In this document: one piece after another, positions 1 through 64,000 of the stretch | Layout: each line of letters opens with the position of its first letter | How positions within the stretch are numbered: the first letter of the stretch is position 1 | Source: an uncultured delta proteobacterium | Lineage (GTDB): Bacteria; Desulfobacterota; Desulfobulbia; Desulfobulbales; JAGXFP01 | DNA: 64,000 nucleotides | Assembly (NCBI GenBank): GCA_963807225.1 | Contig: CAWEAD010000005.1 | Location: forward strand, 544,456 to 608,455 | Direction: 5' to 3' | Notes under the pieces: generated by a model | Told to the model about the DNA's origin: nothing | Database searches by the model: none | Seen by the model: the letters and a program-made list of their open reading frames with translations, nothing else | Program-made: the position numbers and the translations under genes

Positions 1-220
1 ATGACTTTTTAGCACCTGACCCGGTCATTTGCAACTTCTAAAAATCCGTCTCTTTATCCACCCATGGATAACTGCAATCAATAGAGTCGGCTGGTAATTA
101 CATCCGCGGGTAGATATCACAAAACAACTCGGCTTCGGATACCTAAAGAGAATGCCCAGGCTGAAAAATCCCGACCGGGTTTTTTTCTTGATTTAAGGCA
201 TCCATGATAACAAGCCTCGA

Positions 221-2578
221 TTATTTCTTCTCTTTCCAGACCGTGCCCTTGGCGGTATCTATCACCTCGATGCCCTGACTGGCTAACTGATCGCGAACCC
301 CATCGGCCCGAGTCCAGTCTCCCTGGCGGCGGGCCGCCTCGCGCTCGCGAATCAGCTTGTCGATCTCTGGAGCCAGAGGGCATTTATCAAGATTCAGCAG
401 GTTCAGCACAGCGTTGACCCGTCTCAGGGTTTCCAGAATGTAATTCTTCTGATCCCGATCCAACTGACCCTGGCTGACTATGGGGTTGACCTTCTTGATA
501 AAGTCAAAGAGCACCCCGAAGGCCCGCGAGACATTGAGATCGTCGTCCATGGCACTGAAAAATCCTTCCTCCAGCTTGGTAAGAAAGGCGGCCACTTCCG
601 GGTGCGGCAGGTCGGGCTGCAGGCAAAGGAGTTTGGTGCAGAACTCGTCCAGCCGCTTGAGGCTGGACAAAGCCACATCCAACTTGCGGTAGGAAAAGTC
701 GATTGGCTTGCGGTAATGGGACCGCAGCAGGAAGTAGCGAACCTCCCGGGCCGTATATCCCTTGTCCAGCAAAGCGCGCAAGGTCAGCAAGGTGCCGGAA
801 TCGCGGTTCATCTTTTTGCCATCCACCAGTACCAGTTCGCTGTGCAGCCAGTAATTTGCCAAAGGCTTGCCGGATAAAGCCTCAGCAATAGCGATCTCGT
901 TTTCATGGTGGGGGAAGATAAGATCCCTGCTGCTGGAATGGATATCGATGGTCTCACCCAGAAAATGGCAGGACATGGCGGCACATTCGATATGCCAGCC
1001 CGGTCGCATGTTGCCCCATTCGGTAGCGTAGAAAATACCGCTTTTCAACTCGGTTAAAGCTGAGCGTTTGAGCAGGGTGAAGTCGACCGGGCTGTCTTTC
1101 TCATAGTCGTCCAGATCCACGGTACGTCCATGCTGGATCTTGCCCAGATCGATTCCGGAGAGGCGCCCGTAGCCGGAGAACTTAGAAATGTCAAAATAGA
1201 TCGACCCATGCTTTTCGTAAGCGAAACCACGTTTCACCAACTCTCTCGCCATCTCGATCATCTGTTCGACATGCTCCGAGGCCCGCGGGTATCCGGTAGC
1301 CGGCAAGACCCCCAAGGACGTGATATCAACCTTGAACTGATCGATGTACCGAGAGGTAAAGTCCTTAACCGACTCATGACTGGCCTGAGCGCCGCGGATG
1401 GTGTTGTCATCGAGGTCGGTGAAATTCATATAGAATTTCACCGTGTAGCCGTGGACGGTCAGTACCCGGTTGAGTAAATCGGAATGGATGAAGCGCCGAC
1501 AATGATCAAGGGTGGCTGGTTCATGAGCGGTGGGGCCGCAAGTATAGAAGGTGACCTGACCCGGTTTAATCGGCTTGAACAACTCCTTGCGTTTGCTCAA
1601 GGTATTGTGGAACCGCAACCTGGAGATCTTCTCCGGCTCGGAATTGGCGACCTCGGCGCTGAATAGAGAAGTGGACAGATATTTTTCCCCGCCATCGGGA
1701 AAAATCACTACGATAAGCCCACCTTCATCTTTGATCTGCTCGGCGCGGGTTAAAGCGGCGCACAGGGCCGCTCCGGAACTCATCCCCACAAAAACCCCCT
1801 CACGGGCGGCAAGTTGACGAGCCTTGTTAAAGGCCTCCTCATCAGGAATGTTAATGATCTGGAATGGTTCGTTGCGTCGAAAGATCCCGGGCTTATAGGA
1901 TTCCTTCATATTCTTGAGCCCTTGCAACTTATGGCCCAGAAAAGGCTCCATGGCAGTAACTTTGACCTCTGGATGGTGCTCGGCAAAATAGCGGCAGATG
2001 CCCATGGCTGTGCCGGTAGTGCCCAGGGTGGCAACCACGTCGGTAACCTTGCCGCCGGTCTGTTCCCAGATTTCCGGCCCGGTGTACTTGTAATGGGTCT
2101 GCCAGTTGGCGTCGTTATTGAATTGATCGGTAAGGAAATAACGATCCGGATGTTCACGGGCCATGGCATAGGCCTGTTCGATGGCTCCGTCGGTGGCCCG
2201 TTTGGCCGGGGTAAGTAGAATCTCGGCCCCGTAGCCGGTCATGATTTTACGCCGTTCGATGGAAGCCGACTCAGGCATCACCAGCTGACAACGGTATCCC
2301 TTAACTGCACAGACCATGGCCAGGCCGATACCGGTATTGCCGCTGGTCGCTTCCAACACCGTGCGGTCCGGAGTCAGTTCACCGCTCGCCTCGGCGTCCT
2401 CGATCATATTCAGGGCTATCCGATCCTTTACCGAACCACCGGGGTTGAAAGATTCAAGCTTGGCGTAAATGGCCACCTTCTTGAAAGAGTTGAGCCGTTT
2501 GATCGGCACGATGGGCGTGTTGCCGATCAGTTCAAGGATGTTCTGCGGTTGCTTGGCTAGTCGTGGACGAGTGGTCAT
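221..2578 (-). CDS. Fusion of PLP-dependent cysteine synthase (CysM-like, about aa 1-305) and a cysteinyl-tRNA synthetase-like module with degenerate ATP motifs
   Basis: N-terminal part has PGGSVKDR (PLP Lys), TSGNTG and GTTGT. C-terminal part has CGPT, MNFTDLDD, DFTLLK, RPGWHIECAAM, FPHHENEIA, HYRKPIDFS and an anticodon-domain-like end (REAARRQGDWTRADGVRDQL). One continuous ORF. Confidence 0.9.
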   Translation of the reverse strand: MTTRPRLAKQPQNILELIGNTPIVPIKRLNSFKKVAIYAKLESFNPGGSVKDRIALNMIEDAEASGELTPDRTVLEATSGNTGIGLAMVCAVKGYRCQLVMPESASIERRKIMTGYGAEILLTPAKRATDGAIEQAYAMAREHPDRYFLTDQFNNDANWQTHYKYTGPEIWEQTGGKVTDVVATLGTTGTAMGICRYFAEHHPEVKVTAMEPFLGHKLQGLKNMKESYKPGIFRRNEPFQIINIPDEEAFNKARQLAAREGVFVGMSSGAALCAALTRAEQIKDEGGLIVVIFPDGGEKYLSTSLFSAEVANSEPEKISRLRFHNTLSKRKELFKPIKPGQVTFYTCGPTAHEPATLDHCRRFIHSDLLNRVLTVHGYTVKFYMNFTDLDDNTIRGAQASHESVKDFTSRYIDQFKVDITSLGVLPATGYPRASEHVEQMIEMARELVKRGFAYEKHGSIYFDISKFSGYGRLSGIDLGKIQHGRTVDLDDYEKDSPVDFTLLKRSALTELKSGIFYATEWGNMRPGWHIECAAMSCHFLGETIDIHSSSRDLIFPHHENEIAIAEALSGKPLANYWLHSELVLVDGKKMNRDSGTLLTLRALLDKGYTAREVRYFLLRSHYRKPIDFSYRKLDVALSSLKRLDEFCTKLLCLQPDLPHPEVAAFLTKLEEGFFSAMDDDLNVSRAFGVLFDFIKKVNPIVSQGQLDRDQKNYILETLRRVNAVLNLLNLDKCPLAPEIDKLIREREAARRQGDWTRADGVRDQLASQGIEVIDTAKGTVWKEKK

Positions 2579-2647
2579 GACGCCTCTGATAATTGGTCCA
2601 AAAGATCCGCTATGGCTACGGTTTCACTCTTTTTAATGGTTGACCAT

Positions 2648-2686
2648 AAAAAAAGCAAGCTTCCCTAACTGGGGGGAAGCTTGCTT
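2648..2686 (-). terminator. Intrinsic terminator of the dsrMKJOP operon
   Basis: 13-bp perfect stem (aagcaagcttccc / gggaagcttgctt) followed by a 7-U tract on the minus strand, just after the dsrP stop. Confidence 0.85.
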
Positions 2687-2723
2687 AGAAAAGATCTAAA
2701 GATCAGGACAACCTGAGATCGGT

Positions 2724-3893
2724 TTAACTCTCCTTGGTCAGTTTTACGGAAATAGCCGCTTTATAGAGGATGGTGAGGATGAAGAAGCCTGTGGCCCAAA
2801 CCCCGATGGTGATCCCAACTTCACCTGCTGAAGGATAGTACTCGGTGACGTACTCCAGGGGGCTGGGAACGAAGCCGCCCAGCACCAGGCCCAAACCCTT
2901 ATCGATCCAGAGCGACAGGAAGATCGCTCCGCAAAGCCAAGCGATCAATGTATAGCTCTCACGCACCTTGGGGAAAAGCAGGGCGATGGTGGCGGAAATA
3001 CCGATGACCATGGAAAAGCGCATGGGTAAAACAAGATTGTTGTAGGTGACGCCGTCTTCGGTAAGCCCGAAGAATAGATAATCCAGGGTGTGCATATGCC
3101 CTGGGATCTGGCTGTAATAGGCGACGAAGAACTCCAGTCCGACAAAGAAGAAGTTTAAAATGGCGGCGTAGGTGATGATGGTGACCAGCTTATTGATCGC
3201 TTCCCGACCAGCATCGAACGCGGTGAACCGGCGAAGGATCAAGGCGCAGATGACCAGCAGGGAAGGACCGGCGGCAAAGGCCGAGGCCAGGAAACGCGGG
3301 GCCAGGATGGCGGTCAGCCAGTAATGGCGCCCCGGTAGACCACAGTAAAGAAAGGCGGTAACCGTGTGGATGCTGATTGCCCAGGGAATGGAGATGTAAA
3401 TCAATACCTTAACCCATTTGGGCGGCGGAACGTTCGCCTTCTCGCAGTTCAGTATCACCCAGCCGCCGACGATGTTCAGGAACAGGTAACCGTTCAAAAC
3501 GATCATGTCCCAGAAAAGGATCGAGTTAGGGGTCGGATGCAACAGCACGTTCAGAGCTCGCATCGGCTGGCCCAGATCGGCCAGGATGAACATCAGGCAC
3601 ATCGCAACCGCGGCCACGGCCATGAATTCGCCGAGGATGGTAATCCGCCCGAAAGCCTTATAGTTGTGGAGGTAGTATGGCAACACCAGCATTACCCCAC
3701 CGGCTGCTACCCCGACCAGGAAGGTGAACTGGGAGATGTAAAGCCCCCAGGAGACGTCGCGGCTCATGCCGGTGTAACCGAGACCATAGTTGAACTGCTG
3801 GACATAGCAGGCCCCGCCGATGCCCATTAGCACCAGGAGGAAGGTCAGCCAGGTCCAGTATTTGCTGTCGCCAGTAAGCGCTTTCTCAATCAT
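2724..3893 (-). CDS. dsrP: DsrP, NrfD/PsrC-family integral membrane subunit
   Basis: Multi-TM protein with SWGLYISQFTFLVGVAAG and ADLGQPMR NrfD motifs; last gene of the dsrMKJOP cluster. Confidence 0.92.
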   Translation of the reverse strand: MIEKALTGDSKYWTWLTFLLVLMGIGGACYVQQFNYGLGYTGMSRDVSWGLYISQFTFLVGVAAGGVMLVLPYYLHNYKAFGRITILGEFMAVAAVAMCLMFILADLGQPMRALNVLLHPTPNSILFWDMIVLNGYLFLNIVGGWVILNCEKANVPPPKWVKVLIYISIPWAISIHTVTAFLYCGLPGRHYWLTAILAPRFLASAFAAGPSLLVICALILRRFTAFDAGREAINKLVTIITYAAILNFFFVGLEFFVAYYSQIPGHMHTLDYLFFGLTEDGVTYNNLVLPMRFSMVIGISATIALLFPKVRESYTLIAWLCGAIFLSLWIDKGLGLVLGGFVPSPLEYVTEYYPSAGEVGITIGVWATGFFILTILYKAAISVKLTKES

Positions 3894-3904
3894 GATATTT
3901 CACC

Positions 3905-4708
3905 TCAGATGATATAGAAAATCGACGGATGGGTACCAAGCGCCGGTTTCCGCTGGATGGTAAACTTCTCCTTGAGGACCTGGCTGACCTCGGAATTCGG
4001 ATCGTTCAGGTCGCCAAAGAACATGGCGCCACTGGGTCGAGCCTTCTCGACACAGGCTGGTTGCATACCTTCGGCCAAGCGCTCATTGCACAAGGTGCAT
4101 TTTTCTACCACGCCGCGCATCCGGGTAGGAAATTCAGGGTTCTCCTTTTTGATAAAAGGCCGTGGGTCACGCCAGTTGAAGCTCCTGGCGCCGTAAGGAC
4201 AAGCGGCCATGCAAAAGCGGCAACCGATGCAGCGATGGAAGTCCATCATGACAATGCCGTCGCGGTTCTTGAAGGTTGCCTTGGTCGGGCAGGCCCGGAC
4301 GCAAGGCGGGTTGTCGCAGTGGTTGCAGAGAGTCAATACCGGTATGTTCTCCAATTCCTCATTGCGCTTATACTGACTGTGCTCGGGAAAGGCATGTTCG
4401 AAGTTCTCGGTCCAGATCCACTTGACCGCATCCTTCTTGTCGTCCCCAAAATCAGGGACGTTGTGAATTGAATGGCAGGCATCTATACAAAGCTGAGTCA
4501 GCCCCTGATCCTCCGCGAATTTCCGGGTATCGATCACGAAGCCATAGCGCTTGGCACCACTCACCACCTCCGTTCCCTTTTCGGCGGCCTCACCTGTGCT
4601 GGCCTGAACCTCACCCTTGAGCAGAGAATTAAAGGCGGTAGGGGCACCAATGCCGGCAATGGCGGAGAGGCCGGCTATCTTGAGAAATTTTCTTCTGCCG
4701 TTATCCAT
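3905..4708 (-). CDS. dsrO: DsrO, periplasmic Fe-S (NrfC-like) subunit
   Basis: Tat signal (RRKFLK); CNHCDNPPCVRACP, CIGCRFCMAACP and EKCTLC motifs. Confidence 0.93.
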   Translation of the reverse strand: MDNGRRKFLKIAGLSAIAGIGAPTAFNSLLKGEVQASTGEAAEKGTEVVSGAKRYGFVIDTRKFAEDQGLTQLCIDACHSIHNVPDFGDDKKDAVKWIWTENFEHAFPEHSQYKRNEELENIPVLTLCNHCDNPPCVRACPTKATFKNRDGIVMMDFHRCIGCRFCMAACPYGARSFNWRDPRPFIKKENPEFPTRMRGVVEKCTLCNERLAEGMQPACVEKARPSGAMFFGDLNDPNSEVSQVLKEKFTIQRKPALGTHPSIFYII

Positions 4709-5097
4709 TAGTTGGCCTCCTTAGGCTGAAGATGGCAATCCCAGCAGTAAGGTTTTACAGCTGCGTAGGTGTGGCACTCGTCGCAGAATTTCTTCTTGCT
4801 GGCGTGGCACTTCATGCAACCTTTCTGCAAGCTCCTGATATATTCGGTGCCGTCGGAGGTCTGCCCGTGACGGGTACCTCCCATTCGGACGATGTCGTCA
4901 CGCCACTCGTTGAGCAGCACCATGTGGGACTTTCGCATTTCGGCAGTGGGCAGAACGCACTGCTTGGCGATGGTCGGTTTTTCCGGCACTGGTAACTTGC
5001 CGCCCCCACCAAATCCGTACCAGATCGGGAATGTCACCAGACCAACAAACACAATCAAACCGGGTATGATTTTTCCTTTGTCATACATTGGCATCAC
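4708..5097 (-). CDS. dsrJ: DsrJ, triheme cytochrome c
   Basis: Three CxxCH motifs (CMKCH, CDECH, CWDCH), an N-terminal TM anchor, and position between dsrK and dsrO. Confidence 0.93.
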   Translation of the reverse strand: MMPMYDKGKIIPGLIVFVGLVTFPIWYGFGGGGKLPVPEKPTIAKQCVLPTAEMRKSHMVLLNEWRDDIVRMGGTRHGQTSDGTEYIRSLQKGCMKCHASKKKFCDECHTYAAVKPYCWDCHLQPKEAN

Positions 5098-6737
5098 CCT
5101 TCCATTCCTTCAAGGGGTTCAAACCGGAGCCCGGTTTCCCTTTCTTTTTCACCCTCCATAACCAGGGCGTTGCCGACCAGCTCGGAAACACCGCAGACCT
5201 CGACATCAGGATTCCAGTACTGCATCAGAGACAGCAGCGTCGCCCGGTCGATGGCGCAGACGCAGGAGAGCATGTTGACACCGTATCTGTCATGCACGTG
5301 TTTAACGGCGTTGGCTCTGGGTAGCCCGGCCCGCATGCGCAGATCCATGATTTCGCCGGTGTTGAGGCCGGTGCCGCTACCGCAGCAGAATGTCTGCTCG
5401 CGAATGGTGTTCTCCGGCATCTCGTAGAAGTTATTTATTACATTTTTGAGGACATACCTGGGTTCTTCCAGAAGTCCCATGGCCCGGGCCGGGTTACAGG
5501 AATCGTGGAAGGTCACCTTGCGATGATTGTTCCGGGAAGGATCGAGCTTCAGCTTTCCATGCTTGATCAGATCAGCGGTAAACTCACTGATATGGACCAT
5601 CTTGGTGGAGGCGGCATTCTCGAAAACTGTGCCGGTGATCGGCGACTTGGGCACCTCCAGGAAGTCGGCCGGGCCGTTCATGGTATCCATGTACTGATGG
5701 ATGACCCGCCACATGTGGCCGCATTCGCCACCCAGGATCCACTTTACTCCCAAGCGCTTGGCCTCGGCGTACATCTTGGCGTTCAGTTTCTTCATCAGCT
5801 CATTGTTGGTGAAGAGACCGAAGTTACCGCCTTCCGAGGCATAAGTCGACCAGGTATAGTCCAGGCCAAGATGCTCGAAGAGCAAGAGATAACCCATGGC
5901 CGTGTATATGCCGGGCTCGGCGAAGACATCGGCCGAAGGAGTGATGAAGAGGATCTCGGCCCCCTTGCGGTTAAAAGTTGGCTCGATGCGAATCCCGGTG
6001 ATCTCCTCGATATCATCACAGAGGTAACCGATATTGTCCTTGAAGGTGTGGGGCTGTAACCCCATATGGTTGCCGGTCCGGTTGGAGTTGGAAGCCGGTT
6101 CCAGAATCCAGTTGGTGTTGACCCCTACCAGATGCAACAGTTCCCGGGCCATCATGGTAATCTCGGCGGTATCGATGCCATAGGGGCAGAAAACCGAACA
6201 GCGCCGACACTCGGTGCACTGGTAGAAGTACATGAACCATTCCTTCAATACCTCGAAGGTCATCTCCCGTCCGCCGGCCAGCTTGCCGAGAATCTTGCCG
6301 GCTTTGGTAAACTCGTTACGGTAAATCGAGCGTAACAGCTCGGCCCGCAACACCGGCATGTTCTTGGGATCGCCGGTACCCAGGAAGAAGTGACATTTGT
6401 CGGCACAGGCACCACACCTGACACAGCAGTCCATGAAGATTTTGAAGGAACGGAATTTGTCCAGCCGCTCCTTGATTCCCTGGATGATTATTTCCTTCCA
6501 GTTTTCCGGCAGCTTCCAATCTTCATCCTCGGGTTTCCACAACCGTGATTCGCCGAACTTGCCGGGCAGGTTTTTGTCAAGGTAGGCGGCCATTTCCGGT
6601 TTTCCGGGGTAACAATAGTTGCCCGGCTTGAAGACCGCCGGCACGTCCATCCACTCCTTGGTCGGGACGGCGCCCGTCATCATCGACGGGTCCTTCGCCA
6701 CGCTGACGCTCATTTGCTCAACTTTAGTATCTGCCAT
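5094..6737 (-). CDS. dsrK: DsrK, HdrD-like Fe-S/CCG catalytic subunit
   Basis: CVRCGACADKC, CTECRRCSVFCP, ECGH, FHDSC, FCCGSG and CAIDRA motifs. Confidence 0.95.
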   Translation of the reverse strand: MADTKVEQMSVSVAKDPSMMTGAVPTKEWMDVPAVFKPGNYCYPGKPEMAAYLDKNLPGKFGESRLWKPEDEDWKLPENWKEIIIQGIKERLDKFRSFKIFMDCCVRCGACADKCHFFLGTGDPKNMPVLRAELLRSIYRNEFTKAGKILGKLAGGREMTFEVLKEWFMYFYQCTECRRCSVFCPYGIDTAEITMMARELLHLVGVNTNWILEPASNSNRTGNHMGLQPHTFKDNIGYLCDDIEEITGIRIEPTFNRKGAEILFITPSADVFAEPGIYTAMGYLLLFEHLGLDYTWSTYASEGGNFGLFTNNELMKKLNAKMYAEAKRLGVKWILGGECGHMWRVIHQYMDTMNGPADFLEVPKSPITGTVFENAASTKMVHISEFTADLIKHGKLKLDPSRNNHRKVTFHDSCNPARAMGLLEEPRYVLKNVINNFYEMPENTIREQTFCCGSGTGLNTGEIMDLRMRAGLPRANAVKHVHDRYGVNMLSCVCAIDRATLLSLMQYWNPDVEVCGVSELVGNALVMEGEKERETGLRFEPLEGMEG

Positions 6738-6771
6738 TTTCGCGATCCCTTATAGTTAGCTGTTTTCAGGC

Positions 6772-7812
6772 TTATTCAGACTCAGCCGGAACCTCTTCTG
6801 TTGCCTTCGGCTCCAATTCCTTTTCCACCGGGATTCCCGCATCAACCATGAACTCCCGGAAATCATCCTCATAGGAGGCATAGGAATGCGGTTTAATCGA
6901 CGGATCGTTCCACGGGTTGATGTGGCGTACCATCCGGCTGTTATTGGCCATGTTCCGGGTGGGGCTAAGGAAGACACCACCCATATGCATCAGCTTACTG
7001 AAGGGAAAATACGCCATCAGAGTGGTGACCAGAAAAAAGTGCACGAAAAAGAGGTCGCCGATATTCTCAAGGGGAGCACCGGTCTGAAAGGTCACCAGCC
7101 CGTGGACCAGGGTTTTTATGTTAATCACATCGACCCGAACAAAATACCGCATGGTCACGCCGGTCAAGCCGATTGCCAGAATCAGGAAGAGCGGAAAGTA
7201 ATCGGCCGGCAAAGAGATATAGCGGATTGCCGGCAAGACCACTCGGCGCAGAAAAAGAAAGGTTACGGCGGTGAGAAACAACAGATCTGTAATATAGAGG
7301 GGTGGCGCCCCTACCTGCAGGAAGCCGTCGCCGAACTCCAAGACATGTATAAACCCGGGAATCGGGTCGGTAAACAGACGCATATGTCGCAGGACGATGA
7401 CCAGGAATGAATAGTGAAACATCAGACCAAACAGCCAGAGATACTTGCTGCTCAGGTAGGAAAGTTTAGGACCTTCATCAATCTTCGCCTGGGTATTGCG
7501 GAACAGGGAGCGGAACAGAAAAACCTCCAGAAACATCCTCCCCAAAACCCCGGCAGTAGTCGAAGGGCAATCAAGCTTGTTCTGCTTGATCCAGGGCAGA
7601 GAACTTTCCTGGCCGCAGGTGGTCGGGATCCGAAAGGGCACCGGCGACTTCGCCCAGTTCACGATCTTCTTAATGAAGAAGACAATGAATACGGCAAAAG
7701 CCAGCCAAGGCAATACTACCCCGAACAGCGTCCGCCCCCCGGGCACCTGCACGCCTAGGAAAGCGACCAGCATCAGCGCTAGAACAATTAATAATGAATT
7801 CAGGACTCTCAT
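6772..7812 (-). CDS. dsrM: DsrM, NarI-like cytochrome b subunit
   Basis: PFRIPTTCGQ, FHYSFLVIVLRH and YFPFSKLMHMGGVF motifs; multi-TM. Confidence 0.95.
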   Translation of the reverse strand: MRVLNSLLIVLALMLVAFLGVQVPGGRTLFGVVLPWLAFAVFIVFFIKKIVNWAKSPVPFRIPTTCGQESSLPWIKQNKLDCPSTTAGVLGRMFLEVFLFRSLFRNTQAKIDEGPKLSYLSSKYLWLFGLMFHYSFLVIVLRHMRLFTDPIPGFIHVLEFGDGFLQVGAPPLYITDLLFLTAVTFLFLRRVVLPAIRYISLPADYFPLFLILAIGLTGVTMRYFVRVDVINIKTLVHGLVTFQTGAPLENIGDLFFVHFFLVTTLMAYFPFSKLMHMGGVFLSPTRNMANNSRMVRHINPWNDPSIKPHSYASYEDDFREFMVDAGIPVEKELEPKATEEVPAESE

Positions 7813-7818
7813 TTACTG

Positions 7819-8391
7819 TTACCTCGCGTCTTGTTGACTGTGGTTAAGGTTGCCATCGCTCTCCGCCTGTTTATTATTAATTTCCTCCCGCAACATCGCG
7901 GACGGACATCTTGCCTTATCGATAACCTGGTGACGACCGCTCTCCACCTCCCGAATCCGTACTTGATAGAGGCGCTCTCGGCTGGCCATATACAGATCGA
8001 AACCGGCCAATGCCAAGCGGTCAATTCTGCCTACCAATTCCGGCCATTCCTGCTCAATTTCTGCCGACCATTCCTGGTGGCATTCCTGTCGGATGATCTC
8101 TTTTAGCCCAAAAATGAAGGCCAGGGCAGCAGAAGGTGCCAATTCCACCTGCACCGCCCGCAGTTTCATGAGGTGCTCGAGGGCCGCCTCCACCCCGGTC
8201 GGTTCCGGGCTGCGGATATCCCTGTATAAAAGGCGCAACCCTTCGGAGAAACTGGACCCGAGCGGGTTGGCGAAGGGATCTTTTCCCTGCAGAAATCGCA
8301 AGGCTTCCGGCTTAAACTCGCTGAGAATCAGGGCGAGCCATTTTTTGTGAATAGACGGCTCTTTCTCCGCCAGAAGCTGCAGAATGCGCAT
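7819..8391 (-). CDS. RsbRD N-terminal-domain-like protein leading the dsrMKJOP operon
   Basis: DPFANPLG...LMKLRAVQ..APSAALAFIFGLKEIIR pattern; stop lies 6 nt before the dsrM start. Confidence 0.7.
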   Translation of the reverse strand: MRILQLLAEKEPSIHKKWLALILSEFKPEALRFLQGKDPFANPLGSSFSEGLRLLYRDIRSPEPTGVEAALEHLMKLRAVQVELAPSAALAFIFGLKEIIRQECHQEWSAEIEQEWPELVGRIDRLALAGFDLYMASRERLYQVRIREVESGRHQVIDKARCPSAMLREEINNKQAESDGNLNHSQQDAR

Positions 8392-8554
8392 ATATCAGAT
8401 CTAAACCAGCAGTGGGAAATGATTTGCGAACCGCTCCTAAATATGAATGGCGATTCAGTGGATGACCAAAATCACTAGCATGTTTGTAATTTATTTTCAA
8501 GAATAAAAAGGAGGCGTGGAATGAGCGGGCCGACGATCAGAACAACCGGCCTGA

Positions 8555-10801
8555 CTACGAATCCGGCAATCCGGGAAGGTTGCCGCCTAGTCCGCAGCGA
8601 TCCAGCAATCTTTGCCGCAGGGCGGAATGCCTGGTCTGGACCCGATTGTTGGCAATGGCCAGAGCGACCGCCCGGCGGCTGCCGACCACTACCACCAGCC
8701 GCCGTCCTCTGGTCAGGCCGGTATAGAGCAGATTCCGTTGCAGCATGGCGGAGTGGCTGGTATGGAGGGGCATAATCACGCAGGGAAACTCCGACCCTTG
8801 TGACTTGTGGACGGTGATGGCATAGGCCAACTGCAATTCACGGCAATCGGCGGACTCGTAAGTCACCTGATGCCCTTCGAAGTCGACCAGGAACAGATCG
8901 TCTTCGCCGCCTATCCGAGCCACGAATCCGATATCGCCGTTGAAAACCTCTTTGTCGTAGTTGTTGCGGAGCTGCATGACTTTGTCACCGGGGAAAAAGC
9001 CGTTGACCGGCTGCATCCGGGAGGACGTGGCACTGCTGAGCAGTTCCTGCAGCCGCAGGTTGAGATTTTCCATGCCGATCAGACCTTTGCGCATCGGAGT
9101 CAGTACCTGAATGTCGTGGCGGGGGTCAAAGCCATACTTGCGACTCAGGCGGCCCCCGCAGAGACTGAGGATTTCCGCCTCGATCTCCCGGTCGGTTTCC
9201 CGGGGGATATAGTAAAAATCCTTATCTTTCTGATAGTCAGGCAACAATTCAAAGGGTTCTCCACGGTTGACCCTGGCCGCGTTAAGGCTGATCAGACTCC
9301 CGGATCCCTGTCGGAAGATTCGGGAAAGCCTGGCCACCGGCACGATCTTCGCTCCGATCAGGTCCTTTAAGACGTTGCCCGGCCCCACCGGGGGCAGCTG
9401 GTCGGCATCGCCAACCAGTAACAAGGCACTTCCAGGCGACAAAGCCCGGACTAGGGAATTGGCCAGATAGACGTCCAGCATGGAAACTTCGTCGATCACT
9501 ACCAGATCGGCTTCCAGAAAATTTTGGTCGTTCCGCCGGAAGCCGTGTGCGACCGGATCAAACTCCAGGAGTCGATGAATGGTTCTGGCTTCACGACCAG
9601 TTGCCTCACTAAGCCGCTTGGCGGCCCGTCCGGTGGGGGCGGCCAGGCTGATATTTACCCCGCGCTTCTCCAGGAGCAGGATCAAGGCTTTGAGAATAGT
9701 ACTCTTGCCGGTCCCCGGACCGCCGGTGATCACCGCCAGACGGCTGCCTAAGACGGTCTGCAGGGCTTCCTGTTGCTCTTCCGCCAGTTGCAGACCGAGT
9801 TGAACCTGCAGGTCCGGCATTTCCTGCCCGACCAGAACCTCACCCCAGGGGGGCGCCCCCTCCTGTAGCCGTAAAAAGCCTGCGGCAGTCCCGGTTTCGG
9901 CGTAATAGAGCGGAGCCAGATAGATTTTGTCCCAGGAAAGCACCACCTTTTCGTCCGCCACCAGCTGGTTCAGCTCAGCTTCCAAAAGAGCCGGTGGCAT
10001 TCCCAGCAGTCCGGAACTATGACGAATCAGCTCGGTTTGCTCCAGATAGCAATGACCCTGGCCGGCTGCTTCGCCCAGGACAAACAATAACCCGGCCCGA
10101 GCCCGACGAGGATCCATGGTCGGCATTCCCAGGGAGACGGCGATGCGGTCGGCAATTTTAAAACCGATTCCCCAGATGTCTTCGGCCAGCCGGTAAGGGT
10201 TCTCACGCACAATGCGCAAGGCCTCCGGCCCATAAGTACGATAGATTTTAACGGCCTGGGCTGCCGAGATGTCGTGGCCCTGAAGAAAAACCATGATCTG
10301 GTGCAGATCCCGGTGCTCCCGCCAGGCTTGGGCTAGTCGCTCCACCCTTTTGCGGCCCAAACCGGGAACCTCCCGCAGTCTCTCCGGCTCGCCTTCTAGT
10401 ATATCCAAGGTATCAAGTCCGAAGTGGGCGACGATCCGCGCCGCGTAGCTAGGCCCGATGCCTTTAATCAGCCCGGAGCCCAGATATTTTTCGATGCCGT
10501 TGAGGGTATCTGGGCGCACTACCCGATAGGTGTCGACCGCGAACTGTCGGCCATGTCGGGGATCTTGGCGCCACTGCCCGCGAACGGCGACCAAAGATCC
10601 GACCGCGACTCCGGCCAGGGCGCCTACCAAAGTGATCCCTTCCGCAGTACTCTCGTCAGTTTGTAGACGGGCCACAGTGAAGCCGGTCTCAGTGCTCTGG
10701 AAGGTGATCTTATCCAGCACTCCGACCAGTTCGCGGGCGGTAGCCGATTCGTTCGTGTCCCGGCCATTGCCGGTTTTTCGGGAATTTTGGGGGGAGACCA
10801 T
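8555..10801 (-). CDS. recD2: ATP-dependent RecD2-like DNA helicase (SF1B)
   Basis: HHH region (GIGPSYA), Walker A GGPGTGKS, DEVSM, GDADQLPPVGPG, AYAITVHKSQGSEF. Confidence 0.93.
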   Translation of the reverse strand: MVSPQNSRKTGNGRDTNESATARELVGVLDKITFQSTETGFTVARLQTDESTAEGITLVGALAGVAVGSLVAVRGQWRQDPRHGRQFAVDTYRVVRPDTLNGIEKYLGSGLIKGIGPSYAARIVAHFGLDTLDILEGEPERLREVPGLGRKRVERLAQAWREHRDLHQIMVFLQGHDISAAQAVKIYRTYGPEALRIVRENPYRLAEDIWGIGFKIADRIAVSLGMPTMDPRRARAGLLFVLGEAAGQGHCYLEQTELIRHSSGLLGMPPALLEAELNQLVADEKVVLSWDKIYLAPLYYAETGTAAGFLRLQEGAPPWGEVLVGQEMPDLQVQLGLQLAEEQQEALQTVLGSRLAVITGGPGTGKSTILKALILLLEKRGVNISLAAPTGRAAKRLSEATGREARTIHRLLEFDPVAHGFRRNDQNFLEADLVVIDEVSMLDVYLANSLVRALSPGSALLLVGDADQLPPVGPGNVLKDLIGAKIVPVARLSRIFRQGSGSLISLNAARVNRGEPFELLPDYQKDKDFYYIPRETDREIEAEILSLCGGRLSRKYGFDPRHDIQVLTPMRKGLIGMENLNLRLQELLSSATSSRMQPVNGFFPGDKVMQLRNNYDKEVFNGDIGFVARIGGEDDLFLVDFEGHQVTYESADCRELQLAYAITVHKSQGSEFPCVIMPLHTSHSAMLQRNLLYTGLTRGRRLVVVVGSRRAVALAIANNRVQTRHSALRQRLLDRCGLGGNLPGLPDS

Positions 10802-10870
10802 CCGCTGATTATAAAAAGATCAAACGGAAAACCACACTAAAAAGATAGGAGAACAGAGGGAACAAAGTAT

Positions 10871-11059
10871 TCAACAACCGTGCTTGATCAGAAAATCCCG
10901 GACCATCTCATCCATTATTTCCAACTGGCTACGCCCGGTTTCGTTGATGATGAGCCAGGTGCAACGCTGATAAGCCCGATAAAGATCCGCCGGGATCTGT
11001 ATGGTTAAGTAATGCCGTTCAGCCTCAGTCTTTTCGGTCTCTCCCTTTCTATCTGACAT
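10871..11059 (-). CDS. Small protein, putative ribbon-helix-helix DNA-binding
   Basis: Beta-strand LTIQIP followed by two predicted helices separated by G-R-S; fills the gap between hisA and recD2 on the same strand. Confidence 0.55.
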   Translation of the reverse strand: MSDRKGETEKTEAERHYLTIQIPADLYRAYQRCTWLIINETGRSQLEIMDEMVRDFLIKHGC

Positions 11060-11111
11060 GCGATCTAGCCAATCGTCGAACCATTATAAGGTAAAGAGAC
11101 GAGACTTCTTT

Positions 11112-11876
11112 TCATGCCCCGGCACAAAAGCGCACCGCTTCTCGATAGGTGATGGTGGTCCCGCCGAAGATATCGAGGGCGCTACCGACCGTGACATCCA
11201 GCCGGTTACGGCCCAGTTCCTTGACCAGCTTCAGGTCGTTGAGATCTCGAACCCCGCCGGCATAAGTTGTCGGTAGTGGCGTCCAGTCGGCCAGATCGGC
11301 GACCAGATCTTCGGCCACCCCGGCGCACTTGCCTTCAACATCAGCGGCGTGGATCAGAAATTCGCTACAGAAATCGGCGAAGTAGGCCAGGGACTCGCGG
11401 TTGATCTCCACTCCGGTGAACTTCTGCCAGCGATCAGTAACCACGAAGTAGCGTCCTTCCCGCTTCCGGCAGCTGAGATCGATAACCAGCCGTTCACGAC
11501 CCACCAACTGCCGCAACTCAAGCAAGCGATCTTCCAGAACCTGTCCGTCCCGAAAGACATAGGAGGTGACTATTACCGCCGCCGCCCCAAGATCAAGCCA
11601 TTTGCCGGCATTGGCCCCGGTTATGCCGCCGCCCAGCTGCAACCCACCTGGCCAGGCGGCCAAAGCCTCGGCCGCCGCCGCTTCATTACCGAGCCCCAAC
11701 ATGATCACATGCCCACCGGTGAGTCCGTCGCGCCGGTACATCTCGGCGTAATGTCCCGGAGGCAGCTCGGAGGCGAAGTTGGTGCGCAAAGCCGCCGCGT
11801 CGCCATCGGTCAGGGTGGAGCCGACAATCTGCTTGACCCGCCCCTCGTGCAGATCGATACATGGTCTGAATTTCAT
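11112..11876 (-). CDS. hisA: ProFAR isomerase, His6 (eukaryote-like) type
   Basis: MKFRPCIDLHEGRVKQIVG, GGHVIMLG, LQLGGGI, EFLIHAADVEG, TVGSALDIFGG. Confidence 0.9.
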   Translation of the reverse strand: MKFRPCIDLHEGRVKQIVGSTLTDGDAAALRTNFASELPPGHYAEMYRRDGLTGGHVIMLGLGNEAAAAEALAAWPGGLQLGGGITGANAGKWLDLGAAAVIVTSYVFRDGQVLEDRLLELRQLVGRERLVIDLSCRKREGRYFVVTDRWQKFTGVEINRESLAYFADFCSEFLIHAADVEGKCAGVAEDLVADLADWTPLPTTYAGGVRDLNDLKLVKELGRNRLDVTVGSALDIFGGTTITYREAVRFCAGA

Positions 11877-11884
11877 GGCACCTC

Positions 11885-11922
11885 AAAAAAAATGGCGGAA
11901 AGACCCCGTGCCTTTCCGCCAT
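11885..11922 (-). terminator. Terminator-like hairpin directly upstream of the hisA RBS
   Basis: Perfect 11-bp stem (atggcggaaag / ctttccgccat) plus U-tract, followed immediately by GAGGT-GCC-ATG. Confidence 0.7.
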
Positions 11923-11965
11923 CACTAAAGATATTGCCAGAAAAGACCCGGCGTTTCGTGCTACT

Positions 11966-12676
11966 TCAGGCTTTCTTCACCAGGTAGGTGGACGGATCGA
12001 GGGCCAGGGCCTTGCCGGGTTTGACGCAACCGGTGCCGTCCTTGACCACGTTAAGTGAAAGTATCTGGCCATCACCTTCGGGCTGAACCAAAACCACGGT
12101 ATCAAAAAGATCATCAACCTCGTGGCAGGGCGCCGGCACTCCGGCCGCGCTCACCCGGGTATCTTCCCGGTGAATCAGGGCTGAAAACCAGACCTGCAGA
12201 TCCATGACTTCCATCATCTCCCGAATATCGGCCACGGCCTGGCGCCCTTCGCCGGCAAAGTCAAAGCCGTCGATAACCAAACAGGCCGGGCGAAATACAT
12301 TCTGATAAAGCAGATCGTTAAGGCGTTCCTCCAGTTTGGGTCTGGTGAACCCGGCCTCCTTGAAGGTCATAATCAAGCGGTTGCGCATTACCGCCTCCCG
12401 GATCTCCTCCGGGGCATCCAATTTGGCTCCGGCCGTGATATCGTTCAGGATGTCGTCGTACCAGACCCGAGTTTTATCCAGACTGGCCCCGACGCTGACG
12501 TGTAATACCTGATGGCCGCGGAGGATATTGTCCAGGGCAATCTGCACCAGGATGGCGGTCTTGCCTAGTCCGGCCCGGGCCATGACCAACCCCATCCGCT
12601 GATTGACCGGCTTTCCGGTTCCGTCCTGGGCAAAAACACGCAACGGGTTGTTTTCGATCAAATCCTCTTTCTGCAT
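11966..12676 (-). CDS. RecA/KaiC-like P-loop ATPase, function unknown
   Basis: Walker A ARAGLGKT and Walker B-like VIDG. Start placed at ATG 12676 behind a GGAG RBS. Confidence 0.7.
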   Translation of the reverse strand: MQKEDLIENNPLRVFAQDGTGKPVNQRMGLVMARAGLGKTAILVQIALDNILRGHQVLHVSVGASLDKTRVWYDDILNDITAGAKLDAPEEIREAVMRNRLIMTFKEAGFTRPKLEERLNDLLYQNVFRPACLVIDGFDFAGEGRQAVADIREMMEVMDLQVWFSALIHREDTRVSAAGVPAPCHEVDDLFDTVVLVQPEGDGQILSLNVVKDGTGCVKPGKALALDPSTYLVKKA

Positions 12677-12790
12677 TCCTTGTCTCCTGTGATGACCCAA
12701 AGTTGCCGGCCGGCGACACTGTCGCCCGCCCCCGGACCAGCTGCTGGGAAAACTTTACAGAATTCCCGGCCGGCCCCGCAACAGGTTATT

Positions 12791-14866
12791 TCATTTCTTC
12801 TTGAGCTTAAGTCGCTCCTGAATTACCGTCTCGGCAACATTTTTGGGCACCTGGCGATAAGCGGCGAACTCCATGGTGAATTCGGCCTTGCCCTGGGTCA
12901 GGGAACGAAGCACCGTCGAGTAGCCGAACATCTCGGAGAGCGGTACCTCGGCGTCAACCACCGTATAGTTGCCCTCTTCGGAGGTTCCGACAATCATGCC
13001 TCGCCGCTGATTCAGGCTGCCCATGATCGCCCCTTGGAACTCAGTGGGCCCCTCGACGGAAACCTTCATAATCGGCTCCATCAGCACCGGGTTAGCCTTC
13101 ATGTAGCCCTGGCGGAAGGCGCCGATGGCGGCAAGCTGAAAAGCTACGTCGGAAGAGTCGACCGCATGAGAGGCACCATCGGTGATGGTTACCCGTACCC
13201 CGGTGATCGGTGCCTCAGTCAAGGCTCCCTTGGGCATGCTTTTCTGGAAGCCCTTATCGCAAGAAGAGATGAATTCCCGGGGGATGGACCCGCCGACAAT
13301 GGAATCGACAAACTCGTAATCGCCCTCGAACGGTTCCAGGAAACCGGCCACCCGGCCGTACTGACCGGAACCGCCGGTCTGCTTTTTGTGGGTGTAATCG
13401 AAGTCGGCCCGCTGGGTAATGGTCTCGCGATAAGCAACCTGGGGTGCACCAACCTTCAGTTCAGCCCCGTATTCCCTTTTCATCCGCTCGATGTAAACGT
13501 CGAGATGCAACTCGCCCATCCCGGAGATGATAGTCTCGCCGGTCTCCTCATCCATGAAGGTTTTGAAGGTCGGATCTTCTTTAGTGAAGCGATTCAGGGC
13601 CTTGGACATGTTGCCCTGGGCCTTGTTGTCCACCGGCACCACGGCCAGGGAGATGACCGGGGCGGGAATGTGCATGGAACTCATGGAATAGTTCAGCTTG
13701 CCGTCAGTGAAGGTATCACCGGAGGCGCAGTCGATTCCGAACAGGGCAACAATATCGCCGGAACCAGAAGCGTCGATTTCTTCCATTTCGTCGGCATGCA
13801 TCCGCACCAGGCGGCCCACCTTGACCTTCTTGCCGGTCCGGGTATTAATAATGGTATCACCCTTCTTGATCGTGCCCTGATAGGTCCGGATATAGGTGAG
13901 CTGACCGTAACGGCCGTCCTCCAACTTGAAGGCCAGGGCCACCAGAGGATCTTCCGGCTTATTGGAAACCTGAACCTCGGCCTCGTTGTTATTGAGGTCA
14001 AGGGCGATATTCTTGATGTCGTTAGGGCAGGGCAGATAATCGTTGACTGCGTCGAGCAGCAGTTGCACCCCCTTATTTTTATAGGCCGAGCCGACCATCA
14101 CCGGAGTCAGTTCCAGCGCCAGAGTGCCTTTGCGGATGGCGGTGCGAATCATTTCCACAGTGGGGGTCCCTTCCAGAACGGCCTCCATCAATTCATCGGA
14201 GAACATCGAGGCTGCATCCAGCAACTGCTCGCGCAGGACATCGGCCTCTTCCCGGTAAGCGGCCGGGATTTCTTCTTCCCTGATTTTCTCACCGTTTTCG
14301 CCATCGAAGTAGACGGCCTTCATGGTTACCAGATCAATGATCCCCTTCATATCGGCCTCCAGGCCGATTGGCAAATGCACGGCCACCGCGTTAAGCTGAA
14401 GCTTGTCGCGGAGTTGGCCGATGACCCGGTTGGGATTGGCCCCGGTCCGGTCACATTTATTGATGAAGGCGATACGGGGAACATTGTAGCGGGTCATCTG
14501 TCGGTTGACCGTGATGGACTGAGACTGCACCCCACCCACCGAGCAGAGGATCAGCACCGCGCCGTCCAATACTCGTAAAGCCCGCTCCACCTCAATGGTG
14601 AAGTCGACGTGGCCCGGCGTATCGATAATGTTGATCGGGTGATCTTTCCAGGTGCAAAAGGTGGCAGCGGAACAGATGGTGATACCGCGCTCTCTTTCCA
14701 GTTCCATCGAGTCCATCTTGGCGCCGACGCCGTCCTTGCCGCGCACCTCGTGAATCGCATGAATCCTCTGGGTGTAAAAAAGGATGCGCTCAGTCAGAGT
14801 GGTCTTGCCCGAGTCGATATGGGCGCTGATCCCGATGTTCCTTACATTTTCCAGACCGTTACTCAT
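12791..14866 (-). CDS. fusA: Elongation factor G (stand-alone, spirochete/delta-type EF-G1-like)
   Basis: [44 protein letters not shown]. Confidence 0.96.
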
Positions 14867-14926
14867 TGTTACAACCTCAAGAATTACTGAATTTCAGGCG
14901 GCCCTGGCCGCTTCAGCCGCATTGCC

Positions 14927-14953
14927 AAATAAAACAGCCCCAAAGCGGGGCTG
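14927..14953 (-). terminator. Terminator-like hairpin inside the fusA 5' leader
   Basis: cagcccc-gcttt-ggggctg followed by ttttattt on the minus strand, about 60 nt before the fusA ATG. Confidence 0.5.
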
Positions 14954-15025
14954 CAGACAGAACCATCACCGAAAAACGGCCGCACGGACAAGCAGTTAAG
15001 CGGGGGCAGTTTCGAAAGTCGGGTA

Positions 15026-15054
15026 CTATTAACCGTAAGCCCTCAGGCTGTCAA
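15026..15054 (-). promoter_or_regulatory. Candidate sigma70 promoter of fusA
   Basis: TTGACA, 17-nt spacer, TAATAG on the minus strand. The -10 box is imperfect. Confidence 0.45.
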
Positions 15055-15240
15055 GGAAAAATCACTCCCGCACCGACAAAAAACCCCGCCTGTGACTTCC
15101 GGAACAGAAGCGCACGAACGGGGTCACAAAGCAAGTTGAAGCTTGGTAGGGAAGATTCGCCAGGTAGATTTCAGACTGAACGGCTGCCCCGGACCGGCCA
15201 AGCTAATTAGCAAGTCACCAACAATAAAGCACGGGTGCTT

Positions 15241-15795
15241 TCAGGGTTTACCAAATGAATCCTTAAAGAGTGTTTCGATGGCCCGACGCCCCTCCTCGGT
15301 CAGGTTCCTGGTTCCGGAACCGACGAAGGTTTCGTGCTCGATCCGCGGGGTCTCCTCAACCCAGGAACCATTGCGCCAGGTGAACCATCCTTTGCGGACC
15401 TGGCCATAAACATGAACCGGCCGGTTGAACAGTTTGGCCAACTCAACAGCCCAGCCAGTGCCACCTTTGACCGTATTGTCATCCTGGATAGTGCCGACCA
15501 CGAAGATCTGGTGGCCGTTGTTGACCATATGGAAGATGGTCTGCAGAACCTTGCGAATTTTCTCGGACTCGTAATAGCTGCGCCTCATCATCTTGGAGGC
15601 CAGTTCCATACTGATGTCGCCACGCCGCAATTCCTCCTCGGAGAGCATCACCACGTTACGGTTCCGGAAAGGCACCCGACCGTCAAAGGAGAAATTGACT
15701 TCCTTGATCCCCCATTTCTCGGCCATTTCACCGAAATAACCCTCGGCGCCCTGCAAGCCGCCACTATAGAGAATACAATTCTTCCGCTCGACCAT
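15241..15795 (-). CDS. SLOG-superfamily (YpsA/DprA-like Rossmann) hypothetical protein
   Basis: ILYSGGLQGAE and GGTGWAVELAKLFNRPV motifs. The start could be as far upstream as 15840. Confidence 0.6.
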   Translation of the reverse strand: MVERKNCILYSGGLQGAEGYFGEMAEKWGIKEVNFSFDGRVPFRNRNVVMLSEEELRRGDISMELASKMMRRSYYESEKIRKVLQTIFHMVNNGHQIFVVGTIQDDNTVKGGTGWAVELAKLFNRPVHVYGQVRKGWFTWRNGSWVEETPRIEHETFVGSGTRNLTEEGRRAIETLFKDSFGKP

Positions 15796-16023
15796 CTTCA
15801 CCACCCGTGACTGTAGGTTCGTCTGCTTAACCTGAGGCAATTACGAATTTAATATATACCCCACACCTATAAAGCACAACCGGCCAGGGAAAAAACCGCG
15901 GATGTTATTTAACCTGATCGCCAGATCTTGACAACACTATTCACCCGTTATAAAAGAACAATCAGTAAGAGTTATCACCACTATTCGGGGTAGTTTCCGG
16001 TCAATTTTCAGAAGGAGATCACG

Positions 16024-16173
16024 ATGGCTGAATTTAAATGCAAGAAGTGCGGCGCCGCGGTGGAATGCCGCTGTAAACCGAAAAAATGCCAGGCTTGCGG
16101 CGAGGCCGATGCGATGATCAAGCAGGAGGCCGAAAAAGCTTCCGGTTGCGGCTGCCGTTGCGGTAAGAAATAA
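16024..16173 (+). CDS. 49-aa Cys-rich rubredoxin-like small protein (RCKP motif); not in the ORF track
   Basis: RBS AAGGAG 7 nt upstream. Translates as MAEFKCKKCGAAVECRCKPKKCQACGEADAMIKQEAEKASGCGCRCGKK and has its own terminator. Confidence 0.85.
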   Translation: MAEFKCKKCGAAVECRCKPKKCQACGEADAMIKQEAEKASGCGCRCGKK

Positions 16174-16194
16174 ACTGAGAGCCGGACTTGCTCA

Positions 16195-16229
16195 AACCCC
16201 GGAGGCCAAACCTCCGGGGTTATTTTTTT
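16195..16229 (+). terminator. Intrinsic terminator after the small Cys-rich ORF
   Basis: 11-bp stem (aaccccggagg / cctccggggtt) followed by a T7 tract. Confidence 0.85.
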
Positions 16230-16369
16230 GTCCGGTGGTTGACTGACGTCCAACCGGGAACGGAATTCCTTTACAATTTCAGTCGGAAAATGCGATAAAT
16301 ATTTATTTGGCCGGTCGTCGCCGACCTGCCGCCAGTAAGTCACCGGTTGATTTACCCCGGGGAGGCTGA

Positions 16370-18400
16370 ATGCGCAACATTCTCACCACCTGCGTCTATT
16401 GTGGCTGTGGCTGCGGGCTTTACCTCAAAGAAGTCCGCGGCCGGGTCACCGGCTCCTATCCCAGCCGCAACCATCCGGTTTCCCGGGGCAACCTCTGCGT
16501 CAAGGGCTGGCATCTGCATGAGTTCATCCACTCGCCCGACCGCCTCACCACACCCCTGATCCGCAAAAAAGGTCGTCTTACTCAAGCCTCCTGGGATGAA
16601 GCCCTTGGGCTGACTGCTCGGGAGCTGGGTCGGCTACGCGACGAACACGGCGGCGACAGCTTGGCGGTGATGGCCTCGGCCAAGTGCACCAACGAAGAAA
16701 ATTACCTGCTGCAAAAGTTCACCCGGGCGGTTCTCCGGACCAACAATATCGACCACTGCGCCCGCCTCTGACACGCCCCGACCGTGGCAGGTCTTGCCAC
16801 CACCTTCGGCAGCGGCGCCATGACCAACTCGATCAACGAAATCGAACGGGCCGAAGTAATCCTGGTTTCCGGTTCCAACACCACCGAGGCCCACCCTCAG
16901 ATTGCCCGCCGTATGCTGGACGCCGTGGACCGCGGCGCCAAACTGATCGTCATCGACCCGCGCCGCACTCCACTGGCAACCATGGCCCACCTGCACCTGG
17001 CCCTGCGCCCCGGCACCGACATACCTCTCCTGAACGGGATGATGAAGGTGATCATCGACGAAAACCTGGCTGACGATCTCTTCATCGAGATGCGCACCGA
17101 AAACTATCACGCCCTGCGCGACCTGCTCAACCGACTCGATTTGGAGGAGGTGGCGGCGATCACCGGCGTCAGTCTGAGCCTGATCCGCCAGGCCGCTCAG
17201 CTATATGCCAGAGCCCAGAAGGCGGTGATCTGCTACTGCCTGGGCATCACCCAGCACGTCTGCGGCACCGACAACGTCCAGACCATCGCCAACCTGGCCA
17301 TGCTCACCGGCCACGTGGAAAAGGAAAATACCGGGGTCGATCCCCTGCGCGGCCAGAACAACGTCCAGGGCGCCTGCGACATGGGGGCACTGCCCAACGT
17401 CTTTCCCAGTTACCAGCAGGTGGACAACCCCGAATATCAGAAAAAGTTCGAACGGGCTTGGGGGGTCAAGCTTCCTGCCAAACCGGGGATACGGCTGGTT
17501 GGCATGACCCACGGGGAACCTGGCGTGACCTTGCGAGGCATGTATATCATGGGCGAAAATCCCATGCTCAGCGACCCGGTCCTGGAGCGGGTGCAAGAGA
17601 GCTTAAAGAATCTGGAGTTCCTGGCGGTAGCCGATCTCTTCCTGACCGAAACCGCGCAGCTCGCCGACGTGGTCTTCCCGGCCGCCACCTTCGCCGAGAA
17701 AACCGGCACCTTCACCAACTCCGAGCGGCGGGTGCAGATGGTCCGCCAGGCCATTCCGGTCCAGCCGGACTGTCGAACCGACGGTGCGATCATCATGGAA
17801 CTCTCTCGGCGCCTCGGTTACGAAATGGACTACGATTCCCCGGCCGAGATCATGGAGGAAATCGCCCTCCTTGCCCCCATCTATGGCGGGATGCATCACG
17901 ACCGTCTGGAGGCGGGCTGGGGTATGCAGTGGCCCTGCTGGGACCGGCAGCATCCCGGCACCCCATTTCTGCACAAATATTACTTCACCCGGGGCAAGGG
18001 GTGCTTTATCCCGGCCGGGCACATCTCTCCCGCCGAAGTCCCGGACGATGAGTATCCCCTGCTATTGATGACCGGGCGTATCTATCACCAGTACCATACC
18101 GGGACCATGACCCGACGCAGCCACACCCTGCACCGGGAGAATCCCGAAGCACTACTCCAGCTCAATCCGGTCGACGCGGACCGGTTCCAGGTCGGCAACG
18201 GCGAGACCGTTCACCTCGCCTCCCGCCGCGGAACGATCGAGGTCAAGGCCGAAATCTCCGAAGCGGTGTCAGCCGGTACGGTTTACACCACTTTCCACTT
18301 CCCGGAGGCGCCGATCAACCTGCTGACCATCGGCGCCAAGGACGAAAAGGCCGGCTGCCCTGAGTACAAGGTCTGTGCGGTCCGCATCGACAAGGTTTGA
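16370..18400 (+). CDS. fdhF: Selenocysteine-containing cytoplasmic formate dehydrogenase alpha subunit (Mo/W-bisPGD), 676 aa, Sec134
   Basis: RBS GGAGG; CVYCGCGC...C [4Fe-4S] motif; IDHCARL-(TGA 16769-16771)-HAPTV in frame with the downstream 538-aa ORF; RGQNNVQGACDMG; no Tat signal. Confidence 0.93.
16772..16800 (+). promoter_or_regulatory. Bacterial SECIS element
   Basis: Stem GTGGCA / TGCCAC with loop GGTCT starts 12 nt after the UGA and closely resembles the E. coli fdhF SECIS. Confidence 0.85.
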
Positions 18401-18402
18401 CC

Positions 18403-19443
18403 ATGGCCGACCAGTACCTGCTCAAAAAAGACCACCTGAAGCCATTTATCCGGAAGCTGGCCAAGGATTATCGCATTGTCGCCCCCCTGCTCAACGAACA
18501 CGGGGACACCATGTTCAATCCGGTCGCGGATCTGGACCGGGAAGAGGTCGACCTGGACAACCAGCCTCAAAACTCGATCAAGCAGTTTTTCTTCCCGCAG
18601 ACCGAGGCGATCTATGAATACTCATGTGCGGAGCCGGGCCGCTATGAATTCCACGAGGCTAAGCTGGGGACCGATCCGACCATCTTTTTCGGGGTCAGGC
18701 CCTGCGACCTGTCGGCCCTGCTCTATCTGGACGTCATTTTCCTGCGGGACGCCAAGGACCCCTTTTACCTGCGGCGGCGGGAGGTCTCGATCCTGATCGG
18801 CCTGAACTGCAACCGGCCCTTCGAGAATTGCTTCTGCAACGCCACCAGAAACGGCCCGCACCAGGAGTTCGGTTTCGATCTGCAGCTCACCGACCTGGGC
18901 GACCGCTTCCTGGTAGAAGTCGGCCGTGCCCGGGGGGAGGAACTTGTCAACCGCTGGCACCAGTTCTTCGTCCCAGCCACAGCCAGCGACAGCCAGGCCC
19001 AATACCAGGCCCTGTTGGAGGCCCGCGGTTCCTTTCCCCGCCAGATCCATGTCGATCAGGCCATCAAACGTCTGCGGGAGGGCGAAGCCGATCCGCAGAT
19101 CTGGCAGTTTCTCTCGCAACGCTGTCAGGACTGCGGCGGCTGCGCCTACGTCTGCCCCACCTGCACCTGCTTCACCATCTCGGACCATCCCGCTTCGGCC
19201 ACAGCGGGGACCAGGCTCCGCTCCTGGGATGCCTGCACCTTCTCCGGCTTTACCCGGATGGCCGGCGGCCATAACCCGGTGCGGCGTGATTCTGCCGCCA
19301 TCCGGCAACGATTCCTGCACAAACTTCTCTACGATGTAGAAAAACATGGCCGTCCCAGTTGCGTGGGCTGCGGCCGCTGCGTCGGAATCTGCTTCGGCGG
19401 CACCGACATCGTCCGCTTCATCAACCTCGTCGGTCAGGAATAA
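18403..19443 (+). CDS. AsrA/HydB/FlxB-like 4Fe-4S dicluster protein
   Basis: GVRPCD, FCNAT, CQDCGGCAYVCPTCTCF, RSWDAC and CVGCGRCVGIC motifs. Starts 2 nt after the fdh stop. Confidence 0.85.
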   Translation: MADQYLLKKDHLKPFIRKLAKDYRIVAPLLNEHGDTMFNPVADLDREEVDLDNQPQNSIKQFFFPQTEAIYEYSCAEPGRYEFHEAKLGTDPTIFFGVRPCDLSALLYLDVIFLRDAKDPFYLRRREVSILIGLNCNRPFENCFCNATRNGPHQEFGFDLQLTDLGDRFLVEVGRARGEELVNRWHQFFVPATASDSQAQYQALLEARGSFPRQIHVDQAIKRLREGEADPQIWQFLSQRCQDCGGCAYVCPTCTCFTISDHPASATAGTRLRSWDACTFSGFTRMAGGHNPVRRDSAAIRQRFLHKLLYDVEKHGRPSCVGCGRCVGICFGGTDIVRFINLVGQE

Positions 19444-19447
19444 GACC

Positions 19448-20296
19448 ATGCCCTTGAGCCTCAACCATCCCTACCTGCCTAAACCGGCCAAGATCCTGGA
19501 TGTCGTCGAGGAGAACCCACAGATCAAGACCTTCGTCCTGGCCCTAGCCGAGCCGGAGGCCAACCAGGCCTTCACTTACGTTCCCGGTCAATTTCTGATG
19601 CTGTCGGTGCCCCACTGCGGCGAGGCACCGATCTCCATTGCCTCCTCCCCGGCCGAACCGGGAACCATCCATCTCGCCATCCGCCGGGCCGGCAAGCTGA
19701 CCGAAGCCATGCACCGGCTTAATCCCGGGGACATGGTCGGGGTGCGCGGACCTTACGGCCGGCCCTTTCCCATGGCTGAACTGGCCGGCCGGGAACTCAT
19801 ATTCGTGGCCGGCGGCATCGGACTAGCCCCCCTGCGCTCGGTGATCAAGACCTGCCTGGCCGACGACCGCTACCGGCCCAAAAAGATCACCCTGCTCTAC
19901 GGCAGCCGCTGCCCCGACGAAATCGCCTTCCTCCGGGATCTGGACGAGTGGCGGAACTGTGAGGGTTTCGTCGGCCATCTTACCGTAGATCGCTGCACGG
20001 AAGGTTGGGAAGGGGCGGTAGGGTTGGTCACCACCCTGCTCGACCGGGTCGAATGGGAACCGGATCGAAGCACCGCCCTGGTTTGCGGCCCATCCCTGAT
20101 GATCAGGGCGGTTCTGGCCGAGCTGAGCCACCGCGGGTTGCCCGAGGAGCGGATCATCACCACTTTGGAACGCCATATGAAATGCGGGGTCGGGGTCTGC
20201 CGCCACTGTCACTTGGATTCGAAACTGGTCTGCAAGGACGGACCGGTTTTCACCCTGGCCGAACTCAGGGAACTCTCGGTCATGGAGCTGACCTGA
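19448..20296 (+). CDS. AsrB/HydG/FlxA-like FAD/NAD(P)-binding oxidoreductase with [2Fe-2S]
   Basis: PGQFLML, EAPISIAS, VRGPYG, AGGIGLAPLRS, VCGP and ERHMKCGVGVCRHC..VCKDGPVF motifs. Confidence 0.88.
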   Translation: MPLSLNHPYLPKPAKILDVVEENPQIKTFVLALAEPEANQAFTYVPGQFLMLSVPHCGEAPISIASSPAEPGTIHLAIRRAGKLTEAMHRLNPGDMVGVRGPYGRPFPMAELAGRELIFVAGGIGLAPLRSVIKTCLADDRYRPKKITLLYGSRCPDEIAFLRDLDEWRNCEGFVGHLTVDRCTEGWEGAVGLVTTLLDRVEWEPDRSTALVCGPSLMIRAVLAELSHRGLPEERIITTLERHMKCGVGVCRHCHLDSKLVCKDGPVFTLAELRELSVMELT

Positions 20297-22261
20297 ATGG
20301 AAAAAGCATGGCCGGACACCCGCCGCGTCACTTTCCTGCCCTCCGGGCTAACCATTGATATCGAGGTCGGTGAAACCCTGCTCAAGGCGGCCCAGAATGC
20401 CGGACTCCACATCAATGCCTCCTGCGGCGGCAGCGGGGTTTGCGGCAAGTGCCGGGTACTCCTGAAGACAGGTACGTTGGCGGGCGGCCTCACCGAGAAA
20501 CTTGGCGAACCGGACCGGGCCGCCGGCTGGCGCCAGGCCTGCACCGCGGTGATCGAAAACGATGTCACTGTGGAGATCCCGGCCGGCTCCGGCAAGATCG
20601 GCGGCGGACTCTCCACCGGGGTGGCGGAACGACACCGCAGCCGGCTGCGCAAATACGATATTGAAGAGCTTCGTCAGTCCGGGCTTCTGCAGCCACCGGT
20701 GGAAAAGCTCTTCCTGGAGCTGCCCCGCCCCTCGCCGGTGGACAATATGGCCGACGCCAAACGGGTGATCCAGGGTCTCCATAACCAGTACGACGAAAAA
20801 GCCATGGTCGTCAGCCTGTCGGTACTCCGCAAATTGCGTCGGGTCTTACGGGAAGACGACTTCCGGGTCACCGTCACCCTGGCCCGACCGGTCCATGCCG
20901 ACAAGGGCAAGAACTTCCTGGTCAACATCCAGGCCGGCAACTGGACCAAGCGCAGCTTCGGCCTGGTCTTCGACATCGGCACCACCACCATTTACGGCCA
21001 GCTGGTCGATCTTAACACCGGTAAGATCCTCGGTGGCGAAGGCGATTACAACGGCCAGATCAGCTACGGTGAAGACGTGATCAACCGAATCATCTACGCC
21101 GAGACTCCGGAGGGGCTGACCACCATGGCCCGGGTGGCGGCCGAAACCATGAACCACCTCATCGGCAAACTGCTGAGCACCGCCGGCATCGACCGGGATG
21201 AGATCACCTCGGTCACCATCGCCGGTAACACCACCATGACCCATCTCTTTCTGGGCTTGGAACCGCACTCGATCCGCCGAGCCCCCTACGTGCCGGTTTC
21301 CACCTTCTTCCCGCCCATGCGGGCCAGCGACCTGGGCCTCAACCTGCCCCAACACTGCGTGGCCCTGATCTTTCCGGCCATCTCCAGTTATGTGGGCGGC
21401 GATATCGTCGCCGGGGTCATGGGCGCCGGTCTGTACCGAACCGAGGCCCTGACCCTGTTCATCGACATCGGCACCAATGCCGAGATTGTCATCGGCAATC
21501 GGGAGTGGCTGGTCTGCGCCGCCTGCTCGGCCGGCCCTGCCTTCGAGGGCGGCGGCATCGCCCATGGGATGCGGGCGGCCGACGGAGCGATTAAGGACTT
21601 CAGCCTCAACCCGGAAACCCTGGAACCGATGAACATCACCATCGGCAACCGCCCACCCTTGGGTATTTGCGGCTCGGGGCTGCTGGTTATCGTTGCCACC
21701 TTGCTCTCCCACGGCATTATCGACCGGCGCGGCAAGTTCACTCGGCGCCGAACCTCTCCCCGCCTGCGGGAAGGTAGGAACGGCTGGGAGTACGTCCTGG
21801 CCTGGCAGGCCGAAAATGGGGCCGACTGCGATATCGCCATCAACGAGGTCGATATCGACAATTTGATCCGGGCCAAGGCGGCCATCTATGCTGGGATCAA
21901 AACGCTGGTCGAGGAAGTGGGGCTGAACATCAGTGACTTGGAACAAATCATCCTGGCTGGGGCCTTCGGCAGTTTCATCGATCTCGATGCCGCCATGGCC
22001 ATCGGTTTGCTGCCGGAAGTAGCGCCAGAGACGATTACCTATGTGGGCAACGGCTCGCTGATGGGCGGCAGATTGAGCGAATTGAGCAACCACATCCGCC
22101 GAGACGTGGTAGAGGTAGTCGGCCGGATGACCAGTTTTGAACTCTCCGAGGTGACCGGCTTCAAAGACCAGTACATCGCCTCGCTTTTCCTGCCCCACAC
22201 CGAACTGGAACTGTTCCCGGCCACGGCGGAAAGGCTGGGACTGAAAAAGATCGAAGCCTGA
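20297..22261 (+). CDS. ASKHA-domain reductive activator of corrinoid proteins (RACo-like; N-terminal 2Fe-2S ferredoxin)
   Basis: ASCGGSGVCGKC...RQAC; FDIGTTT; NGQISYGEDVINRI; FIDIGTNAE; ACSAGPAFEG; GICGSG; LAGAFG. ATG abuts the previous stop. Confidence 0.88.
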   Translation: MEKAWPDTRRVTFLPSGLTIDIEVGETLLKAAQNAGLHINASCGGSGVCGKCRVLLKTGTLAGGLTEKLGEPDRAAGWRQACTAVIENDVTVEIPAGSGKIGGGLSTGVAERHRSRLRKYDIEELRQSGLLQPPVEKLFLELPRPSPVDNMADAKRVIQGLHNQYDEKAMVVSLSVLRKLRRVLREDDFRVTVTLARPVHADKGKNFLVNIQAGNWTKRSFGLVFDIGTTTIYGQLVDLNTGKILGGEGDYNGQISYGEDVINRIIYAETPEGLTTMARVAAETMNHLIGKLLSTAGIDRDEITSVTIAGNTTMTHLFLGLEPHSIRRAPYVPVSTFFPPMRASDLGLNLPQHCVALIFPAISSYVGGDIVAGVMGAGLYRTEALTLFIDIGTNAEIVIGNREWLVCAACSAGPAFEGGGIAHGMRAADGAIKDFSLNPETLEPMNITIGNRPPLGICGSGLLVIVATLLSHGIIDRRGKFTRRRTSPRLREGRNGWEYVLAWQAENGADCDIAINEVDIDNLIRAKAAIYAGIKTLVEEVGLNISDLEQIILAGAFGSFIDLDAAMAIGLLPEVAPETITYVGNGSLMGGRLSELSNHIRRDVVEVVGRMTSFELSEVTGFKDQYIASLFLPHTELELFPATAERLGLKKIEA

Positions 22262-22459
22262 TTCTCCAGGACATTTCCAGCCTGATTCCTGTCACCTTGA
22301 CCCGACCGGTAAGGCATATCTAATATTCCCCGCTTTATCCAACCCAATGAACAATATTGTCCAATCCTGGCTAGACCCCCAAAAGGATCTGCTCAACCGC
22401 AGACCCCCAACTACTCGTAATAATTACATAAAAGAAATTCAACGATTCACTAAACTTCT

Positions 22460-22475
22460 TGGCATGCTTATTGAT
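22460..22475 (+). promoter_or_regulatory. Candidate sigma54 promoter
   Basis: TGGCATG-CTTA-TTGAT matches the -24/-12 spacing, with GA instead of GC at -12. Lies about 80 nt upstream of a ZraP-like gene. Confidence 0.5.
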
Positions 22476-22556
22476 ATACTCAACTAGCAAAAGAATTTGA
22501 GGAAAACTGCAAGGTATTAACAGTCAAAAATCAACCAATTGTATCAGGAGGCTAAC

Positions 22557-23042
22557 ATGAAGAAATTATTGATCGTTACCGCACTAGTTGGCAGTTTGGG
22601 GCTGGTAGGCTATCAAGTTGCGTCGGCCCAGACGGATAGCCCTGGCGGTGGTTACGGCCCGGGTTACGGTTATTGCGGCAATTATGGCTACGGTGGTCAG
22701 GGTTACAGTGGCCAAGGCTACAGTGACGAAGACAATGCCAACATCGGCAAATTTCGTGATGAAACAGTCGATCTCCGCAAGGATCTGGCGGTCAAGCGCG
22801 CTGAATTAAGAGCCCTGGATCGACAGGACAACCCAGATGCCAAAAGGATAGCCGAGTTGACCGGAGAAATTTTCGATCTGCAAACCAAACTCGACAAGAT
22901 CGCCGAGAAATACAAGTTGAACAAGATCGGCCCCCGTTCCGGTTACGGCCCTGGCATGGGTTATGGACCAGGCATGGGCTACGGCCCCGGCATGATGGGA
23001 TACGGCGGCAGGGGTTATGGCCGCCACATGATGGACTGGTAA
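22557..23042 (+). CDS. Periplasmic ZraP/Spy/CpxP-family protein with Gly/Tyr/Met-rich termini
   Basis: RBS GGAGG; signal peptide ending VASA; core FRDETVDLRKDLAVKRAELRAL...IAELTGEIFDL. Confidence 0.75.
   Translation: MKKLLIVTALVGSLGLVGYQVASAQTDSPGGGYGPGYGYCGNYGYGGQGYSGQGYSDEDNANIGKFRDETVDLRKDLAVKRAELRALDRQDNPDAKRIAELTGEIFDLQTKLDKIAEKYKLNKIGPRSGYGPGMGYGPGMGYGPGMMGYGGRGYGRHMMDW
22941..22994 (+). repeat. Three 18-nt tandem repeats encoding GYGPGM
   Basis: ggttacggccctggcatg / ggttatggaccaggcatg / ggctacggccccggcatg. Confidence 0.9.
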
Positions 23043-23084
23043 CAGTCCAACTCTTTCTTCCTCCCTCTCCCTCTCACCTGAACG

Positions 23085-23111
23085 GGCCCCGTCGACACAT
23101 TCGGCGGGGCC
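23085..23111 (+). terminator. Hairpin after the ZraP-like gene
   Basis: ggccccgtcga-cacat-tcggcggggcc with only a weak U-tract. Confidence 0.45.
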
Positions 23112-23184
23112 TGGCTGTTTCATCGAACCGTTGCGGGAAGAAAGGGAAGGCTATCGGCGATTATGATTCCCATGGAGGTAATTT

Positions 23185-23433
23185 ATGATGAACTGGATGT
23201 TCGGCAATTATGGCATGGGTTACGGTAATGGTATGGGCATCTTCATGATCTTCTTCTGGTTCCTGATCATTCTGGGAATCTTCCTGTTGATCAAGGCCCT
23301 GTTGGGTTCAGGGAATAAGGAAACAAAAGCGGAACAGAAAGAGGACTCCGCCGAGGAAATCCTCAAAAAACGATATGCACGGGGTGAGATCAGCGAGGAA
23401 GATTTCCGGAAGATGAGGGAAAACCTGCGTTAA
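23185..23433 (+). CDS. Small membrane protein with C-terminal SHOCT domain
   Basis: RBS GGAGG, one TM segment, and AEEILKKRYARGEISEEDF. Confidence 0.85.
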   Translation: MMNWMFGNYGMGYGNGMGIFMIFFWFLIILGIFLLIKALLGSGNKETKAEQKEDSAEEILKKRYARGEISEEDFRKMRENLR

Positions 23434-23480
23434 GAGACCGGGTAGATCCTGGTTTCCCCTAAGGGCCGGAGCCAGAGCGA

Positions 23481-23912
23481 TTACTCCGGCAGGCCGGCCG
23501 AACCCTCCATTGAGACGGCCATGGCCCTAACCGGACAGACCGCGACGCAGAGTCCGCAGCCGGTACATTTATCCAGGTCGAAAATCACTCCCATGTCGGG
23601 GCGATGGATGGAAAGCGCCCCGGTGGGGCAGATTCCGGTGCAGGCCCCGCACTGGAAGCACTTGTCATCGTCGCGGCGAATACCGGCCGCCACCCGTTCC
23701 ACCTGCACTCCGAAGTCCTTGAGGTACTGAATGCCCTGGTCGACCTTGGTCTTGTGACCCATCAACTCCAGGACCATCACCCCTTCCTGTTGCAGATTGA
23801 TATCGGCTCTGAGAATATTGAACTCGATCCCGTATTTCTTGACCAGCGTGCAGATGATCGGCTGATCGATGGTTTCCTTGGGGAACTTCAGGACATAAAT
23901 CCGGTTTGACAT
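23481..23912 (-). CDS. NIL-domain / 2x[4Fe-4S] ferredoxin protein
   Basis: QPIICTLVKKYGIEFNILRA (NIL domain); CFQCGACTGICP and CTGCGLCVAVCP. Confidence 0.88.
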   Translation of the reverse strand: MSNRIYVLKFPKETIDQPIICTLVKKYGIEFNILRADINLQQEGVMVLELMGHKTKVDQGIQYLKDFGVQVERVAAGIRRDDDKCFQCGACTGICPTGALSIHRPDMGVIFDLDKCTGCGLCVAVCPVRAMAVSMEGSAGLPE

Positions 23913-24078
23913 GGCGCTTTACCTCGAAAATCTTAAGCGCTCACAGGATCCAAAACAGCTTTGTCAGAAACCCGCCCGCATACCGCAGTACAGCTCGCGG
24001 GTCCCTGTCGCGCATCTGGAGCACCCTGCAATCGCTTACAGTTTAGGGGATAGAGATACGTTGGAAACTCCCCCGTGT

Positions 24079-24642
24079 TTACTTAAAGAAAATCTTATCT
24101 AGTTCAGCCATCAACACCTCGACCGGACGATCGGTGGAGATGGTCAGGAGCTGGGATTCGTCAAGTTCCGTGGGCTCCTCGAAACGGAGCTTCTGGACCT
24201 GCAGGATCTCCAAGCGCCCGTCCGAGACGGCCTGCGGGTCGGCGTCACGCAGGCGCAACCTTCTTTTTACCTCTTCCTCGGGACAAATGCACTGGACAAA
24301 ATGTAACGGAGTATTCAGCTTCTCAGCCCAGCTCCTGACCCGGTCCCGTTCACCCCGGTTCTGGTAGGAGGCATCAAGCAGCACCGACCGGCCGTTCCGC
24401 AGTTCGTCAGCAGCCCTGCGCAAGAGTTCATCATAGGTCAGCCGGCTGAACTCCGGGGTGTAAATGCCCTGGTCGGCTCCAGCCCCCCGGCCGTTGGCGG
24501 CCGCGGCCCCGGCCAGTTCCTTGCGGACCCGGTCGGAGTTGAGATGGACGAAGTTATGGAGTGCCGCCCAGGCCTCGGCCAGGTAGCTCTTGCCGCTGGC
24601 GATCAGGCCGAAGAAGACCCAGACATCAGGTTGCCTGGGCAT
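24079..24642 (-). CDS. P-loop kinase (AAA_33-like)
   Basis: GLIASGKS, LNSDRVRKEL, VLLDASY, RDADPQAVSDG. ATG 24642 has GGAG upstream and overlaps the previous gene by 17 nt. Confidence 0.75.
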   Translation of the reverse strand: MPRQPDVWVFFGLIASGKSYLAEAWAALHNFVHLNSDRVRKELAGAAAANGRGAGADQGIYTPEFSRLTYDELLRRAADELRNGRSVLLDASYQNRGERDRVRSWAEKLNTPLHFVQCICPEEEVKRRLRLRDADPQAVSDGRLEILQVQKLRFEEPTELDESQLLTISTDRPVEVLMAELDKIFFK

Positions 24643-25642
24643 AGCGCTCCGCCAACTGGAAATAGCGGGCGGCCTGGGCCATGCTGGCCGCCTTGGTTGC
24701 TTCGTCGACTTCCGGGGCATGGGCGGTGAAAAGGCCGATTTTGCCGCGCACGTATGCCCGATAACATTTATAGAAATCAAGCATCAGAGGTAATTCCCGA
24801 TCACCCGAGCGGTCGACAAAACCGCTAATAAAGTGGTGCGACAGTTCGGGCAGATCGTGATAGTCCAGATCCATGGCCAGGAAGGCCACATCACTGGCCA
24901 CGTCGCAATAGCGAAAACGCTCGTTGAACTCGATGCAGTCGAAAATCTGGATCGGTTCACCCAGGCAGATATTGGCCGAATAGAGATCGCCGTGGCAGTC
25001 GCGAATCCGGTCCGCACCGATGCGGGAGTCGAACAGCTCGCTCAACTCCAGAAACCCTCGGGCATAATCAGAGATGGTCTTGAACTGCCGGGCACTCAAG
25101 GCCGGGCAACCGACAAAACCTTCAGTCTGCTGGAAGTTCTCCAGGACGTTGACCGCCACTGCCTCGGAGGTACCGAATTTACCCAGTTCCACTCCTCCGG
25201 CCGCTTTCTCGTAAAAGGGCACCAGGATCTCGATAATGTGGTCGACCATTTCACTGTTCAGTTGGCCGGCCGCGATAACCTTGCCCATCATACGCTCTTC
25301 GTCCAGCCGGCCCATCTTGACCGCATAATCCACCGCTTCTCCATCACCATCGATGGCAAATTTTCCGTCCTCGCCAGTGATGGTCACCACCCCCAAATAG
25401 AGATCGGGACACAGGCGCCGGTTCAATTCCACTTCCCGGCCGCAGAAGTAGCGCCGCTTTTCAAGTGTGGTGAAATCGAGAAAGCCGAAGTTGACCGGCT
25501 TCTTGATCTTGTAGACAAAATCGCCGGCCAGGAGGACAAAGGAAATGTGGGTCTGGACCAACCGTACCTCGGCGGCCGCATGGGGGTAGAGCTCGGGACG
25601 CAGCAGGGCGCGAATGAAATCGGGCAGGTTCTCTGAGGTCAT
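24626..25642 (-). CDS. Aminoglycoside-phosphotransferase-like kinase domain protein
   Basis: QTHISFVLL..YKIKKPVNFGFLDF, RDCHGDL, FDCIEFNERFRYCDVASDVAFLAMDL. Confidence 0.85.
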   Translation of the reverse strand: MTSENLPDFIRALLRPELYPHAAAEVRLVQTHISFVLLAGDFVYKIKKPVNFGFLDFTTLEKRRYFCGREVELNRRLCPDLYLGVVTITGEDGKFAIDGDGEAVDYAVKMGRLDEERMMGKVIAAGQLNSEMVDHIIEILVPFYEKAAGGVELGKFGTSEAVAVNVLENFQQTEGFVGCPALSARQFKTISDYARGFLELSELFDSRIGADRIRDCHGDLYSANICLGEPIQIFDCIEFNERFRYCDVASDVAFLAMDLDYHDLPELSHHFISGFVDRSGDRELPLMLDFYKCYRAYVRGKIGLFTAHAPEVDEATKAASMAQAARYFQLAERYAQAT

Positions 25643-25646
25643 GGAA

Positions 25647-26327
25647 TCAACTCCGGCTATTGGCATTACTGATGACCCGGCGCATGAAGGCTACCACCTC
25701 TTCGATCCCCATCCGGGACGAATCGACGAGCACGGCGTCATCTGCCGGTTTCAGGGGGGCCAGGGCCCGACTGCTGTCGGCCCGGTCCCTCTCTATAATC
25801 TGGGCCAGGATCTCACGCGCGTCCACCTGCTGGCCCTGGGCTCGCAACTGCGCCACCCGCCGCCGAACCCGCTCTTCCGGGCTGGCATCCAGGAAGAATT
25901 TGTGGACGGCGGCGGGAAAGACCACGGTGCCCATGTCACGGCCCTCGGCCACCACTTCGCCCCGGTTGCCGATCTGTCGCTGCAGTTCGGTGAGGCGTTT
26001 TCGGACCATGGGTAAAGCAGAGACCCGGGAGGCCAGCATAGCCATCTCCGGGGTGCGAATGGCGGAGGAGATATCCTCGCCGTTCAACACCACTCCAGTC
26101 TCACCGTTGACGGCCACCAGATTAAGATCAAACCCGGCCAGCAACCCGGCCAGTTCAGGGCTTTCTTCCGGCGGCAGCCCGGCCCGCTGCACGACCAAAC
26201 CCACGGCCCGATACATGGCCCCGGTATCCAGGTAGGCATAGCTCAGCACCCGGGCCAGTTCCCGGCTGATGGTACTTTTCCCGGCCCCGCTCGGACCGTC
26301 GATGGTGATTATGGACTCGCCGGACAT
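25647..26327 (-). CDS. cmk: Cytidylate kinase
   Basis: ITIDGPSGAGKST, YLDTGAMYRAV, VAEGRDMGTVVFP. Confidence 0.96.
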   Translation of the reverse strand: MSGESIITIDGPSGAGKSTISRELARVLSYAYLDTGAMYRAVGLVVQRAGLPPEESPELAGLLAGFDLNLVAVNGETGVVLNGEDISSAIRTPEMAMLASRVSALPMVRKRLTELQRQIGNRGEVVAEGRDMGTVVFPAAVHKFFLDASPEERVRRRVAQLRAQGQQVDAREILAQIIERDRADSSRALAPLKPADDAVLVDSSRMGIEEVVAFMRRVISNANSRS

Positions 26328-27481
26328 CAGGCCGCTTCCGGCGCCGCCAGGATCTGCGCCATGGTCTTGACCAGCCGCCGATTTTCCTCGGTGGTCCCCA
26401 CGGTAATGCGGATATAGCCGGGATAGCCATAGGCATTCATCGGTCTGATGATGACGCCCCGTCTGAGCATCTCTTCGTAAAATTTTCGGCCGTCACGTCG
26501 CACGTCGACCAGAAAGAAGTTGGTATGGGTATCAAAGACCCGGCAGCCCAGGGTACTGATCTCCCGGGCCAGCCAGGCGATGGACTCACCGGTGTGGTCC
26601 AGGGTCAACCGGTAATGCTCGTCATCGTCAAGAGCCGCCAGGGCGCCGACCTGAGCCGGCAGGTTGACGTTGAAGGGCTGGCGTACTCGATTTAGGTAAC
26701 CGGCCAGTTCCCGATTCATTAATCCATAGCCGATCCGCAGCCCGGCCAGACCGTAAGCTTTGGAGAAAGTCCGTAAACCCACCACCGGTGTTCGGTTCTC
26801 CAGATAGCGGCGGACATCGATCCGTCCAGAATGGTTGACAAAATCGACATAAGCCTCATCCAGGACCACGATGACCTGCTCCGGCACCCGAGCCAGGAAA
26901 GATTCGAATTCCTCCCGGCCGAAAATGGTGCCGGTGGGATTGTTGGGGTTGTCAAGAAAGATCAGCCGGGTCCGCTCGTTGACCTGGGCCAGGATCCCCT
27001 CCAGATCGTGCACCAGCCCCAGCGCCTCGCCACCGCCGTTACTGGTTAGCGCCGCCTCCGGGGCGATTTCTTTCAGGGGCACCACCCGGTTGACCCCGCC
27101 CCGGGCCTGGACCATGGTCTGGTAGACCAGGAAGGTGGGCTGGCTGGTAACCACTTCGTCTCCCGGTTCCAGGAAGGCGGCGATCAGCAGTTCGATCACC
27201 TCGTTGGAACCGTTGCCGAAGACCAGCTCTTCGGGCGCCACCCCCAGCATCTCGGCAAGACGGTGGCTCAGATAATAGTTGCTGCCGTCCGGGTAGCGAT
27301 GCAACTTGGTCAGGGCGGCGCCGATCGCCGCCATCGCCTTGGGCGAGGGACCGAGGGCATTCTCGTTGGAAGCCAGCTTGATCGATCCGGTGATGCCGTA
27401 CTCCCGTTCCAGTTCCTCGATGGGCTTGCCGGGAGGATAGGGCACCAGATTGCGGATATTTTCGGAGACCTTGAGTTTCAT
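26327..27481 (-). CDS. hisC: Histidinol-phosphate aminotransferase
   Basis: IKLASNEN, GNGSNE, DNPNNPTG, DEAY, RTFSKAYGLAGLRIGY. Confidence 0.95.
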   Translation of the reverse strand: MKLKVSENIRNLVPYPPGKPIEELEREYGITGSIKLASNENALGPSPKAMAAIGAALTKLHRYPDGSNYYLSHRLAEMLGVAPEELVFGNGSNEVIELLIAAFLEPGDEVVTSQPTFLVYQTMVQARGGVNRVVPLKEIAPEAALTSNGGGEALGLVHDLEGILAQVNERTRLIFLDNPNNPTGTIFGREEFESFLARVPEQVIVVLDEAYVDFVNHSGRIDVRRYLENRTPVVGLRTFSKAYGLAGLRIGYGLMNRELAGYLNRVRQPFNVNLPAQVGALAALDDDEHYRLTLDHTGESIAWLAREISTLGCRVFDTHTNFFLVDVRRDGRKFYEEMLRRGVIIRPMNAYGYPGYIRITVGTTEENRRLVKTMAQILAAPEAA

Positions 27482-27491
27482 GACCAGTTTT

Positions 27492-28952
27492 TTAATCCAG
27501 AGTGGGTTTGCGGCTGCCCAGTCCCAGCGCCTGTTCCAGGCTGAAGGCGGCCTGCAGTAGTTTTTCCTCAGCGAAATGCGGCCCCTGAAGCTGCAGGCCT
27601 ATGGGCAGGCCGGCGGAGCTGAAGCCGCAGGGTACCGAGAGACAGGGCACCCCGGCCAGATTGGAGGAAATGGTCAGGACGTCGGAAAGATACATGCTCA
27701 AAGGGTCGTCGATCTTCTCGCCGATCCGCCAGGCTGGGGTGGGAGCAACCGGCGAAGCCAGGACATCGCACTTTTCGAAAGCCGCCCTGAAGTCATTAAC
27801 GATCAGGGTCCGCACTTGCAGGGCCTTGCGATAATATGCGTCATAGTAACCGGAGGAAAGGGCGTAGGTGCCGATCATGATCCGTCGCTTGACCTCGGCT
27901 CCGAACCCCTCGGAGCGGCTCAGCTGGAACATCTCCAGAAGCGAGTCGGGGTCGGCGGTCCGATGTCCGAATCGGACTCCGTCATAACGGGCCAGGTTGG
28001 AGCTGGCCTCGGCCGGGGCAATGACATAGTAGGCAGCCACCCCGTAACCGGTATGGGGCAGGGTAACCTCAACCACTTCAGCGCCGGACTGCCTGAGGGC
28101 CTCGATACCGTCGCGCACCACCCTTTCCACCTCGGGGTCAAGCCCTTCCTCGAAATATTCCCGGGGGATGCCGATCTTCAAGCCCTTGACCCCGGCATCC
28201 AGAGAGGCCGGATAGTCGGCCACCGGCCGGGCGACCGAAGTGGAATCGCGTCGGTCATGGCCACTGATCAGCTTGAGCAGGATGGCGCAGTCGCGCACGT
28301 CCTTAGTAATCGGTCCCAGCTGATCCAATGAGGAAGCGTAGGCGATCAGGCCGTAGCGGGAAACCCGGCCATAGGTGGGCTTCAAGCCCACCACCCCGCA
28401 ATGGGATGCGGGTTGGCGGATCGAACCGCCGGTATCGGAACCGAGCGAAGCGACACATTCGTCGGCCGCCACCGCCGCCGCCGAACCGCCGCTGGAGCCG
28501 CCGCAGATATGGTCCAACGCCCAGGGATTGTGAGGAGTACCGAAGGCGCAGGTTTCGTTGGAAGAACCCATGGCGAACTCATCCATGGCGAGCTTGCCGA
28601 GGATCACCGCTCCCGCCGCCTTCAGGGCGGCAACCGGGGTGGCATCGTAGGGCGGGACGAAATCTTCCAGCATTCGCGAGCCGCAGGTGGTGCGCAAACC
28701 CTTGGTGCAGACGATATCCTTCAGGGCCAGGGGAATGCCGCAGAGTTCTCCGGCCAGTCCGGCCGCCCGTTGCCGATCGGCCGTCGCGGCCTGGGCCAGG
28801 GCGCCCTCCCGATCCAGGGTGACAAAGGCGCCCACGCGCTCCTCGACCCGGTCGATCCTGGACAGAAAAGCCTTAGTAACCTCTATCGCCGTGATTTCGC
28901 CATTAGCAAGAAGTTCCTGCAGAGCGTGGATGGTAAGTGCCTGAATCTCCAT
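27492..28952 (-). CDS. gatA: Asp/Glu-tRNA amidotransferase subunit A
   Basis: Amidase signature [30 protein letters not shown]. Confidence 0.96.
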
Positions 28953-28965
28953 ATTCTCTCACCAC

Positions 28966-29001
28966 AAAAAAACAGCGGATCCAGCCGGGCCGGGATCCGC
29001 T
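28966..29001 (-). terminator. Terminator-like hairpin between gatC and gatA
   Basis: 9-bp stem (agcggatcc / ggatccgct) plus U7 on the minus strand, ending about 13 nt before the gatA ATG. Confidence 0.55.
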
Positions 29002-29046
29002 TAATCCGGTTGTTGTGCGACTGGCAGAACCAGGCGCTAGGCCGCT

Positions 29047-29331
29047 TCAAATTACTTTGGGAACCACGAAGGCGACGCCGTTTTGCGAAGGCCCGTTGGC
29101 CAGAGCCTCTTCCCGGGGGAGAGACGCGGCCGGTTCATCTTCCCGGAAGGCGTTGACGATGGCGATCGCGTGAGTGGTGGGCGCCACCGTAGCAGTGTCC
29201 AGTTCGTTTAGCTTATCAACATAGGAGAGAATCCGGTCCAGCTGACCGGCCATCTCCAGCGCCTCGTCGTCTGCCAACTGCAGACGGGCCAGACGGGCTA
29301 CATATTGCACTTCTTCCAGAGAGATCTTCAT
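29047..29331 (-). CDS. gatC: Asp/Glu-tRNA amidotransferase subunit C
   Basis: ISLEEVQYVARLARL...LNELDT..VAPT...FRED...ALANGP....FVVPKVI. Confidence 0.95.
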   Translation of the reverse strand: MKISLEEVQYVARLARLQLADDEALEMAGQLDRILSYVDKLNELDTATVAPTTHAIAIVNAFREDEPAASLPREEALANGPSQNGVAFVVPKVI

Positions 29332-29581
29332 GGGCTGAAGAATTAACGTAAATGGATCGGCAAGTCAAACAATCTTGATGTTGATGGTCTCGCAAAAAAC
29401 CTCGGGGCGGCAGAGCAAAAGTTCGATATACAAGTAAGTAGTGTATTTTTTGAGATTGAGGCCGTACATACGATATGCCGAACGAGCAAAAATGCGCCAC
29501 GACGCGATCGACCGGTTTATGCCCTTCGGGGTGCTTTTGGGGACGCCATCATCCTTTGGTTCGGCCAAGGGTGCCCGGTCC

Positions 29582-30649
29582 TCAGATATGCCAGCGGGGA
29601 GCATAGGCGCGACGCAGAACGGCCAACGATTCGGTACCAAGGTTACCGGGAGCCCCGAACCGGGCCTCGGCCAGGGGGGATATCCGGTTTTCCAGATCGG
29701 GCAGAAAGGCCTCACCGGCCAACTCACCCAGGGAAGCGAGGACGCCATCCCGCAACCCCTGTAGACTGTAGCCGCCCTCCAGGGTCAGAATCAAGCGACC
29801 ATCACATAATTCGTCGGCCAGTGCCTTGACAACCCGGGTCAGATAAGCAAAGCCGGCCTCGGTCACCGCCATGGTGCCCAAAGGGTCGCCGTGATAAATG
29901 TCATATCCGGCGGAAACCAGAATCATCTCGGGACGGTACTGACGGGCAATGGGGACCAGCACCTGGTTGAAAATCGCGGCATAGGCGGCATCGTTCATCC
30001 CACCGGAGAGAGGCACATTGAGATTAAAGCCTTCCCCGCGACCACTTCCTTTTTCCTCCAGAGTGCCGGACCCTGGAAAATAGGGAAACATATGGGTGGA
30101 AAAATAAAGAACCCGGTCGCTCTTGTAAAAGGAGTTCTGGGTACCGTTGCCGTGATGAAGATCCCAATCGACTATCAGAATCCGCTGCAGGCCCAATTCA
30201 TCCAGGGCGTAGGCGGACGCCACCGCCACGTTGTTGAACAGGCAGAACCCCTTGGCCCAACCCCTTTCGGCATGATGACCTGGCGGCCGCACCAGGGCGA
30301 AGGCATTGGCGGCAGACCCAGCGCAAACCTGCCGAGCCGCCTCAATCACCGCGCCGGCGGCCAGACAAGCGGCCTCATATGAACGCGCCGATGTACTGGT
30401 GTCGGGATCGAGGGATTCGAAGGGATGTCCTGCCGTTGCGGCGACCCTGGCCACGTGCTCTTCGGAATGGATCCGCAGCAAATCCAGCCGTTCGGCCGGA
30501 ACCGGCGCGGGGAAAGACAGGTTCTGGCTGTCCATCAACGATCCCAGGCCTTCGTAAACTACCTCCAGTCGGCTGGAACTTTCCACATGGGCAAAGCCCG
30601 GATCATGCTCCAGGAATAGATCGCTTTTGAGAATCGCGGTTTTCAGCAC
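29582..30649 (-). CDS. Histone-deacetylase-family (HDAC/AcuC-like) amidohydrolase
   Basis: RPPGHHA, GFCLFNNVA, DWDLHHGNGTQ, SAGYD, LEGGY. GTG start at 30649 behind GGAG. Confidence 0.9.
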   Translation of the reverse strand: MLKTAILKSDLFLEHDPGFAHVESSSRLEVVYEGLGSLMDSQNLSFPAPVPAERLDLLRIHSEEHVARVAATAGHPFESLDPDTSTSARSYEAACLAAGAVIEAARQVCAGSAANAFALVRPPGHHAERGWAKGFCLFNNVAVASAYALDELGLQRILIVDWDLHHGNGTQNSFYKSDRVLYFSTHMFPYFPGSGTLEEKGSGRGEGFNLNVPLSGGMNDAAYAAIFNQVLVPIARQYRPEMILVSAGYDIYHGDPLGTMAVTEAGFAYLTRVVKALADELCDGRLILTLEGGYSLQGLRDGVLASLGELAGEAFLPDLENRISPLAEARFGAPGNLGTESLAVLRRAYAPRWHI

Positions 30650-30910
30650 TTCTGACTCCACCCGATAATCCCTAGTCGTAGTGTAAACCCCCCAAAAAAA
30701 CACAGGGAGTTTAGCTGCTTGTCCGCCGCAAGTCAACGGGCAACGGACTCGTCCGGAGAATTTCCCCCTACAAATAATCCAAATTTACTCCGACAGATTA
30801 TGGTATGTTTGCACCATTTAGTTTTTTCTAACTAATATCGAGCTACTTTGGGGCATTCTCAACTATACTTTTGTTACAGGAAATAATAATTTAACCAGTG
30901 ACGCATACAA

Positions 30911-32206
30911 ATGTCCCAGTCTGCCAATCATGATCGGAACCATAACGCTCCGACCTCTTCAATTTCCGGCTCCGTTAAACGGTACGTCGGCTTCATCTCC
31001 CTAATCAGCAGCCTCTTGATCATCGCCATTTTCTGGGTGTTTTACATCCACACCGTCAAACTCATCGATGAACAGTTGCTCCATGAATCCCGCGCCTTCT
31101 TTCAGGAAATCGTCCAGACCCGCCAGTGGATCATCAAACAGGGAGGGGTTTACATCAGAGAGAAGCCGGGGATGCAGCCCGATCACTACCTGGGAAATGT
31201 CAAAGGGCTGAAGACGGTTATCACCGATCGTGAAGGCGAACAATACTTCCTGCGCAACCATGCCGTCATTACCAGAATGATTTCGGATCTACCCCAGCGG
31301 GAACAGCATTTCATCATTAACATCTCCAGCCTCAAACCCTTGAACCCAGGCAACAAGCCGGACAATTTCGAACTGACCGCCCTGGAATCCTTTGAAACCG
31401 GGGCCAAGGAGTTCTCCCGGCTGATTCAGACTTCATCGGGCCCCACCTTTCGTTTCATGGCCCCCCTGGTTACTCAGAAAGAATGCTTGCCCTGTCACGG
31501 CAACCAGGGATATAAAATCGGCGACATCCGCGGGGGCATCAGCATTACCATTCCGGCCCGGGAGGTGATGCGCGAAATAACCCAGGCCAGGATTTATACC
31601 TTGACCGCCGCCGCCGCCCTACTGTTGGTACTGTTTTCGGTGATCATCTACATCTCCCGTCTTTTCGTCAAGGATTTGAAAAAATCAGAAAACATACTGA
31701 TGGAGCAGGCCACCACCGATTCGCTGACCGGCATTCTCAACCGGGGAGAAGGGATCAGAAGATTCGAGCAGGAAATCTCCCACAGCCAGCGGAATCAGCT
31801 GCCTCTCTCGATCATCCTGATCGATATTGATAACTTCAAAATATTCAACGACAACTTCGGACACCAGCTGGGTGATCGGGTCATCCGGCTGATCTCCGGC
31901 TGCTTGGCCGCGACTCTGCGAAATTATGACATCATTTGCCGTTACGGCGGGGAAGAATTCCTGGTGGTACTGCCAACTACCGAGTTGCTGAAGGCTATTG
32001 AAACGGCCGAGCGCTTACGGATTCTGGTGGCGGAAATGTCAACCACCGTAGATGATGAGCGGGGAGCGGCGATCAATCTGACCATCAGCCTGGGGGTCAC
32101 CTCCCTGCACCCGGGAGATTCCCTGGACAGCCTGATATACCGGGCCGACAACGCCCTCTATATCGCCAAGGAGAAGGGTCGCGACCAGGTCCAGTTCCTC
32201 ACCTGA
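30911..32206 (+). CDS. Membrane diguanylate cyclase with periplasmic DUF3365/Tll0287-like heme c domain
   Basis: TM, then a periplasmic domain with CLPCH and GDIRGGISI, then TM, then GGEEF with an intact RxxD I-site. Confidence 0.88.
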   Translation: MSQSANHDRNHNAPTSSISGSVKRYVGFISLISSLLIIAIFWVFYIHTVKLIDEQLLHESRAFFQEIVQTRQWIIKQGGVYIREKPGMQPDHYLGNVKGLKTVITDREGEQYFLRNHAVITRMISDLPQREQHFIINISSLKPLNPGNKPDNFELTALESFETGAKEFSRLIQTSSGPTFRFMAPLVTQKECLPCHGNQGYKIGDIRGGISITIPAREVMREITQARIYTLTAAAALLLVLFSVIIYISRLFVKDLKKSENILMEQATTDSLTGILNRGEGIRRFEQEISHSQRNQLPLSIILIDIDNFKIFNDNFGHQLGDRVIRLISGCLAATLRNYDIICRYGGEEFLVVLPTTELLKAIETAERLRILVAEMSTTVDDERGAAINLTISLGVTSLHPGDSLDSLIYRADNALYIAKEKGRDQVQFLT

Positions 32207-32219
32207 CCGCGCTTATCTG

Positions 32220-32818
32220 CTACCACTGCCTGCAGCCGTTCGCGGTGAAGAAAATTGTCCGGTCTTCCGTCACCAGGCAATGCATGAATTGATCATGCGG
32301 GGCCAGCGGCAGATTTCCAGTTGCCAGCTGCAGCTCAAAAGCCAGCCCGATCCGCAAGGCCCCGGGAGCTTCCAAAGCCAGAAATCGGTCATAGTAGCCG
32401 CCACCGTATCCCAATCTCCCCCCCGCAGGTCAAAGACAGCGCCGGGCACCACAACCGCCTCGATTTGGTCCGGAGGCACGGATCGGGTTCGAGCCGGATC
32501 GGGCTCCGGGATCCCGCAATATCCGGAGCGCAGTTCCCGGCCGGGATCTTCCACCAGATAGGGCAAGAGCTTTCTGCTTCCCGGTATGGACAGGGGCAGG
32601 GCCACGCGAACACCGGCCTCAAGGCACTTGGCAATGGCGGCGGCAGTCCGGACCTCGCTGCGGAAACTGGCGTAAAACATCACCGTCCGGCAGTCCGAAA
32701 ATTGGTTGATTTGCCAGAGCCGAGCTTCGATCTGCCGGCTTTTTTCTTCCAGGACCTGCCGGGGCATGCTGTCCCGAATCGCCAGAATTTCCCTCCGCAA
32801 CCGATCCCGATTGAACAT
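32220..32818 (-). pseudogene. fau: 5-formyltetrahydrofolate cyclo-ligase, frameshifted in a G7 run (32418-32424)
   Basis: Frame 1 ends VVPGAVFDLRG and frame 2 continues RLGYGGGYYDRFL. One extra G restores the canonical motif. Confidence 0.85.
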
Positions 32819-32946
32819 TTGAACTTTATCTGGCAACATTTAGTGCATATCCAAGAAGCAGGGGTTAGAATTTATTATGGATATCATTCTAGCCCTTACC
32901 CGTACTTTCCGCAAACCGCAATAGTTGGCAGGTTAGCTGCCACATC

Positions 32947-35900
32947 GTGAATATGAATCTCAAAATATCTTCCTTCACAGAGCACTGGCAGACCCACACT
33001 TTTAACCGCCAAACCATTCTCCTCAACCCTTCGCGCCCGGACTGGGTAGTACCCGGCACGGAAGCCGCCCGCTTGCTGGAGCATCCGTCCGTCGACCCGG
33101 TGCTGGCTTTGGCCCGAACCAGCCTGGAACACCAACTCTCCGGCCCTACCCCGGAACCCTACAGAGGTCGGGCGGCACATCTCTCCCTGACCCGCCTTAA
33201 GGAATGCTGGTTCCATCTGACCTCGCAATGCAACCTGACCTGTCGCCATTGCCTGTTCAGCTGTTCTCCGGCCTCCACCGTCAGCCTCGCCCCGGACCTC
33301 TTGGCGCAGGGCTTGCGGGAAAGCCGGGAACTGGGCTGTTCCCTCTTTTATTTTACCGGGGGTGAACCCTTTGTCTATCCCGAGTTCACGACTGTCCTGC
33401 AAGAACTCCTGAACGAGACGGACAACCATGCCGTGATCCTGACCAATGGCTTGCTGCTGGAGCAATACCTTACACCATTGGCCGCTCTTCCCCGGGAAAG
33501 GTTGCATCTGCAGATCAGCATGGACGGCCTGGAAGCGCAGCATGACAACCTGCGCGGCCAGGGCACCTTCCAGCGGCTGCTGAAAGTCCTCGCCCGTTTG
33601 CGGGAGCACGATTTCCAAGTCACCCTTTCGGTGGCGGTCAATCGGATCAACATCGACGATCTGCCGGCGCTTGTGGAACTGGCCGGTGATCTGGGAGTAG
33701 CCAGCCTCCACTTCCTTTGGCATTTTGTGCGGGGCAAAGGTAGCTCCGAACAGTTTGTCGAACCATCCCTGATTTTCCAGCAACTGATTCGGGTTCAGGA
33801 AGTGGCCGCCAACCGCGGGGTAATCATCGACAACATTGAAACCATTCGCAGCCAGGTGTTCAGTTCTCCCGGCACTAGATTCGATCTCAGCAATACCGGC
33901 TGGGAATCTCTGGCGATTGGCCCGGACGGTCACATCTACCCTTCCCCGGCCCTGGTCGGTATCCCGGAACTTGACTGTGGGTTCCTGACGCACGGCTTGC
34001 GCCAGTCCTGGCAGGATAGTCCGGTTATGAAAAATATCCGCCGCGCCTCCCTGATCGACTCTCCCGCCTTGGCCTCCCGGCCCTTGAGCTTGCTGGTTGG
34101 CGGCGGCGATCTCGACCACAGCTATCTGGCCGGTGGAGAGTTCGTCGGTCACGATCCCTACCTGGAACTTTATGAAGATCTGGCCCTTTGGCTGATCACC
34201 CGACAGGCCTCCCGTTACCCGGTCCGCAACCCGGCGGAAATCATCCTGCGGATGGGCGATGTCCGGCACGATTGTCCGGACGGCGGCCAGGCCGTTTCCC
34301 TGACCCACTGCAACTGCGTGATCTCCCTGCCCGATGCCACCGGGCACAAATCGGTCCGGGAATTTTACGGCCAGGCCGCCCTGCAAACCAATAACGAAAT
34401 CGTCAATCCCTTCGCGCCGATCCGGGATGGCCTGGAATTCATCCCCCTCAAATCCCGGCAAAGGTCGTACGGTTGCGGCAGCCCGGTGTTGGATGCGGCC
34501 CCGGCGCCTGGAGAAATCCTGGTTGATCTGGGCAGCGGCAGCGGCTTTGAATGTTTTGTGGCGGCCGGACAGGTTGGTCGAACCGGCAAAGTTTACGGAA
34601 TCGACATGACCCGGGAGATGCTGGAACTGTCCCGCGAATCGAAACGAAGCGTGGTCGAGGAGCTGGGCTATGACAATCTGGAATTCCGGCAGGGTTATCT
34701 TGAAGAACTTCCCCTGCCCGACGAACATGCCGATGTGGTTATTTCCAACTGCGTGATCAATCTCAGTCCGGATAAGCGGACCACCTTTCATGAGATTTAT
34801 CGGGTGCTTAAGCCGGGTGGCCGCCTGGTTGTCTCCGACATCACCACCGACCGGCCAATTCCGCTGACCATCAAGAATAACCAAAAATTCCGGGGCGAAT
34901 GTTTGGGCGGCGCCCTGCAGCAGGAACAATTACTGGCCATGCTCAGGGCCACCGGTTTTACCGAAGCCCGATTGATCAAGCGTTTTCCTTATCGAGAGGA
35001 AGACGGAACCAGATTTTTCTCATTGACCTTCAGTTGCCGAAAACCGCCGAAACCCGAGATCGGTCAGGAAGTAATCTACCGGGGCCCAATGGCGGCATTG
35101 ATGACCGAAACCGGGCAACTCATTTTCAAGGGACGCCCGATCCGTCTGGAAACCGACCTGGCCAACCAATTGGATGACTTCTTCCAACTGGATGAAAACG
35201 GTGCGGCGGTCAATCTCGCCACCACCGATTCTTGTGGTTGCGATCCGGTACCCCATACCTCGGGCGATTCCGCCGGCTGCTGTGCGCCCGTGCCCGAAAG
35301 CTCCGGCCGGTCACTGCCAATTATTCCGGCCGGCTTTATCGTCCAACCTCAAGTGCCGATGGTGAAACAGAAGCAAGATTGCCTGATTTGCGGGACCGAA
35401 CTTATCTATGCAAATCGGCCAAGCCCGGCAAATTGTCATTATTGCGGCAAGTGGGCTCAAGCGGAAATCGCTTGTCCGGAGCATTATGTCTGTGACCAAT
35501 GCCATCTGACCGACGGCCTGGCTGTTATACGGCAGGTCTGCACCACCACCGGCGAGCAGGATCTGCTGGCCCTCCTCCATCTGCTCCGTTCCCATCCGGC
35601 CCTGCCTCTGCACGGTCCGGAACATCATGCCCTGGTTCCCGGGGTAATCCTGGCGGCCTGGCGTAACTGCGGCGGCGCCGGCAGTGTGCAAGATATACAG
35701 ACCGCTATTGACCGGGGCAGCAAGATACCCGGCGGCGTCTGCGGCCTCTGGGGTAGTTGCGGGGCCGCACTGGGGGTGGGGATCGCCTTCGCGGTGATTC
35801 TCGAAGCCTCACCGTTGACCGCCGGACCGCGCCAGGAAGCGCAGCGGATCACGGCCCGGGTCATGAGCCGTATGGCTGCCAACCGGGCTCCCCGCTGCTG

Positions 35901-36051
35901 TCGGCGGGAAGCGTTGACTGCTTTACTGGAAGCCTCGGCCATCGCCCGGGAAAATTTCGGCCTGGAACTACCGGCCAGATACCAAGAAGGATGTGGACAA
36001 AAGGATCTTAACCGGGAGTGTCTCGGCAAGGCTTGCCCTTACTGGAAATAA
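32947..36051 (+). CDS. Multidomain protein: radical SAM + degenerate SPASM + ArsM-like As(III) methyltransferase + Cys-rich DUF5714-like domain
   Basis: CNLTCRHC; FTGGEP; YGCGSP; VDLGSGSG; GIDMT; VISNCVINL; GECLGGA; CLICG..CHYCG..C..H.VCDQCH; HGPEHH; PGGVCGLWGSCGAA; RCCRR. Confidence 0.85.
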   Translation: MNMNLKISSFTEHWQTHTFNRQTILLNPSRPDWVVPGTEAARLLEHPSVDPVLALARTSLEHQLSGPTPEPYRGRAAHLSLTRLKECWFHLTSQCNLTCRHCLFSCSPASTVSLAPDLLAQGLRESRELGCSLFYFTGGEPFVYPEFTTVLQELLNETDNHAVILTNGLLLEQYLTPLAALPRERLHLQISMDGLEAQHDNLRGQGTFQRLLKVLARLREHDFQVTLSVAVNRINIDDLPALVELAGDLGVASLHFLWHFVRGKGSSEQFVEPSLIFQQLIRVQEVAANRGVIIDNIETIRSQVFSSPGTRFDLSNTGWESLAIGPDGHIYPSPALVGIPELDCGFLTHGLRQSWQDSPVMKNIRRASLIDSPALASRPLSLLVGGGDLDHSYLAGGEFVGHDPYLELYEDLALWLITRQASRYPVRNPAEIILRMGDVRHDCPDGGQAVSLTHCNCVISLPDATGHKSVREFYGQAALQTNNEIVNPFAPIRDGLEFIPLKSRQRSYGCGSPVLDAAPAPGEILVDLGSGSGFECFVAAGQVGRTGKVYGIDMTREMLELSRESKRSVVEELGYDNLEFRQGYLEELPLPDEHADVVISNCVINLSPDKRTTFHEIYRVLKPGGRLVVSDITTDRPIPLTIKNNQKFRGECLGGALQQEQLLAMLRATGFTEARLIKRFPYREEDGTRFFSLTFSCRKPPKPEIGQEVIYRGPMAALMTETGQLIFKGRPIRLETDLANQLDDFFQLDENGAAVNLATTDSCGCDPVPHTSGDSAGCCAPVPESSGRSLPIIPAGFIVQPQVPMVKQKQDCLICGTELIYANRPSPANCHYCGKWAQAEIACPEHYVCDQCHLTDGLAVIRQVCTTTGEQDLLALLHLLRSHPALPLHGPEHHALVPGVILAAWRNCGGAGSVQDIQTAIDRGSKIPGGVCGLWGSCGAALGVGIAFAVILEASPLTAGPRQEAQRITARVMSRMAANRAPRCCRREALTALLEASAIARENFGLELPARYQEGCGQKDLNRECLGKACPYWK

Positions 36052-36090
36052 TGGAGGAAATAACTGATCGGCACCGTGGACGAAAATGAG

Positions 36091-36990
36091 TTAGACGATC
36101 ACCACCCTGGTTCCGATCAAGCGGTCATGTAGCCCACGCTTTTGGGAATCAAAGATGATCGGGGAATAAAAGAGGAAAAGAGTAGCAATAAAAGCTACCA
36201 TCGCCAGCCATTTTTGCTGGCTCAGCATAAACCCGGCAATGGCGGGTACCAGCGCGATACTCAAACCTAAAACAAATTCCCCGCAGAAACGGCCGAAGGC
36301 CTGAATATAGCCTACTCTACCTCCCGTCGGGGTTACTATTTTCAGGTTGAAGACTATCTTGCCGGGAGTGGCTCCGAACTTGCCGACGAACCAGGTTACA
36401 TAGAAGGACCACAGCAGCAGGTTGATCAACATGGTCGCGGCATAAACATATTCGATATCGGCCGAGACATAAGCCTCCGGAAAGAGCTTGCGGCTCAGAC
36501 CCTCAACTATGCTGGCTATGGTGAGCAGGAAGATCAGGTCAATAACCTTGGCCCCGAACCTCTTGCCGGCTCCGGCATAATTCAACCCGCCCGCAGTTGT
36601 CGCCTTTTTTCCCCGGAGGAGCTCCCCTGCGGCTCCCCCGTGAATCTCATTATCTCCGAGGCCCCGGGCATAAGGCTTTTCTTCCCGGGTGACTGAAGTC
36701 AGCTCATCGCCCCTGATTTCGGCCAGCGCCTGCCAATCCGCCATCCCCTTGCGCCACACCAGAGTGTCAGGGGTAACGGTGCCGGCCCCGATCAACCGCT
36801 CAAACTCATCCTGGCTTATCGGTCCCCGCTTTTCCCGGCCTTCGGCGTAGTACCACTTGACTTCAGGATGAACTACGACTTCTTCGGCGGCCGTGAATAT
36901 CACCCCGCATTTCGGACAATGTATCTCCCGACCGATAAATTCTTCATCCACCTTGCCCTTGCTGCCACATTCTGGACATCTGACGATCAT
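36091..36990 (-). CDS. Zn-ribbon + GYF_2 (DUF4339) + RDD-family membrane protein
   Basis: CPEC..CPKC; WYYAEGREKRGP...TLVWRKGMADW; KRFGAKVIDL...TPGK...RGLHDRLIGTRV. Confidence 0.85.
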   Translation of the reverse strand: MIVRCPECGSKGKVDEEFIGREIHCPKCGVIFTAAEEVVVHPEVKWYYAEGREKRGPISQDEFERLIGAGTVTPDTLVWRKGMADWQALAEIRGDELTSVTREEKPYARGLGDNEIHGGAAGELLRGKKATTAGGLNYAGAGKRFGAKVIDLIFLLTIASIVEGLSRKLFPEAYVSADIEYVYAATMLINLLLWSFYVTWFVGKFGATPGKIVFNLKIVTPTGGRVGYIQAFGRFCGEFVLGLSIALVPAIAGFMLSQQKWLAMVAFIATLFLFYSPIIFDSQKRGLHDRLIGTRVVIV

Positions 36991-37181
36991 CTACTTCCCT
37001 CACTTTCTCCGCATTCTACAAACCCTATCGGAACATAGGATTGCTTAAGATATCATGAATTTCTTCGGGATCAGGAAAATTTTCACCGCCTTCAGCAATT
37101 TTTTATCAACTATGCTGGTTATCGTTTATATTCAAGCGGATACAATCTTTCCATTAATATCAGCCCTCCTGGATAGCCCCC

Positions 37182-38036
37182 ATGCCGGAATTACCTGAAG
37201 TCGAAGTTGTCTGCCGCGGTTTGGCCCCAATGCTGATCGGTAGAAAAATCAAGGCCGTCACCTTCGGCAAGCTGAATCTGCGCCTGCCTCGGCCGGATCG
37301 AAAAATATCCGCCCGGCTTGCAGGTCGGGCAATTACAGCGGTACGAAGACGGGCCAAGTACATCATTATAGAACTGGACTCATCGGCGTTAATAGTCATC
37401 CACCTGGGGATGACCGGCCGTCTCGGCCTCTTTCCCAGCCATTCTCCACAGGCTAAACACGATCACGCCTGCTGGCTTCTGGACAACGGTCTGGAGATGC
37501 GCTTCAACGATACCAGGCGGTTCGGCTCAATTCAGGTTTTTGATTCGGAGCAGAGCGCGGAAGAATTTTTCGGAACCATGGGCCCAGATCCTTTCTGGGC
37601 AAGCTTTACCGCGACCTACCTGGCCGACCAGGCCAAGGGAAAGAGCCAGCCGGTAAAGAATTTTCTAATGGATAACCATATCGTTACCGGCATAGGCAAT
37701 ATTTACGCCAGCGAGATCCTCTTTGCCAGTCGCGTTAATCCGACCACCCCGGTTCGGGAATTATCAACTGCCGAATGGCGAAGAATTGTCATCAACAGCC
37801 GGACCATCCTGACCGCTGCCATTGACTGCGGGGGGTCGACCATTTCCGATTACGTTAACAGCAGCGGTGAAAAAGGATATTTCCAGACCAAGCTCAAGGT
37901 TTACGGCCGGGACAATGAGCCCTGTCCGGACTGCCGTGGACCGATCGGTCAAATCCGCCTGGGCGGCCGGGCCAGTTACTTTTGTTCCCGGTGCCAACCC
38001 GCCAGCCGCAAGCAAAAATCTAAAAAGAAGCCCTGA
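37182..38036 (+). CDS. mutM: Formamidopyrimidine-DNA glycosylase
   Basis: MPELPEVE, HLGMTG, GIGNIYASE and C-terminal Zn finger CPDC...FCSRCQ. Confidence 0.97.
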   Translation: MPELPEVEVVCRGLAPMLIGRKIKAVTFGKLNLRLPRPDRKISARLAGRAITAVRRRAKYIIIELDSSALIVIHLGMTGRLGLFPSHSPQAKHDHACWLLDNGLEMRFNDTRRFGSIQVFDSEQSAEEFFGTMGPDPFWASFTATYLADQAKGKSQPVKNFLMDNHIVTGIGNIYASEILFASRVNPTTPVRELSTAEWRRIVINSRTILTAAIDCGGSTISDYVNSSGEKGYFQTKLKVYGRDNEPCPDCRGPIGQIRLGGRASYFCSRCQPASRKQKSKKKP

Positions 38037-39171
38037 GCCCGAGCTTCCGACAGGCGGCAACCAGCTGGACGGCGGCCCTGGCCAACTCCGGCCTCTTCTG
38101 GTGCAGGGTTACGGACAACCTGATTCTGGCCGACCCTTCCGGCACCGTCGGCGGCCTCACCGCAGTGACAAAAAGTCCCATTTTGCGGCATTCATCAGCC
38201 AGTGCAAGAGATTGTCCGCTATCTCCCACCAGGATCGGGATGATCTGGGAAGGACCGGGCGCACCCGTCATTCCTTCACCGACCAGGCATTCCTTAAAAT
38301 AAACGACATTTTCAGCCAGTTGCTGGCGCAGGTCCGGCTCTCGTCGCACCAGCCTTACGGCTGCCAGGGAAGCACCGATTACCGCCGGCGGCAAACCGGT
38401 GGAATAGATAAAGCTGCGGGCCCGGTTGATCAGATAATCACGCAGAATCTGCGAACCGGCCACATAGGCGCCATAGCTGCCCAAGCCTTTACCGAAAGTC
38501 CCGATAACCACGTCAACCCGCTCCGCAAGTCCATATTCCTGGACCAGCCCTCCCCCCTGCCGGCCATATATACCGGTGGCATGGGCCTCATCCACCATCA
38601 GCAGACAGGAGTATCTTTCTTTCATTTCCGCCAACGCCGCCAATGGCGCGATATCACCATCCATGCTGTAGAGGGACTCAACCACAACCAACGCTCGGCC
38701 ACCGACCCTGCACTTGCTTAACAATTCTTCCAGGTGAGACAGGTCGTTGTGACGGAAACGCAACAATCTGGCGCCGGACAACCGGCAGCCATCATAGATG
38801 CTGGCATGATCGAGTCGATCGGTGAGCACTGTGTCACCCCGACCGACCAACGTCGGAATTACCCCGACGTTGGCCAGGTAGCCACTGCCGAAAACCAGAG
38901 CGGCCGGGCATTCCTTCAAACCGGCCACTTCATCTTCCAGCTCATGGAAAAGGGCGAGGTCACCGCTCATCAGCCGGGCGGCACCAACCCCGGCTCCGTA
39001 ACGGGCCAGGGCGGCCTGGCCGGCCGCAATCACTTCTGGATGTACCGAAAGGGCCAGATAATCGTTCGAGGAAAAATCCAGCCTCCCGGCCCCTCGTTCG
39101 GCCACCGGCTGCAGTTGGCGATAACGCCCGCTGGCAATCTGCTCAGCCAGGCGGTCTTTCAGGAAGTCCAT
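38020..39171 (-). CDS. bioF: 8-amino-7-oxononanoate synthase
   Basis: DFSSNDYL, SGYLAN, DHASI, VVESLYSMDGD, DEAHATG, TFGKGLG. Confidence 0.95.
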   Translation of the reverse strand: MDFLKDRLAEQIASGRYRQLQPVAERGAGRLDFSSNDYLALSVHPEVIAAGQAALARYGAGVGAARLMSGDLALFHELEDEVAGLKECPAALVFGSGYLANVGVIPTLVGRGDTVLTDRLDHASIYDGCRLSGARLLRFRHNDLSHLEELLSKCRVGGRALVVVESLYSMDGDIAPLAALAEMKERYSCLLMVDEAHATGIYGRQGGGLVQEYGLAERVDVVIGTFGKGLGSYGAYVAGSQILRDYLINRARSFIYSTGLPPAVIGASLAAVRLVRREPDLRQQLAENVVYFKECLVGEGMTGAPGPSQIIPILVGDSGQSLALADECRKMGLFVTAVRPPTVPEGSARIRLSVTLHQKRPELARAAVQLVAACRKLGLRASF

Positions 39172-40079
39172 ATCTGCTTGATCGCCGCAACAAACCGGTT
39201 ATCCTCTTCCGGTAGTCTGCCGCGCTGGGTCAGGTAACCGCCAATCATCATCCCATCTACCCCGGCCATGAAGGCCAGTCCTAGAAAATCTCCCAGAGTG
39301 CTTTCTCGGCCGGCCGCCAGGCGAATAGGCAAATCCGGCAAAATCAAGCGGTAGAGGGCCATGGTTCTGATGATTTCGTTGACTTCCAGGGGAGGCATAC
39401 CGGCCAAGGGGGTTCCCGGCAAAGGAATCAGGACGTTGAGCGGTATCGAGGCAACTTCCAGTTCCTTGAGGGTCAAGGCCATGGAGAGGCGATCAGCCTC
39501 GGATTCTCCGAGCCCGAAGATGCCGCCGGCGCAGACTTCCAGGCCGGCGGCTTGGGCCGCTCTGATCGTGGCCACCCGCTCGTCGAAACTATGGGTGGTG
39601 GCGACCCGGGGAAAAAACTCCCGGGAAGTTTCAAGGTTGTGGTGGTAACGGCTTAGTCCGGCTTGTTTGAGAAGGGAAAAACCTTCCCGATCAAGAATTC
39701 CCAGGGAGGCGCAAACCTGAATCTCCACCTCTTCCCGGATTGCCGTAACCAGTTCGGCGATCTGGAAAAGCTCCTTCCGACTTGGCCCCCGGCCGCTGGT
39801 GACCAGGGAAAACCTGGTCGCGCCGATCCGTTTGGCCTCCCGCGCTGCGGCCACCACTTCTTCGCGCCCCTTCAGCGGATAAACCGGGGCGTCCGTATGG
39901 TAGTGGATGGATTGAACGCAGAAACGACAATCCTCGCTGCATTTTCCCGACTTGGCATTGATAATACTGCAGAGCGAAACCTGCTGGCCGCGCCGGGACA
40001 ATTTACACTCCAGAGCCAGGGCCATCAATTCGGGGAGGGCCAACTGCCGCCAACGGTCTATATCCTGTTTAGCGGTCAT
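39159..40079 (-). CDS. bioB: Biotin synthase
   Basis: INAKSGKCSEDCRFCVQS, YHHNLET, CAGGIFG, RLAAGRE. Confidence 0.95.
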   Translation of the reverse strand: MTAKQDIDRWRQLALPELMALALECKLSRRGQQVSLCSIINAKSGKCSEDCRFCVQSIHYHTDAPVYPLKGREEVVAAAREAKRIGATRFSLVTSGRGPSRKELFQIAELVTAIREEVEIQVCASLGILDREGFSLLKQAGLSRYHHNLETSREFFPRVATTHSFDERVATIRAAQAAGLEVCAGGIFGLGESEADRLSMALTLKELEVASIPLNVLIPLPGTPLAGMPPLEVNEIIRTMALYRLILPDLPIRLAAGRESTLGDFLGLAFMAGVDGMMIGGYLTQRGRLPEEDNRFVAAIKQIWTS

Positions 40080-41436
40080 GCTTCCTTAACCCGAAAATTC
40101 CGCCCCCGCCCTGGTTTACCAAGGCCGGGGCCCGACTGCTCCGGCGCCGACCACTTCGGCGCCGCCCCTCCCTTCGCGGTTCTGCGGCGGGCGAGGGAAG
40201 TGGAGTGCTGGGAATCTTTGCCGGCTCTCCCCCGGCGGCTTCCCGACAGATCTGGAAAAAAAGCAGCCCCTCCGGGAAGTAACTTTTCTTGGTCAGCCAT
40301 TGGGGCCAACCTTCTTTTCCACCATGCCGGTTGAAAACCGGCAGGTTGACCAGCAAGGCGGCAATTCCTTCTTTCTGGGCTCTGGTGACATTCAGCTTCA
40401 GCAAGAGGCGATCCACGCTGGCCCTGGTTTCCCGGGCAAAATTTGCCCCAGCTGTACCTTTGTCGGGAGCGGCCAGCAGATCCAGTTCGCTTTTGGCCCA
40501 AGGCAACAGGAGTAAAGACAGAAGGATATGCTCCGGCAGCCCTGCCCCTTCTGACTGAAAACGGTCCGCCACCTCCAGGTTGGCGAGCAGCTCCGTTTTC
40601 CCTTCTGCCAAAACCTCCGCGGTGTAAAAAGGGAATAGAACAGTGAATAGACCGCAGTCCAGGGCCAAACGAGCCCAACCTGCGCTGGCCCCGCTTTTCA
40701 GATCCTTGAAGAGCTCGTCCCGAATCCGGGATTCGGGACATTGCTGGAGATAATCAAGATGATCTTTGATGGCCCGCCAGGATTCCGGTTCTATGGTAAA
40801 GCCTATACGGGCGGCATGTCGGACCGCCCGCATGATCCGAACCGGATCGCGCCTGATCCGGCGGCCGGGATTGCCGATAATCCGGATAATTCCATGATCC
40901 AGGTCGTCAACCCCGCCGACATGATCGATTACGGTAAAATTGGCGATGTCGTAAAACAACGAGTTGATCGTCAAATCCCGACGCAGGGAGTCTTCAGCCA
41001 CCGTTCCGAAGGTGTTATTCGGGGGCAAGACCTCTTCCGGACCATCCAGGTCGTATTCGCTAAGACAACGCAGAGTCGAGACCTCGACAATCTTGTTGCC
41101 AGGAAAAAACACTTGTACCAGCCTGAAACGCTTGCCGATCACCCGACTGTTACGGAAGATCTTTCTGATCTGTCCGGGCCGGGCATCGGTACTGATATCG
41201 AAATCCTTCGGGGTTTTGCCGAGATAAAGATCACGAACGCCGCCGCCGACCAGGTAAGCGGCAAAACCGGAATCACGCAGGCGGTACATGACCTTCAATG
41301 CTTCAAGATCGATATCCTTCCGCGAAATCGGGTGCTGGTCCCTGGGAATAATTCGGGGTGGCAGCGGCACGACCGTTGTATTCTGATGAGCAGGCTCAGA
41401 CATCCTGTCTAGGGGTGGGGGTGCATTGGTTAGCAA
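40069..41436 (-). CDS. pcnB: Poly(A) polymerase I
   Basis: VGGGVRDL...KDFD, the PAP signature IGKRFRLV, RRDLTINSL, DPVRIMRA. The true start may be slightly downstream. Confidence 0.88.
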   Translation of the reverse strand: MLTNAPPPLDRMSEPAHQNTTVVPLPPRIIPRDQHPISRKDIDLEALKVMYRLRDSGFAAYLVGGGVRDLYLGKTPKDFDISTDARPGQIRKIFRNSRVIGKRFRLVQVFFPGNKIVEVSTLRCLSEYDLDGPEEVLPPNNTFGTVAEDSLRRDLTINSLFYDIANFTVIDHVGGVDDLDHGIIRIIGNPGRRIRRDPVRIMRAVRHAARIGFTIEPESWRAIKDHLDYLQQCPESRIRDELFKDLKSGASAGWARLALDCGLFTVLFPFYTAEVLAEGKTELLANLEVADRFQSEGAGLPEHILLSLLLLPWAKSELDLLAAPDKGTAGANFARETRASVDRLLLKLNVTRAQKEGIAALLVNLPVFNRHGGKEGWPQWLTKKSYFPEGLLFFQICREAAGGEPAKIPSTPLPSPAAEPRREGRRRSGRRRSSRAPALVNQGGGGIFGLRKHDR

Positions 41437-41495
41437 AAATTATGAAGTTGCGTTCGTGGGGCCCCACGAATCAAGAGCCGTCGGAGAACATCATT

Positions 41496-42491
41496 TCAGG
41501 CCGGAGACATGACCGGCCACTTGGTATTTTCCTTGTAGACCGATTCTGCCTGACTGACAAACTGATCGAAAACCTCTTTAACCGTAAGAATGTCGTGAAT
41601 TTTATAGACATTCTCACCGGAAAAAACCAGGCCGTCTTCCACATTACCATCCCGGGCCAGATTGAGCCGCTCGGAAATACAGTAGACATGGTCACATTTT
41701 TTGAGACATTTATAAATACATTTTCTGGCTTCCAAGCCAACTCCGCCATTCTTGAGTTTCTCGACGAAGGGTGTCTTGATGGCTCGGCCGGGTAAACCAA
41801 CAGGAGAACGGATCAAGACCACGTCCTCCTTTCTGGCGTTAAGCATAGCCTGCTTAAACTTTTCCGAGACTGAACACTCCTTGGTCAGGACGAAACGGGT
41901 AGCTACCTGCACCGCGTCGGCGCCATACTTGTCCATCATCTCGCCCATCTCGTAACCGTTGGTGATGCCACCGGCGGCGATCAGCGGCACCTTCTTCACG
42001 ACTTTACGAATCTCCGGGAAAATATCCCGCAACGAGCGATCGGTACCTAGATGGCCCCCGGCTTCCTTGGCTTCAACCACAATGGCCGCCGCTCCCAGTT
42101 TTTCCGCCAGTTTGGCGAAAGCAGGCGAGGATACAATGGAAACGATGGGAGTCTTGGTTTCCTCGCCGATTTTAAAAATATCCCGAGAAAAACCGGCACC
42201 GGTGACAATCATGTCGACTCCGGCCTCGATGGAAGCCATTACCAGTTGGTAGAAATTTTTCATGGCGAACATGATGTTCACCGCAATGATTCCCTTGGTG
42301 GCGGCCTTGGCCCTGCGGATATCGGCCTGTAGTTCTTCGACCGGGATTGAAGAACCGCCGATGGTGCCTATGCCTCCGCACTCGGCCACCGGGATCGCAA
42401 GATCAGAGGTTGAAACCCGAATGGACATGCCACCCTGAACCAGTGGTATAGGGGCGACAAAAGGGCCAATCTGCAAAGGAGGAAGCTTCAT
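41496..42491 (-). CDS. Nitronate monooxygenase / FabK-like FMN oxidoreductase
   Basis: PLVQGGM, VEAKEAGGHLG, IAAGGI, AVQVATRF. Confidence 0.85.
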   Translation of the reverse strand: MKLPPLQIGPFVAPIPLVQGGMSIRVSTSDLAIPVAECGGIGTIGGSSIPVEELQADIRRAKAATKGIIAVNIMFAMKNFYQLVMASIEAGVDMIVTGAGFSRDIFKIGEETKTPIVSIVSSPAFAKLAEKLGAAAIVVEAKEAGGHLGTDRSLRDIFPEIRKVVKKVPLIAAGGITNGYEMGEMMDKYGADAVQVATRFVLTKECSVSEKFKQAMLNARKEDVVLIRSPVGLPGRAIKTPFVEKLKNGGVGLEARKCIYKCLKKCDHVYCISERLNLARDGNVEDGLVFSGENVYKIHDILTVKEVFDQFVSQAESVYKENTKWPVMSPA

Positions 42492-43002
42492 TAGTGAAAT
42501 AATCCTGTGGAGTATCCGGTTAAGGTTGCAAGAATGATGAAACAAGTTGAGATTTCAACAAAATATCATGTTCTCCAGCCGATAAGCTCAGGAGCACAGG
42601 GGAATATGACGTTTTTAACTATGTTTGTCAAGCAAACCGGGAAGCTTGAAGCCTCCAGCCAACCAATTATGCCTGGAATACGAGGCTAGCCTGGCACCAA
42701 AATCTTACCCAGTCAGATCAGGCCATGGCAACCGAATAGATGCGGTACCCCCTTGCCCGACAGGTCGTCTCGCGGCACTGATGCGGTGAGATTCCGTTGC
42801 TAAGCAAAACAAACTGAGTAACATCCGGAAGATTTTCCAGCCAGCCATTTCCACAGGCGAATTGCGGGCAGGAACTAGGCTGCGAGATCTGGTCCGTCAC
42901 TACATCTTATTGACTGATCCGACAAGCTGGGGCACAATGGCAAATTCAAGTTAAGATCGATCGGTCGGCCGCTTTCCTGAAAAACTTGGTAAAAATTTTG
43001 AT

Positions 43003-43578
43003 ATGAAAATTGCTCCCGGAGAAATAGGCTTCGATATCGACGGCGTGGTTGCCGATACCATGGAAGCCTTCATCAGGCTGGCGGCTCGGGATTTTGCAAT
43101 CCTGGTCCGGCCGGAACAGATAACCGACTTCATGGTTGAAGAGTGTCTCGACATGGATCCGCAGGTGGTCGAGATCATTTTTAACCGTTTGATGAAATCG
43201 CCACTGGAAGAGGGGCTGCAGCCAATTTCCGATGCCCTCCCGGTCCTGCAGTTCCTGGCCGAGCAGGCTCCGCTATCCTTTATCACCGCCCGTCCCGATC
43301 CGGCCCCGATAGCTGCCTGGCTGGAAAAGCATCTAGGCCGTCGGGTATTCTCCCAGGCTCGACTGGTGGCCACCGGTGACCATGACGGCAAGGTAGCCTT
43401 CATTAGAGAGCTTGGTCTGCGCTACTTTATTGATGATCGTCCCCAGACTTGCCGGCAATTAGCCGCGGAAACCGACATCACCCCGATAGTTTTCAGCCAA
43501 CCCTGGAATCGTGGGCGGCATTCCCTTGCCTCGGTTGAAAACTGGATAGAAGTCAGGCAACTCTGCCTGGCTTCTTAA
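43003..43578 (+). CDS. HAD-superfamily phosphatase (5'(3')-nucleotidase-like)
   Basis: DIDGVVAD (motif I), ITAR (II), K (III), YFIDD (IV). Confidence 0.8.
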
Positions 43579-43597
43579 CCTGCACCCGAGGGCGAAA

Positions 43598-44050
43598 ATG
43601 AATTGTCCGAAATGCGGGCATAAACTGCAAGATTTCCGTAACCCCCTACCGACTGTTGATGTTATAATTGAAACCATGAACGGCATAGTTCTGATCAGGC
43701 GCCGCAATCCGCCACCGGGTTGGGCCTTGCCCGGGGGCTTTGTCGACTATGGCGAAACCCTGGAAGAGGCGGCCCGGCGTGAGGCTTTTGAGGAAACAGG
43801 CCTGCGGGTTCATTTATTAAGGCAACTGCACTCTTATTCACGGCCGGACCGTGACCCGCGTTTTCACACTATTTCCACAGTTTTTCTGGCCACCGCTGAG
43901 GGGCTCCCGACTGGCGGTGATGACGCGACCGAAGCACGAATCTTCACCGAGGAAAACTTGCCGCCTCTGGCCTTCGATCACCGAGAGATAATTAATGACT
44001 ACTACCGCACAAAAAGATCAGGCGACCAAGGCCCGGATCCTATTAGTTGA
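43598..44050 (+). CDS. Nudix hydrolase
   Basis: [24 protein letters not shown] Nudix box. Confidence 0.92.
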
Positions 44051-44921
44051 CGACGACCAATTGGTTCTGGAACTTCTCGGCTTGTCTATCGATTCATTTG
44101 GCTTTGAACCAGTCATGGCCCATAACGGTAAAGAAGCCCTGACATACCTAGAGAAACAGGAATTCGAGATTGTCATCACCGACATGATGATGCCGGAGAT
44201 GGACGGGATGCAGCTCCTGGCCCAAGTCAATAAAAAATACCCGAAAACCGATGTGATCGTGGTCACCGGCTACACAGGTACTTTCAGTTACATGGACGTA
44301 ATCCGCGCCGGAGCCAGCGATTTTATCTCCAAGCCCTTCAATTCGGACGAATTGGAAGCTAAAATCAACCGTATCCTCCGAGAGCACCAGCTGATCCGCA
44401 AACTGGAACATCTATCCAATTGCGATCACCTGACCGAATTGTATAACCGGCGCTATTTCGATCAGAAAATCATGGAAGAAGCCCACCGAGCTAACCGGCA
44501 AAACTACCCGCTCTACCTGATCATGCTGGACGTCGATAACTTCAAGGCATACAACGACCAATACGGACATCAGCGTGGCGACCAAGTGCTGATCAGTATC
44601 GCCGATATCCTGCGCAAATGCACCAGATCCGACGTGGACTTGTTGTTCAGGCACGGCGGCGACGAATTTTCCGTCATCACGCCGCATATTACCAGAGAGC
44701 AGGTAACCGGGGTCGGCGAACGCATCATCAAATCTTTCACCGAAGGCGCTTTTGAGAATACCGGTCTCAGCCTGGGCATCGCCAAATTCATTCGCACCGA
44801 AAGCTCCTGGGCCCACAACATCCACAACCTGGTGGCCCGTGCCGACCAGGCGCTATATCGGGCCAAAGCCCACGGCCGTAATCAGATGATCTTTGCCCCC
44901 GAAACAGCACCTGCCGACTAG
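43995..44921 (+). CDS. Response-regulator diguanylate cyclase (REC-GGDEF)
   Basis: LVDDD...ITDMMMP...TGY...SKPF receiver domain; RHGGDEF. Confidence 0.9.
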
Positions 44922-45100
44922 GTCGGTCTTCAGAAGACCTTACATCCCTAACCTTTACAAACTACGATTAAATTTCCCCACCCGACTTAATCTTCTCATT
45001 CCCTCATCTACCCAGTCTTTTTTTCAAGAAAATATTGTTTTTGCTCGGTCTCTCTGGTATATAAACCGCTTTCTATTAAAAGGAAGGAGGAATCAACTTA

Positions 45101-46819
45101 ATGGCAACCACCAAAAGCACAACCGCAACCACAACCACCGCAGGGGACATGGGGTCCTTTGCACAACTCTTCGAAGACAGCCAGGTAAAAGTGGCTGATG
45201 TCGGCGAAGTCGTCATTGGCACTGTCATCGGTTTGACCCGCGATCAGGCCATCATCGACATCGGGGACAAATCGGAAAGCACCATTCCCCTGTCCGAATT
45301 CAAAGTGGATGGGGAATTAAGCGACGTAAAAGTCGGCGATACTTTCGACGTTTTTGTCGAAAAGCGTGAAGCCGAAGGCGGCATCAGGCTCTCCCGAGAG
45401 AAGGCTATCGGCATCAAAGTCTGGGAAGAAATCGCCAAAATTCAGGAAGAGAACGGCACCATTCAGGGTCGGATCGACAGCCGCGTCAAGGGCGGACTTT
45501 CGGTCGACATCGGCGTCCCCGCCTTCCTGCCCTATTCTCAGATCGACCTGCGCCCCGTCAAGGACATGGACAGCCTGATCGGCAAGACCTTTGACTTCCG
45601 GGTACTCAAATATAATCGCAAAAGAAACAACGTCGTCATCTCCCGCAGGGCCATCCTGGAAGAGGAACGTAACAAGCTCCGGGCCGAAATGCGTTCCACC
45701 CTGGAAGAAGGGTCCGTGGTCAAGGGATCGATCACCAATATCACTGATTACGGTATCTTTATCGACCTGGGCGGCATGGACGGTCTGTGTCATATAACCG
45801 ACCTTTCCTGGGGCCGGGTTTCCCATCCATCCAAACTCTTCAAGGTCGGCGACGAAATCGAAGTCAAGGTTCTCAAATACGACCGGGAAACCGACAAGGT
45901 TTCTCTGGGTGTCAAGCAGCTCAAGGAAGATCCCTGGAAATCGGTTCAGGACCGTTACCCTGTGGGCACCAAGACTATCGGCACCGTGGTCAGCACCACC
46001 GATTACGGCGTCTTCGCCGAACTGGAGGAGGGGGTCGAAGGCTTGATCCATATCTCCGAAATGTCCTGGTCGAAAAAGACCCGTCATCCCTCCAAAATCC
46101 TCGACATCGGCGATCAGGTTGAAGTTCAGATCCTCAACATCGATGCCGCCGCCAAACGGATTTCCCTGGGCATGAAGCAATTGCAGCCTAACCCGTGGGA
46201 TCTGGTTTCCGAGAACTACCCGGTGGGCTCGATTATCGAAGGAAAAATCAAGAACATCACCGATTTCGGCATCTTTATCGGGATCGAGGAAGGCATCGAC
46301 GGCCTGATCCACGTTTCCGATCTGTCCTGGACCGAGCGCATCAAACATCCGTCTGAGAAATACAGCAAGGGTGAAACGATTCAGGCTGTAGTCCTTAAGA
46401 TCGATCGGGAAAATGAACGCTTCTCGCTGGGCATCAAGCAGCTGGAGCCGGATCCCTGGTTGGCTGCGGTGGAAAAGTACCCGCTCGGTTCCAAGGTGGA
46501 AGGAAAAATCACTAATGTCACCGACTTCGGCATCTTCGTTGAACTGGAAGAGGGCATTGAAGGTTTGATCCACGTTTCGGAAATCAGCAAGGATAAGGTG
46601 GAAACCCCGGTCGGTCTTTACAACGTCGGCGATACCATCGAGACCAAGGTGATCAATGTCTCGGCCAAGGACCGGAAGATCGGACTTTCCATCAAGGCCC
46701 TGACCGATGATTCCGCGGCCGGCAGCTATGCCGACTACCAGAAGAAAGAAGCCAGTACTTCACCGACTACCCTTGGCGACCTGCTGAAAGAAGCGGCGGA
46801 GGGTGAAGCCAAGGAGTAA
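45101..46819 (+). CDS. rpsA: 30S ribosomal protein S1
   Basis: Six S1 repeats (YGIFIDLGGMDGLCHITDLSW, FGIFIGIEEGIDGLIHVSDLSW, etc.); RBS GGAGG. Confidence 0.97.
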   Translation: MATTKSTTATTTTAGDMGSFAQLFEDSQVKVADVGEVVIGTVIGLTRDQAIIDIGDKSESTIPLSEFKVDGELSDVKVGDTFDVFVEKREAEGGIRLSREKAIGIKVWEEIAKIQEENGTIQGRIDSRVKGGLSVDIGVPAFLPYSQIDLRPVKDMDSLIGKTFDFRVLKYNRKRNNVVISRRAILEEERNKLRAEMRSTLEEGSVVKGSITNITDYGIFIDLGGMDGLCHITDLSWGRVSHPSKLFKVGDEIEVKVLKYDRETDKVSLGVKQLKEDPWKSVQDRYPVGTKTIGTVVSTTDYGVFAELEEGVEGLIHISEMSWSKKTRHPSKILDIGDQVEVQILNIDAAAKRISLGMKQLQPNPWDLVSENYPVGSIIEGKIKNITDFGIFIGIEEGIDGLIHVSDLSWTERIKHPSEKYSKGETIQAVVLKIDRENERFSLGIKQLEPDPWLAAVEKYPLGSKVEGKITNVTDFGIFVELEEGIEGLIHVSEISKDKVETPVGLYNVGDTIETKVINVSAKDRKIGLSIKALTDDSAAGSYADYQKKEASTSPTTLGDLLKEAAEGEAKE

Positions 46820-46834
46820 TCCGGCTTCCGTCCG

Positions 46835-47765
46835 ATGATGCGTATTGCCGAGGCATTCCGCGGTAAACACCCGGTAATTCTGGGGTTTATAATCCTGATC
46901 GGGGTATTCCTCTGCTCCTGGCTGAGCCTATCAATTTACCTGTCCCTGTTTCCCGGTAACGGGCAGGGACAGGTAATTTTCTCCTCGACTTCGGGCAAAA
47001 TCGGAGTCGTCGAGATAAAGGGCGTCATAACCTCGGCGGAAAAAACCATTCGGGAACTGACAGATTTTCGCCAGAACCGGCATATTCGCGCGATTGTTCT
47101 CAGAATTGACAGCCCAGGAGGCGCAGTCGGCGCCTCCCAGGAAATATACGAGGAAGTAAAGAGGACCAACTCCGTTAAACCGGTGGTGGCCTCATTCGGT
47201 TCGGTGGCTGCTTCCGGGGGATACTACGCCGCCTTGGGAGCCCGCAAAATCATCACCAGCCCGGGTACCATGACCGGTAGCATCGGCGTGATCATCAAGC
47301 TCCCCAACTTGACTGGATATTTTTGACAAGATCGGTTATCGCTCCGAAACTGTTAAGAGTGGCAAGCTTAAGGATATCGGGGCCGTTAACCGGCCCATGA
47401 CCATCGAAGAACGCGCCCTGCTGCAGGATATTATTGATAACGTCCATCGCCAGTTTATCGATGCCGTGGCGCAAAGCCGAAAGCTTCCAATAGAGCAAGT
47501 GCTGAAATTGGCTGACGGCCGTATATTCTCCGGTGAGCAGGCGTTGAAAGCTGGATTGGTTGACCAGTTCGGCAATTTCACCGATGCCGTAACCCTGGCT
47601 GCGCGCCTGGCTGGCATGAAAGATGAGCAACCACCGCTGGATTATCCGCGCGAAGGGAATTTCTCCCTGTTGCGTCTGTTGATGGGTGAATCGGCTGAAA
47701 GCCGGTTGCAGGGTCTGACTTCGTTATCTCCGACCCTGGCCTACGAACTGAATTTCAAACCATAA
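46835..47765 (+). pseudogene. sppA: Signal peptide peptidase SppA, frameshifted in a T5 run (47320-47324)
   Basis: RIDSPGG, VAASGGYY, TGSIGV in frame 1; DKIGYRSETVKSGKLKDIG..RPMT...ADGRIFSG..A..GLVD in frame 2. Confidence 0.88.
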
Positions 47766-47819
47766 TAATCTGCCGGACAGGTTCCACCACCGGAACTGAA
47801 CCAAGAGGAAAGGCTAGCC

Positions 47820-48104
47820 ATGCTGAAAAAGGATCTGATCGACAAAGTAACCAGCCAAATGGAGGGTTACCTTAAAAAGGACATCGCCACCGCAGTGGAT
47901 ATCATTCTGGAATCCATCGTCGAAGCCCTTATCCAGGGACAGCGGGTGGAGATCCGGGGCTTTGGCAGTTTCAGTGTCCGCAAGCGTAAAGCCAGAAGTA
48001 CCAAGAATCCCAAAACTGGTGAAATCATGAACATTCCGGAGCGCCGGACCCTTCATTTCACCATGAGCAAATCCCTGAAAGATCCGTTGGCCGGCAAGAA
48101 ATAA
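47820..48104 (+). CDS. ihfB: Integration host factor beta (HU/IHF family)
   Basis: RVEIRGFGSF..RKRKAR..KNPKTGE; follows rpsA-sppA. Confidence 0.9.
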   Translation: MLKKDLIDKVTSQMEGYLKKDIATAVDIILESIVEALIQGQRVEIRGFGSFSVRKRKARSTKNPKTGEIMNIPERRTLHFTMSKSLKDPLAGKK

Positions 48105-48168
48105 CCGGTCAACGTCTTTACTTCAGCTTGGTTTGCAGACTCACCAGGATCCCATCATCCAACACATC

Positions 48169-48813
48169 TCAGAAAAAATCTCCGGTATCGCCTTTACCCT
48201 GTCTGATTATCTCGATTTCATCATTCAACATTGAGACCACGGTGGACGGCGCCGGGTAGACTTGGCCCCCGTCAATAATAACATCCAACTGATTGCCAAG
48301 GCGTTCCTGAATCTCGAACAGTTCGGAAAGGAAATGATCCTTATCTACCGTTGCGGCACTGGTCGTCAGAATGGGATTGCCCAGTTCATTAATCAGAACC
48401 CGGCAAATTTCGTTGTCCGGTACCCTGATACCCACGGTTTTTTGTTTGGTGACCAGAATTTTTGGGACTATCTTAAGAGTCGGTAAAATAAAGGTATAAG
48501 CCCCCGGCAACTTTTTCTTCATCAGGCGATAGACCGTATTGGAGACATGACAATACTGGCTGAGATCCTTGAGATCGGCGCACATGAAGCTGAAGGGCTT
48601 GTCCTTCGGACGCTGCTTGATCTGATAAATACGCTTTACCGCCTTCTGGTTGAAAATATCGCAACCAATCCCGTAGCCGGTGTCGGTGGGATAACAGATT
48701 ATCGCGCCCTGGCGCAACATTTCAGCCACCTGCCGGATCAGGCGCGGCTGCGGGTTATCCGGGTTAATCGATATCATCTGGGCTTGGCTCATAATCTTTA
48801 AACCATCCTCCAA
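48169..48813 (-). CDS. Sua5/YciO/YrdC-family (threonylcarbamoyl-AMP synthase-like) protein
   Basis: YPTDTGYGIGC, IYQIKQRP..KPF, PGAYT, TVGIRVP, TTSA. Confidence 0.9.
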   Translation of the reverse strand: MEDGLKIMSQAQMISINPDNPQPRLIRQVAEMLRQGAIICYPTDTGYGIGCDIFNQKAVKRIYQIKQRPKDKPFSFMCADLKDLSQYCHVSNTVYRLMKKKLPGAYTFILPTLKIVPKILVTKQKTVGIRVPDNEICRVLINELGNPILTTSAATVDKDHFLSELFEIQERLGNQLDVIIDGGQVYPAPSTVVSMLNDEIEIIRQGKGDTGDFF

Positions 48814-48907
48814 GGGCTTGGACCATTATTATTTCTTGATACTTGAAACGCCGGACGACCGGCAAAACCCGAACCGTAATTTTATTACATCCACCCCCTT
48901 GTAAGCA

Positions 48908-49835
48908 ATGGATAATGGTTCCCCACCAGTAGCAGCCATCGATCTTGGCAGCAACAGTTTCCGACTCTTGATTGGGCGCGCCTCTACCTCCGTCGACCAC
49001 CGCCCCCTCACCTTGACCCGCCGAAGAGCTTCAGTAAGTCTGGCCCGGAGCTTAAACGATTCCATGGAGCTTGCCCCGCAGACCATGGTTGCGGCACTTG
49101 AGTCCCTGCGGGAATTTCGCCGGGTAATGAGCGAACTTACCGTCGGTCGCTGTCGCTGCTGCGGCACCGCTGTTCTGAGACAAGCCGCCAACCGCATGAT
49201 TTTTCTGGAAGCAGCCGAGTCCATACTCGAAACCAAAATCGAGGTTCTCACACCGAAAAAAGAGGCGGAACTTGGTTGCCAAGGAGTTCTAGCCGCACTG
49301 GCCGAGGCGTCTCCGTAACCCATGCCTGATCGTCGATGTCGGTGGCGGCAGCACCGAATTGAGTTATATCGATAAGTTTTGGTCGTCAAATGCGTCGACT
49401 TCCCTGCCGTTTGGGGCTGCAACCCTCGCCGCCAGAGGATTGACTGAAAAGATTAGTCTGCTCAATCGCCTGAGAATCGCCATCGGCGAGATCGTCCCTC
49501 ACGGGCTGCCTGACCCGGCCCCGACCTTGGTGGCAACCGGCGGCACCGCATCAATTCTGGCGGCACTCGCCCAAAGTTTGGATCATTATGCGCCCGACCT
49601 GATCCAGGGATTCCATCTGATCGGGTCTGAAATTCCGGGTCTGGCGGCCAGACTCAGGGGGCAGCTGACCACCGGCCAAAACCTGCCGAAAATAGCCCGG
49701 GGCCGGGAAGATATTCTCTCGTTCGGTCTGGAAATATATCAAGAGATTCTTGCAACAATTGGTGGTGAAGGTATGATAATCAGCGATGCCGGTTTACTCG
49801 AAGGCATTCTGCTCAGTCTGCTCGAAACCGCATAA
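48908..49835 (+). pseudogene. Short Ppx/GppA-family phosphatase, frameshifted near 49316
   Basis: AAIDLGSNSFRL and GTAVLRQAAN in frame 1, which ends at TAA 49316-49318. LIVDVGGGSTE, SLPFGA and ISDAGLLEGIL lie in the +1 frame. Confidence 0.82.
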
Positions 49836-49931
49836 GCAATTGTGCAACTTCGCCATTACTCATTGACTTGGATATAAGCAGGAAAGCAAGACACCGTACA
49901 CTCTCATCCTGAATTCTCTTGGAGAAAATTT

Positions 49932-51398
49932 ATGAATATCGACAAAATCAGACCTGCTTACACTTTCGATGATCTGCTCCTGGTACCGGCCAGCTCGAAA
50001 GTATTGCCTTCCAATGTCAACCTGGCTACCAAACTGACCCGTGAGATCAAGCTCAATATACCGCTGGTCAGCGCCGCCATGGATTCGGTAACCGAGCACA
50101 GAACCGCCATCACCATGGCCCGAGAAGGTGGTCTAGGCATTATTCACAAAAATATGACCTTTGAAGAGCAAGCCTTGGAGGTTGAAAAAGTCAAAAAGTC
50201 TGAATCTGGAATGATCGTCGATCCCATCACGGTCCAGACCGGCCAGACTGTCGGAGAAGTAAAGGAAATCATGAGTAATTATCGGATTTCCGGGGTGCCG
50301 GTTCTCGACCACAACAAGAGGTTGGCCGGAATTGTCACCAACCGCGACCTGCGCTTCGTCTCCGATCTAAATCTCAAAGTTGATGAGGCCATGACCAGTA
50401 AGAATCTGGTTACTGCCAAACCCGGCATCACCCTGGAGCAGTCAAAGGCACTGCTTCACGAGCACCGGATCGAAAAACTGCTGGTGGTGGAGGAGGACGG
50501 CTCTCTGTGTGGGTTGATCACCATCAAGGATCTGGAAAAGATCAAAAAGTACCCTCAAGCCGCCAAGGATGAATTCGGCCGCTTGCGGGTCGGTGCCGCC
50601 ATTGGCATCGGTGGTGATTATCTGGCTCAGGTCGAACGACTGATCAAAGCCGGCGTCGATATCGTCGGGCTCGATTCGGCCCACGGCCATTCCCTGAATG
50701 TGCTCAACACTCTGAGGGAAATCAAGTCCTCCTTCCCGAACCTACCGGTTATCGCTGGCAATATTGCCACCGCCGATGGCGCCGAGGACCTGATCAAAGC
50801 GGGCGCCGACTGTATCAAGGTGGGAGTGGGTCCCGGGTCAATCTGTACCACCAGAATCGTCGCCGGAGTTGGCGTACCCCAGATGACCGCGATATACGAT
50901 TGCTCCCGGGTCGCGGAAAAACACGGGATCCCTCTGATCGCCGACGGCGGCATCAAATTTTCCGGCGATATCACCAAGGCCATCGGTATTGGCGCCAATG
51001 TAATCATGATCGGCAGCTTGTTCGCCGGTACCGACGAGTCCCCCGGCGACACCTTCCTGTATCAGGGTCGAACCTACAAAGGTTACCGGGGCATGGGTTC
51101 TTTAGGCGCCATGAAAAAAGGCAGCAGCGATCGCTACTTCCAGAATGAGGTTGAAAGTTCCTCCAAATACGTGCCTGAAGGCATCGAGGGCAAGGTCCCA
51201 TATCGTGGCCCTCTTTCCGCCATGATTTATCAGCTCATGGGTGGCCTGCGTTCAGGGATGGGCTATGTCGGTGCCGAGAATATCGACCAGCTTCGGGAAA
51301 AGGCCAGATTCGTCCAGATTACCGCCGCCGGCCTCAAGGAAAGTCATGTGCATGATGTGATCATCACCAAGGAAGCCCCAAATTACCGCTTGGGCTAA
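49932..51398 (+). CDS. guaB: IMP dehydrogenase
   Basis: [10 protein letters not shown], a CBS pair, [17 protein letters not shown]. Confidence 0.98.
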
Positions 51399-51437
51399 TC
51401 CCGAACTCAAAAGCAAGCCCCTGACAAGGAAACTCTG

Positions 51438-53009
51438 ATGGATATTCACGGCGAACGGATACTTATCCTGGATTTCGGTTCACAATACACCCAACTCATT
51501 GCCCGGAGGGTAAGGGAAGCCGGGGTCTACTGCGAGCTTCATCCCTGGGACCTCGAACCCGAACAGATTCGCCGCTTCGCGCCCCGGGGTATCATTCTAT
51601 CCGGCGGTCCGCAATCGGTACACGAAGAAGCGACACCACGGGCCGCCGATCTGGTCTTTACACTGGGGGTTCCAGTCCTCGGCATCTGCTATGGCCTGCA
51701 GACCATGGCTGCCCAACTGGGAGGTGAAGTCGAATCCGCCACCCACCGCGAATATGGCTACGCCCAAGTCAGAGCCCGGCATCACTCCAAGCTGCTGATG
51801 GATATCGAAGATCATACCACCCCCGAAGGTTACGCCTTGCTCGATGTCTGGATGAGCCATGGCGACCGGGTCAATAAGTTGCCGGCCGGATTCGTCGCCA
51901 TCTGCGAAAGCGACAACGCGCCCCTGGCCGGGATGGCCGATGAGCAAAGGGGTTTCTACGGACTCCAGTTCCATCCCGAAGTAACCCACACCCGTCAGGG
52001 AAAGAGAATTATCGAACGCTTCCTCCATGAAATCTGCGGTTGCGGTCAACTCTGGACTCCGGACAACATCATCGAAAATTCCATTCGGCAGATTCGGGAA
52101 CAGGTCGGTAGCGACGAGGTCCTGCTCGGCCTCTCTGGCGGGGTTGACTCATCTGTGGTGGCAGCTCTGCTACACCGGGCGATCGGCAAGCAGCTGATCT
52201 GTGTATTCGTCGACAATGGCCTGCTCCGGCTGAATGAGGGTGATCAGGTGATGACCACTTTCGCCAAGCATATGGGGGTAAAGGTCATCAGGGTCGACGC
52301 GGAAGAACGTTTCCTTTCCAAACTTAAAGGAATCGCCGACCCCGAGATAAAACGCAAAATCATCGGCAACACCTTCATCGAGGTTTTCGAGGAAGAAGCG
52401 GAAAAGCTCACCAATGTCAAATGGCTGGCCCAAGGCACAATTTACCCGGATGTGATCGAATCGGCCGGGGCCAAGACCGGCAAGGCCAAAGTAATCAAAT
52501 CCCATCACAATGTCGGGGGCTTGCCGGAATATATGAAGCTTGGTCTGGTCGAGCCTTTGAGGGAACTGTTCAAGGATGAGGTCCGCCGGATCGGCCTGGA
52601 ACTGGGCTTACCATCGGAAATGGTTCAACGCCATCCCTTCCCCGGCCCCGGTCTGGGAGTCAGAATTCTCGGCGAAGTTCACAAGGAATATGCCGACACC
52701 TTACGTTTGGCGGATCACATATTCATCGAGGAGCTGGTCAACAACAATCTCTACGACATAACCTCCCAGGCCTTTACGGTGTTCCTGCCGGTCAAGTCGG
52801 TGGGAGTGGTGGGGGACAATCGGCAATACGCCCACGTCGTGGCCCTGCGCGCCGTCGAAACCGTCGATTTCATGACCGCCCGTTGGGCTCATCTACCCTA
52901 TGAATTTCTTGATCACGTAACCAGGAGGATCTGTAACGAGGTGCGGGGAGTGTCGCGGGTGGTTTACGATATAACCGGCAAGCCGCCGGGGACCATTGAG
53001 TGGGAGTAA
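51438..53009 (+). CDS. guaA: GMP synthase (glutamine-hydrolysing)
   Basis: [42 protein letters not shown]. Confidence 0.98.
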
Positions 53010-53078
53010 CCGCACCTTTGGCAGAATGAGTCCGAACTTTGGCTACGAAGCTCGGGTGAGGGATTTTATCAGGTGTAA

Positions 53079-53408
53079 TTATTCACGCGGGATTGCATCC
53101 CGAATCATGTAGGCAATTGAATTCCCGCGATCCTCAAGATAAAATCCAAAGCGATTATAGTAAGAGATTAGGCGCTGCAGCCTTTCTTCCGAGGTTTCTC
53201 CTATCGGACGAGCGGAAATCAGAACCTGCTTGCCCAGTTGATCGGCCAGGATCAGGACGTGGTTGATGAGTCTGGTTCCTATCCCTTTGTTACGATGAGC
53301 AGCCGGGACCATCACCGTATCGATGGAAAAAGAACCGAGGCCTTCGGAAAAACGCAAGTGGGCATAGTCATTATCAAGGTACCACTTGATTTCCCCGACA
53401 ACATTCAT
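53079..53408 (-). CDS. GNAT-family N-acetyltransferase
   Basis: VMVPAAHRNKGIGTRLI acetyl-CoA motif and YYNRFGF. Confidence 0.8.
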   Translation of the reverse strand: MNVVGEIKWYLDNDYAHLRFSEGLGSFSIDTVMVPAAHRNKGIGTRLINHVLILADQLGKQVLISARPIGETSEERLQRLISYYNRFGFYLEDRGNSIAYMIRDAIPRE

Positions 53409-53439
53409 ATTCGACCCGCTGCCTGGTAGGTTTGCGTAG

Positions 53440-53478
53440 AAAAAGAAAGAAGGGGAAGGAGTTTATCCCCTCCCCTCC
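53440..53478 (-). terminator. Terminator after the Roadblock genes
   Basis: Purine/pyrimidine stem (ggaggggagggga / tccttccccttc) plus a T-rich tail on the minus strand. Confidence 0.55.
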
Positions 53479-53485
53479 GTGAAAC

Positions 53486-53854
53486 TCAGGAAATTTCCGC
53501 CAGAACGGGATTTACCATCTTTTCCAGTTCCATCTTAGCAAGCGCCAGATTTCCTTCGGCTGAAACAATAACCAATAAATGAAAATGGACTTGAGCCTCA
53601 GCGCCGGAGCAGCGCATGATAATAAAACCTTTCGGGGTGTTTATGACCATTTCCAGGCATGACTTCAAACCGATCTTATCGGAAGCCTCATGAGCACTTC
53701 GAAAAATATCGTTAAAAGTTTTTCCAACCTTTCGAAGATCGATATTGGTATCCGAAGAATGGCTGGCCAGGAGTTCACTACGGAAGGTCATAATCGCCGA
53801 GGCTTTATAACCTTTGACTTTCTGCAAACCGACCAGATTACTTCCGAGCAACAT
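53486..53854 (-). CDS. Roadblock/LC7 (MglB-like) protein, copy 2 (122 aa)
   Basis: Aligns without gaps to the 122-aa C-terminal module of the upstream gene (GYKASAIM, TFNDIFR.AHEASDKIGL, TPKG.IIMRCSG, ALAKME.EKM). The track starts it at 53932. Confidence 0.75.
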   Translation of the reverse strand: MLLGSNLVGLQKVKGYKASAIMTFRSELLASHSSDTNIDLRKVGKTFNDIFRSAHEASDKIGLKSCLEMVINTPKGFIIMRCSGAEAQVHFHLLVIVSAEGNLALAKMELEKMVNPVLAEIS

Positions 53855-53938
53855 CTCTTCTTGATCGATGTGTTCGTAGGTGTCCCGCGGTTTTTTCCCG
53901 GTTGATCTATCCATAATGAACCCCGTTTGCAACTAAGA

Positions 53939-55327
53939 TCAGGCCAGCTCTTCCATAACCGGCGGGATCATCTTTTCCATCTCCATCTTCGCCAGGGCCT
54001 GATTACCGTCGGCGCTGAAGATGGTGATGATGTGATAATGCACCTTGGACTTAACCCCTGAACAGCGCATGATGATAACCCCTTTGGGGGTGCTGATGGC
54101 GGCTTCCCGGCAAGCCTCCAGGCCGATCTTGTCGGAAGCCTCATGGGCGGTCCGGAAGATATCGTTGAAGGTTGCCCCCACCATACCAAGATCGATATTG
54201 GGGTCGATGGAATCCTGAGCCAGGATTTCCCCGGTAAAGTTCATGATGGCGGAAGCCTTGTAGCCGTTAATCTTCTTGAATCTTTCCAAATAACTTTCCA
54301 GAGCCATAACCAAATCCTCCCTTGAGTTTTTTGGGTCTAAAAGAAACCCAACATCATTGCTTACTTTTACTGCATCTTTCTCCTCGACTTCTTCCCTGAT
54401 TGGCGCAGACTGGGGGGATTCTATCTCCTTATTTGTGCCTTTCCCAGGGGATTCTTCCCGACCAGCATGCGACATGGACTGAACTGCTTTTAATGATTCA
54501 GACTTAGCGTGATCAGATCCGAGAATTTCCAGGACCGTTTTCTTGATCTTTTTCTTGATTCTCTTGTCGGCAAAATCGGTGAACAATATCTCGCATTTCC
54601 GCCAGGCAAGGAGTTCCCGCATGGCCTCTTCACCGCTTTTCTCGCCGCAGATGGCATCGACAAGCTGCCCGTCCCGGATAAAGCAGGAGCCGCTTTGCGT
54701 GCCGGAAGATATCGCCATCAGAGTTGTTTTACCTTCTTTCTCCAACAAAGCCGCCACCAGACCCTGGGCCAGACTCTCCGAACCCGAGCCGTTTTTCATA
54801 CGCAAGCGGGAGGAGACAACCCCCTGTAGAGCAATAGGATTCAAAGGGTGGGTAATTATGCCGATGTTGCCCAGAGCTGCCAATTTCTCCAAGCCAGGGG
54901 CGGAATGACTGGTAACAACGACTACCGGAAGACGTGGATATTCCTGGAAAAGCTTGGCCAACAGCTTGAACCCTTCAAACCCGGGTAGACGCAAATCTAC
55001 AATAACCAGCTCAATTGCCGGATCGGCCGAGAGAAGATCGATCGCATCACTTGAATTCGCAGCGCCGTAAAATTCGAAATGAGTTTGACCGTTACGCAGA
55101 GTGGCTTCAATTGTCGGGAAAAAATCACCGGCATTCTTCCCTTCCACGACGCAGATCTTCGCCTCATGAAGGAAATCAGGATTACTTTGCGTCTCTTTGG
55201 CTAAAGTAGTGAACTTAGCAAGATTTTTTTCTGAGAAGGCGGCCAGACCACTCATCAGTCCATGCAACTCTTCTCTATTGGTCATTGAAATTACATACAT
55301 GCATGATTGATTCCCCCCCAGGAACAT
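53939..55327 (-). CDS. Atypical receiver + DUF4388/PATAN + Roadblock/LC7 multidomain protein
   Basis: VIVDLRLPG..G (receiver Asp, with Lys replaced in ITHP); SGSCFIRDGQLVDA..GEKSGEEAMRELLAW (DUF4388); C-terminal 122-aa Roadblock module starting at ATG 54307. Confidence 0.75.
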   Translation of the reverse strand: MFLGGNQSCMYVISMTNREELHGLMSGLAAFSEKNLAKFTTLAKETQSNPDFLHEAKICVVEGKNAGDFFPTIEATLRNGQTHFEFYGAANSSDAIDLLSADPAIELVIVDLRLPGFEGFKLLAKLFQEYPRLPVVVVTSHSAPGLEKLAALGNIGIITHPLNPIALQGVVSSRLRMKNGSGSESLAQGLVAALLEKEGKTTLMAISSGTQSGSCFIRDGQLVDAICGEKSGEEAMRELLAWRKCEILFTDFADKRIKKKIKKTVLEILGSDHAKSESLKAVQSMSHAGREESPGKGTNKEIESPQSAPIREEVEEKDAVKVSNDVGFLLDPKNSREDLVMALESYLERFKKINGYKASAIMNFTGEILAQDSIDPNIDLGMVGATFNDIFRTAHEASDKIGLEACREAAISTPKGVIIMRCSGVKSKVHYHIITIFSADGNQALAKMEMEKMIPPVMEELA

Positions 55328-55854
55328 CTTGACATTTTATTATATTATTAGAAAAACCCTACAAAATCAACTAAATAGTTGAATATTCGAAAACAATACT
55401 TCCACTATCGATAACAATTATTCTTTTTAGCTGGCCCCAATAACAGCTCGATATTCTTAGCTTTCCTATAATAAAATATTCACCGCCTATGCCACGCCGT
55501 GGCATATAAATTGTGATTGTCAGGATTCACCAAACAACCTATTGCGCCAATTACGCTAAACAATAAGTCCCAAACAGTGGGAATGATAAGCGGCCCCCTT
55601 TCCTCTCAGCCTTGACTGAGAATGAATAGCCTTGATGTCGAGAAAATATTTTAGAAGAAGGGAGGACCATCTAGCCTTCACCCCCTGTTGCCCGCGGCGG
55701 CAAATGCGGCAAAAGCGGATAGCTTCGAAAGGCCCTTGATGATCGGCCAAAAGCTTAATTTAAGTGCCCCTGCTTCATCATTCAGTGGGCCTTAAAGATG
55801 GCTTATGTTGTCGAACTAAAAGAGAGGACTAATCGTTTGCACTGCCCCCGAGGC

Positions 55855-55888
55855 AAAAAAAAACGAGACCCTAAGGCCTCGTTTTTTT
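55855..55888. terminator. Bidirectional terminator downstream of ahcY
   Basis: A-tract-cgag...ctcg-T-tract symmetric hairpin. Confidence 0.75.
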
Positions 55889-55951
55889 ACAAGATAGCGC
55901 AGAGTCAGGAGAGGGGCAACATCCCCCCCACCCGACTCTTGGCTCTATCGT

Positions 55952-57259
55952 TCAGTACCTGTAATAATCAGGCTTATAGGGGCCGGCCACCGGAACTCCG
56001 ATGTATTCCGCCTGTTCTTTGGTCAGGGTGGTCAGTTCGGCACCGATCTTTTTAAGGTGCAATAGCGCAACCTTCTCGTCCAAGGCCTTAGGCAGGAAAT
56101 AAACCTTGTTTTCATATTTCCCGGGGTTACCCCATAATTCGATCTGGGCCATAACCTGGTTGGTGAAGGAGTTACTCATGACGAAACTGGGGTGGCCGGT
56201 GGCGCAACCGAGATTGACCAGGCGACCTTCGGCCAGGACGATGATCCGCTTGCCGTCGGGAAAGATGACGTGATCAACTTGGGGCTTGATATTCTCCCAC
56301 TGGAGCTGACGGATGGAGGCAATATCGATTTCGCTGTCAAAATGACCGATATTGCAGACGATGGTCTGATCCTTCATCATCTCCATGTGTGCCCGGGAGA
56401 TAACCCGGACATTGCCGGTACAGGTAACGAAGATGTCGCCCAGGGCAGCGGCGCGTTCCATGGCCATCACTCGATAGCCCTCCATGGCCGCCTGCAGGGC
56501 GCAGATCGGATCGATCTCGGTGACGATCACCTGGGCTCCCATGCCCCGAAAGGCCTGGGCGCAACCCTTACCGACATCGCCATAGCCGCAAACCACCGCG
56601 ACCTTGCCGGCCACCATCACGTCGGTGGCCCGTTTAATCCCGTCCAGCAGTGACTCCCGACAACCGTAAAGGTTGTCGAACTTGGATTTGGTCACCGAGT
56701 CGTTGACGTTGAAGGCCGGGGCCAGGAGACTGCCCTTCTGCATCATCTCGTAGAGACGATGAACACCGGTGGTGGTCTCCTCGCTGATCCCGCGAATTTC
56801 CTTCATCAATTCGGGATATTTCTCATGCATGATCTGGGTCAGATCGCCGCCGTCGTCCAGAATCATGTTGGGCCGCCAGCCGTCGGGACCGAAGATGGTT
56901 TTCTCTATGCACCACCAGAATTCCTCTTCGTTTTCGCCCTTCCAGGCGAAGGTGGGGATACCTGCCGCAGCCATGGCGGCGGCGGCATGATCCTGGGTCG
57001 AGAAAATGTTGCACGAACTCCAGCGCAATTCGGCACCCAGGGCCACCAGAGTTTCCATCAGCACGGCGGTCTGAATAGTCATATGCAGACAGCCGGCGAT
57101 CCGGGCGCCTTTGAGTGGTTGACTGGCGGCGAATTCCTGCCGGGTGGCGATCAGGCCAGGCATTTCAGTTTCGGCAATAGCTACTTCCCGCCGACCCCAG
57201 CCGGCAAGGCTCAAATCGGCAACCTTGAAATCGCCGCTCTCGATCACTTTATTGCTCAT
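55952..57259 (-). CDS. ahcY: Adenosylhomocysteinase
   Basis: [52 protein letters not shown]. Start MSNKVI behind AGGAG. Confidence 0.97.
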
Positions 57260-57272
57260 CTCCCAGCTCTCC

Positions 57273-58439
57273 TTATTTGAGTCCGGCCGCATCTTTAAGA
57301 GCGGCTGCTTTGTCGGTTTTCTCCCAGGTGAAATCCGCTTCTTCGCGGCCGAAATGGCCATAGGCGGCAGTCTGATGGTAAATAGGCCGCAAGAGGTCGA
57401 GGTGCTGAATAATCGCCTTGGGCCGCAGGTCGAAGATCTCATTGATCAGGTTGATGATCCGCTCGTCGCTGATCCGCCCGGTGCCGAAGGTATTGACGTT
57501 CATGGAGACCGGCTGGGAGATGCCGATGGCATAGGCTACCTGTACCTCGACCTCAGTGGCCAGGCCGGCAGCCACGATATTCTTGGCCACATAACGCCCC
57601 ATGTATGAGGAAGAGCGGTCGACCTTGGAGGGATCCTTGCCGGAAAAGGCGCCACCACCGTGAGAACCCATGCCGCCATAGGTGTCGACGATGATCTTAC
57701 GGCCGGTTACGCCGCAGTCGCCGACCGGTCCCCCGATAACAAAGCGGCCGGTTGGGTTGATGAAATATTTGGTATTTTTGTCGATCATCTCGGCCGGCAG
57801 TACCGGTTTGATGATCTCTTCCATAATTCCTTCCTTCAGATCCTCGTAGCTCACGTCGGGAGAGTGCTGAGAGGAGAGAACCACCGCCTCGATCCGCCGG
57901 GGCTTACGGTCCTGATACTCGATGGTCACCTGGCTCTTGGCGTCGGGCCGCAGCCAGGGCAGACGCATGGCTTTGCGAACCTCGGCCTGCTTACGCATCA
58001 AGCGATGGGCGTAGGTGATCGGCATCGGCATCAACACCCGGGTCTCGTCGCAGGCATAACCGAACATCAGACCCTGGTCACCGGCTCCCTGGTCGAGATC
58101 AAGGCCGGTACCCTCATTAACCCCCTGGGCGATATCGGGAGACTGCTTGCCGATGCTGGTCAGGACCGAGCAGGATTGCCAGTCGAACCCCATATCGGAG
58201 GAATTGTATCCGATCTCCCGAATAGTCTCGCGGACGATCTGGGGCATGTCGACCCAGGCGGTAGTGGTGATTTCCCCGGCGATCAGGGCCATGCCGGTGG
58301 TAACCATGGTTTCGCAGGCCACCCGTGAGTATTTGTCTTGGGCCAGGATGGCGTCAAGTATGGCATCGGAAATCTGGTCGGCGACTTTATCGGGATGACC
58401 CTCCGAAACCGATTCGGACGTAAAAAGATAGGAACTCAT
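57273..58439 (-). CDS. metK: S-adenosylmethionine synthetase
   Basis: [32 protein letters not shown]. Confidence 0.98.
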
Positions 58440-58500
58440 CGTTTATCCTCGTTATGTTCACGATTTTGCCGGACCGGGCCAGCCTGGATTGAACAACAAA

Positions 58501-58521
58501 AAAGCATAACTTTTATGCTTT
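58501..58521. promoter_or_regulatory. Perfect 9-3-9 palindrome upstream of metK (operator or weak panE terminator)
   Basis: aaagcataa-ctt-ttatgcttt. Confidence 0.45.
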
Positions 58522-58535
58522 AATGCCCGCTAATG

Positions 58536-59474
58536 TCAAGAGAATTCGTGATAATTTCTCTCCAACTCGCGGACCTGCCGAACCAACTCCTCGTTAACCG
58601 CCACCGGCAAACCGAACGGACGGGCCTGCCGGATCAAAGCGCCGTTAATGGCATCGATCTCGGTCATCCGTTTCGCCCTGACGTCCTGGAGCATGGAAGA
58701 GAGATTGGCTCCGGTGGCCCGGCAAACCTCAATGGTCATGGTTACCGGATCCCGTTCCAGGCGGATGCCTTTTTGTTCCGCGACGGCCGCACCTTCCAGA
58801 ACTGCCGCAGTGAGCCTGGCCAACACGGCCGGCGACTCCAGCAAGGCTCCGTTAGGACAATCATGAATCGCGGTAAGGGCGTTGATCCCCACATTTACCA
58901 GGAGCTTGGCCCACAGGTGAGGAAGGATATCTTCAACCACCACGGTCTCGATCCCGGCCTCGGTCAAGACTCGGGCCACCTCCTCCAGGTCTGGTCGACA
59001 ACCCTTGCCCGCTTCGATTCCGGCCGACGGCCAGCCGATCCGGGTCACCCCTCGCCCCCGATGTTGGACCCGGCCAGGAGCAACAAGGGTGGCGCCCTGA
59101 GCGGTAACTCCGAGGCCCCAGCATCTTCCGTCCAGCAAGTAGGGCAGACTTTCAAGATGGCTGATTCCATTTTGCAGGGCCACGATCAAACCGGCCCGAG
59201 CCAAAAAGGGTCGAGCCCGACCTAGAGCTTCTTTAACTTTCGGGGATTTAACGCAGAGCAGAACCAGATCGGCGGAGATAACAGCCTTGGGGTCAGCGGT
59301 CGCGCCGATCGGTACGACGGTAATGCCGTCATCACTCTCCAGCACCACACCCTGGCTTTCCAGCACAGCCGCCCGGGCGGGATCATGGTCAAAAAGCCAG
59401 ACCTGGTTAAATCTGCCGAGGTGCGCGGCCAGCAGGCACCCCAAAGCGCCGGGGCCGACAATAACAACCTTCAT
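58536..59474 (-). CDS. panE: 2-dehydropantoate 2-reductase
   Basis: VGPGALG, LCVKS, LQNG, WAKLLVNVGINALTA, SSMLQD...TEIDAING. Confidence 0.95.
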   Translation of the reverse strand: MKVVIVGPGALGCLLAAHLGRFNQVWLFDHDPARAAVLESQGVVLESDDGITVVPIGATADPKAVISADLVLLCVKSPKVKEALGRARPFLARAGLIVALQNGISHLESLPYLLDGRCWGLGVTAQGATLVAPGRVQHRGRGVTRIGWPSAGIEAGKGCRPDLEEVARVLTEAGIETVVVEDILPHLWAKLLVNVGINALTAIHDCPNGALLESPAVLARLTAAVLEGAAVAEQKGIRLERDPVTMTIEVCRATGANLSSMLQDVRAKRMTEIDAINGALIRQARPFGLPVAVNEELVRQVRELERNYHEFS

Positions 59475-59525
59475 CTCTTACTCCGCTCGGCCGGTTTAAG
59501 CAAAATATGGCATCTGCTAAGCGGT

Positions 59526-61751
59526 TCAGTTGTAATGGAACAGCAATTTTTTGTCCTTGGTGGCGACCTTGACGATTCCACCTTTGACCAACTGGCCGAA
59601 GAGAATCTCGTCGGCCAGGACATCGCCGATTTCCTGCATGATCAGACGCCGCAGGGGCCGGGCTCCGTAATCCGGGTCGAAGCCCCGCTCGGCCAGCCAG
59701 CCCCGGGCCGCCGGGGTCAACTCGATCCGGACCTTCTTGTCGTCGAGCTGTTCCTGCAACTCCTTGACCATCTTGTCGACTATCATCCCCATTACCCGCC
59801 GGTCCAAGGCATTGAAGGTGATGATCATGTCGAGCCGGTTGCGGAACTCCGGCGAGAAGAGGTCGCGAACCGCCTTCTGATCCCGACCCTTGGCATCGCC
59901 GGTGAAACCGATAGTCCGGACGGACATTTCCCGAGCCCCGGCATTGGTGGTCATGATCAGCGTGACATTGCGAAAATCGGCATGCCGGCCGGTATTGTCG
60001 GTCAGAGTGGAATGATCCATGATCTGCAGCAGGATGTTGAAGACATCCGGGTGGGCCTTCTCGATCTCGTCCAGGAGCAAAACGCTATGGGGATGCTTGC
60101 GGACCGCCTCGGTCAAGAGACCGCCCTGATCGAAACCCACATAGCCGGGCGGCGCCCCGATCAGCCGGGCGACGGCGTGCTTCTCCATGTATTCGCTCAT
60201 ATCGTAGCGCTCGAAGTGGATACCCAGGGCCGCGGCCAGCTGCCGGGCTACTTCGGTTTTTCCCACCCCGGTGGGGCCGGCGAAGAGGAATGAACCCGTA
60301 GGTTTATCGTGTTGTTTCAGCCCGGCCCGGGAGCGCTTTACAGCGGTGACCAGGGCAGTAACCCCTTCATCCTGCCCGAAGATCTGCCCCTTGAGCGTCG
60401 CCTCCAGCTCTCGCAGTTGCTCCAGATCGGAGGCCCGGGCCTTGCGGGCCGGAATCCGAGCCATCCGGGAAACCACATTCTCCACATCACGGACGGTGAC
60501 GGTCCCTCCCTTGCGCTCGGGATTGGCCAGACGAAAAGCGGCCCCCACTTCATCCAGTACGTCGATCGCCTTATCCGGCAAAAAACGATCGGTGATATAT
60601 CGGGCCGCCAGCTCCGCCGTGGCCTTCAGGGCAGGGGCGGAGTAGCGCACCCGGTGGTGTTCCTCGTAGCGGGACTGCAAGCCCTTGAGGATGGCGAAAG
60701 TTTCTTCCTCGGTGGGCTCCTCCACGTCGATTTTCTGGAAGCGCCGGGCCAGGGCACGGTCCTTCTCGATGTTGTTCTTAAATTCCTCGTAGGTGGTTGA
60801 ACCGATGCAGCGCATGGCCCCGGACTGCAAAGCCGGCTTGAGCAGGTTCGAGGCATCGACACTACTACCGCTGGTGGAACCGGCCCCGACAATGGTATGA
60901 ATTTCGTCGATGAAGAGAATGATCCGCGGGTCGTCCTCAACCACCTTCATCACAGCCTTCATCCGTTTTTCAAAATCACCCCGGTATTTGGTGCCGGCCA
61001 TCAAGCCGCCCAGATCGAGCAACCGCACTTCCAAGTCTTGCAGTTGCGCCGGCACCCGGCCCTCATGAATGGCCAGGGCCAACCCCTCGACGATGGCGGT
61101 TTTGCCGACCCCGGGCTCCCCGATCAAGAGGGGGTTGTTCTTTCGTCTCCGGCAGAGAATCTGCATGATCCTCTGTAACTCCCCGGCCCGGCCGATCAGT
61201 GGATCAATCAGTCCCTGGGCGGCACGCTCGGCGAAATTGACCGTGAATTTCTCAAAATCCGAATCCGGCTTGGCCTCTTCCTTCTTTTCCGGTAAAGCCG
61301 GTGTGTCGACTTCAACCCCTGGCGCCGGATAAGAGGCGGAGATGAACTCCAGTACCGCCACCTTTTCGACCCCCTCGGATTTGAGAAAATAGGCAGCATA
61401 TGATTCCGGCTCGGCAAAAATGGCGGCCAGTACATCAGAGGAATCCACCTCTTTCTTGCCGCAACTCTGGACATGGGAAATGGCCCGCTGCAGAACCCGG
61501 TTGAAACCGATGGTCTGCACCGGTTCGGCCATGCTGTCCTCCTGGACGGCACTCAGGCTGGAGGCGAAAAACTGCTCAAGCTTGTCCTTCAGATTATCGA
61601 TATCGCCACCGCAACCGGCGATGATCTCCACCGCCATCTCGTCGTGCAGGAGGGCATAGAGGATATGCTCGACCGTCACATGTTCGTGATGGTGGCTTTT
61701 GGCTTCGCGAATGGCCATGACCAGCGCCATTTCAAGTTTCTGATTTATCAT
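59526..61751 (-). CDS. clpA: ATP-dependent Clp protease ATP-binding subunit ClpA
   Basis: Clp-N domain, [38 protein letters not shown]; adjacent to clpS. Confidence 0.95.
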
Positions 61752-61774
61752 GGTGTATCCTTGGTGGTAAAAAT

Positions 61775-62089
61775 TCAGGCCCTTTCCAACGAACACTTTA
61801 GCGGGTGTTCGTTCTTCCGGGCCAGGTCATGAACGATTACAATTTTAGTTTCGGCCACGTCCCGGGTAAAAACCCCGGCCACTCCCGCTCCCTGCCGATG
61901 CACATTCATCATGATCCGGGCGGCCTCCCCGCGATTCTTGTGAAAGACCACTTCCAGGACCATCACCACAAAGTCCATGGTGGTATAGTCGTCGTTGTGC
62001 AGAATGACCTTGTACATGGGTGGTTCCGTCACCTGATTACGCAAATCGGTGATGACCCAACCCTCGTTCTGTCCTTGGGGCTTACTCAT
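61775..62089 (-). CDS. clpS: ClpS adaptor
   Basis: PPMYKVILHNDDYTTMDFVV...MMNVHRQG. Confidence 0.96.
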   Translation of the reverse strand: MSKPQGQNEGWVITDLRNQVTEPPMYKVILHNDDYTTMDFVVMVLEVVFHKNRGEAARIMMNVHRQGAGVAGVFTRDVAETKIVIVHDLARKNEHPLKCSLERA

Positions 62090-62197
62090 TGTTAACTGCT
62101 TATTATAATTAGCATTTTGTTAGAATTAATCTTCCTTCTCGTGGTAGTACTATATTCACCCCGCAGTCGATAAGCAACAGCCTCGGGACCAGGGGGC

Positions 62198-63565
62198 TCA
62201 ACCGCCGGAAGGAGCCCGCAGCAAGCGCACCAGCAGGTAGTCTAGAACCAGCTTTTCCGACAGGCTGGAACTCTTCAGACTGTATTCCGCATCGAGTAAC
62301 ACTTCCAGCGCCATGGTCAAACCGGTCAGTGAAAACTTTTCCGTCTTGGCGAAGAGCATATAGAGCGCGTAGGGATGGCCGGGCAACTCCTTGGGCCAGT
62401 CCGGACGACTCTTCTTCAAACGTTCCAGGTAACCGGATTGGAAGGCCTGATAACCCTGACCCGGTGAATAGCTCGGACTGTCCAGCGCCTGCATGGACCT
62501 GATGGTCAGCATCTTGCGGAGATGATTGCGCAGGGCGGCAATAATGGCCAGAGGATGGGTACCGCCGTCACGCAGGCGGCCGGCGATGGCCAGGGCCGAA
62601 TCCAGATCGCGACTGGCCACGGCTTCGTTCAATTCGAAAATGGCCTCGTCACGGGTCCGACCCACTATTCCATCCACATCGGCCACTGTTGCGGTAGGCT
62701 GTTCCTCCAGGAACAACGCCAGCTTCTCGCTTTCCAACCGGGCGGCGACCGGATGAAAACCGACCCGCTCCAGAAGAAGCTCCAGAGCCCGGGGTTCAAT
62801 CTTCTTGCCGAACTCGCCCAGGGTATTACGGACGATCTCGGCGATCACTTCCTTGCGGCCGCTTTCCGCCGCTTTCCCGCTGCCGCTATCCACCGTGAGA
62901 TCGACGATAACCCCGAGCTCGGCGATGGCCTTGTATAATTTTTTGCGCTTATCGGCCGCTTCGGCGGTAAGGATCAGAACATTGCCGCCAGGCAATCCCT
63001 CCTGCAGGGCGGCCAAATAGAGCTCGGCCATGTCTCCCCCCTTTTTACCGCCCGGCCCCGCCGGACCGGAACCGAGCAACTCCCCGATCCAGGCCAGATC
63101 CCCAGGCGGTCGGGAGAAACCGAGCTGGGTCACCCAGGCCGCCTCGGGTAGTTCCAACAGCTCATCTACCGTCAGCCCCTCCAACTCCAGGAACTGGCGG
63201 AGACAGCGACCCGCCGCCCGTGGATCGTTTTTATCCCGGTGCTGCAGCCCCTTGTCCCAGAGGGTCTTGCCGACCACCTTGGAAAAAAGCAGCCGGGTAT
63301 CGCTGACCTTGATCACCCGCTTGCCGCCGAACAGACTGTAAGTCCTGATCTGGTTCAGGGTCTGTCCCGGCTCCTCCTGGTCGCCGTCCACCAAGGCGAG
63401 ACTGGCCGCCTGCTGCTTCTCGTCGGGCAACAGGTGGTTGATGATCTCACCGGCGGCCTGCTGGCACAGGTAACGGTCGCCGACCACCAGATAAATCGGC
63501 GCCGCCCGGCCACTGTCCAGACCCTTGAGCAGGGTCGGCAGTTCTTGTCGTTTGATTATAGGCAT
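62198..63565 (-). CDS. holA: DNA polymerase III delta subunit (HolA-like)
   Basis: IYLVVGDRYL, KRKKLYK, ARLESEKLALF, IFELNEAV, EYSLKSS. Confidence 0.8.
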   Translation of the reverse strand: MPIIKRQELPTLLKGLDSGRAAPIYLVVGDRYLCQQAAGEIINHLLPDEKQQAASLALVDGDQEEPGQTLNQIRTYSLFGGKRVIKVSDTRLLFSKVVGKTLWDKGLQHRDKNDPRAAGRCLRQFLELEGLTVDELLELPEAAWVTQLGFSRPPGDLAWIGELLGSGPAGPGGKKGGDMAELYLAALQEGLPGGNVLILTAEAADKRKKLYKAIAELGVIVDLTVDSGSGKAAESGRKEVIAEIVRNTLGEFGKKIEPRALELLLERVGFHPVAARLESEKLALFLEEQPTATVADVDGIVGRTRDEAIFELNEAVASRDLDSALAIAGRLRDGGTHPLAIIAALRNHLRKMLTIRSMQALDSPSYSPGQGYQAFQSGYLERLKKSRPDWPKELPGHPYALYMLFAKTEKFSLTGLTMALEVLLDAEYSLKSSSLSEKLVLDYLLVRLLRAPSGG

Positions 63566-63696
63566 GTCCGGTAAAATACCCTTTTTTGAAAATATTTAAA
63601 AATGCTTACATAGTTCCCGGTAATCTTATTACAGTTGTAGGGAAATCAAGTTCAACCCTGTCGGGGCCGGCAAGCGGTCACGGCAAAGGACTGGAA

Positions 63697-64000
63697 ATGG
63701 ATAAAGAGAACCAGCCCGGCTGCAGGCCGGAGCGACTGGGGGTACTGGTCGGGGGCTCCGGCCTGATCGGCGGCGCCCTGATGCATTATTTTAAAACCAA
63801 GACCGACGACAGTATCGACGTCCTTTCCCCGAACAGCAAAAAGCTGAGTTTGCGGGAACCAGACGATATCCGTCGTTATTTTCGGAAGTACCGCCCCGAC
63901 TTCATCATCAATACCGCCATCGCCGCCATCGATGCCGACGCCCAGCTGGCCTATGAAGTAAACTACCTGGGCGCCATCTACCTGGCCCGGGTTGCCCTTA
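63697..64000 (+). CDS. NAD(P)-dependent SDR / RmlD-like sugar-nucleotide reductase, 5' partial (runs off the window)
   Basis: Translates as MDKENQ...LVGGSGLIGGAL...RPDFIINTA...AYEVNYLGAIYLARVAL; AAGGA RBS. Confidence 0.75.
   Translation, partial: MDKENQPGCRPERLGVLVGGSGLIGGALMHYFKTKTDDSIDVLSPNSKKLSLREPDDIRRYFRKYRPDFIINTAIAAIDADAQLAYEVNYLGAIYLARVAL

Follow-up and report, generated by a model that had tools for sequence, protein, structure and literature searches.

The minus strand of the window analysed here, a 64,000-nucleotide stretch of a Desulfobulbales genome, carries a single gene in which a CysM-type PLP cysteine synthase is followed by a flexible linker of about 15 residues and a full-length CysRS-like body. 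The open frame given for positions 221-2578 in a preliminary description was confirmed, and the surrounding features are as follows:

221..2578, minus strand: fused gene P0001, 785 aa plus stop (open reading frame).
1664..2545, minus strand: CysM-type cysteine synthase domain, aa 12-305 (Pfam PALP, motifs and fold).
2426-2428, minus strand: PLP lysine K51 in SVKDR (synthase motif).
1619..1663, minus strand: variable linker, aa 306-320 (AF2 pLDDT <50 over residues 299-316; omega 0.35-0.8).
659..1618, minus strand: CysRS-like Rossmann fold and CP domain, aa 321-640, with a remodelled ATP site (Pfam tRNA-synt_1e; Foldseek; omega 0.07-0.09).
224..658, minus strand: helical bundle and anticodon-binding domain, aa 641-785 (Pfam DALR_2 and CysS_C).
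2653..2686, minus strand: intrinsic terminator of the upstream dsrMKJOP operon, 13-bp stem and T-run (hairpin).

Pfam places PALP at residues 15-295 of the fusion protein (E 3e-71), tRNA-synt_1e at 334-636 (E 4e-90), DALR_2 at 673-728 and CysS_C at 735-781. The same architecture is common to more than 120 clusters at ≥70% identity, and the gene is not a chance open reading frame. The AF2 model (pTM 0.56) consists of two well-folded modules with a disordered tether between them; it defines no inter-domain interface between the halves and thus gives no structural hint of allostery.

The terminator at 2653..2686 separates the fusion's own transcription unit from the dsrMKJOP operon upstream. The dsrMKJOP genes lie directly upstream of the fusion in 14 of 20 loci, representing six families, and an equivalent hairpin is present at all 13 other syntenic loci. 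In three other families the fusion has different neighbours, often dciA. Membership in the dsr operon was rejected because a strong terminator stands right after dsrP at every dsrMKJOP locus and the neighbours differ in those three families. The gene neighbours, dsrMKJOP and dciA alike, give no clue to the function of the fusion, and the search of its leader for a riboswitch or T-box gave no Rfam match above threshold.

The catalytic motifs of the synthase half, earlier described as intact, are all there: SVKDR (with K51), TSGNTG, DQFNN, GTTGT and MSSGA. The fusion scores 361.6 bits with TIGR01136 (cysteine synthase CysK/CysM), passing the cut-off of 344.15, and 342.2 bits with TIGR01138 (CysM equivalog), failing the cut-off of 394.2; by these two scores the half is CysM-like and not assignable to the CysM equivalog. 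Its best solved relatives are the CysM enzymes of E. coli and Salmonella, with a Foldseek TM-score of 0.89 against 2BHS, and its omega is 0.03-0.09. In three genomes of 99-100% completeness it is the sole match to TIGR01136, which indicates that the synthase half is genuine. The PLP and substrate-loop motifs are common to the N-terminal 305 aa of the fusion and to CysM (O-acetylserine sulfhydrylase B; TIGR01136 subfamily; 2BHS, 2JC3 and M. tuberculosis CysM 3DKI), whereas the 465-aa CysRS-like extension is found only on the fusion. Candidate substrates of this half are O-acetylserine and O-phosphoserine.

The domain order of the remaining part (Rossmann fold, CP domain, SC fold, helical bundle, anticodon domain) is identical to that of canonical bacterial CysRS (CysS, EC 6.1.1.16; TIGR00435; 1LI5, 1U0B, 8QHP), and Foldseek aligns it with 8QHP and 1LI5 at a TM-score of 0.90. 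Motif positions were read from an alignment to E. coli CysRS 1LI5 together with a 243-sequence alignment, in which 140 fusion-family (Desulfobulbales) sequences were compared with 103 canonical CysRS. The preliminary description held that the Zn/thiol ligands and the anticodon domain are kept, and both statements stand:

896..1540, minus strand: span of the Zn/cysteine ligands C347, T387, W528, C532, H557 and E561 (family alignment).
257-343, minus strand: G34-contact residues R746, R750, W755, D759 and R762, and the conserved D774 (family alignment).

All residues of the cysteine pocket were found in the alignment to 1LI5, with C28, G29, T68, W205, C209, H234 and E238 of the canonical enzyme corresponding to C347, G348, T387, W528, C532, H557 and E561. 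Within the family, C347, T387, W528, C532 and H557 are invariant (140/140) and E561 is found in 139/140. DALR_2 and CysS_C are both present and the G34-contact residues are intact, with R746, R750, D759, R762 and D774 invariant in 140/140 sequences and position 755 occupied by W in 138 and Y in 2. In CysRS, the anticodon base G34 is contacted by R427, D436 and W432, with R423 and R439 (PMC12684709, PMC13449415). Canonical enzyme and module agree in the Zn ligands, in W205 and T68 and in the G34 contacts; what is remodelled in the module is HIGH, K73, G226 and, within KMSKS, the second lysine and the serine. Three of these alterations (HIGH, DIHGGG and KMSKS) had been reported previously; they are borne out by the alignment to 1LI5 at exactly the coordinates then given, and the KIIK equivalent joins them as a fourth altered ATP-site motif:

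1502..1513, minus strand: HIGH equivalent (H37-H40) reading TLDH, aa 356-359, followed by the family-invariant Cys360 (alignment).
1394..1405, minus strand: KIIK equivalent (K73-K76) reading NTIR, aa 392-395, with N392 family-invariant (alignment).
929..937, minus strand: GGG equivalent (225-227) reading SSS, aa 548-550 (alignment).
800..814, minus strand: KMSKS equivalent (266-270) reading KMNRD, aa 589-593, with the second lysine gone and an acidic residue next (alignment).

The degenerate motifs are a family-wide trait of the 140 sequences. The H37 position is N in 98, T in 19 and H in 15 of them (N/T/S in 123), and the G39 position is S in 52, G in 40, A in 37 and D in 9 (non-G in 100); K73 is replaced by N and G226 by S or A throughout (140/140 each), and a lysine remains at K269 in only 7/140. 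In canonical CysRS, H37, G39, G226 and K269 are invariant (103/103) and K73 is K in 95. The HIGH position occurs in 23 variants within the family, including NLSL and NLSM without either histidine, and the KMSKS position in more than 50, with an acidic residue at position 270 in 128/140. On sequence evidence, the ATP-site motifs are relaxed rather than re-tuned.

To compare the whole module, we defined conserved columns as those at least 85% conserved in the 103 canonical CysRS, which gave 85 columns. The 140 family members keep 69 of them, among which are C28, G29, T68, W205, C209, H234, E238, R423, R427, D436, R439 and D451. The 16 changed columns (9 switched, 7 relaxed) cover every ATP-motif position: V32, Y33, H37, G39, K73, G226, K269 and S270. 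The CP domain accounts for 25 of the 45 universally invariant columns. Two residues, H352 and C360, are newly invariant in the family and both lie in the former ATP pocket. Since K266 and M267 are kept, as is the last His of HIGH in 132/140, residual or unusual nucleotide chemistry may persist.

Of 151 Desulfobulbales genomes, about 130 carry the fusion. The two parts are joined in orthologues across the whole order, and one relative is split into adjacent genes, the CysRS-like gene of this unfused form lying 5 bp downstream of the PALP gene (a Rosetta-stone link). Strong purifying selection acts on the CysRS-like parts (omega 0.06-0.09, versus 0.35-0.8 for the linker), and the module diverges at the pace of the canonical enzyme, with 62% identity versus 60-65% for canonical CysRS to the same four genomes. 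Random decay was rejected on the low omega and on the occurrence of frameshifts in only 2 of about 130 genomes. Both frameshifts fall in the CysRS-like half, in assemblies of 1 and 6 contigs with 45-65% identity across the breaks, and are likely sequencing indels. The genome from which the window derives has a separate canonical cysS (563.5 bits with TIGR00435; HIGH, KIIK, GGG and KMSKS intact) as well as a canonical cysE-cysK pair, and all single-contig genomes with the fusion also carry canonical cysS. The presence of cysS in this genome and in all closed relatives implies that the fusion is probably not the cell's tRNA-Cys charging enzyme. Column retention, omega, the fused orthologues and the separate cysS together support the earlier reading of a selective loss of ATP contacts, with the Cys and tRNA parts kept, over simple decay, and all computational checks proposed with that reading turned out in its favour. 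A second, unusual tRNA partner was rejected, as ARAGORN finds one tRNA-Cys(GCA) and one tRNA-Sec in this genome.

In addition to sitting behind a cysteine synthase and coexisting with a real cysS, the module branches outside the canonical CysRS clade (SH-aLRT 99). Other fused clades, P0127-9, which include Desulfovibrio ferrophilus (WP_126381224), have lost the Zn ligands C28, C209 and E238; they keep R423, D436 and D451 exactly, have R or K at 427 and 439 and an aromatic residue at 432, and retain the CP domain, so that tRNA contacts persist at about 30% identity. Loss of the Zn ligands with retention of the CP domain and anticodon residues points to tRNA binding as the common denominator. 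The sister clade P0122 is nearly canonical (HLGN, KMSRS) and, judging from these motifs, may still be active. All motifs are canonical in the Nanoarchaeota fusion P0124, which groups within the real CysRS; channelling fusions thus do exist.

In the explanation we favour, held with moderate confidence as one joint proposal, the N-terminal half is predicted to be a functional cysteine synthase, and the flexibly tethered C-terminal two-thirds would be a CysRS-derived module that is still CysRS-folded and catalytically dead, no longer adenylating. With its zinc-thiolate cysteine pocket, the CP domain holding the acceptor arm and the readers of G34 in the GCA anticodon retained, the dead module would provide a dock for tRNA-Cys and, in the Desulfobulbales lineage, also for cysteine. 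Through docking, the output of the synthase would follow the state of the tRNA-Cys pool, and charging of tRNA-Cys would be left to the separate canonical CysRS. Binding of tRNA-Cys and regulation of the synthase by that binding are predictions of the same proposal and share its evenly balanced probability. A narrower form, which we put forward tentatively, is that the module acts as a protein-level reader of tRNA-Cys, such that uncharged (or charged) tRNA-Cys turns the tethered synthase on (or off). If true, the charging state of a cognate tRNA would directly govern a metabolic enzyme, as a bacterial single-polypeptide counterpart of Gcn2/T-box logic that acts on enzyme activity and not on gene expression.

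The proposed logic is akin to that of HisZ on HisG or of the HisRS-like domain of Gcn2. HisZ, a HisRS paralogue and regulatory subunit of HisG, has lost its activity, keeps its amino-acid pocket and is attached to an enzyme that makes histidine; the fusion shares the kept pocket and the attachment, together with the loss of the catalytic motifs, and in the proposal would also share the inactivity and the allosteric control. However, HisZ has no anticodon domain, is a separate subunit and acts on the first enzyme of its pathway, whereas in the fusion no part is better kept than the anticodon domain, and the module is linked covalently to the final pathway enzyme; the likeness would be one of analogy, not descent. 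The HisRS-like domain of Gcn2, which is joined to an effector enzyme and has no synthetase activity left, senses uncharged tRNA, but Gcn2 is eukaryotic, is not specific for a single tRNA, has a kinase as effector and is unrelated to the fusion by descent.

Alternatively, the module could be a user of Cys-tRNA-Cys or a tRNA modifier, with charged tRNA held as a substrate, as in cyclodipeptide synthases, or a tRNA-bound residue presented to the PLP site. Possible outcomes would be transfer, persulfide or S-sulfocysteine chemistry, editing or a third route to Cys-tRNA. We consider this unlikely. The kept cysteine pocket and both tRNA-binding regions fit a Cys-tRNA ligand, H352 and C360 are new in the former ATP pocket, and CysM-type enzymes take bulky nucleophiles, the M. 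tuberculosis CysM-type enzyme accepting the CysO thiocarboxylate. However, no SepRS (TIGR00470) scores over the cut-off in this genome or 20 relatives, which give weak matches of 18-26 bits only, so that nothing would load a precursor on tRNA-Cys and the tRNA-dependent phosphoserine route (SepRS/SepCysS) was rejected. The persulfide activity of CysRS reportedly requires four lysines, of which the family has replaced K73 and does not conserve K269 or K76. The data argue against the persulfide mechanism published for the PLP lysine as well as against the tRNA-dependent Sep route. Further points against a Cys-tRNA-Cys user are the single tRNA-Cys with no odd tRNA, the lack of a conserved acceptor or partner gene nearby and the absence of the zinc pocket from some fused clades.

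A pure cysteine sensor of the HisZ type, in which free cysteine bound in the Zn pocket would exert feedback on the synthase with tRNA uninvolved, would account for the near-complete invariance of the pocket in the 140 Desulfobulbales sequences (E238 in 139) and has a precedent in HisZ/HisG, where a HisRS paralogue serves as regulator. We regard it as quite unlikely, because invariance is as high in the anticodon contacts and the CP domain as in the Zn pocket, the related fused clades lost C28, C209 and E238 and kept the tRNA contacts, and HisZ itself dropped its anticodon domain. At the level of sequence, the data favour a tRNA-Cys-binding role over such a sensor.

It is improbable that the fusion is a bifunctional, still-active CysRS that adenylates cysteine through non-canonical motifs and charges tRNA-Cys with the product made next door (substrate channelling). 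The fusion does pass the canonical CysRS model TIGR00435 (397.3 bits, cut-off 340), most family members keep K266, M267 and the fourth residue of HIGH, and P0124 with its canonical motifs is a precedent for channelling. Canonical cysS was also not seen in 12 of the roughly 130 fusion-bearing draft genomes. On the other hand, H37, G39, G226 and K269, invariant in canonical CysRS, and the nearly invariant K73 are replaced or variable in the family, and MshC, an ATP-using CysRS paralogue, keeps HIGH and KMSKS. The fusion motifs are equally degenerate in the 12 drafts (NLSM, NLSL, NMSVE). The cysS neighbour ampG is missing too in 10 of these 12, cysS lies 11-21 kb from a contig end in four same-genus assemblies, and no closed genome is without cysS; on these grounds we rejected, as the likeliest reading, that some species have no CysRS other than the fusion.

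A ligand-independent scaffold, in which a dead synthetase merely stabilises, oligomerises or localises the synthase and the conserved residues serve folding, is very improbable: the AF2 model without an interface, the uninformative neighbours and the frameshifts in two genomes would suit it, but the surface-exposed base contacts R423, R427, D436 and R439 have no folding role and yet are invariant in 140/140 sequences and kept (R/K at 427 and 439) in clades of about 30% identity, omega is about 0.07, and the frameshifts are likely the sequencing indels described above.

Two known CysRS derivatives were considered and rejected as identities for the module. Both MshC and CysRS* are, like it, CysRS-derived, but they are active ATP-using ligases. 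With the MshC model (TIGR03447) the fusion reaches 190 bits against a cut-off of 485, and it has degenerate ATP motifs. Sulfate reducers, too, have CysRS*; in the account of Mukai 2017 relayed by PMC9437257, the CysRS* of Desulfobacterales is without the anticodon domain and linked to SelC*/SelB*, and CysRS* still aminoacylates (PMC9437257). The fusion has its anticodon domain and lies beside dsrMKJOP, and its genome encodes a single tRNA-Sec and a single tRNA-Cys.

Synthetase paralogues with new roles, among them HisZ, the Gcn2 domain, MshC, YadB and PoxA, are few and have been studied intensively. For CysRS, a 2022 review names MshC and CysRS* alone, and our full-text literature search found no description of a CysM-CysRS fusion. 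The family would add a CysRS-derived pseudo-enzyme that keeps amino-acid and tRNA recognition and is joined to the synthase of its own amino acid. Nearly all of Desulfobulbales, an order whose sulfur cycling matters to the environment, carries it, and Desulfovibrio has more degenerate relatives. Sensing of tRNA-Cys, if true, would be a new way to match amino-acid supply to translational demand in habitats rich in sulfide, in which cysteine synthesis may not be limited by sulfide. Judging from its conserved residues, the module is probably an undescribed tRNA/cysteine-binding control module and not a ligase. The database name of such fusion proteins is "cysteine--tRNA ligase", a label that will mislead metabolic reconstructions and completeness checks.

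The open frame at 221-2578 on the minus strand encodes 785 aa, with four Pfam domains:

aa 15-295, minus-strand ORF: PLP-dependent enzyme domain
aa 334-636, minus-strand ORF: class I CysRS catalytic domain
aa 673-728, minus-strand ORF: DALR_2
aa 735-781, minus-strand ORF: CysRS anticodon-binding domain

Both halves exceed the curated NCBIfam cut-offs (397 bits against 340 for the cysS profile, 362 against 344 for cysK/M), and the fusion scores far under the MshC cut-off. In the CysM half, GTTGT and MSSGA are present alongside the TSGNTG substrate loop and, within SVKDR, the PLP lysine. Position by position, the alignment with E. coli CysRS (1LI5), whose numbering we use for the CysRS-like half, bore out each ATP-motif substitution claimed in the preliminary description, at the same nucleotide positions: TLDH replaces HIGH, SSS replaces GGG and KMNRD replaces KMSKS, with NTIR in place of KIIK, and the zinc/cysteine residues C28, G29, T68, W205, C209, H234 and E238 are all kept. 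In the AF2 model (mean pLDDT 81, pTM 0.56; Foldseek matches to CysRS at TM 0.90 and CysM at TM 0.89), the linker at aa 299-316 is disordered, which together with the pTM means that the fusion is predicted to form two folded modules whose orientation to each other is not confidently placed.

The motif degeneracy is family-wide. In an alignment of 140 family members, 103 canonical CysRS and the E. coli enzyme, 85 columns were conserved at ≥85% in the canonical enzymes. Among the 69 that the family retains are the complete Zn/Cys pocket, K266, M267 and, in the anticodon domain, R423, R427, D436, R439, G446, D451 and G455. Nine columns have switched to a new conserved residue (V32A, K73N, T115S, R168T, W184L, S210A, G226S, Q241I, S242A) and seven are relaxed (Y33, H37, G39, W194, G201, K269, S270); all ATP-motif positions fall among the changed columns. 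The HIGH position has 23 variants, NLSL and NLSM among them, the KMSKS position has >50, and position 270 is acidic in 128/140 members. R427 and D436 hydrogen-bond G34, W432 stacks on it, R439 lies in the same G34 site and R423 is part of a water network (PMC12684709, PMC13449415). The family also has new invariant residues of its own, without a counterpart in canonical CysRS (ORF numbering, approximate nt, minus strand):

aa 352, nt 1520-1525: His352, in 111/140 members
aa 360, nt 1499-1501: Cys360, directly after the HIGH position, in 139/140 members
aa 511-516, nt 1031-1048: LKxG, a four-residue CP-domain insertion
aa 652-660, nt 599-625: CLPPGLPHP motif, helical region

His352 and Cys360 are located in the former ATP pocket, and the family-specific residues could make up a new site for a ligand, a metal or a partner.

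Orthologues are fused as well. A search of 5.8 billion proteins returned >120 clusters with the same four domains at 70-94% identity, named Desulfobulbaceae, Desulfurivibrionaceae, Desulfobulbia or Thermodesulfobacteriota, and of 151 genomes from the class, which span one order and 51 genera, about 130 have an open fusion frame (774-878 aa, 58-85% identity); the roughly 15 genomes without it are concentrated in two genera. Pairwise dN/dS against five same-family genomes, approximate owing to saturated dS, was 0.03-0.09 for the CysM half, 0.07-0.09 for the CysRS-like catalytic part, 0.06-0.08 for the C-terminal part and 0.35-0.8 for the linker; the values of 0.06-0.09 across the CysRS-like module indicate purifying selection, in agreement with the preliminary description, which had disfavoured simple decay. 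The module shares 62% identity with orthologues in four other genomes, versus 60-65% for canonical CysRS from the same genomes, so the presumed dead module evolves no faster than the live CysRS. Frameshifts in the CysRS-like half of two genomes are likely sequencing indels, because identity is maintained across the breaks in very contiguous assemblies. One genus that lacks the fusion has a CysM of the fused type as a separate protein (G002:C9:40868-41743, 363 bits, open frame of 379 aa), suggesting that the CysRS-like half was lost or split off there.

The 3.74-Mb assembly containing the window (13 contigs, 97% complete) encodes a separate canonical cysS (563 bits; HIGH, KIIK, DIHGGG and KMSKS intact), a canonical cysK (452 bits) adjoining a cysE-like gene, one tRNA-Cys(GCA) and one tRNA-Sec; SepRS was not found in this genome or 20 relatives. 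The separate genes indicate that the fusion adds a paralogue of each activity to the housekeeping set and does not itself constitute that set. In three 99-100% complete genomes the synthase half is the sole TIGR01136 match, which implies that this half is a functional cysteine synthase. Canonical cysS was not found in 12 genomes with the fusion. Assembly gaps are the likeliest cause, a real loss being the alternative, since the fused modules in these genomes show the same degeneracy as elsewhere in the family, the cysS neighbour ampG is also missing in 10/12, four same-genus assemblies with cysS place it 11-21 kb from the end of a contig, and all single-contig genomes with the fusion have both genes. 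One relative has, besides an intact cysS, a second canonical copy broken by stop codons (G076:C3:325462-326954).

We extended the search to 1.84 billion representatives and built a tree of 129 CysRS modules, in which canonical CysRS form one clade (SH-aLRT 99) and non-canonical modules a grade outside it, almost all fused or adjacent to cysteine synthase:

Desulfobulbales family with its sisters P0122 and P0126: in the two sisters, HLGN/HLGL and KMSRS
P0123: C209 is Ser
P0127-9: long-branched clade, including Desulfovibrio ferrophilus WP_126381224
P0134: fragment of a 782-aa fusion
P0135: unfused, with a 308-aa PALP gene 5 bp upstream

In P0127-9, C28, C209, H206, H235 and E238 are all replaced. 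R423, D436 and D451 are exact even in the deepest members, R427 and R439 are R or K, and position 432 is aromatic. In class I synthetases the CP domain holds the acceptor arm. In every non-canonical clade 45 columns are invariant, and 25 of them fall in this domain. As clades without the zinc pocket keep the anticodon residues and the CP domain holds so many invariant columns, the feature common to every synthase-linked CysRS-like module is its tRNA-contacting parts, not the cysteine pocket. P0127 itself (WP_126381224.1, cultured Desulfovibrio) is a 775-aa fusion annotated only as 'cysteine synthase'; in its CysRS-like half every zinc ligand and ATP motif is gone, and the anticodon-contact residues remain. 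P0124, a 768-aa cysteine synthase-CysRS fusion from a Nanoarchaeota MAG (L024 7001-9307), has fully canonical motifs (HIGN, DIHTGG, KMSKS) and nests within real CysRS, which points to an independent fusion event; it is probably a true bifunctional enzyme. A 423-429-aa ORF in three Desulfobulbales genomes (L026 2235-3506, minus strand, G054:C1; also L027 and L028), absent from the window's genome, aligns over its C-terminal ~120 residues with positions 342-464 of TIGR00435, the helical/anticodon-binding region of CysRS, and has no NCBIfam match in its N-terminal domain; it appears to be a second, different protein borrowing the tRNA-binding end of CysRS.

The evidence supports the module being a CysRS paralogue that does not adenylate but has kept its binding of tRNA-Cys and, in Desulfobulbales, of cysteine. 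We favour, by inference, a role in coupling or sensing, in which the module, linked to a functional CysM-type enzyme, would allow tRNA-Cys status to control cysteine synthesis. The alternatives are that it has some synthetase activity left, senses cysteine alone, takes part in chemistry on Cys-tRNA or serves as a passive scaffold. Our literature search found no description of a cysteine synthase-CysRS-like fusion, and MshC and CysRS* are the only entries for CysRS in a 2022 review of synthetase paralogues (PMC9437257).

Directly upstream of the fusion, on the same strand, lies a dsrMKJOP-type operon that extends beyond 6737:

2653-2686: strong terminator, end of the dsr operon
2724-3893, minus strand: dsrP
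3905-4708, minus strand: dsrO
4708-5097, minus strand: dsrJ
5094-6737, minus strand: dsrK

No known RNA element was found in the leader of the fusion gene. Downstream, an ORF of 1097 aa (L009 4353-7646, plus strand, G000:C5), about 2.6 kb outside the window on its left side, and several neighbours had no Pfam match. The operon is directly upstream in 14/20 loci from six families, each with a 12-14-bp GC-rich terminator hairpin and T-run just after dsrP; the dsrP-terminator-fusion order is kept in six of nine families sampled, and the other three have a different neighbour, often dciA. Nitroreductase-family genes (L021 9435-10118, L024 6293-6802) adjoin the distant fusions P0122 and P0124, an adjacency that may be coincidence.

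Follow-up and report, generated by a model that had tools for sequence, protein, structure and literature searches.

A predicted operon pairing a selenocysteine formate dehydrogenase with a RACo-type corrinoid activator recurs across the order Desulfobulbales

Corrinoid proteins that take part in the Wood-Ljungdahl pathway or in methyl transfer are held in the active Co(I) state by RACo-type activators. The structures and in-vitro chemistry of these activators are known; to our knowledge, their physiological electron donor has not been established. The cytoplasmic NAD(P)H-linked formate dehydrogenases (FDHs) of Wood-Ljungdahl metabolism, among them the Moorella NADPH-FDH, the FdsABG/NuoEFG-type enzymes and the fused FdhAB encoded beside acsC in the genome analysed here, combine a soluble Sec/Mo-W FdhA with a flavin module, and their presumed role is the reduction of CO2 to formate. 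In Pyrococcus furiosus sulfhydrogenase I (9NEZ) and in Salmonella-type AsrA/AsrB, a pair made of an Fe-S subunit and a FAD/NAD(P)H/[2Fe-2S] subunit ties the catalytic subunit to the nicotinamide pool. The same broad families include FlxA (HydG-like) and FlxB/C (HydB-like), and in the FlxABCD-HdrABC system of Desulfovibrio the Flx genes accompany Hdr genes. A gene trio in Desulfurivibrio dismutans AMeS2, RS03135-RS03125, was previously noted, with the hypothesis that it encodes a CO2 reductase driven by NAD(P)H; that paper leaves out the gene that comes fourth, RS03120, which is annotated 'ASKHA domain-containing protein' (PMC12142623).

The window analysed here, a stretch of 64,000 nucleotides from an uncultured delta proteobacterium, contains four packed genes on the plus strand at 16370-22261. 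All four open reading frames and their spacing, as proposed in the first-pass annotation, were reproduced by direct reading of the sequence. The features of the locus are the following:

16195..16221, + strand: strong terminator-like hairpin with a T-run (11-bp stem with 8 G-C pairs, then ATTTTTTTGT)
16370..18400, + strand: fdhA, predicted cytoplasmic Sec formate dehydrogenase catalytic subunit, 676 aa, with Mo/W-bisPGD and one N-terminal [4Fe-4S] cluster
16769-16771, + strand: in-frame TGA of fdhA, codon 134, predicted Sec134 followed by His135 (context CARL-U-HAPTV)
16784-16800, + strand: SECIS-like hairpin with loop GGUCU, 3' of the in-frame TGA
18403..19443, + strand: HydB/AsrA-like Fe-S electron-transfer subunit, 346 aa
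19448..20296, + strand: HydG/AsrB-like subunit, 282 aa, binding FAD and NAD(P)H and ending in a [2Fe-2S] domain
20297..22261, + strand: RACo paralogue B (RACo-B), 654 aa, with an N-terminal [2Fe-2S] ferredoxin domain, linker, middle and ASKHA ATPase domains
22539..23042, + strand: possible fifth gene, 167 aa, with a weak Metal_resist/CpxP-like match, 277 nt 3' of RACo

The fdhA stop codon (TGA) is separated by two nucleotides, CC, from the ATG at 18403, the hydB stop codon (TAA) is separated by four, GACC, from the ATG at 19448, and the hydG stop codon (TGA) is followed directly, with a gap of 0 nt, by the ATG at 20297. The upstream hairpin is the predicted terminator of a 49-aa gene and sets the 5' limit of the operon control region at 16222-16369. 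A hairpin scan of the plus strand revealed no strong terminator-like site (stem of at least 8 pairs) inside the operon, the site count for the region being no different from that of shuffled sequences. Because the gaps are 0-4 nt and no such internal site was present, the four genes are predicted to be co-transcribed. The first strong plus-strand terminator after the operon lies at 23083-23113, past the possible fifth gene; a homologue of this gene was found beside RACo in 0 of 80 related loci, so that it is not kept with the quartet, and its membership of the operon is uncertain. None of the four N-termini carried a twin-arginine or hydrophobic export signal when read, as had been claimed. 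The gene order of the quartet was found again in 26 of 151 species-level genomes of the order Desulfobulbales and in 29 metagenome contigs, and therefore it is not a chance arrangement.

FdhA scored 803.2 bits against TIGR01591 (FdhF/FdhA type, cut-off 666.25), with residues 6-673 aligned to model positions 1-672, and the domains Molybdop_Fe4S4, Molybdopterin and Molydop_binding were detected in a profile search. Its closest solved structures were the F420-dependent FDH 9T1S_L, the HDCR FdhF 7QV7_S and E. coli FdhH 1AA6, and a Tat motif was not found in the protein. Both the Sec and His active-site pair of the FdhA type and a means of Sec decoding were present, as the genome contains a tRNA-Sec (G000 C5:1241197-1241294). 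The fdhA gene calls in relatives break at the same in-frame TGA. The folding energy of the SECIS-like hairpin was indistinguishable from that of shuffled sequence (z = -0.21). The best reading of FdhA is that of a predicted enzyme for formate oxidation or CO2 reduction.

The HydB-like subunit contains Fer4_22, with Cys columns invariant over nine orthologues, and the HydG-like subunit contains FAD_binding_6, NAD_binding_1 and DHODB_Fe-S_bind. Their best solved relatives were the beta and gamma subunits of sulfhydrogenase I from P. furiosus (9NEZ_B, E = 5e-46; 9NEZ_C, E = 2.5e-56), and the top NCBIfam matches of the HydB-like protein, sulfhydrogenase beta and AsrA, were all under their cut-offs. 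It reached 174 bits against HydB NF040833 (cut-off 750) and 153 bits against AsrA TIGR02910 (cut-off 323), while the HydG-like protein reached 194 bits against HydG NF040835 (cut-off 650) and 187 bits against AsrB TIGR02911 (cut-off 289). As the scores are under all equivalog cut-offs, the pair is assigned, at the level of sequence, to a distinct subfamily. Identity as a sulfhydrogenase was rejected, since the proteins are homologues and not equivalogs, and FdhA and RACo stand where NiFe alpha/delta neighbours would be expected; identity as an AsrA/AsrB sulfite reductase was also rejected, with scores under cut-off and no gene like that of the siroheme subunit AsrC at the locus. The operon thus differs from sulfhydrogenase and AsrABC in its catalytic partner, a Sec-FdhA, and from the other Wood-Ljungdahl FDHs in its electron module, which is of the HydBG (AsrAB/PyrK-like) type and not of the NuoEF or GltD type. 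An earlier 'Flx-like' label applies to the general fold family and no further, as neither Hdr nor MvhD (FlxD-like) genes were found in the operon or its flanks; whereas the Flx genes of Desulfovibrio go with Hdr, the pair here goes with an FDH. The accompanying statement that the window holds no Hdr or corrinoid genes was essentially right: no corrinoid protein gene was above threshold in the 64 kb, and dsrMKJOP, whose DsrK/M are Hdr-related, is present at 2724-7812, unlinked to the operon.

All four Pfam domains expected of RACo (Fer2, RACo_linker, Raco_middle and RACo_C_ter; PF17650, PF17651, PF14574 and Fer2) were above cut-off in RACo-B, which has the same four-domain architecture as the RACo of Carboxydothermus hydrogenoformans (3ZYY; CoFeSP complex 4C1N) and acetogen AcsV. 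Residues 10-642 of the protein matched 3ZYY with E = 5e-155, the alignment taking in the nucleotide-binding DIGTTT and DIGTN stretches, and the protein is about 50% identical over its full length to this solved CoFeSP activator, so that the original RACo assignment is solid. Against NCBIfam AcsV (NF040756) it scored 631 bits, under the cut-off of 800; an acs-cluster-linked orthologue (L098) was also under it, with 684 bits, and therefore this cut-off does not discriminate in the phylum. In contrast to RACo/AcsV, RACo-B is encoded outside the acs cluster, as the last gene of an FDH operon, and is one of three RACo paralogues in the genome. In the tree, its clade (support 100) was sister (97) to a clade with acs-cluster RACo genes, six of which lie directly upstream of acsD-CODH-ACS-acsC, in genomes with one full-length RACo only. 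Because the RACo genes of this sister clade adjoin acs genes, RACo-B probably belongs to a CoFeSP-activator lineage.

Candidate corrinoid targets, which the first reading required, exist in the genome. The main Wood-Ljungdahl cluster (fhs, folD, CODH, acsD, ACS, acsC, a fused Sec-FdhAB and an HdrL-like gene) is on contig C6, not adjacent to RACo-B, which is on contig C5; the genome also carries an HgcA-like gene and B12-binding proteins. Both acsC and acsD were present in 18 of 18 RACo-B genomes checked, and acsC in 82 of the 90 RACo-B genomes of the order sample. ACS and acsE are frameshifted in this assembly; if the frameshifts are real, CoFeSP may be idle in this organism.

The FdhA-HydB-HydG trio behaved as a fixed unit, with FdhA and HydG flanking HydB wherever the contig allowed (80 metagenome loci, found with HydB). 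It was present in about 46% of the sampled species of Desulfobulbales and was also intact beyond the order, in three families of the same phylum, where RACo is not adjacent to it; gene content thus describes an autonomous module. RACo is appended to the trio only within the order, where both modules were adjacent in 26 of the 60 genomes that hold them, from 12 of 17 families, and apart in the other 34. Among informative metagenome loci, RACo was directly 3' of hydG in 29 of 55, mostly at -7 to +10 nt. The expected synteny was therefore recovered, although the separate loci partly bear out the opposite prediction, that the genes would be unlinked in relatives. RACo-B occurred without the trio in 30 of 90 genomes, one isolate genome among them, and the trio without RACo-B in 10 of 70; in a relative from the same family (L026), RACo-B follows the same upstream genes and the trio is absent. 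In the FdhA tree, the linked state was basal and paraphyletic, with about five changes, which suggests that the linkage is old and that losses came later. The case for the four-protein unit proposed in the first-pass annotation was weakened: most pairs are unlinked and the trio is missing from a third of the RACo-B genomes, which makes obligate assembly of the four subunits unlikely from gene content, and two separable modules are the default reading.

The locus of D. dismutans AMeS2 (L072) is also a quartet, in which RS03120 is the orthologue of RACo-B and the trio is 65%, 59% and 56% identical to FdhA, the HydB-like and the HydG-like proteins of the operon. By orthology, the same CO2 reductase hypothesis would apply to both trios; all four proteins are biochemically uncharacterised. 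The claim that the combination is undescribed therefore stands for FDH and RACo together, for which no published description was found in the literature, and falls for the trio. In strain AMeS2 the four proteins were detected at low and comparable levels (riBAQ 1e-5 to 8e-5); RACo-B exceeded the other RACo paralogues in abundance and reached about 1/30 to 1/40 of the CoFeSP level (PMC12142623, Table S1).

We consider it probable that the operon encodes two modules transcribed together, in which a CO2 reductase linked to NAD(P)H and an activator of the CoFeSP type are co-expressed for Wood-Ljungdahl metabolism. The gene identities proposed at the outset were right, and a cytoplasmic NAD(P)H-linked FDH or CO2 reductase is the best reading of the domain and structure matches. 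The first module, FdhA(Sec)-HydB-HydG, would be soluble and cytoplasmic and would share its plan with the Pyrococcus sulfhydrogenase linked to NAD(P)H, a Mo/W-Sec FdhA replacing the NiFe subunits. By homology, electrons would pass from NAD(P)H to the FAD and [2Fe-2S] of HydG, to the Fe-S clusters of HydB and to the [4Fe-4S] and Mo/W-Sec site of FdhA, or in reverse. In the second module, RACo-B would take one electron onto its own [2Fe-2S] domain and use ATP to drive a corrinoid from Co(II) to Co(I); given its orthology to the solved RACo and its acs-cluster sister clade, the likeliest target would be CoFeSP (AcsCD), whose genes lie on the other contig. The modules would have been joined early in Desulfobulbales and kept together in many lineages, probably since Wood-Ljungdahl C1 metabolism draws on each of them at the same time. 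The organism's main set would be the acs cluster with its fused FdhAB-HdrL, plus RACo paralogue A, and the quartet would be an additional, accessory one. The occurrence of acsC is matched more closely by paralogue A than by B (121 against 123 of 151 genomes), and at 6 of the 13 loci sampled A is found 0.2-1.7 kb upstream of acsE; for these reasons A may be the housekeeping CoFeSP activator, with a more special role left to B.

A closer tie, in which the trio is the physiological reductant of RACo-B, is a tentative alternative. HydG/HydB would pass electrons drawn from formate or NAD(P)H on to the [2Fe-2S] domain of RACo, and the Co(II) of CoFeSP or of a different corrinoid protein would then be reduced to Co(I) at the expense of ATP, which would make the quartet a self-contained corrinoid repair unit. 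It is possible, if rather unlikely, that such a unit evolved in the order beside a separate housekeeping RACo, the acsE-linked paralogue A. This would suit the gap in knowledge of the RACo donor, the retention of linkage over 12 families and the near absence of spacing (0 to a few nt) between the hydG stop and the RACo start in most linked loci. In some genomes (L043, L037, L044), RACo-B comes after another FDH of the NAD(P)H type, the unrelated NuoE-NuoF-FdhA(Sec), and in the acs-linked sister clade a gene for an OYE + Pyr_redox_2 NAD(P)H flavoprotein precedes RACo; together with the trio, three different NAD(P)H-type modules thus lie directly upstream of this RACo lineage. Within acsC-positive genomes, RACo-B and the trio co-occurred far above expectation (odds ratio 8.9, with phylogeny not corrected for), which, with the NuoE-NuoF-FdhA association, fits a tie more specific than plain co-regulation. 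In D. dismutans, the trio was 8-50 times rarer than the acs-linked FDH and matched RACo-B in abundance, which suits repair better than bulk CO2 reduction (PMC12142623). Against a dedicated supply stand the genomes with RACo-B and no trio, the isolate included, the more frequent location of the two modules at separate loci, and the trio without adjacent RACo outside the order. Moreover, a HydG-RACo fusion was absent among the 120 homologues listed, and RACo's own ferredoxin domain could accept electrons from any low-potential donor.

It is rather improbable that CoFeSP is left to A and that RACo-B acts on a different corrinoid protein (HgcA-like, small MtaC-like or split methionine-synthase-type), the FDH linkage then mirroring some other shared regulation. 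Three RACo paralogues and several corrinoid proteins in one genome, the tracking of acsC and acsE by paralogue A, the absence of RACo-B from 41 acsC-positive genomes and an HgcA-like gene in 13 of 18 RACo-B genomes would agree with such a target, as would a small 'corrinoid protein' that equals CoFeSP in abundance in D. dismutans (PMC12142623). However, the sister clade in acs clusters provides the sole full-length RACo of its genomes, a B12-binding protein gene was beside RACo-B in 0 of 80 loci examined, and the repeated association with FDH would be left unexplained. Recruitment of RACo-B to activate the FDH itself, by ATP-dependent re-reduction of an oxidised, inactive Mo/W or Fe-S site, is very improbable: RACo-B is always 3'-terminal in FDH operons of two different architectures, and other ASKHA-type ATPases do act on non-corrinoid metalloenzymes (the 2-hydroxyacyl-CoA dehydratase activators and the double-cubane cluster protein reductase), but the full-length identity to the solved CoFeSP activator with every domain kept, the many RACo-B genes far from any FDH and the lack of precedent for such a role argue against it.

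Under the preferred reading of two co-transcribed modules, the quartet is, from its sequence, a new arrangement of known parts in a pairing that recurs across Desulfobulbales, with a RACo lineage repeatedly fixed 3' of NAD(P)H-type FDH operons of two unrelated architectures, over 12 families and often with overlapping stop and start codons. The locus defines an uncharacterised FDH type, a Sec-FdhA with sulfhydrogenase-like beta/gamma subunits, and the comparison separates, in these bacteria, two full-length RACo paralogues, one partnered in the genome with acsE and the other with FDH, a distinction that matters for carbon-fixation annotation in sulfur disproportionators and their relatives within the order. 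Even if the linkage reflects co-regulation only, it corrects the annotations 'ASKHA domain-containing protein' and 'molybdopterin oxidoreductase'. The linkage to FDH operons also gives a testable candidate for the electron donor of RACo, with D. dismutans AMeS2 as a cultured organism for it, and the pairing of a Sec FDH with a corrinoid activator in a sulfur-cycling bacterium may reveal the activator's electron source.

The first-pass annotation had described a four-gene operon of a selenocysteine-containing formate dehydrogenase (Sec-FDH), an AsrAB-like NAD(P)H module and RACo, an ATP-dependent reductive activator of corrinoid proteins, with gaps of 2, 4 and 0 nt. Direct reading of the junctions (TGA-CC-ATG, TAA-GACC-ATG and TGA-ATG, respectively) gave exactly these distances, and reading frames, domains and structure matches confirmed both the arrangement and the gene families named. 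The region contains the following features:

16195-16221, + strand, strong hairpin with a T-run that terminates a separate 49-aa gene upstream of fdhA
16370-22261, + strand, quartet of fdhA, hydB-like, hydG-like and RACo paralogue B (RACo-B) genes
16370-18400, + strand, fdhA, a single frame broken by a TGA at 16769-16771 and encoding 676 aa when this codon is read as selenocysteine

About 150 nt of non-coding DNA separate the upstream hairpin from fdhA, and no strong terminator-like site (stem of at least 8 pairs) was detected on the + strand within the quartet by the terminator scan. Downstream of RACo-B, a 277-nt gap and a 167-aa gene are followed by strong terminators at 23032-23113. As an Rfam scan of the whole window at the gathering threshold gave zero matches, no Moco or other riboswitch was detected 5' of fdhA.

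The 49-aa ORF directly 5' of the operon (16024-16173, + strand) is Cys-rich (MAEFKCKKCG...CGCRCGKK), is preceded by a good ribosome-binding site and ends at a strong terminator of its own; no Pfam match was found for it. An ORF on the minus strand at 16008-16343 is probably spurious, the true feature at this position being the 49-aa gene. When this minus-strand ORF was used in tblastn searches, the same spot upstream was matched in several related loci, and thus the stretch seems conserved. At the other end, a gene for a NIL-domain protein with a 2x[4Fe-4S] ferredoxin (23481-23912, minus strand) is convergent to RACo-B and stays near it in many related loci, with or without the trio FdhA-HydB-HydG. 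This proximity may be mere synteny, or the ferredoxin may be another candidate electron partner.

FdhA scored 803 bits against the equivalog model TIGR01591 (cut-off 666) and contains Fe4S4, molybdopterin and dinucleotide-binding domains. A Tat signal is absent from the protein, and its nearest solved structures are cytoplasmic FDHs, namely the F420-dependent FDH 9T1S_L, the HDCR subunit FdhF 7QV7 and FdhH 1AA6. The selenocysteine site corresponds to U134-H135 within CARLUHAPTV; a tRNA-Sec is present in the genome, and 3' of the in-frame TGA lies a hairpin (16784-16800) whose folding energy as a SECIS element was no better than that of shuffled sequence and carries no statistical weight. The second protein (Fer4_22 domain) and the third (FAD_binding_6, NAD_binding_1 and DHODB_Fe-S_bind domains) matched best the beta and gamma subunits of P. 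furiosus sulfhydrogenase I (9NEZ_B, E = 5e-46, and 9NEZ_C, E = 2.5e-56), with AsrA and AsrB as the next-best curated relatives, and every curated-model score for both was below the equivalog cut-off. The fourth protein has all four RACo domains and aligned over its full length to C. hydrogenoformans RACo 3ZYY (E = 5e-155). Every part of the quartet belongs to known families. A second HydB/HydG-like pair is encoded on another contig of the genome (C8:193714-195580), with 31% and 40% identity to the operon proteins.

The host genome comprises 3.74 Mb in 13 contigs, with the quartet on contig C5 and dsrMKJOP also within the window. The Wood-Ljungdahl genes are on contig C6 and include fhs, folD, CODH, acsD, ACS, acsC, a fused Sec-FdhAB (Fer2_4 + GltD-like + molybdopterin) and an HdrL-like protein, a layout that coincides with that described for D. 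dismutans (PMC12142623). As acsC and acsD, which encode the corrinoid protein CoFeSP, were located on C6, corrinoid targets exist for the activator proposed in the first-pass annotation. The FDH of the quartet is the second cytoplasmic FDH of the genome.

The conservation of the arrangement was followed in related loci, assigned by the names in the sequence records to Desulfobulbales, Desulfurivibrionaceae and Desulfobulbaceae. Among 80 genome loci centred on RACo-B, the full FdhA-HydB-HydG-RACo order was found in 11, plus two truncated ones, and in three further loci a NuoG-type Sec-FdhA lay directly 5' of RACo, preceded in one of them (L043) by NuoE- and NuoF-like genes. The remaining RACo-B orthologues were in unrelated contexts; in a family relative (L026), RACo-B stands behind the same upstream genes with the trio missing. 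In 80 metagenome loci centred on HydB, this gene was flanked by those of FdhA and HydG wherever the contig extended far enough. Of the 55 loci that were informative, 29 had RACo directly behind hydG, most of them with a spacing of -7 to +10 nt.

In 151 species genomes sampled evenly over the order, with order and family names taken from the sequence records, trio-type HydB was present in 70, RACo-B in 90, RACo-A in 121 and acsC in 123 genomes. HydB and RACo-B were both present in 60; they were adjacent in 26 of these (12 of 17 families) and apart in the other 34. On the FdhA tree, the RACo-linked state was basal and paraphyletic with around five changes, a pattern that fits an old RACo linkage followed by several losses. 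Right after an intact trio, locus L168 carries a short RACo C-terminal remnant (7940-8203; 38% identity to residues 536-651), likely the footprint of such a loss. Outside the order, the trio was found in three other families, always whole and never with RACo adjacent. The idea that RACo-less trios always lie beside other Wood-Ljungdahl genes was rejected, as the downstream genes were unrelated and included those for glucoamylase, histidine kinase and pyruvate kinase. In L116, L127 and L128, a gene for a B12-binding radical SAM protein lies downstream of the RACo-less trio on the same strand (e.g. L116:8225-9583).

Besides B, the genome encodes two other RACo paralogues, and none of the three adjoins acsCD:

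C5:860216-862129 (L020:8216-10129), minus strand, RACo-A, 637 aa, Fer2 present
RACo-C, 514 aa, Fer2 absent

In a tree built under a site-heterogeneous model with 13 A orthologues included, clades A, B and a third, acs-linked one had supports of 99, 100 and 96, respectively. The acs-linked clade holds six RACo genes immediately 5' of acsD-CODH-ACS-acsC, from genomes with one full-length RACo each and no A. It is the sister of B (support 97) with A outside both, a placement which indicates that B is derived from the lineage of CoFeSP activators. The distribution of paralogue A over the order matches that of acsC more closely (121 vs 123 genomes), and in 6 of 13 sampled loci A is 0.2-1.7 kb 5' of the methyltransferase gene acsE (AcsE match 1F6Y, E = 5e-43). 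Both paralogues thus have a connection to the Wood-Ljungdahl pathway, which for A is with the methyltransferase step and for B with formate dehydrogenases. The view of A as a mere divergent stray was discarded, since A occurs in more genomes of the order than any other RACo (121/151). The NCBIfam AcsV model failed to discriminate between paralogues, as A (654 bits), B (631), an acs-linked orthologue (684) and C (456) all scored below its cut-off of 800.

In those six A loci (among L184-L197), the genes on the same strand are A, in some loci a conserved 251-aa unknown, acsE, a 200-aa unknown and DAHP synthase. In the host genome, around 13.6 kb separate A from acsE and include genes for a sigma-54 activator, cytochromes b and c and an FtsH-like protease. 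In the acs-linked clade (L090, L093, L094, L098-L100), the gene of a 673-aa Oxidored_FMN + Pyr_redox_2 flavoprotein is directly 5' of RACo (around 1220-3241 in L090) and is a third NAD(P)H-type module beside this RACo lineage. Tandem RACo genes beside a gene for an FAD-linked oxidase were seen in L086 and L096 (around 7944-11900), the second copy being very divergent (branches of 0.6-1.1).

Published proteomics of D. dismutans AMeS2 cover the homologous proteins under two growth conditions.

Table. riBAQ values in AMeS2 (PMC12142623, Table S1)
Protein; formate + nitrate; S8
FdhA; 1.2e-5; 3.6e-5
HydB; 3.1e-5; 4.5e-5
HydG; 8.1e-5; 6.2e-5
RACo-B; 5.1e-5; 8.0e-5
RACo-A; 2.3e-5; 1.3e-5
RACo-C; 1.3e-5; 6e-6
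AcsC; 2.1e-3; 2.5e-3
acs-linked FdhAB; 6e-4; 6.9e-4

All four quartet proteins were produced at similar low levels, and RACo-B was the most abundant RACo, at around 1/30 to 1/40 of CoFeSP (PMC12142623). The trio has been noted once before, in a discussion that considered it a potential CO2 reductase, driven by NAD(P)H and of little importance; the fourth gene goes unmentioned there (PMC12142623). No paper tying a RACo/DUF4445 protein to formate dehydrogenase was found in the literature search.

The best-supported reading, and probably the right one, is that of two separable modules in one predicted operon, an accessory Wood-Ljungdahl C1 set beside the main acs cluster. The first would be a sulfhydrogenase-like NAD(P)H:CO2 oxidoreductase around Sec-FdhA and the second an ATP-dependent reductive activator of the CoFeSP type, both of which would serve Wood-Ljungdahl C1 metabolism. 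A tie more specific than co-regulation has circumstantial supports in the tight junctions of the quartet, the retention of the linkage in 12 families, the occurrence of B behind two unrelated FDH architectures of the NAD(P)H type, the OYE/Pyr_redox_2 flavoprotein adjoining RACo in the acs-linked clade, and the strong co-occurrence of B and the trio even in acsC-positive genomes (odds ratio 8.9; cells 56, 8, 26 and 33; kinship ignored). The same supports apply to the stronger idea of the first-pass annotation, that the FDH module passes electrons to RACo-B, which we consider rather doubtful. Against an obligate complex of the four proteins, the trio is missing in 30 of 90 B genomes and B in 10 of 70 trio genomes, the loci are separate in 34 of the 60 genomes with both, and families outside the order have the trio on its own. 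Moreover, a Rosetta-stone check found no HydG-RACo or FDH-RACo fusions among the best 120 RACo homologues listed, all of 575-690 aa and standard architecture save one partial record without Fer2. That B serves a corrinoid protein other than CoFeSP is improbable, and that it activates FDH itself is very improbable indeed.

The ACS gene (C6:72087-74292, locus L022) is split over four frame segments and has four 1-bp insertions relative to a genome of the same genus (G079) in which ACS is intact, and acsE (C5:845731-846613) has one frameshift, at a run of five G; on the ORF map of the 64-kb window, no disrupted gene was seen. These frameshifts could stem from local errors in the assembly or mark true pseudogenes, with the carbonyl branch in decay. 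If they are true, the CoFeSP of this organism may be idle, and the intact FDH-RACo operon would then be harder to explain by a role in the Wood-Ljungdahl pathway.

What the first reader, a model, noticed from the sequence alone, without database searches (positions are those of the whole stretch)
32947..36051. Radical SAM - ArsM - DUF5714 megafusion: candidate organoarsenical (or other metalloid) biosynthesis enzyme
Seen in sequence, in order: a radical SAM CxxxCxxC (about 33229-33252); a SPASM-like region whose Cys are replaced (YPS for YPC, VGGGD for CGGGC); an LTHCNC motif; a methyltransferase with YGCG (Cys codon 34474), SNCVINL (34750) and GECLGGA (34900); a linker with vicinal Cys (SCGC, GCC); and a Cys/His-rich C-terminal domain. 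Established knowledge: those three Cys match the As(III)-binding Cys72/174/224 of Cyanidioschyzon ArsM. Radical SAM plus ArsM pairs make arsinothricin (ArsL/ArsM) and arsenosugars (ArsS/ArsM). Inference: one polypeptide performs both radical As-C bond formation and As methylation, with Cys-rich parts shuttling As(III). No arsR/arsB/arsC genes are nearby, so the substrate could be another thiophilic metal(loid).
Basis: partly seen in the sequence, partly recalled or inferred. Interest (0 to 1): 0.85.

Follow-up and report, generated by a model that had tools for sequence, protein, structure and literature searches.

The report
Radical SAM-ArsM-DUF5714 fusion enzyme
This is a real, conserved but unstudied three-part enzyme that joins a radical enzyme to an arsenic-type methyltransferase, and across its bacterial order it takes the place of ArsS, the enzyme known to start arsenic-sugar synthesis, so it probably marks an undescribed way for oxygen-avoiding sulfur bacteria to make carbon-arsenic compounds.

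Summary
ORF 32947-36051 (+) encodes an intact 1034-aa protein. In order, it has an RRE-like N-terminus, a radical SAM core with a cysteine-depleted SPASM region, a complete ArsM/AS3MT-type methyltransferase, a disordered linker with two vicinal Cys pairs, and a zinc-ribbon plus DUF5714 domain.

C510, C602 and C652 align to CmArsM Cys72, Cys174 and Cys224. The methyltransferase domain clusters with crystallised ArsM/AS3MT in a tree. About 30 Cys are invariant in 120 full-length homologues.

The radical SAM half is not ArsS (48.8 bits, cut-off 300) and not ArsL (no hit). It is a small clade derived from peptide-maturase-type SPASM enzymes and is found almost only fused to ArsM.

The main new evidence comes from 151 genomes of the order:
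- 73 have the fusion, 45 have ArsS, and only 2 have both.
- 110 of the 116 genomes with either one carry the TIGR04283 "arsenosugar" glycosyltransferase. This genome carries the TIGR04282/TIGR04283 pair.
- In two divergent lineages that pair lies directly upstream of the fusion on the same strand.

The best reading is a non-orthologous stand-in for ArsM plus ArsS. The chemistry and the element (As or Se) are untested.

The parts
32947..36051 (+). Whole gene: 1034-aa radical SAM / ArsM-type methyltransferase / DUF5714 fusion (GTG start; alternative ATG at 32953)
32947..33201 (+). N-terminal ~85 residues with a beta-beta-beta-alpha-alpha pattern; RRE/PqqD-like by inference
   Evidence: The AF2 secondary structure is. 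Foldseek aligns 466 columns to the RRE-bearing sactisynthase CteB 5wgg. Relative P0341 has a PqqD hit of 29.5 bits against a cut-off of 23.4 at the same position. This protein itself gives no Pfam hit.
33202..33846 (+). Radical SAM core. The cluster motif C95-x3-C99-x2-C102 is at 33229-33252; the GGEP motif and other SAM-binding motifs are invariant.
   Evidence: Pfam PF04055 at 2.4e-18; invariant columns; structural matches to anSME, PqqE and SkfB.
33859..34344 (+). Degenerate SPASM/twitch region. The canonical auxiliary-cluster Cys are lost (YPS, VGGGD). The remaining conserved Cys are C344 (33976), C443 (34273) and C455/C457 (34309-34317, in HCNC).
   Evidence: Alignment with SPASM-bearing relatives. 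C443 and C457 are near-invariant in all forms. C87, C344 and C455 are invariant only in three-domain forms.
34345..35217 (+). ArsM/AS3MT-type SAM methyltransferase including the ArsM C-terminal domain. Metalloid-binding triad: C510 (34474), C602 (34750), C652 (34900).
   Evidence: phmmer against PDB: 5evj 1.2e-40, 8xt7 2.8e-35, 4fr0 5e-32, with Cys72/174/224 aligned. Foldseek top hits are ArsM structures. Tree clade with PDB ArsMs has SH-aLRT 97.
35218..35376 (+). Disordered Cys-rich linker or tail with two conserved Cys pairs: C763/C765 (35233-35241) and C778/C779 (35278-35283).
   Evidence: pLDDT is below 50 for residues 759-810. The Cys are invariant. Two-domain homologues end in the same kind of CC-bearing tail.
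35377..36048 (+). Zinc-ribbon-like CxxC...CxxC / CxxHxxCxxCH module followed by the helical DUF5714 core (HGPEHH, GGxCGxxGxCGA, RCC, C...C...C).
   Evidence: PF18978 at 4.6e-57 over the full profile. MbdU selenoprotein model at 2.4e-43. Invariant residues. hhalign to C_GCAxxG_C_C gives probability 71.6%, E 3.5e-5.

Best explanation
The gene encodes a self-contained organo-metalloid enzyme. It stands in, without being related by descent, for the ArsM + ArsS pair at the head of the 'arsenosugar-type' pathway defined by the TIGR04282/TIGR04283 glycosyltransferases.

Proposed mechanism:
1. Trivalent arsenic is captured by thiolates. The candidates are the flexible tail's vicinal Cys pairs and, where present, the DUF5714 domain.
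2. The arsenic is handed to the ArsM-type site (C510/C602/C652) and methylated with SAM.
3. The methylated As(III) then moves to the radical SAM domain, whose SPASM auxiliary-cluster cysteines have been lost and partly replaced by a C443/C455/C457 set. There a SAM-derived carbon radical, most simply 5'-deoxyadenosyl as in ArsS, adds to arsenic to form a new As-C bond.
4. The product feeds the TIGR04282/TIGR04283 enzymes encoded elsewhere in this genome.

Shown here: the domain identities, the Cys conservation, the exclusivity with ArsS, and the co-occurrence and occasional operon linkage with TIGR04282/TIGR04283.

Inferred: the order of steps, the role of the tail and DUF5714 as carrier or redox partner, the nature of the radical, and arsenic as the element.
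For: (1) ArsM identity. The three As-binding Cys align to CmArsM C72/C174/C224. ArsM crystal structures are the top sequence and fold matches. All 24 fusion methyltransferase domains fall in an SH-aLRT 97 clade with CmArsM, CrArsM and human AS3MT. The triad is kept in every fusion examined.

(2) Dedicated partnership. Relatives of the radical SAM half, down to 33% identity, are almost all fused to this methyltransferase. Only 115 clusters in 1.84 billion representatives reach E<=1e-30. The 'standalone' copies are followed by an overlapping methyltransferase gene.

(3) Phyletic pattern in 151 genomes of the order. The fusion is in 73, ArsS (TIGR04167 over cut-off) in 45, both in 2 and neither in 35 (odds ratio 0.023). 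By genus the counts are 26 fusion only, 20 ArsS only, 2 both and 11 neither, and both states occur in 7 of 17 families. TIGR04283 is present in 110 of the 116 genomes with either enzyme, against 14 of 35 without.

(4) This genome has no ArsS (best 49 bits) but does have adjacent TIGR04282 (203.8 bits, cut-off 134) and TIGR04283 (249.9 bits, cut-off 182) genes. The fusion is its only ArsM-type protein with the full triad.

(5) Gene order. TIGR04283-TIGR04282-fusion (L018) and DedA-TIGR04282-TIGR04283-fusion (L019) are contiguous on one strand. The pair is within about 4 kb of the fusion in L119 and L121. In ArsS genomes the same glycosyltransferases sit 1-5 kb from ArsS.

(6) Precedents. ArsS adenosylates DMAs(III) to DDMAA (PMC13598754). 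ArsL binds As(III) with a flexible C-terminal RCCLKC tail rather than an Fe-S cluster (bioRxiv 10.1101/2024.02.01.577332). Two-domain homologues here always end in CC-bearing tails.
Against: - No biochemical datum exists for any member, and no paper was found.
- The radical SAM domain is unrelated to ArsS and ArsL beyond the core. Its nearest characterised relatives all act on peptides or proteins.
- The gene is not in an ars operon. In this genome it is monocistronic among housekeeping genes, 504 kb from TIGR04282/TIGR04283.
- The ArsM Cys44-equivalent is absent at the homologous position.
- The arsenosugar role of TIGR04282/TIGR04283 is itself a naming inference, not an experiment.
- The exclusivity statistics are not phylogeny-corrected.
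- Selenium-linked neighbours and selenoprotein relatives keep Se in play.
Confidence: 0.55

Rival explanations
1. Same enzyme logic, but the physiological substrate is selenium (or tellurium or antimony) rather than arsenic. The ArsM-type triad binds a selenide or selenotrisulfide-like species. The enzyme would make methylated or alkylated organoselenium compounds, and the TIGR04282/TIGR04283/ArsS-type system in anaerobes would be selenium-related.
For: - The closest NCBIfam relatives of the methyltransferase and DUF5714 parts are selenoprotein families: ArsM/AhpD, ArsM/DUF2284 and MbdU.
- ArsS in this order nearly always carries an in-frame TGA.
- In G020 a 'selenium metabolism-associated LysR' regulator (302.9 bits, cut-off 250) and a 'dicluster near Sec' oxidoreductase lie between the fusion and TIGR04282/TIGR04283.
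- DedA and MerA-like FAD disulfide reductase genes recur next to the fusion.
- An ArsM-SelD fusion is reported in Naegleria (PMC5552862).
Against: - Every experimentally characterised member of the methyltransferase clade methylates arsenic (PDB entries).
- ArsS activity has been shown with DMAs(III) (PMC13598754).
- Selenoprotein status of an enzyme shows that it uses Se as a catalytic residue, not that Se is its substrate.
- Only one locus shows the Se-named regulator.
Confidence: 0.15
2. The radical SAM half still works as a peptide or protein maturase, as its ancestry suggests. It would modify the enzyme's own Cys-rich tail or DUF5714 domain, or a separate protein (for example a thioether or formylglycine-type change). 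The methyltransferase would methylate a thiol or a cofactor. No free organo-metalloid would be made.
For: - The best family and fold matches are the SPASM enzymes ScmE/F, AlbA, PqqE, MftC, CteB, anSME, SkfB and SuiB.
- Divergent relatives keep PqqD/RRE and SPASM domains.
- An RRE-like N-terminus and a conserved disordered Cys-rich segment sit in the same polypeptide.
Against: - The SPASM auxiliary-cluster cysteines that such maturases need are lost here.
- No precursor-peptide gene is conserved nearby.
- The ArsM triad is invariant, which a simple thiol methylase would not require.
- This reading does not explain the exclusivity with ArsS or the linkage to TIGR04282/TIGR04283.
Confidence: 0.12
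3. It is a metallocofactor maturation module related to the TrsS / DVU_1551-1557 system. In this reading, radical SAM + ArsM-related methyltransferase + DUF5714 would build or modify a Mo/W- or Fe-S-type cofactor.
For: - A standalone DUF5714 gene sits inside a TrsS cluster with the DVU_1557, DVU_1556 methyltransferase, DVU_1553 ligase and MocA-like genes.
- The DVU_1556 methyltransferase keeps Cys aligned to C602 and C652.
- Another DUF5714 gene lies among NifB-like, BATS, NifU and Mrp-like genes.
Against: - The fusion's radical SAM scores 34 bits against TrsS, whose cut-off is 490.
- Its methyltransferase groups with true ArsMs, far from DVU_1556, which was the outgroup on a branch of length 10.
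- No CoA-ligase or NTP-transferase partners accompany the fusion.
- Two-domain forms lack DUF5714 altogether.
Confidence: 0.06
4. It is an ordinary arsenic-detoxifying ArsM whose extra domains only supply electrons or thiol reduction. The radical SAM-derived part would act as an Fe-S redox module and DUF5714 as a built-in disulfide reductase, with no radical chemistry on the substrate.
For: - ArsM catalysis needs a disulfide-reducing partner (established knowledge).
- DUF5714 is distantly similar to the 'putative redox-active' C_GCAxxG_C_C family.
- Other anaerobe ArsM-like proteins are fused to AhpD or DUF2284 redox domains.
Against: - All SAM-binding motifs of the radical SAM core (CxxxCxxC, GGEP and others) are invariant in 120 homologues, which argues for real SAM cleavage.
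- This reading does not explain why the fusion excludes ArsS rather than ArsM.
- There is no ars-operon context.
Confidence: 0.07

Closest known systems
ArsM / AS3MT As(III) S-adenosylmethionine methyltransferases (CmArsM 4FR0/4FS8/4FSD, CrArsM 5EVJ, human AS3MT 8XT7)
   Same: Residues 467-757 share the fold, the SAM motifs, the C-terminal domain and the three As(III)-binding cysteines (C72/C174/C224 equivalents). They cluster with these enzymes in a tree.
   Different: The Cys44-equivalent is missing at the homologous position. The domain is embedded between a radical SAM domain and a Cys-rich tail plus DUF5714. The score is below NCBIfam PRK11873's cut-off (223 against 263) because the N-terminal 62 profile positions are not matched. 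The gene is not in an ars operon.
ArsS + ArsM, the first steps of arsenosugar biosynthesis (ArsS = TIGR04167 radical SAM (seleno)protein, which adenosylates DMAs(III) to DDMAA)
   Same: It pairs a radical SAM enzyme with an ArsM. It co-occurs with the same TIGR04282/TIGR04283 glycosyltransferases, occupies the same operon position next to them in L018 and L019, and is mutually exclusive with ArsS across the order.
   Different: The radical SAM domain is not an ArsS homologue (48.8 bits against 300, core only) and lacks ArsS's Cys/Sec-rich C-terminal domain. It comes from the SPASM/RRE lineage. The two activities are on one polypeptide. No adjacent purine nucleoside phosphorylase was seen in fusion loci.
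ArsL + ArsM of arsinothricin biosynthesis (ArsL = RCCLKC-tail radical SAM, NF040542)
   Same: A radical SAM enzyme works with an ArsM. A flexible Cys-rich tail with vicinal cysteines is present; in ArsL that tail binds As(III) (bioRxiv 10.1101/2024.02.01.577332). The CC-bearing tail is conserved here.
   Different: There is no detectable match to NF040542. The tail motif differs (SCxC...xCC rather than RCCLKC) and follows the methyltransferase, not the radical SAM domain. No arsQ-type permease context was seen.
SPASM/twitch radical SAM maturases with an RRE (CteB, AlbA, PqqE, MftC, anSME, SkfB, SuiB)
   Same: These are the best fold and profile matches for residues 1-466. Divergent clade members keep PqqD and SPASM domains.
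   Different: The canonical auxiliary-cluster cysteines are lost in this protein. There is no precursor peptide gene. The domain is permanently fused to an ArsM.
MbdU 'metal-binding double selenoprotein' (NF045648) and the C_GCAxxG_C_C family (PF09719)
   Same: Residues 775-1034 align to MbdU positions 5-267 (E 2.4e-43). The CGAxxG and CC motifs of DUF5714 align with those of C_GCAxxG_C_C (hhalign probability 71.6%).
   Different: The score is far below the MbdU cut-off (149 against 600). This protein has Cys, not Sec. The relation to PF09719 is only suggestive. None of these families has a known function or a solved structure.

Membership tests
ArsM / AS3MT arsenite methyltransferase | Three conserved As(III)-binding cysteines (CmArsM Cys72, Cys174, Cys224) | tested here: met
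   C510, C602 and C652 align to chain residues 72, 174 and 224 of 4fr0. They are invariant in 120 homologues and in all fusion forms.
ArsM / AS3MT arsenite methyltransferase | Class I SAM-methyltransferase fold plus the ArsM C-terminal domain; closest structures are ArsMs | tested here: met
   Foldseek ranks 1-13 are all ArsM/AS3MT (E down to 4.7e-19). phmmer against PDB gives 1.2e-40. NF040538 aligns to residues 591-754.
ArsM / AS3MT arsenite methyltransferase | Phylogenetic placement within the ArsM radiation | tested here: met
   A quick ML tree of 98 sequences puts the fusion domains with the three PDB ArsMs in a clade with SH-aLRT 97, nested among triad-bearing ArsM-like sequences. There were no bootstraps, and the PDB rows are long branches.
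ArsM / AS3MT arsenite methyltransferase | Fourth conserved Cys (CmArsM Cys44), used in the disulfide cascade for the first methylation | tested here: not met
   There is no Cys between the VREFYG helix and YGCG, where CrArsM has it. The HCNC motif 53-55 residues upstream might substitute, but that is inference.
ArsM / AS3MT arsenite methyltransferase | Score over the curated NCBIfam cut-off (PRK11873, 263 bits) | tested here: not met
   The score is 223 bits and matches only profile positions 63-242 of 272.
ArsM / AS3MT arsenite methyltransferase | SAM-dependent methylation of As(III)/MAs(III) | not testable with these tools
   This needs an enzyme assay or arsenic speciation.
ArsS (TIGR04167, arsenosugar radical SAM) | Match to the family model over its cut-off, including the C-terminal Cys/Sec-rich domain | tested here: not met
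   The score is 48.8 bits against a cut-off of 300, and only model positions 5-148 (the generic core) are matched. No such domain appears in the Pfam scan.
ArsS (TIGR04167, arsenosugar radical SAM) | Genomic association with the TIGR04282/TIGR04283 glycosyltransferases | tested here: met
   70 of 73 fusion genomes have TIGR04283, against 42 of 45 ArsS genomes. The genes are contiguous in L018 and L019. This genome has the pair.
ArsL (NF040542, RCCLKC-tail radical SAM) | Match to the family model; RCCLKC C-terminal tail | tested here: not met
   The fusion gene gives no match at E<=0.01. The tail motif is different, although it is also rich in vicinal Cys.
SPASM/twitch radical SAM maturases | CxxxCxxC radical SAM core | tested here: met
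   C95/C99/C102 are invariant.
SPASM/twitch radical SAM maturases | SPASM Cys motif (CX2CX5CX3C plus upstream Cys) that ligates auxiliary clusters | tested here: not met
   These Cys are replaced in this protein (SLAIG, ALASRPLSLLVGGGD). The motif is present as CX2CX5CGGGD in relatives P0338, P0339, P0341 and P0343. Pfam SPASM scores 35 bits in P0339.
SPASM/twitch radical SAM maturases | N-terminal RRE (PqqD-like) peptide-binding domain | tested here: inconclusive
   Residues 1-90 give no Pfam hit. The AF2 secondary structure fits, and the alignment to CteB spans 466 columns. P0341 is above the PqqD cut-off.
DUF5714 (PF18978) | Full-length match over the gathering score | tested here: met
   192.8 bits against 26.2, residues 861-1033, profile positions 1-173 of 173. 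It is the only copy in the genome.
TrsS / DVU_1551-1557 system | TrsS-type radical SAM with DVU_1556 methyltransferase, DVU_1553 ligase and DVU_1551 NTP transferase partners | tested here: not met
   The fusion's radical SAM scores 34.2 bits against a cut-off of 490, and no TrsS is present in this genome. The partner genes are absent from fusion loci.

The most novel reading that the evidence does not exclude
The fusion is a carrier-arm assembly line for metalloids. A radical SAM domain that evolved from RRE-SPASM peptide maturases now uses the enzyme's own flexible, vicinal-cysteine tail as a swinging arm, with DUF5714 as loading or redox module. The arm carries thiolate-bound As(III) (or Se) from an ArsM active site to a radical site, where lost Fe-S ligands have been replaced by a metalloid-binding Cys set. 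The product would be an As-C compound made by an ArsS-independent route in anaerobic sulfur-cycling bacteria, including relatives of cable bacteria. The product may be DDMAA or a new organoarsenical that TIGR04282/TIGR04283 then process.
Probability: 0.25. Interest if true: 0.85.

Novelty: new variant of a known kind. Interest (0 to 1): 0.72.

Why it matters
Only two radical routes to carbon-arsenic bonds are known: ArsS for arsenosugars and ArsL for arsinothricin. Each works with a separate ArsM. This family would be a third, independently evolved partnership. It is covalently fused and is built on a peptide-maturase scaffold that has lost its auxiliary clusters.

It is the prevalent form in Desulfobulbales, present in 73 of 151 sampled genomes, and it is scattered across Desulfobacterota (20 of 201 genera). 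These organisms live at sulfide-oxidant interfaces in sediments and paddy-type soils, where arsenic speciation matters.

If the reading is right, anaerobes make complex organoarsenicals by an unrecognised enzyme, and current arsM/arsS gene surveys misread these genomes. It would also give the first functional handle on DUF5714 and, by extension, on MbdU and C_GCAxxG_C_C-type domains.

The hypothesis can be tested directly with one expressed protein.

Tried and rejected
- A single-sequence AlphaFold run of the C-terminal 235 residues gave pLDDT 40 and was useless. I should have supplied an alignment. As a result no fold search of DUF5714 alone was possible, and the whole-protein Foldseek list was filled by ArsM and radical SAM hits.
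- The search for related loci with the single protein found nothing. The alignment-based scan was swamped by generic ArsMs matching the ISNCVINLS pattern.
- Guessing NCBIfam accessions failed. NF040537 does not exist, and NF040540 is FosA5, which wasted one genome search. The right ArsL accession came from the ArsL preprint.
- A profile search of DUF5714 against PDB sequences gave only weak zinc-ribbon matches, such as HypA at E about 0.1.
- I considered that the fusion belongs to the TrsS/DVU_1551-1557 system because a DUF5714 gene sits in one such cluster. I rejected this for the fusion itself.
- I checked whether ArsS in G141 occupies the fusion's syntenic slot. Only mutM is shared, so this is not evidence.
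- Literature searches for DUF5714, and for radical SAM + ArsM + Desulfobulb*, returned nothing. The Haft & Tolstoy 2025 paper that defines MbdU and TrsS is not held.

Full report
**Observation.** The window holds one uninterrupted ORF, 32947..36051 on the + strand, encoding 1034 aa. Pfam finds three domains in order: Radical_SAM (res 91-246, 2.4e-18), Methyltransf_31 (res 523-670, 3.3e-33) and DUF5714 (res 861-1033, 4.6e-57, full profile length). The start may be GTG 32947 or the ATG two codons later; neither has a strong RBS.

**The fusion is real.** At least 120 full-length proteins (about 1020-1120 aa, 52-83% identical) from independent assemblies share the three domains. They include Desulfurivibrio alkaliphilus, D. 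dismutans, Thiovibrio and many Desulfobulbaceae MAGs. A MAFFT alignment of these 120 shows about 30 invariant cysteines:
- 87, 95, 99, 102
- 344, 443, 455, 457
- 510, 536, 602, 652
- 763, 765, 778, 779
- fifteen in the C-terminal domain

In a sample of 151 genomes of the same order, 73 carry the gene. Across the phylum the radical SAM half is found in 23 of 301 genomes and 20 of 201 genera, in frames of about 1000-1200 aa.

**Methyltransferase domain.** phmmer against PDB sequences gives Chlamydomonas ArsM 5evj (1.2e-40), human AS3MT 8xt7 (2.8e-35) and Cyanidioschyzon ArsM 4fr0 (5e-32). Counting along the printed 4fr0 chain shows C510 = Cys72, C602 = Cys174 and C652 = Cys224. The match continues into the ArsM C-terminal domain, to about residue 757.

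An AlphaFold model of the whole protein (40-sequence alignment, pLDDT 80, pTM 0.68) has ArsM/AS3MT structures as Foldseek ranks 1-13. In a quick ML tree of 98 sequences, all 24 fusion methyltransferase domains sit with the three crystallised ArsMs in a clade with SH-aLRT 97, nested among triad-bearing ArsM-like sequences. A DVU_1556 methyltransferase served as a distant outgroup.

There are two shortfalls. The Cys44-equivalent is absent at its homologous position. The PRK11873 score (223 bits) is below the cut-off of 263 because the N-terminal profile positions are unmatched.

This genome has two other ArsM-like genes. Both carry an in-frame TGA at the third-Cys position, have Gly at the second position and have no Cys at the first. 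The fusion is therefore the only canonical-triad ArsM in the genome. Acr3 is on another contig.

**Radical SAM half.** The best NCBIfam matches are SPASM-type enzymes (Rv1681 family, ScmE/ScmF, AlbA, MftC, PqqE, NirJ and others), all far below their cut-offs. The best folds are CteB (466 aligned columns), anSMEcpe (TM 0.72-0.76), PqqE, SkfB and SuiB.

The canonical SPASM cysteines are gone here. More divergent relatives (P0338, P0339, P0341, P0343) keep Cx2Cx5CGGGD, a Pfam SPASM hit (35 bits) and an N-terminal PqqD/RRE hit (29.5 bits against a cut-off of 23.4). The lineage therefore descends from RRE-rSAM-SPASM peptide maturases. All SAM-binding motifs are invariant, so real SAM cleavage is expected.

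The domain is not ArsS: TIGR04167 scores 48.8 bits against 300 and matches only the generic core. It is not ArsL: NF040542 gives no hit. It is not TrsS: 34 bits against 490.

The clade is small and dedicated. Only 115 of 1.84 billion representative clusters reach E<=1e-30. Almost all relatives down to 33% identity are fused to the ArsM-type domain, and two-domain forms of about 790-815 aa are common. Apparent standalone copies are followed by an overlapping methyltransferase gene.

**Tail and DUF5714.** Residues 759-810 are predicted to be disordered and carry the invariant C763/C765 and C778/C779 pairs. Two-domain homologues stop just after such motifs (for example ...DSCCSP...DCCSQP...*), and 43 of them end in tails with CC, CCC or CxC. 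The Cys-rich tail therefore belongs to the rSAM-ArsM core. ArsL offers a direct precedent: its flexible C-terminal RCCLKC motif binds the As(III) substrate and not an Fe-S cluster (bioRxiv 10.1101/2024.02.01.577332).

C87, C344 and C455 are invariant only when DUF5714 is present. This could reflect an inter-domain site or simply lineage.

DUF5714 also exists as a standalone protein of about 235-250 aa in bacteria and archaea. Its invariant residues form two zinc-knuckle-like motifs plus HGPEHH, GGxCGxxGxCGA, RCC and three C-terminal Cys. It aligns to the MbdU selenoprotein model and, suggestively, to C_GCAxxG_C_C (hhalign probability 71.6%, E 3.5e-5). No solved structure is related by sequence, and no paper mentions it. 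One standalone copy sits in a TrsS/DVU_1551-1557 cluster and another among Fe-S assembly genes. That fits a general thiol or metal-handling role.

**Context.** In this genome the gene is monocistronic, lying between a 5-formyl-THF cyclo-ligase gene and RDD/mutM/bioF/bioB/pcnB. This order is kept in Thiovibrio and many relatives, which indicates vertical inheritance and no local operon.

Some neighbours do recur elsewhere:
- DedA/TVP38 genes occur in about nine distinct loci, in several arrangements.
- A MerA-like FAD disulfide reductase occurs in four loci.
- A 200-aa membrane protein lies directly upstream in four loci.

**Decisive comparative test.** Earlier notes of this scan, which are unchecked leads, suggested a link to the arsenosugar gene set. 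I tested this on the same 151 genomes.
- TIGR04283 is over its cut-off in 124 genomes, including this one.
- ArsS (TIGR04167) is over its cut-off in 44 genomes and matches at E<=1e-50 in 45. It is not found in this genome.
- Fusion and ArsS: 2 genomes have both, 71 the fusion only, 43 ArsS only and 35 neither (odds ratio 0.023).
- Either enzyme against TIGR04283: 110 / 6 / 14 / 21 (odds ratio 27).
- By genus: 26 fusion only, 20 ArsS only, 2 both and 11 neither. Both states occur within 7 of 17 families, and even within one genus. The pattern is therefore not a single deep split, although it is not formally phylogeny-corrected.

NCBIfam confirms adjacent TIGR04282 (203.8 bits against 134) and TIGR04283 (249.9 bits against 182) genes in this genome. 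It also confirms a TIGR04282/TIGR04283 - purine nucleoside phosphorylase - ArsS cluster in an ArsS-bearing relative.

In two divergent lineages the glycosyltransferase pair lies immediately upstream of the fusion on the same strand: L018 (TIGR04283-TIGR04282-fusion) and L019 (DedA-TIGR04282-TIGR04283-fusion). In L119 and L121 the pair is within about 4 kb.

**Interpretation.** ArsS adenosylates DMAs(III), the product of ArsM, to DDMAA (PMC13598754). A polypeptide that contains an ArsM and a dedicated radical SAM domain, replaces ArsS phyletically and shares ArsS's glycosyltransferase partners is most simply a non-orthologous stand-in for ArsM + ArsS.

I propose thiolate capture of As(III) by the tail or DUF5714, methylation at the C510/C602/C652 site, and then radical C-As bond formation in the SPASM-derived domain. 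In that domain the C443/C455/C457 set may hold the metalloid where an auxiliary cluster once sat. These steps are inferred, not shown.

Rival readings remain:
- Selenium as the substrate. This is suggested by the selenoprotein relatives, by a selenium-associated LysR regulator next to the fusion in one genome, and by Sec in ArsS.
- Retained peptide-maturase chemistry.
- A Trs-like cofactor role.
- A purely redox role for the extra domains.

**Verdict.** The family is uncharacterised and unpublished as far as the held library shows. I class it as a new variant of a known kind, the radical SAM + ArsM partnerships.

Noticed in passing
window 32270-32839 (-), shift near 32405-32417: The 5-formyltetrahydrofolate cyclo-ligase gene just upstream is frameshifted. 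Homologues align in frame -3 up to ...VFDLRGG and continue in frame -2 from GGGYYDRFL. This is either a pseudogene or an assembly indel at the catalytic motif.
   Followed up: partly
L003 (G000:C11:129157-129801 -) and L004 (G000:C8:404907-405629 -): These are two standalone ArsM-like genes in the same genome, each with one in-frame TGA at the third As-binding Cys position (WSQ-U-IGG, WFS-U-IAG). Both have Gly instead of Cys at the second position (SNG, ING). They are probably UxxG-type selenoprotein methyltransferases with a non-canonical site.
   Followed up: partly
L094:1627-6366: In a metagenome contig, a standalone DUF5714 gene sits inside a complete TrsS/DVU_1551-1557 cluster (DVU_1557 redox protein, TrsS, DVU_1556 methyltransferase, DVU_1553 ligase, DUF5714, MocA-like transferase). 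From memory, the DVU_1555 slot normally holds a C-GCAxxG-C-C protein, and the DUF5714 gene appears to sit where I would expect it; I did not check this. The DVU_1556 methyltransferase keeps Cys aligned with ArsM Cys174 and Cys224.
   Followed up: partly
order-wide ArsS hits, e.g. G009:C123:3951-4856, G141:C142:40374-41273: Nearly all ArsS (TIGR04167) genes in this order carry one in-frame TGA, so they are selenoproteins. The fusion that replaces them uses only Cys.
   Followed up: no
L119:6036-6947 (+) and L119:3469-5310 (-): In G020 a 'selenium metabolism-associated LysR' regulator (302.9 bits, cut-off 250) is divergent from the fusion. A dicluster-binding/DedA fusion protein lies between the fusion and a fused TIGR04282/TIGR04283 gene.
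   Followed up: partly
L145:7876-8697 (+): A purine nucleoside phosphorylase gene lies between the fused TIGR04282/TIGR04283 gene and ArsS. It is a plausible enzyme for removing adenine from DDMAA. No such gene was seen next to the fusion.
   Followed up: partly
L092:6143-6769, L117:6364-6969, L118:6125-6721, L120:5707-6381: A conserved multi-pass membrane protein of about 200 aa, with no Pfam hit on record (L092) and a Pro-rich C-terminus, lies directly upstream of the fusion on the same strand in two families.
   Followed up: no
P0416, P0419, P0420 (proteins of 705-718 aa): Some distant relatives carry this radical SAM domain in the C-terminal half (residues about 320-710) behind an unidentified 320-aa N-terminal part, which is a different domain order.
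   Followed up: no
L146:9805-12262: In G141, ArsS lies next to mutM, the gene that follows the fusion in many genomes. No other neighbour is shared, so this may be coincidence.
   Followed up: yes
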